The notes beneath the pieces are model-generated. The model had not been told where the DNA came from. It saw only the letters and a program-made list of their open reading frames with translations, and ran no database searches. Below are positions 1 through 64,000 of a stretch of 64,000 nucleotides of DNA, in pieces (positions within the stretch are counted from its first letter, which is position 1; each line of letters opens with the position of its first letter). The position numbers and the translations under genes are program-made. Source of the stretch: Dysidea avara (taxonomy: Eukaryota); contig NC_089278.1 of assembly GCF_963678975.1 (NCBI RefSeq), positions 6,672,531 through 6,736,530 on the forward strand. Direction: 5' to 3'.

Positions 1-249
1 ACAAAAGCACTTGATGATAATGATGCCAATTCCAAGCATCAGGTTTATTCAGAAATCATACGTCATAGGGTCATGAAACATGCAATGGAACCTCACCACA
101 TTCTGGAGCACAACAATTTTGATTGTAAATAGTTTTACTCTATTAAAAGTAAAAAATGTATGGAATTTGTGAGGTTGCGCTGTGCTGTGCCTGCACTACT
201 GGCTGTCTGTAAATATGTCTAATGTTCTTGTTATGTTAGGTCAAGAACA

Positions 250-4098
<3,849 letters not shown>

Positions 4099-4162
4099 AA
4101 TAAAGTATGTTTTGCTATTTGTACAATTCAATTAAACAACAACGATTCTTTAAGTAGAAGTA

Positions 4163-6048
4163 CTACATGGTACAGTTGCACTTCACCATGCCATTCAAGT
4201 TCCAATTGTAGTCAAAGTATTCAAAGTTGAAATTGGTGTTGTTGAGATAGGTGATGGCTTGTGGTGGGACATAAGGCATTATAAAGTTTCTAACGCTACC
4301 AGATTCTGCCTCAAAGTCTGCCTTGAACCAATTAAAGATGGAGGACAAGTGAATCACCTTATTACTCTCGTCCACTGCCAACCCTACCAATAACAGCTCA
4401 GCTTCTTTTCCTTGTCATGTAGGGCACTAACCTTTCTTTGTGTTATTGAGAAATTCTTGCATTTGCCTGGTCATTTGTTGGTCAACTTTGCTATGTTCAA
4501 ACGCAGTCATGCGCACGTTGGGGCAAGATATAGAGGCACATACAATACAAGAATGAAGACGAGAGTCTTCTCTAAATGAGGGGAAAGTGTACATACTACG
4601 CTGAGTCTTGTAGACTCACTTAAATGGTGTCGGATTCCTCAAATAATCTTCAACATCATCTAAACTCCAAGTTCTTCCACCGGCATAACCGGCAGTCATC
4701 TTCCACACTGGCTTGGTGGTGGAACCAATGTCTTTAATGCTCTCAATGGGGTGACAACTACATAATAAAATTACTGTGGTGACATAAATGACTTGACATA
4801 CTGTGTAGCCTAAATATTTTTAGGGGAAAAATTTTGCGGTTTTGGGGGTTATCAGTGAAAATTTTAGCTTCGAAATATTTAGACCTCCATATAGTCTAAT
4901 ACATTTTGGGAGTGTTTGCAAATCCGCTAAAATTTTATATTTAGCATTGCTCAACCTCGAAATATTTACCCCTCGAAATGTTTAGGCTATACGGTAACTT
5001 ACTCATGACAAGAATATTCTAGGATCATTTTAATGGCAAAAGCGTTGTAGACATTCATGAAGAAAGCATATAGTTCACTATGAGTGAAGTTCTTAGTGTC
5101 AACATCTCTGATAACAGTCAAATATTTGTAGAAATTTTCATCACTCCTATAGCAGTGAAAAATGGAAGTTGGTTTCCATCATTACAACTGGTTACCTGAT
5201 GGACTCGTAATCAACAACATTCACACTAATCCCCTCCAGATGGCCTGGACTGATGTGATGAGATACGACCTGGAGATGTTCATCACACTAACAAATACAA
5301 CTCAAAATCTGTATAACAGTTAGTACTAAAGGTAGAAGACTGTATTTTGGAGGTTCCGGATACAAGGTACAGTGTTACCTAGTGGTATTGCTATCAAGTT
5401 CCATCACTCACAGAACTCACTCACTCACTGTACCTTGTATACTTCACCTCCTCATACAATCCATCCTCCCCTTACAGACATTGTCCTCAGGGGAATCTGT
5501 GAATTAGAAATGGGTGTAGTTCATCTCAAACCTCAGGCTGGAAGCTTAGAAGTCTCTCTCCTTGCTATAAAACAAATCAGTCTGTCCAAGAGGTCAAATT
5601 TAGCATTGCATGATGGGAGCTAAGGTGTTAACATTGGCAAGGTATGGTGATCGACTGATGACCTTTCCAGTTGGACCACTCATGAAACTGCTGCACTGGA
5701 CAGTTTACACAAATTCACGGAAGGATATCCAAGCCGAGCATAGCTACAGCCAAGGGGTAGCCAGCGCCCACGCAAAAACCCTACATGGTGTATTTATAAT
5801 TGGATTTCTCAGATAGTGTACGAGAGTCCCAAGACGTTAGCTACCCCTTGGCTACAGCATACGTATATTATCTATGCTAGCAGCCATACTATGATAGGCA
5901 CAGAAGCTAGGAACACTTGCTAGTGCATGGCGTGTACAGCTTACCTCGTTCCACAATTCGTATGATGTTTTCAAGTCATCATTAGCATACACAAGAGCTG
6001 TAAATAACGTGGTTAGGATCGCCAGTGAGTTGCAAGGGGAACGCATTT
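4163..6048 (-). CDS. Secreted DUF547-domain protein, copy A of a tandem pair. At least 5 exons; exon 1 is about 5942-6048 and carries a signal peptide.
   Basis: Exon 1 reads MRSPCNSLAILTTLFTALVYANDDLKTSYELWNE followed by a gtaagc donor. Downstream exons read as follows. (1) SDENFYKYLTVIRDVDTKNFTHSELYAFFMNVYNAFAIKMIL, the DUF547 FxNxYN motif. (2) CASISCPNVRMTAFEHSKVDQQMTRQMQEFLNNTKKG, a NCAS-SCP-like motif. (3) A last exon, VIHLSSIFNWFKADF...YFDYNWNLNGMVKCNCTM*, the DUF547 C-terminal IF-W-DF and YDW-LN motifs. Confidence 0.65.
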
Positions 6049-6322
6049 CTCGTATACACCTCGGGCTAGTATCACGTGACAAAATTAACAATATGATCAC
6101 GAACGCTTAATTGGAGTGTTTCACTGAGTTTGGGTGTTGCTAGCTAGTAGCTATAGCTAGCTGTAATTTAGTTGCTTTATAATAGTTATAGTTCAGTAGT
6201 TGCTAAAGGTAGTTATATAGAGTAGTTAAATACTTTTTTGCTATTAGATAATTTGTACTGTGTATTATTTGACTTGTACAGTAAGAACAGCTATTCCAAT
6301 TGTCAAGTCTAAATGAAATTAA

Positions 6323-8099
6323 TTAGATGGTACAATTACATGTCACTTGACCATTCAAGTTCCAGTCATAGCTAAAATACTTAAAGTCAACATCAGTGTT
6401 GTTTAGGTAACTGACTACATCAGCTGGAGCATATTGCATGATGAAATCCTTGACACTTCCAGCATGACGAATGAAGTCACCACTAAACCAGTTGAAGATT
6501 GAGGACAAGTGAACTGTCTTTGAGCTCTTATCCATGGCCAATCCTAATAGGTGCAATTTTAGCAACAAAGTAATATGTTGGTTAAGCTATATATACCAAC
6601 CTTTCTTGGTGTTCTTTAGAAATGTCTCCATTTGACTTGTCATCTGCTCATCAACCGTACTTGGTTCAAATGCACCCATCAACACATTTGGACATGATAT
6701 TGAGGCACACACTATACATGCATGAAGACGAGGGTCCTCCCTTGTAAGATACAGAGCATTAGAAAGGGTTGATGCAAATTAGGTCTACATACTGAAATGG
6801 TTTTGGATTCCTTAAGTAGTTTTCTACTTCATCCAAACTCCAACTCTTTCCAGCTGCATATCCAGCAGTTTTCGTCCAAACAGGACTCAATAAGGAGCTG
6901 ATGTCTCTGATGCTCTTGATGGGTGTACAGCTACAAAAGGGTGACTACAATGATCTGATTAGACAAGTGTCACTGTACTAAAACAATGCATGCAAGAAGT
7001 GTTAGATAATAATAATAATTATAATAATACAGTACACACTAACTGAACATTATGTCAGAATATACAGTGAAGAATCAATCATCCAAACTAGTGCATAAAA
7101 TGAATGTACTGCATTAGTTCAATGGTTCAAAGGATACATTATTCGAATGACATAGGTGAAGTTCGAATTTTGCACACGTGCAACCTGCATATATTAGCAA
7201 ACAGAAGACTGCAAGAATCCAACTGCTCATTACACAATTAACAATTTTTGCCATGGCAGTCACAATTTTTGCCATGGCAGTCATGTACTACTGTAAGGTC
7301 TTTTAGCAGCATGCAGCTACATCTTGTTTTGCATTTTCTCCAGCTGCTATATCAGTCTTGTTAAACAGACGAGTAATAGTGTTAATGCGAGAAATTCCAT
7401 TTTCAAAGGGAGCCAAAACGACAACTGTTAATGATTATAAACTACAATACATTCAAAGTTATGCCAATTGCATAATATGTATCTGTAGCTATAGCTACAT
7501 ACACCTGCAATATTCATCAAAGCTTCGAATGTTGCATTCAAACTTTTGAAGCATAAAATTGACATTCGTTTATGCACTAATCCAAACTAATGTAGGTATT
7601 TGTAATACACAAAATCAAGCAGTTTATGAGCTAATAGAACACACATTCTAATTGAACAGTCACTCTTAAAATTCATCCAACTCATCACTGCACACCCAGT
7701 CAAACTCAACACTTGGCCAAGATACAAAAAGTGTATGCTTCCTTCATTTTGAAACTACTGTTGTTTTCTCTTTCTCTGGAATCACTCATTACAAGCGTAA
7801 GTTAAGAGGTACAGTGCATACTCGTATATTATCAATGGGTAGTATAAGGCACTGATACAATTTGAATAAATTCATGACTTTTAGGAGATTGTAACAGCTT
7901 CTGATAAAATAAACACAATATCTACAGTAGGACTTAGTGATACAACTATGATATAACCATCTGAATAAAAAGATAGCAAAATGTTCATTACTAAGAACTA
8001 ACATTTGATACTCAGTCAACATGTACAGATCAGTTGTTTATCAAGGACAACCATGCAGTACCCTATTATCCAGTGTTGCATAGTGTATGGCACAAGTGT

Positions 8100-8135
<36 letters not shown>

Positions 8136-8593
8136 TGACATACTTGTCACAAGAATGGTCTAGGATCATTTTAATTGCAAAAGCATTGTAGACGTTCATG
8201 AAGAAAGCATATAGTTCACTACGGGTGAAGTTTTTAGTGTCAACATCTCTGATAACAATCAAATATTTGTAGAAATTTTCATCACTCCTACAGCAGTGAA
8301 AGATGAAGTTGGTTTCCATCACTAGCTACTACTCAGTGGTTACCTGATGGACTCATAATCAACAACATTCACACTAATCCCCTCCAGATGACCTGGACTG
8401 ATGTGATGAGATACGACCTGGATTATTAATTAAACACTGTATAATCGACACACACGTAGGGATGATAGCAGCCTTCATATTTGTAATTGTAAGGCTAGCT
8501 CACTTCATCCCAAAATTCGTATGATGTTTTCAAGTCGCTACCGGTAGCAAAAGTCGCACAAAATACTGTAATGAGAGTCAGGAAGAGAGCCAT
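6323..8593 (-). CDS. Secreted DUF547-domain protein, copy B (tandem paralog of 4163-6048). Exon 1 is about 8507-8593.
   Basis: Exon 1 reads MALFLTLITVFCATFATGSDLKTSYEFWDE followed by a gtgagc donor. The exon at 8150-8425 is about 90% identical to 5030-5300 (SDENFYKYLIVIRDVDTKNFTRSELYAFFMNVYNAFAIKMIL). The last exon reads VHLSSIFNWFSGDF...YFSYDWNLNGQVTCNCTI*. The exon order is the same as in copy A. Confidence 0.65.
8102..8132. repeat. (TA)n microsatellite.
   Basis: Direct read of a tatatata... run, inside an intron of DUF547 copy B. Confidence 0.95.
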
Positions 8594-8708
8594 TCTGAAT
8601 TTTATTCACTGTACCATACCGGGAAAACCATACCATAGTCTATGACCAAACCACATGAGTAATGTACATCACGTGACTTAATAACCACGGTAACGCAAGT
8701 AAACACAT
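8594..8708. promoter_or_regulatory. Putative bidirectional promoter between divergent DUF547-B (minus strand) and the coiled-coil gene (plus strand).
   Basis: The start codons of the two divergent genes are only about 115 bp apart. Confidence 0.3.
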
Positions 8709-11247
8709 GTGATGGGTAGCGCTCCATCCAAGAAGAGTACTGTGCGAGTAATCAAGGAACAACCTGAAACTAGTAAAGTACCCTCCGTGAACAACAGGGC
8801 ATGGGAACAGGAAGAAGACTCGAGCCCTATCACTGCAGTAACACAAGAAGAGTTGTTTGAACGTCTTGCTGTGAGCCAGGAAAAGGCGAGGGAGGCAGAA
8901 AGTCGGGCATCAGAAGCAAATGATAAGGTACGTGCTTGGTGGTGTTTATGCCTCCCGCTGCTTCTTAGATATTTATAATAAATTTCATTCGTATTTAGAA
9001 ATATGTGTAAAGTACACTAATTATTTTTGTTTGTTTACGTGTATGCCAGACACTTTAACCATGCAGCAGTCCGAACTGGTGGCTTCTTATCTTGCTTATT
9101 CATAATTTTATGTTTCAGACTCATTGCTATATCTCGATCACCACTTAAATTTTAGTCATTATTTATGGCACCATGCAAGCTTCCACCTTTGTTTCAATAT
9201 CACTGTGTTTTATGGAAATAATGAACTAACTAGTTAGGAGGCAGGCTAGATGGACTGAAGACCTGGGCTTTCAGAGGAGTATCCAGGATTTTTCCAGGCG
9301 AGTTGTACAAGCAGGGGTACACACCCCCAGCTGTTAACAGATTATGTACACTAAAATGTTTACCTAACCTAATTTCAAGGACTTAGACTTAATGTTTATG
9401 CCTGACAATAGTCCTATCAATTTAGCTGCATGACCATTCAAGCTGAGTAATAATAATAATAATGGAGAGAAACACTCTTGTTAGAATACATCTGACTGTT
9501 CTATTAGAGTATATCAATCTTCAAAAAAAAATTTATCCACTTTTGAGTTTCCTATTACACCTGTTCACATTTGTTCTGAGTGTTTGTACTGCCAAACTAT
9601 GATAATACGGTGTTTCTGCTGCAAGCCTACAAGTTATAATTTCAGATGGGGTTTCCTAAACCCCAGGATAGTGATTAAAATACTCTAATAGAGCATTCAA
9701 CAAACTCTAATAAAACAGTCAGGTACATGTTGTCAAGTTGTGATGAATAATGAGCTGCCCACCCACATTGGAATAGGTGATCTGAAACATCAATAGTGGC
9801 CTTATAAAACTAAAAAATTGTCAAGAGCACATGTAGTTTTTTATTTGTTATTTTGTTGATGTTTAGTTACAGTTGATGACTGCAGAGAGAGATGCTCTGT
9901 TTGATCAACTGAAGAACATTCAGCAGACAAGCACACACAGTGGAGCTCAGGAACAGGTAAACCACACAGTAATGGCATAAATGACAATGTACTGTAGGGC
10001 TATTTTTGAGAGTTAAAACAGTATGTACAATAACAAGTTCAGCTTTTGAGGACAAAATGGTATAGCCACACTTCTCAAACACTCTTGGTGCACTGGTAAA
10101 CTGCTGATGTACCTTGTCTCAGTCAAGGAGCAGCTGATTTCTTATCATGCTGTTTTGCACATAAGACAGGTTGGGATTTGTACTTGTTAATGTAGCACAC
10201 CTTGCTAAGCTACAGGCAGGACCATCAGGTATCTGGTAAACCAAGACACCTAGAACAGTTGTTCCCAACTTCCGAGGTGTATGGCACTATATGTATCTCT
10301 ACAAGCTGAACAGCATTGTTCAGAGTTTAAAATGCAGACAGGGAATTATTTATGAAGAGGATTTTTTAGCATGGTCTAATAACTACTGCATTGATTTTAG
10401 TGTGCTTACACATGTGCATACTACAAACACCAGTGACAGATCTAGATGGGTTTTTGTGGTTTCAGTTGAAACCTCTTATTATGTTTAGCTCAGTAGCAGT
10501 AGCTAGCTCAGTATAGCTATACTGTTGCTGTGGTTTATCCCCCTAGGTACTACTTAATATTCCTCAGAAAAACTTTACCTTTCCATAACACAATTGATAT
10601 ACTCTAATAGAGCAGTCAAGCCTGTACCCCAAACTCTATTCCCTAGCAAAAACATTACAATCTCAGAAATCTCCCTTTCAAAATTTGCCACTGCACATGC
10701 ATGCACACATTCGGCATGTTTAACACTAATGGTGATCATGATAATGTCACTAAACATTTCAGGTTGTGAAAAAGTTGCAAGATGATGTGATAAAGTTGCA
10801 AAATGACATGGTTGTCATGGTGAGTAACAACTACTTCTTATTTTGTGGTTCACCATGGTTACACTTAGCAACAGAGACATAAACAGAAACTTAAAAAACT
10901 CCGAGCATCCTCAGCTGAATCAAGAACCGAATCAGCGCTGGCAGTATTTGCACTAAAGGATCAAAATGTTAAACTATCTGAAGAGAATACTTCACTACTG
11001 GGTGATAACTACTTTATACAAATCATTAATTTACCTTGTCTCCTCTAGAAAGAGTGAGGAAACTTCAAGACGAGAATGATAGTTTATCACGACATGCCAG
11101 TGCCTCCTCCAGTAGGACACAACACAGCACAGATCATGAGCAGCCATTACGAGACCAGCACATGCAGCTAATACTGGACTTGTCCCAGCAGGTGAGTTGA
11201 GGAAGAGGGATCACCTCTCTCTCTCTCTCTCTCACTCATTTCACTCA

Positions 11248-11290
<43 letters not shown>

Positions 11291-11466
11291 ACACACACAC
11301 ACATACACACACACACACCATAATACCAATGGTGTGTTAATTATTTGTCCAATCATAAGTCTTAGCTATATTATTAATGATGACATCATCAGGTATCTTC
11401 ATTGGATGAGGAATTAAGTCAAGCTAGACAATTGATCAGACAGTTACAAGCAGAGAAGCAGACATA
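8709..11466 (+). CDS. N-myristoylated coiled-coil protein of unknown family, 6 exons.
   Basis: The N-terminus reads MGSAPSKK, an N-myristoylation consensus (Gly2 and Ser6). The exons are as follows. (1) 8709-8930, ending ...EANDK with a gtacgt donor. (2) 9870-9958, LQLMTAERDALFDQLKNIQQ. (3) 10762-10820, VVKKLQDDVIKLQNDMVVM. (4) 10876-10991, QQRHKQKLKKLRASSAESRTESALAVFALKDQNVKLSEENTSLLG. (5) 11049-11200, ERVRKLQDENDSLSRHASASS...LILDLSQQ. (6) 11388-11466, VSSLDEELSQARQLIRQLQAEKQT*. All junctions are GT/AG. The heptad-rich sequence suggests coiled coil. Confidence 0.55.
11215..11318. repeat. Compound (CT)n(CA)n microsatellite.
   Basis: Direct read, inside an intron of the coiled-coil gene. Confidence 0.95.
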
Positions 11467-11669
11467 ACAGTGACCACATCACTACTACCTGCTGTCAGTG
11501 GAGGATCCAGGGGAGAACCATCAATGAGACCTCATGTAGTGGTTGTAAACACACACAAGTTTTTATAATATTGTTTACAATAGCTACACAGGTACTAGCA
11601 AAGTGTGTAAAAGTGTCACAAAAACTACCAGTTTATATGTTTGAGCTTCAGATTTTTTTTGTTTGATCT

Positions 11670-13640
11670 TTAAATGTTTGTGTCATCATGATTGTTTATG
11701 TCAAACTTCAGATCAGAAGTATGAAATATGGCAGGAGGTTTGTCACCATCTCCCTTGCTAATCCTTTTATCAGTTGAACCACCTAGTACAGAGTATATTA
11801 TTGTCTCACGCTCCTCTCCATTTACATGATAATTAAAATCATCCTTATCAATGATTTTCGGAATGTACCAGAATGGATTCTGCACACATTTTCATTTTAA
11901 ACTTAAAAAAAAACACGTTAACTTACTTTATGATTAGGGTCGTCAATTGATGTCTGAGCTGATGGTTTAGAGTCATCATCAGTTGGTGGATCACCACCAC
12001 CACCAGTGATTGGTATTGCTGGTTGTAATGTCTCTGGAAGGTCTGCATATAAAATTGGTTTTCACTTTCTATATATCTAATTGATCCAAATGATTTTCAG
12101 TGGTGAAGATTCGGAGGAGGGTTGATATTCCACTTTAAGAAACAAGGAAGCTTCTGTAATGAAACAATGAATGGTTTACACAAGTTGCTCTCCTATCACT
12201 ACCACTACTACTACTACTACTGCTAGTATAGTAATAAGAGTATGTATTGTCTGTTGTACCAGGCAACAGAACTTTATTAAAGGAAAAAAGGCAAAGCCAT
12301 TTTGATTTAGCTACTTTGCCTACAGGACCTTAGGGGTCCATAGTTTGACTCTGAAAAATAACAGTTAGTGACTATAGATAACCATCACACTACTGTAGTG
12401 CCAGGTTTCTTTGTTGGCTAGAAAACCCAAACATTAGTAATATTATTTTTTACGTAATATTCTTACTATCAAGAGGAACAGATGGATCATAATCCTTGAA
12501 AAACACTGGTCCACCTTGTATGTCAACTGTCAGAATCTGCTGGCTACCAATACAGGGAATTTGATTTCCCGGACCTGTACTTGTGAGTGTTGTCGTCAGA
12601 TAGACCTCATGAATCAAGGGAGACCTCAATTGAGCTTTTGCAAATTCTTCATTAATTTCTTTTTTCCACTGATCAAAATCATCATGTTCTGTTTTTGTCC
12701 ACTATATGTAAAATAACTAAAACATGTATGTACACATCCAACAATATAAACATCAGAAAGATGGAATATTTGAAATCAGTGCCTCTACAACTTCCACCTT
12801 GATTTCCTCAATAGAGTTAACATCAACATAGGAAAAATATAGAAATTTTATATTTGAGCATAGCTGTACTGATCATAGAAATAAAAAGCAAAGAAACAAG
12901 GGGGTTTATCTACGCCTGCAGCTATACTAGTAGACATTTAATTATTACTTCACCATGACTGGAGTAGGGATCAATAGCTAAATATAAGTGTAGATGACCT
13001 CCCATGTTTCCTTACTTTTTGTACCCAAATATAAAATTTTCAATTCCTTATACTTGATTGTTTACAATGACTGGTGAACCAATGCACACCACATTAAAGG
13101 AAAAAAAATGGTGTTCTCCAGACAACCATCCTTCCTGGAATACTGATCTGTTTTAAGGAAAACTGAGGCTGTTTTTTTTTGGGGGGGGGGGGGGGGGGGA
13201 GGGGGACCTCCATGATACGTACTATACAGTACTTCTGTACTGCATGATGATATGATTGATATACATATTTATATACAATTTAAAAACATATAGGGCATTC
13301 CCTTGGTGGTTTGTAGCTTTAAAAATGAGATCTGATAATTTTCAGCATATTCTGATTGGTACAAGCATAATAGAAGTACAACAGCTCATTTTACACAACC
13401 TGATCGTATGATGAACCTTGAAATGTCAGCACCACTGTACCTTGATGATTAAACACTTGCTCTAAAGCATGTCTCAATGGCTTACCAAGATCAAGCTTCA
13501 GTTTTTCTGCCACAGGGCCGGCACATCATCACCATCCTCTTCTTGTCAGGCTACACTCTTATTACTCACTGCCTGTTGACATGATAGTCTTATAGCAGGA
13601 ATTTCATGTCTCATACAAGCCTGATAACCAGACATCCTGA
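11670..13640 (-). CDS. Novel lineage-specific gene, copy 1 of a tandem pair, at least 4 exons.
   Basis: The exons are as follows. (1) About 13570-13640, MSGYQACMRHEIPAIRLSCQQA, followed by a gtgagt donor. (2) About 12475-12712, WTKTEHDDFDQWKKEINEEF...QILTVDIQGGPVFFKDYDPSVPLD. (3) About 11930-12050, PETLQPAIPITGGGGDPPTDD.... (4) 11670-11885, ...NPFWYIPKIIDKDDFNYHVNGEERETIIYSVLGGSTDKRISKGDGDKPPAIFHTSDLKF...*. The copy is collinear with copy 2 at about 60-75% amino-acid identity. Confidence 0.45.
13181..13205. repeat. G19-A-G5 homopolymer tract (G-quadruplex-capable), in an intron of the copy-1 gene.
   Basis: Direct read. Confidence 0.9.
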
Positions 13641-14063
13641 ACACTACTCTCCTCAACAGTTAGACAAAGAATGAACAAAACTACAGTGAAGGTTTTATAG
13701 TGAGCAAGGCCCAGCTATACTAATAAGGATAAACAATATTTATTATGATATCATTGGCTAGAAAGACGTCTCTTTAAATACCACAAACAAACAATGAAAA
13801 AACACGCCCAATTAAACACATGCACAACTTAGTTAAAGTCTATATTAGCCATTACATATACTATATAAATAACCGATCACAAAGTTACAAGCAGTGAAGT
13901 AGGCTAAACAGTGACCATCACTACTACCTGAGGGGAGGGAGGACCAACAATCAATGAGATCACATGCATGTAGTGGTTATAAACACATACGTACAATATA
14001 CACTAGCAAAATGTGTGAAAGTATTTTAAAACAACTAGTTCTTGTGTTGGACTTCCATCATCA

Positions 14064-15881
<1,818 letters not shown>

Positions 15882-16929
15882 ACTACACTCTCCTCAACAG
15901 TTACTGTATAATACCAATTTGAAACTACAGTGGAGGTTTTATGGTGGGTAGGGCCCCAGCTATACTGACAAGGATAAACAACATTTATTATGATATCATT
16001 GGCTGGAAAGACACCTCTTTAAATACCACAAACAAACAATGAAAGCACGTGGGTTGCCTAATTAAACAAACATCACATGCATAGAATAAAGTTTATTAAG
16101 TCATTACATAAACAAAACATAAACACAATGAAGTTCTCCAGTGATCAGTTATACCAGGTGAGTCTTTGCATGTGGTCTTTCTTCCTTCTGGCTGGTCTAA
16201 CAAACCCCATGAATTGAAGCTGTGCCACTGCAGAGTAAAACCGTTCACTGCAACTTGTCAAGGTCAGTCACAGCAAAGGAGAGGAGAATGTAGAATAGTA
16301 AGGATACTGTAGTGACTCATCATCCATTTCACTACTATCAGAAGACATGACAGAGATAAATGCCTACAAGAAATATATAAGAATTGCACTTAACGTTAGA
16401 CAATAACCTTCATCCAGTCATGAGTGTTAATCAGTTTGCCTGTACATTCCAAGTGCAGTAAGTACACTATGGACACATCGGGCATGTTACGGTCAATGCT
16501 GCTCTCCTCACTATTAACATCACCTGCAGACTATACGCATGCTAGACATACCACTTAATGTGCTGCTGCTGCTGCTGCTAACTTACTGGTAGATATATTG
16601 AAGGGTTAGAGAGAGTTCTGTGTATGGTACTGCTGATCACTGGGTTGAGATGCTACACAAGTATGACAATATTTATAGCCACAGATAGTGGAACTTGTCT
16701 TCTTTAGCAGCCACCCATCCATTTTAAAGACCAAATTAAAATTATCCGAGTGAGAAATTTGTACAGTATTCCACCTGTAAAAAGCAGCCACCTGCCTATT
16801 AAGGCCATGGCCTACAGGTGGTTCCCTTGTACCACTAAATTGCTACTTGAAAATTAAATTTGATAAATCTTACCCTTCTTAGCCATGATGACTGGTTAAA
16901 GTAAAATATTTCATGTAGTGGGAATGTAC

Positions 16930-18615
16930 CAATGTGACGTAAATGTTTCCTATAAAATTCACACCATTTATTATGTCATGATTATAGTTGACTAACTGAA
17001 ACACATCCAGCAAATAATCTACAAGCCTTCTCCTAATGTCTTCAAATACCGTTGGGTGAGTTTTCTAGAGAGTAATATGATGTAACTATTATTGTTCCAT
17101 AAATTACTTCATTACCTTTTTTGGTCCTTTATTAGATCTATGCACAATTTGTTTATCTACACACAGACACTTAACAACACAAGATAAACAGGTAATCTGA
17201 CTGTACCATTATCTGTGATAAAAGAAATTGATGCCAACTCTTGAATGAAATCTTCTAATGTTTTAGCTATTTCCGTTAACCGTGGACTACAACAAAACAT
17301 GATGAAGTACTAGGTCAAAATGGTACATCTATACTAGCTAGCTAGTGGTCATGTTTTGTAATTTTATTCTCATAAACATGGCTAAGTGTATACGTACAAA
17401 ATATTCAAACACCAGTATATCATAAATGCTAAGCGGGGAGTCTACTATAACTCCAGTAGCTACACTAACTTTGAAGTTTGCTTCAACAGTTTTATACATT
17501 CATTGACACCTTCCTCCAGTTGCTGTCTTGCTAACAGCCTAACACAACAGCAATCAGTGAACGTGATTGTGAATATGACTTACTTCACAAATTTCCATGC
17601 CGAGTCAAAGTGATCACTTTCGGTGATGTTGCCCAACAGACTTTGGTAGTAAAATTCATAAATCTAAAGTCACACACAATATCAGACAGTATTCAACAAG
17701 AGAAATGCTAACCTGACAACCTAATGGTGCACCTGGTAGCTTATGTGTCAATATGTGAAGGCAACGCAGCATAACAGTCAAGTGCTGATGGTAGTGGATT
17801 ATGTCAGTTAAGGAGCTCACTACAACTGACTGCAAATGTGAACATGTAGCTACTGTGAGAGGCTATTGGTTACTGCTACTAACTTTTAACTTAAAATCAT
17901 CCTTAAGAAGATCAAGTTGTTTAACAGGATCATGAAGAGACTCCACGTACCTAGTTTAAATACTCACAATGTACGTACAATGGTAGTCATAGTTACCTTT
18001 GAAAGGAGGGTACTGATCTCACCATTTCAAACTGAACATGACTCATTGTACTAACCATTTGTGATAAGGAGCAGTTGACGTCACACAAGAAACTCAAAGG
18101 TTGCCACATGAAATGTTCCATCACTGCAAACTACACAGTGGTAAGTTAGTTAATACAGACTAGTTTACACTTACCTGCAGACCCTTCTTAACTTCAGTGA
18201 TGGAAAAATTGAGGTAGAGAAAGTGATCAATTAAGTAATGCAGTGCCTTATCCTTTAGCCTAAATCGTAATGGAGAGTTTATCAGTACCTACAGAGGGAC
18301 ATGAAGCTGTGCTACTTGACAACACCAGCACACCTTGCTGATCACAGCATCCAACATAGTGGCTGATGGCTGCACCTTAAAGTGTTCTATATTGAGGGCA
18401 GATAAAGAGGACATAGCGAGTGTGCGGTGAAGTGAAGTAGCAGCTGAAGTGGCCAGTCCCAGAATCAGTACTAATGGCAGATTACAAAGATGAGGCCTGC
18501 AAGTAGATATATATGACGTTGTAATATAGCTAAATGTGGTATAGTGGTCTAGCAATGATATACTATACTGTGCAGGAAAAAGTACTAACACAACTATTGT
18601 ATCTATCAAATCCAA
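16930..18615 (-). CDS. Putative multi-exon gene of unknown function; the exon models are tentative.
   Basis: Minus-strand reading gives candidate exons with acceptable splice sites. (1) LKDKALHYLIDHFLYLNFSITEVKKGLQ followed by a gtaagt donor (about 18170-18262). (2) IYEFYYQSLLGNITESDHFDSAWKFVK followed by a gtaagt donor (about 17560-17640), preceded by a tttag acceptor. (3) PRLTEIAKTLEDFIQELASISFITDNGT (about 17180-17290). There is no recognisable family, and the frame and phase between exons are not resolved. Confidence 0.2.
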
Positions 18616-31973: not shown

Positions 31974-34900
31974 ATGAGTGGGCAGCGCAAGGAGAACCCG
32001 TTACTGAAGAGTTCGTATTCCGCAAGAATAGACACGAAGAGTAGTTTACTGACTACCAGTACAACTATTGTCAGCAAGAAACCTAAAACTAATGCAGAAC
32101 TGACAACGCACGTGACCGAAGACAGCAAACGCCTGGTAGGGTTTTCGTCTCAGTTATCAGATAAACCGAAGGCAATTAGCACTCCATCCGTCAAGCTCGT
32201 TGGAACAGCCCCTAAGCTTTCTGACAAGTATGTACTCAGTACGAAATTGATCCGGAAGCCTGTCGAGTCGAGCACACGTGAACTGACGACAGGTCCCAAG
32301 AGCGAAGTAACCACCAAACCAGCCCAGCCAAGCAAGTTGAAGACCACACAGCTACAAACCAAGTCTCTGGTGCTATCAGCATCAAAGTCTGGCCTGTTGA
32401 CCTCAAGGAAATTAACCACTTCATCCTTGCTGACGTCGTCCAAGGTACCTCTGTCCAGTCATGCAGCCAGCGTAGGTGGTAGCAGCAGCTTTTTGAGCAG
32501 TTCCCATGCTATTTCGTCAACTAGAACCAGTGTGAAGCCTAGTCCACTGAAGAGTCAACCACTAACCAGCAAAACCTCACAGTTATCTGTTAAGTCAAGT
32601 GTGCAGAGATCTCGACTGGGAGCTTTAAAGGATGACATTGATGGCTCTGCAGCAGTAGCCCCTCATTATGACCTGAAACTGGAGACAGCCAGGAGTAACG
32701 AGGAAGATGACACTGCAACATTCTTGCCACCAGAGCTGGACCCTTCCATCCTGGATCAAGCCACACCCACTATTAATGTTCTACAGGTAAGGTTATCATG
32801 GCGTACTGTTTGTGTAGTAACTGATATATTGTAGGTGAAGTACAACTTGGTTAATTGTGTGGCTGCATCACTGCTAAAACAGCCTGATTTTCAGGACTCC
32901 AAAAATGCTGCTCGGGTTCTGCTACATGAACTGGCCAGTAATGTTGCTAAGTTTGATCCAGAGTTTGTTGTGAAGGTTGCACTGTACACAAGATGTGATC
33001 TGAACATACGAACCACTGCAAATTTTCTACTTGCACTTGCTGCAAACCAACAAGGTTGTCGTCCTTTCATCAAGAAGTACTACGCAGCAGCTATTCGTCT
33101 GCCATCTGATTGGATAGAAGTTGCTGAGATATACACAAGTTTTCATGATCAAAATCTCAACTTTGGTTCACTGCCAACATCGCTTCGTAAAGTTATGATT
33201 GACAAATTTACTGCATTTGATCGGTATCAGCTAGCCAAGTACAATAAAGATGCTAAGAAGTTTAACAAAGGAAAGCAGAGTACACAAGGAAAGCAGAGTA
33301 CACAGGCTAAGCAGCAGAAAGACAAGAAGGAGAAAGATGACACAGACTCAGACAGTTCTATAGTTAGTGATGATAAGAGTGAGACTGAAGAAGAGCTGGA
33401 ACGTAAGAGTTTTACCCTCAAGCAGTTGATAAGAAAACTGCACATCTTTGAACCAGCGGAGGCTGTTATGGGTCTGATTGGTAAGAAATATCCTGAGGAT
33501 AGGGAAGCATTTCGACGTAGCAAACTCCAGGGTGTGTGGGACCAAGACAGAGCAGGAAAGAGAATGAAACTACCTACCCCAGAGACGTGGGAAACTCAAG
33601 TGTCGTCAAAAGGAAACAAGGCGTCTACTTGGGAGGAATTAATTGATCACAGAAAGCTTCCATTTATGGCAATGCTACGTAATTTGCGTAACTTAATTTT
33701 AGCTGGAGTTTCAGAGAAACATCACAAGTGGGCACTGAAGAAGTTGACTGATGAGGGAGCAGTTATCTATAGTAAGCAGTTTCCATTTCGTTTTTTTTCT
33801 GCTTATGAGGTACTGAACGAGCTGGAAAAGGCCAAAAAAGAGGGAGTGGGAGGACAAACACAGAAGGGCAGACAGCAGAAGAAAATGAGCAAAAGTGCTC
33901 TAGAGAAATATCAAAAAAAGATAGCCAGTTTAGATGTCACTCTTCTTGGCAGATACCGCAAGGCACTGGATACTGCCCTGAAGATTTCTACCTGTTACAA
34001 CGTCAAGCCGATAGCTGGATCAACCCTAATAATCTGTTACCTTGACACAAGCACTAATGCCCCATGCACATCTGCCAGGGGACTAGGAAAACCACGCACT
34101 ATCCGGGAGGTGATTGTCTTGCTGGCTCTCATGTGCAAGTATGCTTGTGAACACTCCGTACTACTGTTGTGTGGACCAAAGGGGCACCCTGTAGAGGTGG
34201 AACTTGAGGATGGCACTATTCTACAAAACATGGAGAGGATTCTACAGCAACCAGTGGCTACACCTACAGTTGTTACGACAGACAAGAATCTCCCAATGAG
34301 TCATCTTCGTCAATTGATTTATTCACAGACACATGTGGATAGTTTAATTCTACTGCAAGGCTCTGGAAATGATGCCAATTCAAAGGCTGAAAAGGACATG
34401 ATGAAATTCCTCCAGAATTACCGGCGCTTTGTTAATCCTGATCTGTTGTATGTTGACGTTGATGTTAGTGGTAGTAGTCAAGCTGACCCTGCCAGCCCTC
34501 AGTCTGCACGGCACCGTAATGATGTACACTTGTCGGGCTTTAGTGACAACATCCTTCGCTTCATAGCTGAACGTGGTGGTACTGGACAAATGACATATAT
34601 TGAGAATATTGATAAGGCATACAGTCTCAGAGAAGTGAAGGGCATTGGTCTTGCTTCCACCGCTGACATTGTACCATCACTGAGTCCAGAGAAGGCTCTC
34701 CTTACAGCAGGCCAGCCAAAGATATGGCGAACAGTACGTGTGTTTATCTCCTCCACTTTCAGAGACATGCATGGTGAACGAGACCTCCTGACTAGATTTG
34801 TGTTTCCTGAGCTGCGGGCACGTGCTCACTCCAGGTGTATTCAGATATATGAGGCTGATCTGCGTTGGGGTGTTACTGAGGAAGATGCTCGAAGTGCTCG

Positions 34901-37900
34901 TGCACTGGAGATATGTCTGGGGGAGATCAGTCGGTCTCACTACTTCATTGGAATGTTGGGCCAGCGATATGGTTGGGTGCAGGATGAGTACATGGTGCCA
35001 GATCTTGTGGAGTATGACTGGATCAGAGAGTACCCAAACCGTCGGTCCATCACTGAACTTGAGATGTACCATGCTGCACTAGCTGATCCTGACAAGGCCA
35101 TGAACAAGGCTTTCTTCTTTTTTCGAGACAAAGCATTTCTGTCAGAAGTACCAGAGGAGCACATTGGGTCTTTTGTCAGTTCCACATATGAAGATGAGTG
35201 CAAGATTGAAGCACTGAAGAGTAATATACGTGAGAGTGGCTTGGAGGTGTATGACAAGTATCCAGCACGATGGTTTGGAGTTGCTGAGGGTAAACCAATG
35301 GCAGGTGGTCTGGAAGACTTTGGCTATCGTGTACTGAATGTTTTATGGAACAGAATCCAGAAGGATTTCCCACTAGATGACCCCAATAGAGATGTGATGG
35401 TTGAAGCCAACAATTTACATATGGCCACTATGGAGTCTTTGTCTGAGACATTTGTTGGGCGTCGAGAACTCTTGCAGCAAGCAATGACTGTCCTGCGGTC
35501 TAATAAGCATCGGGCATTAGTTGGCTGTGGTAAATCGGGTTCTGGTAAGTCTGCATTCATGGCTGCACTGGCACAGATGTATATTGAATCACTGACTGTT
35601 AAGATGACTGATCTTATTATTCCTCACTTTATCGGTGCCGCTCCTGACTCTGGAAACATTTCAGCAATCCTAACACGACTATGTCATGAAATGAAACGAC
35701 GCTTTAAAATCAAACTAGATGTGCCAGATAATTATGCAGACCTTGTTTTGGACTGGCCAGAATTTCTCTCAGCAAGTTCTACCAATGTTGGTCCCAGCAC
35801 TCAAATAGTTATTCTCATTGATGGGCTAGACCTGCTAGAGAACAAACATGGAGCCTTGTCCATGGAATGGCTACCAAGTGAAGCAGACATTCCAAGTAAT
35901 ATTGTGATCATGCTCAGTTGTCGGGAAGGACAAGTAGCTCACTCAGTTCTGATGAAACGTCAACCTGTTCCACACCAGATCACTATTGGTGCTTTGAATG
36001 TGTATGACAAGGCAGAAATGGTGCGACGGTCACTTTCTAAGCATAGGAAAACTCTTGATGAGTCACCATTTGGTAACCAAATGAAATTGCTGCTTAGCAA
36101 GAAGGAAGCTACTAATCCTTTGTACTTGTATTTGGCTTGTGAGGAATTGAGAATGTTTGGTGTGTTTGAAGAAGTTACTATGAGAATTAAAAGTATGTCC
36201 CCAACTATTACTGGGCTACTGCAGGAGATTTTAGGACGACTGGAAGGGGAACATGGAGCTGAACTGGTTACAGCTGCTATGTCGTTCATAGCCATTGCCA
36301 GAGATGGACTACAGGAGGGAGAACTGTCAGCATTGCTTGCCATGTATCAGGTTGCACCTCAACTTGGATCAGTGATCACTCCAGGAGCACAGTACAAACT
36401 ACCACCTGTAATGATTGCTCGTCTCTTCAGAAGTATTCAGAACTACCTGCAACAGAGCAACCAAGAAAAGTCGGACTTGTTGATGTTTTCTCACCAGGAT
36501 GTTCAGAAAGCTGTACTTACAAGATACGTGAAGGGTACAAACAGTGATTTAGAGAAGCAATTACACAACTTGCTGGTGGCTTATTTCAAGTCAGAAGCTG
36601 ATCCCAGAAATAATGGCTCTTTCACTGGGAAGAACCCAAGGGCATTTGCAGAGCTGCCACATCACATGTATATGGGAGGAATGTGGAAGGAGCTTGAAGT
36701 GATGCTGACTAACATCAATTTTGTTGTATCCAAATGCCGTGTTGGATTGGCTCATCGACTAATTGAGGATTACACTCCACCACTCACTCAACTATCTGCT
36801 GCAAGAACCAGAGAGGTCAAGAAATTCATACAGCTGCCAAAAGTACAAGAGTTTCGATCTTTTGTTTCACGTAATCTTCACATCTTATCCCTCAATCCTT
36901 CATTGGCTCTACAGCAAGCTGTCAATGAGCCTTCATCGTCTTTACTGTCTCTTGAAGCCACCAAGACATTGTCTAGCAGTAGTCATTCCCAACCACTGGT
37001 CTACTGGCAGAACAAGCCAGCTACCTACTCACCTTGTCAACTTACCGTAACTGGTAGCCTACAAACCATCAATTGTGTGGCTATCTCACTGGACCAGGAA
37101 ACAATTGCTTGTGGATCACGTGACTGTACGGTGAAGCTCTACAACATTCAAACCGGACGTGAAACTGGCACCTTTGTTGGCCATGCTGGTCCTATCATGG
37201 GAGTATGCTTTGTGGGTAGCATGCAACTGTGTTCAGCATCACAAGATGGACGACTCAGTCTGTGGGACATCAGGGGGGGTCATCGTATTGAAGTAATGTC
37301 TGGGCACTCTCGTGCAGTGCAACATTGTGCAGCTAGTCAAAATGGCAAGTTGGTAGTATCTGTCTCTCTGGACTGCTCCATCAAAGTTTGGAAAGGAAAT
37401 GATGGTAAACTACAAGCTACATTGCGCACTCAAGGATTCAACAACAAGCCTCTCAACTGTGTTGCTTTTCACCCAGAAGGACAGCTTATTGCTGTGGGTG
37501 GCTGGGACAGTTGTGTAAAGATTTGGGACACATTTAACCAGAAAAGACTCAAGATACTTAGAGGACATCGAACATCAGTACAGACATGTTCATATGCTCA
37601 ATCTGGTCGATACATAGCATCAGCATCACTAGATGGCGAGGTGCGTCTGTGGGCAACCAAGTCTGGTGCCACTGTGGGTACACTGATGGGTCATGCTTCA
37701 TCAGTCACTTGCCTGGCATTCAGTGGAGATGGAGGACTACTGGTAACTGGTTCCAATGACCAAACATTGAAGATGTGGTCCAGTACATTAGGAACACCCA
37801 TTAAGGTGAATCCAGTCAGTGAGGATGGGCCAGTACTGTGTTTGGCTGGACATGCAGGAAGACAGCAGGTTCTGGCGGGTCACCGATCTGGTGCAGTACG

Positions 37901-39941
37901 AGTGCTAGAAGTGAAAACAAGGAAGATGGCCACAGAAACTCCACATGGGTCAATACCTATAACTACTACTTGCTGGGGGCCGAGCAATAATGGCTATTGT
38001 CTGACTGGTGCAGCTGATGGCAGCTTGAAGGTGTGGAAGCCAAACACAAAGAAATATGCTATCCTGAGTGACCACTCTGGTCCGGTGCGATGTAGTGTAT
38101 GGATTCCTACTGTTCTTGCTAGTGGCTCTGAAGATATGACTATAAATATTTGGCCCAGTGCTAGTACCTACTATGACAAGATGAAGAAATCCACTGATCC
38201 TTTGACTGTACAGCCCATCATGACGTTACATGGTCACACTGGTCCAGTTAATGCTCTCGCAATCAACTGTAGTGCTACCTACCTTGCCTCAGCCAGTGTG
38301 GATAGGTCTGTGATTCTGTGGGACACGGTTTCATACAAGAAGCTACACATGTTTGATGCCTGCCATAAGGATTGGATTAATACCTGCACTTTCTCTGATA
38401 ACAATCCTGACCTGTTGGTTACTGGTTCCAATGACTTCACTCTCAAGTTGTGGGATGTTAGTGCTAAAGTGGAGAAGACGACTCTAACAGGACACAGTGC
38501 AGCAGTGACACAGTCCATCTTCCAACAAGGCTGCGTAGTGTCTGCTAGCAGTGATGGTTTGGTGAAGGTGTGGACACACAAAGGAGTGGAGATAACTACT
38601 ATGAGATGTCACAAGCAGAGGGTAAGTGGCTGTGTGCTGTTCCTACCACAAAGAGGTGACACTTCTAGTTGGGCAGACATTGTGGATGAGAAAGAGGAGG
38701 AAGAAGAAACAGCTAAAAAAAGACAAGCGTTTGAATTGAAAGATGCTATCATAGTTACTGGAAGTGATGATGGCTTGATTGGGTTTTGGAGGCCATTTGT
38801 AGCCCACCAGCTGCTGTCATTGAGTGGTCATGCAGATCAGGTGAAAACCCTGGCACTGACTAAAGACAACCACATTGTATCCGCATCTGCTGACAAAACT
38901 ATCAAAGTGTGGAGCCCACCAGTCGAAGAGAGCACACTAACTGAAGCACATCCAGTGACTACCTCCAACCACAGTGGCCCAGTAGTTGACATGAGCATCA
39001 CTTCTGATGGACAACATGTAGCGAGTGTTGGTAGAGATGGGGTGCTGAAAATTTGGGGCAACGTAAGTGATGAAGACACAGCATCGATCACATTTGCAGT
39101 GATCCATGAAGTGATTGTGGGGGAGCAGTCAGAGCCACTAGGAGCCGTGTGTTTCACTGATGACAACACTGTTGCTGTAGCATGTTATGACTGTACTCTT
39201 ACCTTATGGCGTTTCAGCGAAGAGGAGCCATTGAGTAAACTGCGCAAACTGGACATTCAAGAGAAGTGTCCCATCATTAGCCTGAAGCTCAGCATGGAGA
39301 ATAAGTGCTTAGTGGCTGGTTCAGTGTCTGGTATAGTGACAACCGTCCTTCTTGCCACTCAGAGAGAGTTGCACAACAGGAGCTTGCACACTGACTATAT
39401 GAGTGATGCCATTGGCTTCACTAGTGGAAAACTGGCGACTATTGGTCTGGACAACAAGTTAATATTCTGTCAGCCCGATCAGGGACGAGGGATGAAAAGT
39501 GTTGAGATATTTGAAGGTGCCCAAGAGAAAAAAGACCGTTGGCCCACTGTACTCACTGCTATTGGTGGACTACTATTTGTGGCTGACTCTCTGGGATCTG
39601 TGTCCATCAGAAAAGTGAGCAGATATCATGAAGAGAAGGAACCATCATCAAGCTACCGAACTGAAAGTGGAAGGCTGTTACTAGAGAAGAAACTACATGC
39701 CAAGGGTATCACAGCCATTACCACCTTCAGCAGTGAGTTGTTGTTAACTGGTTCTAAAGACTGCTCTATCAAAGTGTGGAAAGTGCTCAACCCCATCCAC
39801 AAAGTGGAACTCAAACAAGTTGGCCAGTTCCATTGCTCATCACCAGTGACCACATTGACAGCCGTTGTTACTTCATCTGGAACACAAATGATCGTGGCTG
39901 GAGATGTCCTTGGACACATCTATCATTTACACTGGAACTAA
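31974..39941 (+). CDS. TEP1: TEP1-like giant protein (telomerase/vault-associated protein 1 architecture). It has an S/T-rich N-terminus, then TROVE, DUF4062, NACHT and many WD40 repeats. Two exons: 31974-32786 and 32835-39941.
   Basis: The two supplied ORFs 31944-32834 and 32835-39941 are in the same frame, separated by one TAG inside a 48-nt GTAAGG...TTGTAG intron (32787-32834). TROVE: NCVAASLLKQPDFQDSKNAARVLLHELASNVAKFDPEFVVKVALYTRCDLNIRTTANFLLALAA (about 32835-34300). DUF4062: VRVFISSTFRDMHGERDLLTRFVFPELRARA (about 34720-35160). NACHT: Walker A VGCGKSGSGKSAFMAAL and Walker B IVILIDGLDLLE (about 35450-36400). WD40 repeats from about 37000 to the end (LWD, VWK and IWD dipeptides recurring about 20 times). 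Confidence 0.85.
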
Positions 39942-40829
39942 ATTAATATAGGTACTAAACAATTAGTTAATAAAGTTGAGTGAAATTTGAAATATATATT
40001 TTATTATGATTATTTATTTATTGTAATTGCATACCTTAAAGACACTATCAGGTCTTCCATCACATTTGCAGGGAATGCATCAAAGTCCTCTACCACCAAC
40101 ACCACTGGCTTATGGTCATGCTTCTCTAGCCTAGGCCTCTTGCTGCTGGCTGAGTCATCTTTCCTTTCATCATGTGCAGTAGTTGCCTGTAGTGAACCTT
40201 TACCTCATAGTGATAACATGTTTATTGTATACCGTTGTTCTCTCTATATGCCAACCAATCAGAATGGACATGGTCAATCTGTGAAGTCTTTTCTGCTGGC
40301 TACTGCTAGACTGTTGATAGGCGTCAATCTGTGATAGAATATTACAGGAGGGTTGGTATAAGTCATGATGGGTATTTCCTGTCGAAGTGGTCAAGATTTT
40401 GCAGTGGCTCATATTAACACCAACTGTTGGTGTCAATATGAGCCAGCTATAGCTATTGACACCTTCTTCACTGCAGCTAACACCCTTCTTGATTTGCACA
40501 CTTTATACAGTTGAAAAAAAAGGGAAGGGTGGGTAGCTGGCAGTGGTAGCTCAATGATAATGAACCTGGTGGTCCTGGGTTGCATTATACATTTTAATGT
40601 ATTTTTTTTTTGTCCAAGTTGGTGTCAATAGTCCTGGCCTAAAATTTTTACTCAGGTGACTCTGCATTAGACAATATAGATTTCTTCTTTGGTGACCTAG
40701 GGAGGAGACCGAACCATTGGTGAATGGTGATAGGATATCTGCATCATGCACCATTTAATTACAAGGGTAATAATAGTAATTCACAATCCATTAAGCACCT
40801 AGTATTCCTTCAAATTCTTAGTATCTACC

Positions 40830-41809
40830 TCATTTGGTGTCCATCCATCCATCAACTGAAGGTGAACTTCCTTCACAATAGCATTCATTCCTACACATAA
40901 ACAAAAACATCAATACATGATGGTGTATAGCTCCATCACCTGAGGCACAGTCATGTGATCTCAGTGACACGATATGAGGCGTCACATCAGCCCCTAGTCT
41001 GGCCCGTAAGTGATGATGGAGCACCTCGTGATCAGGAAGGCTTACACCTGTATAACATACATACCATTTACTATAGAGTATGAAACTTAAAACCATTAAT
41101 AGTACAGGCTAGTATACTCCTCGATTATGATTATTATTATTACTGAGCAGTCAGCCCTGCTGGTGTGCTCAGATTTGTCCAACACAATCCCTGCACCTGA
41201 GTAAGGAGAATTTACTATCTACAATACTGTACCAGCATTGATAGTTGCAGTGGGGATGAAGGTAAGTTGAGGTGGGACAATAGCAGCTGAACAGTGACCA
41301 GATGTAATTGCTATGCTGTTCCATTGTTCTTCTGCTGCACAGACAAAACGAATCACTTGCCCTAGAAGTGTGTCATACTGTTCCTGCAGCAATTCCTGCG
41401 TGAGATGTGAACTGGTGCACTTGTGATCACTAAGGAACTCCCTTACATCTATACACTGCTTTATATGAGCCCACGTGTTGGTGTATGCCTGGTGTCTTAT
41501 TTGGGTGTCTTCTCTGCACTCCCCAGCCAGTGGGTCAAACACGTCAGCTGTCAAGGCAAAAGGTGGGTGCAGTTATAACATGTACATTTCATGATCATGG
41601 TATTGGAGCCTTACAGTCTTGGGAAAATCTCGATGGGGTGCCAGTTTCCGCGGGAAAATACAAACAGCTCTGAAATAAATGGTGCTGTCATAGCTAACTT
41701 CAATCGTATTGCTAATGTACACATTAATATTGTGCAGAAATAAACATCGAACCTGTGTTGAAGACACAGCGATGCTTTCCTCCTGACCATCCTCCGTGCT
41801 TACAGCCAT
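40830..41809 (-). CDS. Small gene of unknown function (3-4 exons), divergent from PMS1 and convergent with the TEP1-like gene.
   Basis: Exon 1 reads MAVSTEDGQEESIAVSSTQ (about 41755-41809). Exon 2 reads ADVFDPLAGECREDTQIRHQAYTNTWAHIKQCIDVREFLSDHKCTSSHLTQELLQEQYDTLLGQVIRFVCAAEEQWNSIAITSGHCSAAIVPP... (41219-41554). A further exon reads GVSLPDHEVLHHHLRARLGADVTPHIVSLRSHDCASGDGAIHHH... (40830-41040). No family was recognised. Confidence 0.35.
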
Positions 41810-41881
41810 TCGTCACTCCATAACTTTTACTTGTGGTATTTTATTTTTATGCTCCAAATAATGAACACCGATCTATAGCTA
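41810..41881. promoter_or_regulatory. Putative bidirectional promoter of about 70 bp, between the unknown gene (minus) and PMS1 (plus).
   Basis: The two start codons are 72 bp apart. The spacer is AT-rich (tttattttta). Confidence 0.35.
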
Positions 41882-44800
41882 ATGCAAAAATTAAATAATC
41901 ACACAGTTCGCCTGTTATCAGGTACGCAGGTGATTACTTCTGTGCATTCCGTTGTCAAAGAGTTGGTGGAGAATTCGCTAGATTCTGGAGCTGTTAATGT
42001 AGAAGTGAATTTGGTAGGGCGATACAAAGACGAATTCGTATGGCATATAGTAAAAGCTACTTTTTACAGGAGAACTACGGGTTGGATAAATTAGAAGTTC
42101 GGGATAATGGCTGTGGAATCTCCAAAGACGAAGCTCCGTATATTGCCAAGTGTCACTACACCTCGAAACTTGCAGACATTTCTGAGCTCGATACTTTGCA
42201 GACATTTGGGTTTCGTGGAGAGGCGCTTAGCTCGTTAGCGACTGTGTCTAACCTTAGTATAGCTACAGCTACCCAGCAGGATGAAGTTGGAATGGTGTAC
42301 ACATTTGACACTGCTGGGGATGTCACATCTAAGAGGCCAATTGCTGCTAGTGTAGGTACTTGTGTTACTGCTACAGACTTGTTTGTCAGTTTGCCAGTAA
42401 GAAGACAGTTCTACAAGAACGTAAAGCAGTGTAGAGATGACTTACGAAGAATTGAACATCTCATGATAGCATTTGGTATTGCACACAACAATGTTAGATT
42501 TGTTCTGCGTCACAGCAAGAATGTGGTCTGGCAGAAAGCTGTTATGTCAACTCTACATTCAAACATGATTGCTGTATTTGGAACCAGTCTTGTGCAGCAG
42601 ATGAAATGTCTGCAGAGCAAGAGGGAACATCAGCATAACAAAGATAGTGATGAGAATGGTGACATCCCAGGTGACAGGTGTACAGAGCTGTGTGGGTATT
42701 TCCCTGTGTGTGGAGCTAACACATCAGAGATCACCAGATCCTCTGCTGAGCGTATGTTTGTGTTTGTCAACAAGAGGAGTGTGGAGATTAAACAAGTCAA
42801 TCAGGTAATGTATACTACAGTATTGCTATCATGATGTACCTCATCTTATAGCTTGTTAGAGACATGTTCAAGTTAGCATACCCTAATCAAGGCAGGAGAT
42901 ACCCTGTAATGTGCCTGTTCATTAAAGTACCTCAGAATGAAGTGGATGTCAACCTGGAGCCTGGAAAACATGCTGTTTTATTGCATCACACAGTAAGTGC
43001 TGTGGTATTGACTCTTATTCGATGATGTCTCCTGCTAGAATGAAATTCTGGACCAATTAGCTAACTTGCTTGGTCAATTATACAAGACAGAAGATCCTGA
43101 AGAGGTTCAAGAACTTACACCAGTGTACCGTCAGAATGAGAACCCTACTCTCCCAAGTAACAATGATCTATCACAATTCAGTGAAAATGCTGTACTGTCT
43201 CCTCCAACTACTGATGATGCTGTGCAGTTATCATGCACTGCAGTGTTGACTAGTGATGACCTGCACACCATACCAATTGCCAGTAGAGACACTTCACCAC
43301 TCACTGTGGATGATTGTGTGGAGCCACGAGATGAACAAGTGGATGCTGTGATAGGAGAAGAAACTGAGGAAAGAACTGAGGACACAGTTCTGCTAACGCC
43401 TGAAGACTCTACTACTGCTACTACTGCTACTACATGTAACAAGGAAAGTGAACAAGGTATTTATGAGACAGGTTTTGTTACACATTGACATTAGTGACAT
43501 GTAAGGTAGTGACATATTACACTGGAGCAGGGGTCAGTGTGTGAACAGACAAGAAATGGAAGTAAGCCATTAGTAGATGGTATTTGACACTTATTGTTAT
43601 AACACTAGCCAGTCAGATTGCTGCACAGAGACACTACCAACAAACCTTGCCATGTAAGGAAAATGAGATAGATTCTTTTGGACTAGTTTACTTTTGTTTT
43701 AGACTGTCCAATCAGTGAAGAAACCAGCTACTTCCTTAAAGCTTACCCGTGAAGGTAATATGTTTACCATATTTGCTACACAAATTACTTTGATGTGTTG
43801 TACAGGTAGTAGGGGTACGAAGAGCAGCAGCATTGGCAGCCATAAAATGGTGCTGTGGTGTTATAATACATGTATGGTGTGTGTTATGCTGTTACTTTTC
43901 ATACAGAAGCTATCTAACTTCTTTGCTAAGATTAGCACCAGTCAGCCTAGCAAGCCACCTGAAGTGATGGTAGATTTCTCTCTGGACAGAACAAAGCAAT
44001 GCTGGGAAGAAGGCTCTTACCTTGCCATTCCAGCTAGTGACAAATTAAGAGTGATTGGTCCAATCCACTATCAACATCAGTGGTTGGTCCTCATACGCAA
44101 AGACATCAGCTTGTTTAATGTTAAACAGTAAATGTTTCTACATGAAGTCTCTGCATGTTTGTTATATTTAGTTAACTACAGAGCCAACCAAGACGCACTC
44201 TACAATAGACTACTGGCTTCCTTTAAACTACCAGTAAGCCCTCTACTGACTGTCATATCAATTAATGAACAGTAAGTAGCAAATGGCTTGTCTGTTGTTA
44301 CCATGCAGTGAATTTGAAGTATTTTAATGTGTGTAGTGTTTGTTATAGTATTGGTTTACTATTGTACACTTTGTGATAAACTGGTGTGGCTTGACTGCCA
44401 TTATTGGACTCCCATACAATTATCCAGTAGTGTAGGAGGGATGGATAACATGTCACTTCTGTCTGCTCTTCAGTCTGAGAGCACTGCTGCCAATGGCAAC
44501 AGGTATGTTACCTTGTGTGACTGCTTTGTCACACTGTCTGCTGCTGCCAATAGATTCTACTCTGATGTAAGATTATTAGCTAACGGCTTCGGTATATCTG
44601 AGAGAATCGGTACCAAGTATAGTTTCTTATCTGCAGTTATGTGTATACTTATTGTACAGTTGATGGGAAGCAGTGCATTGAGTTAGTGTCCCTTCATAAG
44701 TCTCTTGGGATAAATGACTTATTAGAAACCCTAGGTAAGTGTGTGTATTAATTGCTGATATATGTATAATGTCATGAATCTCCAGCACTGATAAGAGAGC

Positions 44801-45010
44801 AGACTTTGGAAAAGGAACTTAGTGATGTTACGTTAAGAGAGTGCAGACCATTATCAGTGCAAAGAATCCTTCAGGTAGGCTATGTTTTATGTTAGGAGTT
44901 AGGTACACTTGTTTCATATAGGAAGAATCAGTTCGGATGTCCAACATTCAACTTAGTACCCTACAAACAGCAGATGTGCTAGAACTAATGCAGCATGCTA
45001 ATTCACAATG
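41882..45010 (+). CDS. PMS1: DNA mismatch repair protein PMS1 (MutL family, GHKL ATPase), at least 8 exons. The 3' end is approximate.
   Basis: Exon 1 reads [44 protein letters not shown] (41882-42030). Exon 2 reads [34 protein letters not shown]...[23 protein letters not shown]...[35 protein letters not shown] (42070-42804). A 46-nt intron follows. Then [46 protein letters not shown]. The C-terminal MutL dimerisation region reads [10 protein letters not shown]...[18 protein letters not shown], then ...[14 protein letters not shown], then [12 protein letters not shown].... The whole is collinear with human PMS1. Confidence 0.85.
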
Positions 45011-45338
45011 TTATCATTTAGTACATAAGATTGATGTATGACACAATTGTGGTGAAATTGTAAGGCTGCGAAATCTAACAACTGTCAGGGTCATATCCTA
45101 CGCTTTAAACTATGCGCGGTGCACGTGATCATATTAACAAGCTAGGAGTGGTTTGAAGAAGTGAACTTTTAGTTGTTCCAGTGTTCGCGAATATCTTGTC
45201 GTCTGAGTGTATACGTTTGTCGTGTTGTCCATCTTATGTGTAAGGTGGGAGTCTGCTGGCGTTAAACGGGTACTGATTTAATTTGTTTCGTCATCGTTGT
45301 AGTTTCAAGCCAGTTAAGGAGCTGATGTGAGGATACGA

Positions 45339-46026
45339 ATGGCAGCGATTAAAGGAGAAGATTTTCTTGGTAAAGTTTGGATAGTAATACTAGTAGATAT
45401 GGACTGCAGCTGTTATCACTTTAGTTACTAATAAACACTGTAATTGGCCAATAATTCATTCGCTAGTCTGTTTATTTGGTGTAAATATGCGTGTTGTTGT
45501 GAGGTGGGCTGGGCGAGCAGTATTGTCAATTATTCACTTTGTATAGCCACATTATCAACGGTGCTTAACATATGACAGCATGTAGTTAAGAAATGTAGTC
45601 TAGTTATGTGGTGGCTGTTGAGTCACTAGAAATGATGTGATCCATTTAAATAATTTGTTATCAAGTATCTGTTAAGTTGAGATAATCATTTGTGTGTTAT
45701 AGGTATGTGGCCAGTGTGTTGTGTAGTTACTGTAGATTTTGTGCAGGTGAACTACGGGTTTGCCATGTTAGTGATGTTCGTATGTTACTGCCGACAAAAT
45801 CATCAAACCCAGTGACACTGGCTGTTGGCCACTTGATTTGTTCCAACTTTCGTTTGAAGTTTATTCCTCTAGTAGACAAACTAAAGGTAGTGAAGGAGGA
45901 AGTGTTGATATTATCATGTTATCAGTATTGTGTAGGACACAGCTTCAGCAACAAATAAACTTGAAATCTACTTTGGATCTATCCAAACTGTCTGTTCAGG
46001 TATCCTATCATTGCATTTAAAATCTG

Positions 46027-46097
<71 letters not shown>

Positions 46098-49000
46098 ATG
46101 TTGTATGCAATATGTTAATGGGTTTAGTGTATAGAGTTATTGCAGTGCTTTTGTGCAGTGTCGGGATTTAAGAGACGCCTATTGGACCCCAAAAACACTC
46201 TTCCTCGAAATTTAGAGGTGATCGAGATCACTTGTAAGGTACAGCATTTGTGTTTTTTTTATCACATTAGAGATGAGCATCCACCTTCTGTATTGTGTGT
46301 AGGATTTCAGGCGAATTAGTTTCAGCTTCAAACATTGTCGAAAGAATGAAGCTTACTCGGTAATGCAATTGATACGAATGTATGGTATAGTGTGCATGTG
46401 TGTGTAATGTCCGTGTACCTGTGTGTGTCTGGACAGTTGTATTAATGGATAAGCTAATGCCAACTGACCATGAGCCACACAATGTGTGAGGTTCATGTAA
46501 ACTTCAGTGTGACTATAGCTGAAAGCTTTGCCTTTGCTTTGTGTGTTATATGCAAATGACGTGTGTATTTTCTGTGTGTACCAGTAGCCAAGTATGTTGT
46601 AACTGCCATGGTGCAAGAAATTACTATTTAAATTGTTAATTGACCATGGGTAATAGTTATAATTGCTTATTAACTTGGAGACTAATTGCAAGTGTGTACT
46701 AACACCTTAGCACATGCTGTAGCACAAGTGTCACATATGATTGTGGTTTCTACCCTCATTATATAGATGATGAATGCTGTACTGGTCTACTCCAACTCTC
46801 AGACCACTTCACTCTTTGCGTTTGATTATGTGAAGGAGTTGAGGAAAGATGAGTTGGAACAGTCAACTCTAAGCATAGCATCTGGTGAGTGTGTTTGCGT
46901 GCATGTGTGTGTGGTGTGTGTATGTAGTGTGGTGGTGTGACCAGGTACTAGTACAGTTCTGGAGAAATGTTACATATACCAATTCAATGCTATTGCTATT
47001 GAATATCTGTAGAAAAATTTATTAGTTTGGTGTATTTAAATGTAGTTGTGAGGTTTAATTACTTCATTCAAGTCTTTGAAGAAATGTAAGACTTCTAGAT
47101 GAAGGCCATCTTGCTTATGATTTCATTGTTGTGCATGTTTGCTGTTGTCCAAATATCACTTCTGATCTTTACCATTGCACAGATCATTCTCCTGTGACTT
47201 TTCTTAATGCAAGAGACTGGGAAAAGGTATGGATACATCTAACATTGTCGTTCCCCTTGCTACAGTACCTATATATGTACTAACTGCATGTGAGATGCAT
47301 GCTGAACTCATGTACACATGCATACATGTATGTACATAGATACAGACTGAATGACAAGTTTACATAAAGAAATTTGTATGATTCCAAGAGTTTCATGTTT
47401 GGTCATACATAACTGGCTATCCTATAACAGTAACAAAAGTGCATTCATCTTGAGAATAATATAATATTGTTAGTGCCGATATATGGTTGCTATCGTGATA
47501 CAGTATAGCGTTTCACTCGATGATCATACTTGCTAGTCTGCTGTTATTCTTGTTATTATTAGGAGTTACAGCGGTTAGGCTGGTCCCCTGGCTCTTGGAG
47601 AGTGTGTGAGATTAATCGGACGTTTACGTTTAGTGACAGGTACCCTGTTCATGTGTGTATATTTGATGTAGTATTTCTTTGTTTATTTACAGTTTGCCGC
47701 CATATTTTGTTGTGCCTGAGTCAGTTGCTGATCAGGCTCTGTACCATGTTGCCCGTCTGCACCATGGCAACAGGCTGCCAGTATGTTCACATGATCTATA
47801 ATATCATGTATTCATTGGTATATCATTGTTACAGGTGTGGTGTTGGTCTCACCCTGAACATGGTACTTCTATACTGAGGTGTTCATCTCCAACTATTAGT
47901 GAATCAGATAAGCCTTCTGATATGAAGTACGTGTATGTTGGTGTATTGTCAATAAACCTCTCTATATGAGTTTGTATACTCCTCTGATGGGTTTGCAAAC
48001 TTGTTATTGTACTACTAATATGTGAAGTGTGTCCCTCTGTAAACTTAGTCCCACTGGCACAGTACATATTAGAGAACTAGGTGACTTTTGTGTGTGTGTG
48101 TGTGTGTGTGTGGTTTGTACTGTTTTGTGTTCTGGTCTTTAGTTACATCTGGGCAGCATCTCATGGTCGCACTATGAAGCCATTTGATCTATCAACAAAG
48201 TGTTGTACTGTCAAAGATGTCACTGTATCCTTTACTAAGCTGCGGGAACTGTGCATGCCAGGTAATTGGAATATCATATCTGTTCATTTATAATGCTCTA
48301 TGTTAACTGGATAGTGTCAGAACATGATATAAAGAATGCAGAGAGGCGTTGGCTGTCACTTCTGAACTCTTCTCGTTGGATGGAGCTAGTTAGGTGAGTG
48401 TGTACTGATCAACGAGACAACAACAATTACATTATGTTACCACACAATAGTTGAAATAGTTATGTATTCATTGATTTTAGATAAGTTTACCTGTTGCTTC
48501 TATTGTGCTGTCTGTAGTTATGTGTAGTGCCATAGTGTTCGAATCTTGTTATGACTGGTTGATTTTACAACACACTCCATGCTGTGTGATTCAAACAAAA
48601 GACACAAATGTATGTGACTGTCTCAGCAAAAGCCTGCCTAGTTCACTTTTTTTTTCGGTATCTCTAGTGTCCAATGGAATGGATAACCAAAGTTTCGGGT
48701 GAGATACTGCTAGACATGCACAGTAGGAAGAGGAAGGAAATCTATTTGTAAGCAGGTGCTTACAATCGCAGCCATTACTTCCGTTTACATTAGTCTACAG
48801 CAGACTTAAAATGTTTCTGCCATGGATTGGCAAATCAATCAAGGTATAGTTTTAGCACTGTAGTCACTTATGCATTTACTTATGAAGGCAGTTTTATTGA
48901 AGAATCATGACAACAGTCTTGTTTACATCTGCCACATCGTAAGCTTTTTTGACATGCACACCATTGGTGGTACAGAAACAAAACTAACATTTTCGACTCT

Positions 49001-52000
49001 CCATGAGCTGGTGAATAAGATGGTGTATAGTTCAAATCGATTTGTCTGAGATTAAAACTTGCATTTTTTGTTTGTAGCATGCGTAATTTTATGATTTTTA
49101 AAAATAATTTGGTTTTTCTCTAAATGTTGTGCAAACTAGGTGGATTTTTCAAAACCTGACTTGTTTGCACAAGCATGTGTATTGAGAAAAACAAAAGTTC
49201 ATAAAATTACGTATGCTACAAAGAAAAATACGCAAGTTTTTATCGGGCCAGTATGTGAAGAAGGAAAGCTCAATTGATTAAAACTATATACCATCTTATT
49301 CGCTTGCTCCTGGAAAGTTCAAAAATCTTTGTTTCGTTTCTGTAGCTCCAATGGTATATGTGTCACAAGCGTTTGTTTACAATGTGGTAAACGTAAACAA
49401 GATCGTCATCATTTCTTCTACCTAACCGCCTTCATATCCACATGCGCAAGTGACTACAGGGCTAACACTATACCTTGGCTGATGTGCTAATCCACGATGA
49501 ACATTTTAAGCCAAATTGCAACGTTGTAGACTAATCCAAACAGAGGTTTGGCTGTGAATGGTAAGCGTCTGTAGTTTATTTTCAGTGTAGTCGCTGTACA
49601 AATTGATTATCTTGCTCTTCCTATTCTGTCTGGCGCTATAATTCCAAAACTGCTCATCATAGAAGGCTGAAACTTTGGTGATCCATTCCTTAGACACTGC
49701 AGATAATGCTGAGAAAATTTTTAAAAAAAATCTGAAATTGTGCAAACGAGTTGGGTTTTTGCTGAGATGGTCACATACTGTATGTGTTGTGTATGTTACA
49801 CGCACAGAGAAGCTTCTATAGCATGACTGTGTGCATGTGTGTTTGTAATGTATTATCATTCTTCTACAATCATTTACTCTACAGGTCTTGCCTCCAAATA
49901 GCTGTTGAAGCACAGAAGGTACTCTGTGAGGCTTGTTCTGTGTTACTCATTGGTAAGTGCAACACTTGTTGTAAACATTGTTAGCTGGTTGTCATGTTAA
50001 GTGATATGGCAGGTTGGAGTGTCAACAGACCAACTATGTAAATAGTGTATTTATCATCTGCTATAACTTGTGGGTAATAGCCACAAGAATGTAACACCCT
50101 TAAACCTTCCTTTTACACCTGATGATATACCATTGTGTGGTGATGGGGTTGTAGAGAAGCCTTCTAAGCGATTAACAAATTTCGCTACTTTTACAAGCAG
50201 CAGCTGCCAACAATTTGCCTATTAGAAGTTTACTACTTCCTGTGAAAGTTGTTGGAGGGTTCATATTTTAAACTTATAAGGTATGAGTGGGGCCCTATAG
50301 TAGTTGCCATAAATAAGGCATAGATGAAATTGATAGTTGGCAAATATTGTTAACTGTTAGCACTTAATTTTGTATGTATGTTGTAATGCTTTTTGTCTAA
50401 TTTACAAGATTGAATAAGCAAAAATTTAAATACAGTTAGGTTTCACTATTAGTATCACTGGTGTCCTTGAATAACTAATGACCATATGAATTTAAAATTC
50501 CTTGAATTTTATTGGTCATAATGCATTACTTAGTACATAATGAGAAGTTGTAAACCTTGTAATTTTATGTGTGTCTTTTCACTACCTTAACAACTACATG
50601 AGCGAGACTTCATAGATGTATCATAATTGGTTGTTCCTTAGGTTTAAATGAGATGTGGTATTAGCAAAATGTTTTTGTACCAGTTATGTACTGTCTGCCT
50701 ACATTTTTGCATATTTGACGATGTTTGTAGTATATGGGCTGTCAAAAGTTTTGTCCTTAGCTATATAATAGTTTAGTAGGAAAAATTGTACTGTAACATG
50801 ACTGGAATCAACTCTGTACAAATCAGTTGATTGTAACTCACAACACTACACTGTATGGAGTCATGCTTTTTAAAGTGATCATGGATTTTTACTAGGCACT
50901 CTCCAGTATTAACAAATTACACTATTCCTTATATCAGACCCTACGGCTCAAGTACGTATTAAGGGGTTAATCTGTAAAGCCTTTTAGGTAGAGATGCAAA
51001 GAAAGATATTTTTTGCTTTTCACGAATGAGCAAATGTTTTACATACATTTTATTGTTTGAACTGGAGTGGATTAATTAGCACTTAAAAAAAAGTATGCTA
51101 ATGTTGGAAAAATAGAAACATGTCAAGTTTTCACATATCTGGGGCACATATTGGTGTGTGTGTGTGTCGGTGTAGTGTGTTGCGTATGTAACAAGTTCAT
51201 TGTGTCATTACAGAGGCAGATGGGAGGGACATTAGTTGTGTGGTCAGCTCGCTAGTACAGCTCATGTGTGATCCACACTGTCGGAGCATCATCGGATTTG
51301 AAATGTTGATCCAAAAAGAGTGGGTTGCCATGGGGCATCCATTTTGCAGCCGTAACAAACTGACCAGTTCGTTTAAAGGTGACGATGAAACTGATACAAG
51401 CCAAGTGAGATAGTTGCTATATCTGCTACACAATTATTTATTGCTTGCTGTAGGCACCAGTGTTTCTTCTGTTTCTGGATTGTGTTTGGCAACTCACTGA
51501 GCAGTTCCCATCAGCTTTTGCGTTTTCTAGTGTTTACTTGAAGGAGTTGCACATTTGCAGTCTATCAAATTTGTATGGGACATTTGTGTTTGATAGTTGC
51601 CGAGATATGTACAATGTGGTAAATGGGGTGCAGCCGGGTGGCAAGAAGGCCATACAAAAACCATTAACCATTGAAGAGTGTGCTGCCTATATGGAGAGCG
51701 CGTGGGGAAAGTGGACTGACCAGCTAAGCAGTTTTGATGATAAGGAAGACGTTCTCAACCCGTTGTATTATTTATTCAGTTCGCAGGCTAAAGAGGAACC
51801 TCATAATACTGCCAGCCCTCTACCAATTGACTATGGATTTGTATCAGTTGTTGTAGATGACGAAGCAGTGGATGAGTTTCTAGGAGGACTTGTGGGACTG
51901 TACGACACACCTGGGCAAGAAGCTTCTGTCAAGAAAAATCATCAATCTTCTGTGGAATTAGTTCCTAACACTTGTGCAGCCTGTATTAAGTTCTGGTCAC

Positions 52001-52575
52001 AATTGTTCTTGTCTGGTTTTCCAGACTTAAGTGAACCAGATGGTCATAAGCTACATGTCCAGAGACATCAGAGTATGCTTGTTTGTCAGATCAGAAAACA
52101 AAGAGACAAACTACACATGAGTGAGCTAGCCAATGGATCATTTGCTTTTGATCTTATCAACCACGAAGTAAGCCATCACTCGTTCGGGAGTCAATCTGGA
52201 GGGAGCAGCGATTTCTCTCCCATGCCGTCACCCCTACCCACACCTATCACACATAGTAATGGAGACATTGCTGGGTCACCTCTGTCTACTCATCTAACCA
52301 ATGGTATCATTTCCAGGAGAGACACTTACCATGGCGATGAGACAACTGTTAGTCACAGTCCACTGACACGCTCATTAACATCCACTCCACAAGGTAGCCG
52401 AATTGTTCGAGGAAAAGTGACCATTAAAAGAGAAAGAGACAGTAAGAAAAAACAAGACAGACACATGTACACAGCATCAGATAGTCCACCCATTATCACA
52501 ACTAAGGACACAACAAGAATTAGAACACACACTCCTGTACACTACACTAATGGCACAGAAAGTCACTACCTGTAA
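45339..52575 (+). CDS. Myotubularin-related pseudophosphatase (MTMR10/11/12-like), with an inactive catalytic loop. More than 14 exons; the last exon is long (51460-52575).
   Basis: Exon 1 reads MAAIKGEDFLG followed by a gtaaag donor. GRAM/PH exons read GELRVCHVSDVRMLLPTKSSNPVTLAVGHLICSNFRLKFIP and EVIEITCKDFRRISFSFKHCRKNEAYS. The phosphatase-domain exons are as follows. (1) FAFDYVKELRKDELEQSTLSIASG (46760-46890). (2) DHSPVTFLNARDWEK. (3) VWCWSHPEHGTSILRCSSP (47827-47935). (4) MKPFDLSTKCCTVKDVTVSFTKLRELCMPG. (5) SCLQIAVEAQKVLCEACSVLLIG (49860-49950). (6) AEADGRDISCVVSSLVQLMCDPHCRSIIGFEMLIQKEWVAMGHPF (51220-51410). (7) PVFLLFLDCVWQLTEQFPSAFAFSSVYLKEL (51460 onward). In place of the CSDGWDRT active-site loop the sequence has EADGRDIS, so the catalytic Cys and Arg are both lost. 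Confidence 0.8.
46030..46093. repeat. (GT)n microsatellite, in an MTMR intron.
   Basis: Direct read. A shorter (GT)9 run lies at 48095-48112. Confidence 0.95.
49054..49240. mobile_element. MITE-like element with about 45-bp terminal inverted repeats, in an MTMR intron.
   Basis: The sequence AAAACTTGCATTTTTTGTTTGTAGCATGCGTAATTTTATGA (about 49054) pairs with TCATAAAATTACGTATGCTACAAAGAAAAATACGCAAGTTTT (about 49198-49240). Confidence 0.4.
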
Positions 52576-52650
52576 CTAGCACACACAGCGTTCTCATATG
52601 ACTATTTAATTTTTAATCATTTTAATGCAAATTAATGTACACCAGTTTAG

Positions 52651-53621
52651 TCAGCATTGTTCTAACATGATAACTTCTCTAGGAACACTACAGTCAGTTA
52701 CTAGCTTACAAGAGGAACATTTGAAGTAGCCATCATCCTTGATTAGTTTCTTGAACATGTCCATACTACCCCCAACTCCAAAGTAATGACACTTGCCAGC
52801 AACCAATACTCTTCCTGTAACAGGCTTGACATGTTTCTTCATCATTTCTAGTAACTTTGGTTGTGACTCCACACAGTAGATAGTTTCTGAGGTTACAATA
52901 AGATCATATTTTAAGCTAATGTCATCACTTGGGTTCATCACACCAACAAGCTCTGACCAATCACCAGCAAAGAATGTTGTTACTGGTGATTGTGTGGCAG
53001 GAATATTTGATAAAATGTTAGGGATTGTGATGAGGTGGATAACACCAGGATTATAATCCTGGAATGTTGCATGCTCTGCTCCATGAAGAGCAGCAAAGAT
53101 CCCAGGTAGTCCAGCACCACAACCAAGTTCTAGTACACGAACACCATGTAAGTCAATGACACCAGTACTGAGGTATTCCACAAGATCACAACTACCTTCC
53201 CAAATCTTAAGCCCACCCTCGTATACTCCAGGGACCAGATCACAGTTCTTAGAAGCTGCTTCTAACAGAGTGGAACAAGACTCCAGTGTGTCTCTTTGTT
53301 GAGTTAGTGTCCTCAGCTCCTTAACCTGTTGTCCAATGTTGTCAAGTAATGCACATTGTAACTGAACTGAAGCACAATTGGTTGTTGTGTATTTGTGCCT
53401 TTCTGCTAGCTGGTGATGAAATGGCTCAATAAATATCTCACGTGCTGGGAGCGCCGCTGCATTATTAGTGTCTGCATTAAACAAATAGAATCAATCCATG
53501 TTACCAGTTCCTCACGTTGCTGTTCGGGCTCGATGTCTCTCGCAGTCTCTGCATCATTGTCTAGCTGAAAGTTGAACCTAAACTGGGTCGTGGTAGCCAT
53601 ATTACCATTTATATAAACCAC
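52651..53621 (-). CDS. METTL18: Histidine protein methyltransferase METTL18/HPM1-like (seven-beta-strand MTase). It has 2 exons separated by a 44-nt intron.
   Basis: Exon 1 (about 53516-53621) reads MATTTQFRFNFQLDNDAETARDIEPEQQ, followed by a gtgagg donor. A tttaatgcag acceptor precedes exon 2 (52651-53471). Exon 2 reads TNNAAALPAREIFIEPFHH...VPGVYEGGLKIWEGSCDLVEYL...HGVRVLELGCGAGLPGI (SAM motif I)...FQDYNPGVI...FFAGDWSE...KYDLIVTSETIY...VLVAGKCHYFGVGG. It is collinear with human METTL18. Confidence 0.8.
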
Positions 53622-53780
53622 TCTCGGATAATTAGCGCGGGGCCGAAATCCACATGCTCTGCATGACTGGTGACGTATTAAGTCAGGATTAAATTAAAGT
53701 CGTCACACCATATCAAGTTCCTGCGGCTTATAAATAGCTGTTTTGGGCGCTGTTACTACCGCCCTAGCAGGATAATTCCG
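53622..53780. promoter_or_regulatory. Putative bidirectional promoter between METTL18-like (minus) and the FMN reductase gene (plus).
   Basis: The start codons are about 160 bp apart. A TATAAATA sequence lies at about 53730 in the plus orientation. Confidence 0.35.
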
Positions 53781-54446
53781 ATGGCTGCTCCTACTACTGC
53801 AAAGAGAGTCTTGCATTACTTACTGTTCAAAGGAACGGTACGTGAAGGGAACTACGGGACACGTGTTTGCACTTTCCTGAAGAAAACTATTGAGGAACGT
53901 GGAAACAAGGCCACTGTGATTGGTAGGGTTCTTGTATAAACAAAAAAGGATAGTATAAATTGTTGCTCTCTAGATCCTGAAGTGCTGGATCTACCTCTGC
54001 TGAAAAAGCCACTACACTTTTATCAAGATCGGAGTCAGGCACCACAAGTTCTCCATGATGTGGACAAACTTATACGGGATTGTGACGGGTTTATATTTGT
54101 CTCAGCTGAATACAACCAGTCCCTTCCTCCAGCACTGACCAACACAGTGGATCACTTCCCACCAGCATCTTTCAAGCATCGTCCAGCTGGTGTCTGTACC
54201 TACTCCATGGGCCGATTTGCTGGTGTTAGAGCTGGAGTGATTATTAGAGCTTTCCTCTCAGAGATTGGCACCCTTCACATCCCTGCTACCTTCTCTATAG
54301 GTGAAGTACATAAAGCCTTCAGTGAAGATGGAGTACCCACAGAGGATCGGACAAAAGAGAGTGCTGCTCGCATGCTTAAAGAACTAGACTGGTATGCTAC
54401 AGCAATTTGTGATTCCAAAGAAAAATATGGAGCACCCAGCACCTAA
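53781..54446 (+). CDS. NAD(P)H-dependent FMN reductase-like flavoprotein (flavodoxin fold, FMN_red family). It has 2 exons separated by a 51-nt intron.
   Basis: Exon 1 (53781-53921) reads MAAPTTAKRVLHYLLFKGTVREGNYGTRVCTFLKKTIEERGNKATVI, followed by a gtaggg donor. After a ctctctag acceptor, exon 2 (53973-54446) reads DPEVLDLPLLKKPLHFYQDRSQAPQVLHDVDKLIRDCDGFIFVSAEYNQSLPPALTNTVDHF.... The segment DGFIFVSAEYNQSLPPALTNTVDHF matches the FMN_red core motif (xPEYNxSxPxxLKNAID). Confidence 0.7.
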
Positions 54447-54491
54447 AAATTAGTGAACAACATTTAGAAATTTAAACAATTATTTTAGACA

Positions 54492-57400
54492 TTAAGGTTT
54501 TTTGCATATGCATTCATATTGTAGTGTTTGACAGCAAACCTTAACAGTTTTTAGTCTTCCTTGAGTTGAACTGTCTGTGGAATGTATTGTTGTAGATGAG
54601 CTTGTAGAACTACAGTTGGTATCTACACTTGCACTGTCATCATTCTTTCTTGTCCGTTCATTTGGTAATGGTGACGGAGATTTGAGGTAATTGTATTGGA
54701 CTGCTCTGGCAGGACGCCATGGTTGTTTGGGAGTTTTTTCAGTTACTTTTACAGTAGACTTTAGTAGCTTTTTCTCTTCATCTTTTCTCTGTTTCCAGTG
54801 ATCAAACGCCATTTTTGACAAGTTTTGGTCACTAGATGCTATTTTCGGTTGCTGTTCTTGCTTCTGTAGTTTGTGTGTTTCAGACAATACTTTGTTTTTA
54901 TTCTCCAGCCTAACAATACAACCAGATGTTGTATGTCGTAGGGTAACATCTACTAACATACCATTTGTCAAAAGCCAATCTGGAGATGCTTTTCCGCTCA
55001 GCTTCTTGTTCTAATCTTTGCTTCTCTTCTTCACGTTGTTTAGCTTGCTTGGCATGTAAGCCTTTCAATTTTTCACCCTTCTGTTTCTGCCATGAAGCTA
55101 TAACAATTTCTGCTTGCTGTTTCCTCTCGTCAGCTTTGCTAGCTTCCTCCTCTTCTCTCTCTAAAATGAGTCGAGTACAAATGTATGTTGTTATACATAC
55201 ATACATTTTGTAATGGAACAGAAAATAGGTAGGGCTGGGCGGTAACTTGGTATTGTCAAACTGTTGATGACTTGTATCAACCAATTACAGTGAAATATTA
55301 CTAATGACCACAATTTTCTTGCCTTAAATATTGTTAGTGTCGATCACACCGTGATATTGCAGAAATAGGAATGGAATGACCAAACCTTTTCTGGTCACTG
55401 TCAAGCTCCCAGTACCACGTGTCAGTCGTGCACCTACATAGCTACAATTATTGTATTTACTAGCATTTGTGTAGTAGGGACATGTCAATTTTGCTGACAA
55501 ATTTTTAGCATAATGGGTGGGTAAAAGCAATGAGCAAAATGCTGGCATAATACATGTAGGTGCAATTTTTGTGTAGTAAACATAAAAATTACACAAAAGA
55601 TCAAGATACTCTAATAGAACAGTCACACAAGATAAACATATAGCTAATTGTTATGGGAAGAATAGTGGCAACCAATCACATATATTAAGCAATAGTGGCT
55701 AGCTTCTTGCTATATAACATGCAGATCAAGATACCCTAATAGAACAGTCACTTTAAGGTGAAATTGCAGCTTTGCACTTGGAAATGGTCAATTAACAAAG
55801 TTTAATGCTGAGCAAAATAGATAATTCTTGAGCAAAATATGGAACATGATAGGTGAAAAATAAAGAATTGCTGGAAAGAAAAATAGGTGGAAAAAAAGAA
55901 GCAAAATAGCCTATTGTAGATCAACCCATTGTTTGAGGATCAAAATTCTCTAATAGAGTAGTCAGCAATTGTAAATATTCTCTAATTAAGCAGTCACTAA
56001 CTGTAATATTAGCATTCAACAGTTCTTTACTGTTGGATTCTCATCCTGTATTTAAGTAGTTATAAGTCAGTGTTCACACAGTATGGCTATTAAAAACAAG
56101 CTACTTATGCCACAGAATAGCTACTTGGGCCAGCACCCCAAACATCCTTTGACATAACTTTAATAGCCATACTGTGTGAACACTGACTTATAATCCAACA
56201 AAAAAATACATCACAGTTAGTGACTGCTTAATAATATTACAATTGCTGACTGCTCTATTAGAGAAATTCAATCTTGAAACACAGTGAGTCTAGTCATTGA
56301 TATACACAAATGACAATAACTATGTAGTTGCATGTCAGCATGACTAACATGTAGTAGAACTTGACAGTGAGCACAAAAGTTTGGCCATTCCAGATTCTGG
56401 TTATTATAAGTTGCCACTAAAAATCAAAAAAATTGAAATACTCTAATAGAGCAGTCGATTGATCAATAACAGCCAATTATTCTAATAAAGCATTCACCAA
56501 ATTGATTGAATTGATGATAACCACATAAGAATGATAATTAATATTCAGGAGCACATTGAATCCCAATGCTCAATGCGCTCCTGTAATATTGTGATATATC
56601 AAACAGTACATAGTACTGTTTATAAGTAGAGATCCCCCCAAAATGATGTGCGCTGCCTAAAATGCCACCTTTACAAATTGATCATCCTAGAAACATCTTA
56701 CATGACGAAACTTTACGGAATAAAATTAGTGATTCCAGAACACCTTATATGAAACTGCTACAATAAGGCTTAAATATTTTGAAAGCAATTATTTTGCAGA
56801 TTAAATTTGAAATTTCTAGCTGTAGAGAACCACTGACTGACTGTTCAAGGCAAATAGAATCTGACAAGGGGGTGCACCAGGGTAGTATGAACATTTAAGC
56901 TGATAAAGAGTAGTTTCAAAGTATGAATATCTAAATCGTAGTAATACATTGTGCTGTCCGGCTGAATGGTCTGCCTTATATAGTCATAGGGATCAGTGAC
57001 AGTCAGAGTAGCTAACTAGTTAGTTCAGTTATGAGTTGAATAGTAAATTGTCATATAGAATGGGACCTGGCGCTCCAAATAAGTGGCCCAATCAGCACAC
57101 GGGAAACTGTTTCCTAGCACAGATCATTGAATTTAGGATTATGTATCGTATAAGTGTAACAAGGTACAGTGTAGCACTTAATGACACATAGGCATGTAAC
57201 CACTGTACCTTTCTCTTGTTTTATCTTCAGCTTCTCCATCATGTCTTTATCCTTCTTAGCCTTCCATATCTTATATGCCTTCTTACAATCAGCTTCTAAC
57301 TGTTCTTTTTTTGCAATAGCTTGTAACTCTTCATTTTGTAGTTCACTCTTGCTCTTAGTCTCTTTGATCTTCTTTTCTTTGATCTTTGCCTTCTTCTCTG

Positions 57401-57632
57401 ATAGCCATTGGCTATACACCGAGTCACGTATGGCCTTTGCTGGGTCCAGACTGGAGGTGTCTCTTGAAATATCACTCGCACTAGATACATGTTGTCTTTT
57501 GCTCTTCAAGCTGCCACCAGTTAGTTTAGTGTGTTCTGCAGGCTTTGTGTCAGCATCATCATCTGATGAATTACTATCTGATTCCATCACCATCTTCATG
57601 ATATCAGTTAATTCCTCTGTGTTAGAGGACAT
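54492..57632 (-). CDS. K/E-rich coiled-coil protein with repeated A-x-x-W motifs, CCDC34-like (DUF4207). Three exons; the first intron is 1.8 kb and packed with MITEs.
   Basis: The exons are as follows. (1) 57114-57632, MSSNTEELTDIMKMV...SVYSQWLSEKKAKIKEKK...CKKAYKIWKAKKDKD...KIKQEKG, followed by a gtaagt-like donor. (2) 54993-55170, ...EREEEEASKADERKQQAEIVIASWQKQKGEKLKGLHAKQAKQREEEKQRLEQEAERKSISRLAFDKW. (3) 54492-54900, ...LSKMAFDHWKQRKDEEKK...QPWRPARAVQYNYLKSP.... The Ax(F/Y)xxWxxxK repeats resemble the EWLxxK repeats of human CCDC34. Confidence 0.45.
55590..56500. mobile_element. Cluster of at least 4 MITE copies of the ATACTCTAATAGAGCAGTCA family, inside the CCDC34-like intron.
   Basis: Forward termini lie near 55596, 55725, 55944, 55975 and 56437. 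Inverted termini lie at 56218-56266. One complete element (about 55944-56266) also carries an internal inverted repeat, TAAGTCAGTGTTCACACAGTATGGCTATT paired with AATAGCCATACTGTGTGAACACTGACTTA. Confidence 0.5.
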
Positions 57633-57863
57633 ACTAGATCAGTGTCGCTCGTACAGTGACCTCAACTGTAAAGTGGAACAAGTTATATAAGTATTTCTAT
57701 TTAATGCACACCATATGTAGTAATTTTCACCTTGAGGTAGCATACAATTACAAAATTTCACACACAGAATACTCACTGTACTTACTACGTATACCTCAAA
57801 TCGTGTTATCGTTTAGTCTGTGTCTTCAACAGTTGGTAACCACTGGCAACGCAAGTAAATATC
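57633..57863. promoter_or_regulatory. Putative bidirectional promoter between the CCDC34-like gene (minus) and the HEAT-repeat gene (plus).
   Basis: The start codons are about 230 bp apart. Confidence 0.3.
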
Positions 57864-60735
57864 ATGTCGGAAATGTCAGAATTGTACGCGGTAGGACATG
57901 GCGTGTCTGTGCCTACAGTGAGGGGCTACTCTGGTGGGAAGGAACGCTGTGTCTCCGCTGGTTCTCCAGGTACCAAACGGAGAAGTGGGTCGGGAATTAA
58001 AGGCAAAAAGGTTTCGGGAAACCTATCTCCACTTAATCATACTAAGTTGAATTTCACACGTGAAGTGGTGCAACAAAGGAGTCCCCATACCATCACCTAC
58101 TCACAGACCAAACTGGACAGTATATTCGATCCGTGTATTCTGCCTCCAGCCCAGACATTAGCTGCTAGTGGTAAAACTAAAAGGAAGGGGCATCCTGTGC
58201 TGCCAAAGAAGCACAGCTGTGTTCATAAGGAGACTTCCACCATTCTACCGCCTATTGACAGCCCTAGATACAGTACTGGACAGATTAAACAACATCAAGT
58301 TGAAGACTTGATCCAAGATGTACCTGCCTCTAAAACAGACTTTCTCACTCAGTTACATGAAGGCATTATGCCCATACATAGAGTAAATGCTAAGAGAGGA
58401 ACTATACAGCTAGGTGATGTGGAGTATAATGTACCTCTACAAGCTAGCTACCCTAATGAACCAAATGAGTGGTGTAAATCAATTAATACTTCTCTTCTCA
58501 ACAAGATTACCAAGGGTCGTCCACAGTGGACTGGCCTGCCTCAACCAATTGAGGTACGTACAATACTACTTTGCTGACCTGTGAGTGCTATTAAAATATG
58601 TAGCCTCCTCCTGCAATGGAGTGGTCTGAAGAGCAAACTTATCCAGTGGATATTAGTAATAGTTACCAACCACCAGCAGAGCACCCTAATGATGACATAG
58701 TAGATGAGACAAAGGAATATATTAAAATTGGTTAGTACCTAATATACTGTTAATGGTTATATAGGTCTGCTATATTACAGTGAGAGAGTGGTATGGAAAG
58801 TGGGGGATTTCCCCATGTTTACAGGGAGTGACAATCACATCTCTGCTCACCCAATTATCCAGCATCAATGAAGGTGTCCAGCTAACAGCCTTGGCCACTT
58901 GTGGCAAAGTGGCGAGTGTTGGCATAGGCAATGTCATCAGTAGTAGTAGTAGTAGTAGTGATGTCATCACTGGTGATTCCCCTCCTGCATTACAGCAATT
59001 AATTGAAGTTCTTGAGAGATTACTGGACAGTCAAAGTGAACCAGTACGTGTTGGAGCAGCTATTGTATTGTACACAATTGGGGCTGGCAATGCTGAGGTA
59101 GCATAATAGGTTAAGATAGGTACATTACTATGATCACTTTTACAGACGGAGGAAGTACTATTAGCTTGTCTCACAACATCTGCACCAGCAGAGAGTTGGG
59201 CAGCTGTACAATGTCTGGCTCACATTGGGGTGTGTCGTCCTGTAGTGGTGCGGCTACTGATGACACACTTGCACTCATTTCATGACTCCCAGCAACAGTC
59301 ACAGGCGGCAACACTGTTAGGTCTGCTTAGCCGATCATCAAAGTTGGTTCATGCTATGGTGGCAGAAGAATTGAAGAGTATCAACTGGCAGGAGAGAGTT
59401 GCAGCTTGTAAACTGATGCCACTACTACATGAGGGAATCAATAAGGCATGTGGTACACATACCAAGCTGCTCTCACTAGTATGTGCTATAGGATATGTGT
59501 GACACCTTGTTGTATCTGATGTTGGAGGACTGGAACCCACAAGTACGCAAGGCAGCTGCCAATGCTTTAGGAGAAACTGGCAATGGAAAAGTGTGTTTGT
59601 GTGTGCATGCGTGGGTGTTCTAATAGAACAGCTGTTACTGAGCTGTATATTCTATTAGGAATTTATGTTTATACATGCCATGAACCATTTTAGTACACGT
59701 ATGCACACACTGCTATGTTATTGTACATTTCAAAGGTACTACATGATGAGTTACAAAGAAGACTATCTGAAGGAAATGAGGTGAAGAGGATGGATGCTCT
59801 CAGGAAGGTACTTGTTATCAACAAATCAAACATGGTATTACCAGCCACATCAGATTTATACCCTCAAGCTGATGACACCAAAATTACTGCCAGTGTTTCT
59901 CTCATGTCTTACTGATGAGTACATTTCTATCAAGATAGAGGCCATATCAGTTAGTAACAGCAGTTATTTGGTGTATGGTATTTGTATGTGTTCAACAGAT
60001 AGCAGGCGGTTTACAACTGCAGGATGGTAGTGTGATTGAGAAATTGTTAGCCTTACTGCACGACACCTGCTGGAAGATCAGAGCACATGCAATCAAAGGT
60101 ACATACACACAAGAGGACAACAATTACTACCAATGATTTTAGCATTAGGTGATATTGGATTTGTGAGCAATGATGTTACCAAGTCACTTCTATGGTGTGC
60201 TCGTAATGATCGTGTGCCTGTAGTCAGGAGGCAGGCTTGTCATGCCATTGCTTGTCTTCATATCACCACAGACACAACGGTAACCACTTTGAAGAACATG
60301 TTAGAATTAGATGATGACCAGGATGTTCAACGGTAATACTTGATCTTTAAAGAAGACAAATGTACACATGATATATTGTGTAGTGAAGTTGCTGAGACAC
60401 TCATCAAACTTGGCTTTGACCCAGAACCAAGTCACAGTACTGCTGACATGATAACTGAAGAAATAAAAAGGCTGAGTACTCAAGAGGCCATTACTCAACG
60501 AATCATGCAGCAATCTCCATCATCTCGTTGTAGCTCAAGAAGTTCTCGCTTTACTGGCTCATCACGGCCACCAACGGCTTGTGAAAAGCCTGGGCACAAA
60601 AATCAAACTGTACACAATCAGACAAATTCCCCATCACATCTAGTAAAGCTACCAGAAAAAACATGGACGCCAGACACAGCCTTCATTAATGGCCAATTGG
60701 AATTGATTAGAAGAAAATGTGTGATAAACATGTAA
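57864..60735 (+). CDS. HEAT-repeat protein (possibly HEATR4-like), about 10 exons.
   Basis: Exon 1 (57864-58553) reads MSEMSELYAVGHG...GLPQPIE, followed by a gtacgt donor. Later exons are as follows. (1) 58597-58730. (2) 58782-59095, with ...EPVRVGAAIVLYTIGAGNAE. (3) 59150-59450. (4) DMCDTLLYLMLEDWNPQVRKAAANALGETGNGK (59497-59590). (5) VLHDELQRRLSEGNEVKRMDALRK.... (6) IAGGLQLQDGSVIEKLLALLHDTCWKIRAHAIK. (7) ALGDIGFVSNDVTKSLLWCARNDRVPVVRRQACHAIACL (60136-60333). (8) A last exon ending ...ELIRRKCVINM* (60735). The recurring VR-x-x-A-x-x-ALG motifs are typical of HEAT repeats. Confidence 0.5.
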
Positions 60736-60748
60736 AAATAGAAAACGA

Positions 60749-63722
60749 TTTAAATATTAGTAAAGTGATTCAATCAATTCTTTATGTTTCTTCATTACCA
60801 CTGGTCTCTTTAGTTTTAGTGTTGGTGCTGCGTGTTACAAAAGTTAAAATCATTCTACATAAATCACTATTTCTTACTTAGTTCACCTCCAGCAATTGAG
60901 AAATCTTTTTCTAAAATAACCCACTTCACAATCTGTTGAGAAGTACAGATGATAACTGTTAATTTCATCTCACTATAAACCTTGTGTGGTTTAGCAATTG
61001 CTTTTTTATTTGCCTCGTCTATTCCTTTCTTGATCAGCTTCAACACATTAGCATCTCCTCTGTCTTGTACGATTTCTGTGACTGTAGTGGCTGAACTGCC
61101 AGCAAGTCGACACTCAACAATGGCCGACTCTGACAACTGATCTGTTGGTAAACCGGATTTATCATCTGTCACCGTCTACAACAGACAGGTATCAGTGAGT
61201 GGCTAGCTACTGCAATGTACCTTTAGTGTCAGTAAACAGGAGAGGTATTTCATCTGGTCACCTACAACCATAGCATTACTGACAATATGTAGTTGTTCTT
61301 TGACAGCATTTTCTATTGGTACTGGTGGAATATTCTCCCCTCCAGCAGTGATGATTAGTTCTACAGGTTGAGTGGTGCTAAACATGACAAAAATGGCTGG
61401 TTTATTGTACCCTTTAGTCTGCCAGTTATAAACAGGTATCTATCCTGTGGAGAAAACAGCATAGTAAACTGTCACATAGTGATGTTGTGTTACCGCATCA
61501 ATGAAGCCAAGGTCACCTGATTTCAACCAGCCATCTTCAGTAAATTCACTTGCTGTTTTCTCAGGGTTTCTCAAGTAACCCATAAACACATGTCTGCCAA
61601 AGATTAGCACCTATTAAACACGCAACTAAATACAGGACTTCTAATACAACCTCATTACCTCTCCTTGCCCACTAACATCTGGATTATTGATACGTAATTT
61701 GACTCCAGAGGGCTCCTTGCCAGCAGCACGATACCTCATGGCTCGTTCCACACTTATTGTTGTTGGTCCTGTGGTCTCCGTCATACCATACATTTCATGT
61801 AGCACAATGTTCACACTGAGGAAATATGATAACGTCTCCTCGCTAATAGGAGCAGCACCAGTCATAGGGAAGTGACAACGATCCAATCCTAAGGCAGTCT
61901 TAATCTACAACCAACACTAAGTAGCATGTAAGCACTGCTCAACCCACCCTCTTGAAGTACAAGTAGTTAGCTACACCCCAACCAAACGGAGTTCCCTTCC
62001 TACACAATAATACTCTTCACAGACCATTTAACATAGCCATACCCAGCCATCTTGTTGTGGTTGCCCTTCAAGCCTACAGTCTTGGCCCACGATGATATAC
62101 GAGCCTTCAAGCCTGTGAGACTGTTAGCCACTAACTGCATACCCTCTGCAATCTTCTCCCATACTCTGTGTGTACGAAGTGTGACCAGTGACTAAGCTGC
62201 ATGCATGTCATCATGATCACCTTGGTACACCAAGAAATATTGTAGGCCTGACTTCCTTCATTGTTTGTATGAGAGAGCCCTGGAAAGAGCCAGCATATTT
62301 GCATACTGTGTCTGTGTAATCTACTCACCTTCATGGCATCTGGCTGGGCAAACCAAACAGTACCAGCAGATGACAATGGTACATATATATCTATGAGTTG
62401 GGAGGCAATGTGGCTTAGTGGCAAGTAGCTGACAAAGTGCTCTGCGCCCATCGATGCTTTAGTATACTGTATCACTCTATTACACATCCATGTGACCTAC
62501 AAGATGTTGTATATGTTCATACAGTAGTCCTTAGTGCATTATGACATACATTATCATGGCTGATCATAACTCCTTTAGGAGTACCAGTTGTGCCTGACTG
62601 TGTGGGGGTTAACATGACACATACATTGACACACTGCTAGTGTATAAGACTCACAGTATAAATAACACTGCAACAAGTGTTTGGCTTGTTTAATTTCATC
62701 CTCTCATACAGCTTTTCAGAGCTTTGTCGAGCTCCAAGCTGCATAACAGCCTTCCACTATAAATTATATATCAATTATAACACAACCATGTAAACTATAC
62801 AATTCCTTACATCCATGACGTTCTGTTCAGATTTTGTCCCATCTGCAGAACAATTTATTATTACCTTAAGATGAGGCAGGTTGTGACGACATGTCAGTAT
62901 TTTATGTATCTGGTAGTCATTCTCAACTACAATGATATTAGCTTGACAGTCGCCTGCTATAAACTGGCACACATCAGGATTACTGGTCAGGTAAATACCC
63001 ACAGATTGACCACTGCAGGGATGAAGACAATTATAATATTGCTGTGCACGTCACTCTTACCCAGCCATCATAGCAGCCATATGGGACATTAACCACTCGG
63101 GTGAGTTGTAGCCAAGGAGGCACACACCATGCTGGGGTTCTAAGCCAAGCTGTAGTGTGAAACATAGCTATTTGAGGAGTGCAGTGTGCTTCTTACTTCA
63201 ATGAAGGCTTTAGCAACAGTCTGACAATTGTTGTAATATTTATCATAAGTCCAGTGATGCCAAGTACCCATTTTCTTGATAGCAATTGCTGGATTTTTTC
63301 TATATTTTTCAACAGTCTTTCGAAACATGTCAAGGACAGTGTAAGGTGGTTCAGCAGCTGTACCTTCCTCTCCCATCCTTAACTTCACTTCCTTTGAAGG
63401 ATCAGTGACCCAATAACTATTCAGATGGTCACTGGAAATCTCCTCCTCTTTAATAGCATCCACTCTAGGTGCAGCAAATTCATCATCTCTGTCAAACAGT
63501 TGATTTGCTGCTTCTTCCTCTGAGCCCATATCAACATAGCAAGACAATCGCTTGACAATGTTCTCGTCTTCATCAGCAGTAATATCCGTCTCCACTGGAG
63601 GGCTGCAAACATATGCTGCGTTATGCAGTTAGTTGCATCAACTGTTCCCTTACTTCGTTAAATTAACGTCATCTTCATCCAAACCACCATCTGCCATATC
63701 AGCAGCACTTATCAGACGGCTA
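60749..63722 (-). CDS. ACSBG: Long-chain fatty-acid CoA ligase ACSBG (bubblegum family), about 12 exons.
   Basis: Exon 1 (about 63685-63722) reads [15 protein letters not shown], followed by a gtaagg donor. Exon 2 (63140-63600) reads [13 protein letters not shown]...[73 protein letters not shown]. The next exon reads [30 protein letters not shown]. The AMP-binding motif reads [16 protein letters not shown] (about 62540-62600). Later exons read [33 protein letters not shown], then [17 protein letters not shown], then [13 protein letters not shown], then [24 protein letters not shown]. The last exon reads ...[17 protein letters not shown] (stop at about 60749). Confidence 0.8.
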
Positions 63723-64000
63723 CCTCGATAATCAAGATGATAATAGCACGTGCACCCTGTTCACGTAATAAAACGTAAACGCGGGAGCTTTAAATAAACT
63801 TTTTATAACGCTCATCACTCCCTTACCACGCCTACACTGCAGCAGCGAATGGACGGAAACTTGGTAGCAGCAGTGACCGATGAGGACTACACGTTAGTTT
63901 GTCGCTTGTATATGTCCAGTGTATAGAGCTCTCTCTGGGTCTTAAATATTCAAACTATACTGAACTATCCTAATATAATGACAGATCAGTGGCGGAGGAA

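Follow-up and report, generated by a model that had tools for sequence, protein, structure and literature searches.

The 64,000-nt stretch of Dysidea avara DNA analyzed here (the window) encodes a giant TEP1-like protein in what is essentially one exon, as the initial annotation had observed, whereas the animal orthologues examined outside sponges are divided into 43-49 exons. The locus therefore raises the question of whether a retrogene-like origin, as that annotation had suggested, or some other process accounts for this structure, and whether the structure reflects the history or the function of the gene.

Gene model and protein identity

The TEP1 coding sequence starts with an ATG at 31974, 20 codons downstream of an in-frame stop, and ends at 39941 (Table 1). 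Its spliced product is 2,639 aa long. Exon 2 alone is 6.3 times as long as the next-longest open frame of the window. The neighboring genes had all been described as cut into many exons, which holds for ORC3, whose coding sequence is split into 17 or more short blocks, and for the MutL-like, Miro and myotubularin-related genes, all of them multi-exonic, but is slightly overstated, as open frames of 373, 279 and 278 aa come next in length.

The annotated coordinates of the 7.9-kb coding sequence with its single 48-nt intron proved exact. The only in-frame stop of this intron is the TAG made at the acceptor. Uninterrupted orthologous ORFs of 2,278-2,831 aa were found in more than 15 sponge assemblies, and across the exon 1/2 junction the spliced TEP1 aligned residue for residue with the unbroken ORFs of other demosponges. 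The N-terminus encoded by exon 1 was likewise colinear with the unbroken N-termini of four sequences (P0141, P0145, P0163 and P0164). In a relative with an 82% identical TEP1 (L001), this site is occupied, in the same phase, by an intron of 128 nt that is unrelated in sequence. By comparison, the colinear demosponge ORFs and the L001 intron thus support the 48-nt intron. Compared with the other sponge clade, the only window-specific insertions were of 4 aa and 15 aa, and no usable splice sites were present at either of them; hidden in-frame introns are not indicated by this alignment.

Between the window and L001, pN was 0.148 and pS 0.72 (saturated) for TEP1, and the TeTIR domain was 94% identical, suggesting an intact and functional gene under purifying selection. 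For exon 1 (52% identity), pN was 0.32 and lower than the pS of 0.75.

Table 1. Features of the TEP1 locus and of the surrounding ORC3 exons (positions of the window)
Feature	Position	Strand	Details
TEP1 coding exon 1	31974..32786	+	271 codons, S/T-rich N-terminal extension, ends in conserved FLPPELD motif
Sole TEP1 intron	32787..32834	+	48 nt, phase 0, CAG/GTAAGG...CTGAT...TTGTAG/GTGAAG
TEP1 coding exon 2	32835..39941	+	7,107 nt, 2,368 codons plus stop
TROVE, RNA-binding module	32835..34019, aa 272-666	+	Pfam PF05731, 334.5 bits (cut-off 23)
DUF5920, vWA-like partner of TROVE	34104..34637, aa ~695-872	+	Pfam PF19334, 40.8 bits (cut-off 27)
DUF4062 (TeTIR / NIR TIR-like NADase domain)	34725..35366, aa 902-1115	+	Pfam PF13271, 59.3 bits
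NACHT P-loop NTPase, then NWD1-type winged helix and APAF1-like helical domain	35529..36941	+	Pfam scores and motifs
~21 WD40 blades, consistent with three propellers	36999..39938	+	WD40 302 bits, AlphaFold2 model
AATAAA, likely TEP1 poly(A) signal	39969..39974	+	motif match only
ORC3 coding exon directly 5' of host intron	40035..40156	-	...PVVLVVEDFDAFPANVMEDLIVSL
ORC3 intron hosting TEP1 antisense	18497..40034	-	21,538 nt, phase 2, splice sites read
ORC3 coding exon directly 3' of host intron	18331..18496	-	PHLCNLPLVLILGLATSA...

The locus is a demosponge TEP1 orthologue. Its best named matches were from molluscs, annelids and amphioxus (41-49% identity), those from vertebrates showed 33-35% identity (E about 1e-220), and the orthologue of Geodia barretti was 54% identical. 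The domains named in the initial annotation were recovered: TROVE, DUF4062 and WD40 with the scores given in Table 1, while NACHT, at 25.1 bits, fell just under its Pfam cut-off of 26.7, with a Walker A motif (GKSGSGKS, aa 1170) and a Walker B motif (VILIDGLD, aa 1263) present in the module. PF05729 is precomputed for close TEP1 orthologues. Both HTH_NWD1 (31.4 bits, cut-off 27) and APAF1_C (27.0 bits, cut-off 22.8) passed, as did the TEP1-specific propeller models Beta-prop_TEP1_2nd (274.9 bits, cut-off 89) and Beta-prop_TEP1_C (160 bits, cut-off 32). AlphaFold2, applied to the C-terminal 1,019 aa (pLDDT 83.6), predicted ~85 β-strands, corresponding to ~21 blades.

The order TROVE, DUF5920, DUF4062, NACHT, winged helix and helical domain, and ~21 WD40 blades is the same in vertebrate TEP1 and in the TEP1 of Amphimedon queenslandica and G. 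barretti. What had been taken for a special combination is thus the ordinary layout of TEP1, canonical in organisms ranging from amoebae to humans. The window copy differs from TEP1 known elsewhere in having one intron instead of 42-48, in its location inside ORC3 and in lacking TEP1_N; its S/T-rich N-terminus of 271 aa is common to other sponges. This N-terminus consists of 31% Ser+Thr and had no match in Pfam, TEP1_N repeats (PF05386) included. Among the matches listed, TEP1_N was found only in mammalian proteins; therefore, PF05386 marks mammalian TEP1 and not the family as a whole. The S/T-rich extension was described correctly, but it does not replace TEP1_N repeats.

Predicted biochemistry and defense relatives

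TEP1 (telomerase protein component 1, or vault protein p240) is part of the vault and telomerase ribonucleoproteins. In 2026, DUF4062 was shown to be a TIR-like NADase, sponge TEP1 being among the proteins concerned; activity was shown for the human, mouse, zebrafish, Amphimedon and Dictyostelium domains. The DUF4062 region of the window TEP1 matched the solved human TEP1 domain 11gz_A (E 4e-62), and 11 of the 11 residues tested in human TEP1, mutagenised or structural, are conserved. F908, S911, R914, R920, R948, W949, G950, R960, C965, R982 and E1014 correspond to human F902, S905, R908, R914, R942, W943, G944, R954, C959, R976 and E1008, respectively. E1014 is the predicted catalytic residue, and the RWG loop lies at 948-950. 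By analogy, we infer that the window TEP1 would act as an NADase. Judging from human and Amphimedon TEP1, its TROVE-vWA module would bind a small structured RNA and its NACHT-WD40 part would control oligomerisation. A search of the 64-kb window for Rfam RNA families found none.

The association of DUF4062-NACHT with prokaryotic NLR-like defense, pointed out in the initial annotation, is correct and already published. Avs proteins with a NIR effector, Swarozyc, Vulcan, Vesta and Evangelion likewise start with a TIR-like NADase effector at the N-terminus, with a STAND NTPase and repeats after it. The other eukaryotic TeTIR-NACHT proteins, NWD1, NWD2, TTC41 and NPHP3, share this effector-STAND-repeat layout, and a logic of NAD+ hydrolysis activated by oligomerisation may be common to both groups and TEP1. 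The window TEP1 differs from both by the TROVE-vWA RNA-binding extension that defines TEP1, and from the prokaryotic proteins by being a vertically inherited animal gene. With PADLOC 2.0.0 (2023 models) it gave no significant match, the only one being a sub-threshold score to Avs2 (E 0.0025, 13.9 bits) with no passing stretch. The kinship to prokaryotic NLR-like antiphage systems is at the domain level only. APAF1 resembles TEP1 in its NACHT/NB-ARC-type NTPase, the APAF1_C helical domain (27 bits) and the C-terminal WD40 propellers as sensor; however, the effector of TEP1 is an NADase instead of a CARD, there are three propellers instead of two, and TEP1 adds an RNA-binding N-terminal module. 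The protein itself adds little, TEP1 and the DUF4062 NADase, sponge orthologue included, having been characterized in 2026.

Intron counts and nesting inside ORC3

TEP1 contains 49 exons in the annelid Capitella, 47 in the mollusc Patella, 47 in the cnidarian Clytia, 43 in the priapulid Priapulus and 24 in the amoebozoan Pelomyxa. Every sampled demosponge had 0-1 TEP1 introns, most of them lacking even the 48-nt intron, against 42-48 in the cnidarian and bilaterian orthologues and 23 in the amoebozoan. The sponge TEP1 sequences were monophyletic with 100% bootstrap in a tree rooted on Pelomyxa. These counts suggest that the loss of ~45 introns is old, derived and demosponge-wide among the sampled species; the scarcity of introns is no special feature of the Dysidea genome.

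TEP1 lies whole within one ORC3 intron, in antisense, and the flanking ORC3_N exons belong to one transcript model, so TEP1 is a nested intronic gene. The host intron has the donor ...TCT TTA AG/GTATGC (40035/40034) and the acceptor TTGCAG/G CCT CAT (18497/18496). Positions 165-223 of the ORC3_N profile are coded at 40013-40204 and positions 215-328 just below 18,500. Besides TEP1, the intron holds ~13 kb of window-specific sequence. Antisense TEP1 within ORC3 was also found at four other demosponge loci (L001, L002, L004 and L010), and the annotated Geodia ORC3 model spans TEP1. The ORC3 of the coral Pocillopora has a gene-free intron of 155 nt at the identical position, also in phase 2; the host intron is therefore ancestral and would predate the arrival of TEP1. 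The neighbors of TEP1 are unrelated in Capitella, Clytia and Pelomyxa. The nesting of TEP1 in ORC3 is new here, and literature searches found no report of the near-intronless structure of demosponge TEP1. In clade B sponges, a second single-ORF immune-type gene (TRAF-like) is located in the next ORC3 intron.

Many unbroken homologues of ~2,300 aa are located on contigs of ~7 kb from amoebozoan-like sources and have 38-40% identity, compared with 41-49% for bilaterians, and could suggest that the TEP1 ORF was acquired horizontally from an intron-poor protist or symbiont or is a contaminant. This origin is contradicted on several grounds and is hardly credible. TEP1 is set between intron-rich sponge ORC3 exons on contigs of up to 882 kb in several assemblies, and its GC and GC3 equal those of the neighboring exons, indicating a resident gene and not a contaminant. 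In the tree, sponge TEP1 clusters with the animal sequences; sponge and Capitella TEP1 have the FLPPE[LI]D motif in common, which is absent in Pelomyxa; and the amoebozoan TEP1 examined has 24 exons.

Origin of the intron-poor gene and status of its intron

The retrogene-like origin raised in the initial annotation is the best explanation of these data, and the antisense site within an ancestral ORC3 intron adds evidence for it. Probably, a reverse-transcribed TEP1 mRNA was inserted into the ORC3 intron early in demosponges and replaced the parent gene. In the demosponge stem lineage, a TEP1 copy without nearly all of the ~45 ancestral introns would have landed antisense in the pre-existing intron, this copy most likely being a reverse-transcribed mRNA that passed through a cDNA intermediate. 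After loss of the parent gene, it would have become the sole TEP1 and been kept by purifying selection. The insertion of a processed copy is favored because TEP1 lies antisense in a single ORC3 intron, the nesting is conserved and the coral intron is empty. As expected for a processed copy, the ancestral introns are absent (0-1 against 42-48 in animals and 23 in the amoebozoan) and the locus is new, given the empty coral intron and the differing TEP1 neighbors in Capitella, Clytia and Pelomyxa. A second type of sponge TEP1 did not appear among the 120 matches listed.

By inspection, neither a poly(A) remnant nor a target-site duplication was visible after the TEP1 3' end. The 93 nt from the TEP1 stop to the ORC3 donor are AT-rich and have no A-run; they include the AATAAA, 28 nt past the stop and 60 nt ahead of the donor. 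The loss of such traces is expected from the age of the event, but their absence leaves no direct signature of reverse transcription. TEP1 resembles orphan processed retrogenes, in which a retrocopy takes the place of its intron-containing parent, and nested intronic genes in the wholesale absence of parental introns, the new site in the intron of another gene, the antisense orientation, its own poly(A) signal (a motif match) and long-term purifying selection. It differs from them in that, at ~8 kb, its coding sequence has a great length for a retrocopy, neither a poly(A) tract nor a target-site duplication is left, no parent copy is known, and one clade has an intron near an ancestral position.

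This intron speaks against a fully processed template. An intron at the 48-nt site occurs only in the clade of the window, whereas the ORF of the sister sponge clade reads through. The site is 2 codons upstream of a phase-0 intron common to Clytia and Capitella, and the distance of only 6 nt fits partial intron retention better. Accordingly, the introns may have been lost in place or after a move at the DNA level: either an intron-rich TEP1 moved into the ORC3 intron or a rearrangement brought ORC3 to lie around it, and repeated recombination with 3'-primed partial cDNAs removed the introns, the 48-nt intron being a survivor that was later lost in the sister clade. Recombination of this kind characteristically spares the 5'-most intron, and the sole intron lies at the 5' end of the TEP1 coding sequence; in Clytia, too, TEP1 opens with a single long coding exon (249 aa), which reaches to that junction. 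However, the intron positions are not identical, the 6-nt offset being robust and ungapped, and the chance of falling within 6 nt of one of ~48 ancestral introns is ~8-10%, so the proximity is weak evidence. Three steps would also be needed, namely relocation of a gene of at least 11 kb (11-65 kb in the intron-rich orthologues measured) into an intron of 155 nt (coral size), ~45 losses, and one more loss in the sister clade. We regard this course of events as rather unlikely.

Under the favored insertion of a processed copy, the 48-nt intron is either a later gain at a CAG/GT site or the ancestral first TROVE-proximal intron, which would have survived at a shifted position. The sponge clades with and without the intron are sister groups in the tree, which makes gain and loss equally parsimonious. 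A specific version, which we put forward tentatively and with some doubt, is that, in the demosponge ancestor, an mRNA-derived TEP1 of ~8 kb took the place of a parent with at least 45 exons and has since stayed antisense in one conserved ORC3 intron. It would rank among the longest functional retrogenes, and the 48/128-nt intron would be a de novo gain at the CAG/GT protosplice site. If true, this would provide a datable, clade-restricted intron gain in sponges, and a natural pair of intron-free and intron-bearing TEP1 genes that are otherwise equivalent. Either way, the intron can serve to test gain against retention.

Selection for an intron-free TEP1 is very unlikely as the cause. Rapid, splicing-independent expression of an NLR-like NAD+-depleting sensor might be favored, or antisense nesting might forbid introns, and the intron-poor state has been kept across two deep sponge clades with saturated synonymous sites; the TRAF-like single-ORF gene of clade B sponges would also fit. 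However, the clade of the window tolerates an intron of variable length (48 to 128 nt), other animals have active TEP1 orthologues with 43-49 exons, and low rates of intron gain are enough for persistence. The TEP1 gene structure is odd for historical rather than functional reasons.

Here, a very long gene that looks essential has lost nearly all of its introns (~45), a clean natural example for which there is a plausible mechanism. The ancestral ORC3 intron is a fixed landmark by which the event can be dated to a time before two deep demosponge clades diverged, and TEP1-in-ORC3 may be used as a marker of demosponge relationships. The locus is also a caution for gene predictors, the Geodia model containing two artificial introns that patch a frameshift.

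TEP1 gene model and protein

The TEP1 gene is composed of two neighbouring ORFs, 31944-32834 and 32835-39941, that share one phase. The first ATG is located at 31974, with an in-frame stop 20 codons upstream. A 48-nt GT..AG intron (GTAAGG...CTGAT...TTGTAG) lies between CAG (32786) and GTG (32835), and its sole in-frame stop is the TAG created at the acceptor. The spliced CDS (813 + 7,107 nt) encodes 2,639 aa. The 7.1-kb exon is 6.3 times as long as the next-longest ORF of the 64-kb window, and its GC (0.45) and GC3 (0.42) are the same as those of nearby coding exons. Both Walker motifs of NACHT are present, A as GKSGSGKS at aa 1170 and B as VILIDGLD at aa 1263. The C-terminal 1,019 aa, modelled with AlphaFold2 (mean pLDDT 83.6), were nearly all beta, and the ~85 predicted strands would correspond to ~21 blades. 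The N-terminal 271 aa (Ser+Thr 31%) had no match in the Pfam search. The ORFs, splice interval, Pfam matches and AlphaFold2 model agreed in every element with the gene structure and domains proposed in the initial annotation, a near-intronless TROVE, DUF4062, NACHT and WD40 protein.

Features of the window and Pfam domains of TEP1 (nucleotide positions in the window, aa positions in the protein)
Feature	Position	Strand	Score (cut-off), bits	Remark
Miro	1-4,100	+		EF_assoc_1/2
Tandem-duplicated multi-exon genes, first pair	4,166-5,178; 6,326-8,325	-		
Tandem-duplicated multi-exon genes, second pair	11,673-12,701; 14,067-15,278	-		
MutL-family mismatch-repair gene	41,875-45,030	+		HATPase_c_3 + DNA_mis_repair; one exon 246 aa
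Myotubularin-related gene	46,700-52,572	+		last exon 373 aa
TROVE	aa 272-666		334.5 (23)	
DUF5920	aa ~695-872		40.8 (27)	
DUF4062	aa ~906-1015		59.3 (24.7)	
NACHT	aa ~1170-1340		25.1 (26.7)	slightly below cut-off
HTH_NWD1	aa ~1389-1507		31.4 (27)	
APAF1_C	aa ~1512-1640		27.0 (22.8)	
WD40	C-terminal region		302 (27)	
Beta-prop_TEP1_2nd	within aa 1994-2209		274.9 (89)	
Beta-prop_TEP1_C	within aa 2559-2638		160 (32)	

A homologue search with aa 272-1640 matched TEP1 throughout. The matches included ORFs of metagenome-type assemblies at 95%, 82% and 53-56% identity, TEP1 of molluscs, an annelid, a priapulid and amphioxus at 41-49%, and vertebrate "telomerase protein component 1" at 33-35% (E ~1e-220). 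The Geodia barretti TEP1 (CAI7998411.1) belongs to one cluster at 54% identity, therefore the source of the window is a demosponge. A TEP1-like protein of Clytia hemisphaerica was found in a cluster at 36%.

Four 2026 preprints show DUF4062 (there NIR or TeTIR) to be a TIR-like NADase and give the domain order of TEP1. The order found here is exactly the same, therefore the architecture is canonical and already explained. According to these preprints, the NADase activity of human TEP1 needs E1008, the Amphimedon queenslandica TEP1 domain has in vitro activity, and NIR/TeTIR serves as effector of Avs and further antiphage systems as well. The link to prokaryotic defence drawn in the initial annotation was correct but already published there. 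PADLOC 2023 models gave nothing significant for the DUF4062-NACHT part, only a sub-threshold Avs2. The protein matched the solved human domain 11gz_A with an E-value of 4e-62, and all 11 residues highlighted in the preprints were kept (F908, S911, R914, R920, R948, W949, G950, R960, C965, R982 and E1014). The catalytic and structural residues are conserved, and similar activity and partners would be expected by homology. On the same grounds, TROVE-vWA would bind small RNA, NACHT-WD40 would govern assembly and TeTIR would hydrolyse NAD+ within vault-type particles. A Halichondria study is reported to have found TEP1 transcribed and regulated. No RNA family passed the Rfam gathering thresholds anywhere in the window, and therefore no vault-RNA or Y-RNA-like neighbour is present. 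The lack of TEP1_N repeats, in whose place the initial annotation saw the N-terminal extension, is unremarkable, since among the matches listed these repeats were seen in mammals only.

Introns of TEP1 in sponges and other lineages

Annotated proteins of five non-sponge species were mapped exactly onto their own loci, giving 49 TEP1 exons in the annelid Capitella teleta, 47 each in the mollusc Patella vulgata and the cnidarian Clytia hemisphaerica, 43 in the priapulid Priapulus caudatus and 24 in the amoebozoan Pelomyxa schiedti. In >15 assemblies, the demosponge orthologue is one ORF of 2,278-2,831 aa. Sponge TEP1 proteins all grouped together in a neighbour-joining tree (100% bootstrap) and separated into two sister clades, each with 100%. 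Clade A, with the intron, contains the window together with the relatives at 95% and 82%; clade B, without it, contains Geodia, the sponge loci L002 and L010 and others. Both sister clades are near-intronless, therefore the loss of ~45 introns is older than their split, and the intron poverty is not peculiar to this genome. Two annotated introns of Geodia TEP1 (aa ~1464-1471; 160 and 47 nt at 10393-10617 of its locus L004, GCA_030341885.1) were rejected because they only patch an assembly frameshift, where two in-frame stops also occur; they are probably an assembly error or annotation artefact. The sister ORF P0012 has no interruption at this site. Some intron-rich TEP1 genes are themselves hosts, with a cytochrome P450 in an intron in Clytia (L009 14846-18008, minus strand) and a 469-aa unknown protein in Priapulus (L007 10265-15491, minus strand).

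In L001, the locus of the 82% relative, exon 1 (MSGRQKNPLL...) stops at CAG at the homologous codon, followed by a 128-nt GT..AG interval unrelated in sequence to the 48-nt intron, and exon 2 starts from GTAAAG. In clade B the ORF crosses the site uninterrupted, and '...FLPPELDAAVQAPPAPIVDTVGLKTTLINAVATSLL' corresponds residue for residue to the spliced window sequence, '...FLPPELDPSILDQATPTINVLQ' before and 'VKYNLVNCVAASLL' after the junction. Comparison of the window with L001 gave a nonsynonymous divergence of 0.148 and a saturated synonymous divergence of 0.72, with pN 0.32 below pS 0.75 in exon 1 and 94% identity in the TeTIR domain. Neutral sites have reached saturation between these species, so that an in-frame intron left unspliced could not have stayed open in each of them. 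TEP1 has only two insertions specific to the window, of 4 and 15 aa, neither with usable splice sites. A candidate hidden intron of 45 nt at 39609-39653 was rejected, as the sole GT..AG pairs span 24 or 38 nt and are too short or out of frame. At the sequence level, the L001 intron at the homologous codon and the colinear clade B ORFs thus bear out the predicted single 48-nt intron.

Nesting of TEP1 in ORC3

The whole TEP1 gene lies inside an intron of ORC3 on the opposite strand. The flanking ORFs of the relatives match the minus strand of the window at 16,148-18,525 and 40,031-41,560. Minus-strand frames upstream of TEP1 matched ORC3_N (positions 215-328), ORC3_ins and ORC_WH_C in Pfam, and those downstream matched ORC3_N positions 165-223. 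A pseudo-protein built from these blocks matched bird, shark and coral ORC3; there were 5 matches only, because ORC3 is poorly conserved. The host intron (21,538 nt, phase 2) is bounded by ...TCT TTA AG/GTATGC (exon end 40035) and TTGCAG/G CCT CAT (exon start 18496), and 93 nt containing an AATAAA separate the TEP1 stop codon from the ORC3 donor.

The same arrangement was found in L001, L002, L004 and L010, where TEP1 nearly fills a host intron of ~8.6-9.3 kb, and the annotated Geodia ORC3 model spans TEP1. ORC3 of the coral Pocillopora meandrina has 24 exons, with a gene-free 155-nt phase 2 intron at the identical aligned codon (...ATT TGC AG/GTATAAG...TTTACAG/T CAA), and the TEP1 neighbours in Capitella, Clytia and Pelomyxa are unrelated. 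Therefore, the host intron is ancestral and TEP1 was inserted in the sponge lineage. Contamination or horizontal transfer of TEP1 was rejected on genomic context, composition and phylogeny. The protein is canonical and already understood, and its gene structure is unusual but explicable. In the literature searched, we found no report of a near-intronless TEP1 nested in ORC3, and this nesting is the new element of our analysis. The locus is classed as TEP1, putative orphan retrogene and nested gene, each a known kind.

The host intron is ~13 kb longer in the window than in the relatives (18,497-31,970, especially 22,800-27,400, plus strand), and L001 has nothing that corresponds to the extra part. 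The insert at 22.8-27.4 kb gave nothing in Pfam when its frames were concatenated. An old retroelement insertion is suggested by its decayed single ORFs, whose matches to RVT_1 (E 0.028) and the RNase H-like RVT_3 (E 0.034) stayed below threshold. In clade B, a second single-ORF gene (558-787 aa, zf-TRAF + MATH) lies between exons of ORC3, immediately downstream of TEP1 (L002 18103-20466, L004 ~14538-16658 and L010 17163-18839, all minus strand); the window has no counterpart at 40,204-40,830. The introns of ORC3 may have taken in two immune-type genes with few introns.

Candidate origin of the intron-poor gene and its surroundings

An mRNA copy of TEP1 would have been retroposed antisense into the ORC3 intron and would then have replaced its parent, giving an orphan retrogene. 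We consider this origin of demosponge TEP1 fairly probable, because almost all ancestral introns are gone and the gene occupies a new site in the intron of another gene, antisense and with a likely polyadenylation signal of its own. An antisense bias is established for intronic insertions that survive. The retrogene-like origin raised in the initial annotation is thus favoured by intron absence, ORC3 nesting, orientation and the AATAAA, but no poly(A) or target-site-duplication remnant is visible after the TEP1 3' end, which weakens it. It is also weakened by the position of the window intron 6 nt upstream of a phase-0 intron common to Clytia and Capitella, a closeness expected by chance in roughly 10%. 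Given this proximity, the 48-nt intron may instead have survived, through a template that was only partly spliced or through 3'-biased cDNA recombination, and have shifted later. Identity of the two introns was rejected, as the 2-codon offset is robust. Gain and loss of the 48-nt intron are equally parsimonious, because the intron-bearing and intron-free clades are sisters.

Exon 2 opens with the donor-like GTRAAG (Val-Lys), which ends in AG, in both the window (32835-32840) and L001 (9986-9991), where the introns start with GTAAGG (32787-32792) and GTAATT (9858-9863), respectively. Speculatively, compensating 6-nt shifts of donor and acceptor at this hexamer could have been an intron-sliding route from the Clytia/Capitella position.

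The order ORC3/TEP1, MutL-like and myotubularin-related is common to the window and L001, and partly to Geodia. Of the two tandem gene pairs in the window, one has in common frames such as '...HLSSIFNWF.DF...' and 'CIVCASISCPNV', and the other 'YIPKIIDKDDFNYHV...GGS.DKRISKGDG'. Long (CA)n/(TG)n microsatellites, intronic or intergenic, occur at ~11,250-11,400, ~14,750-14,940 and ~46,050-46,110.
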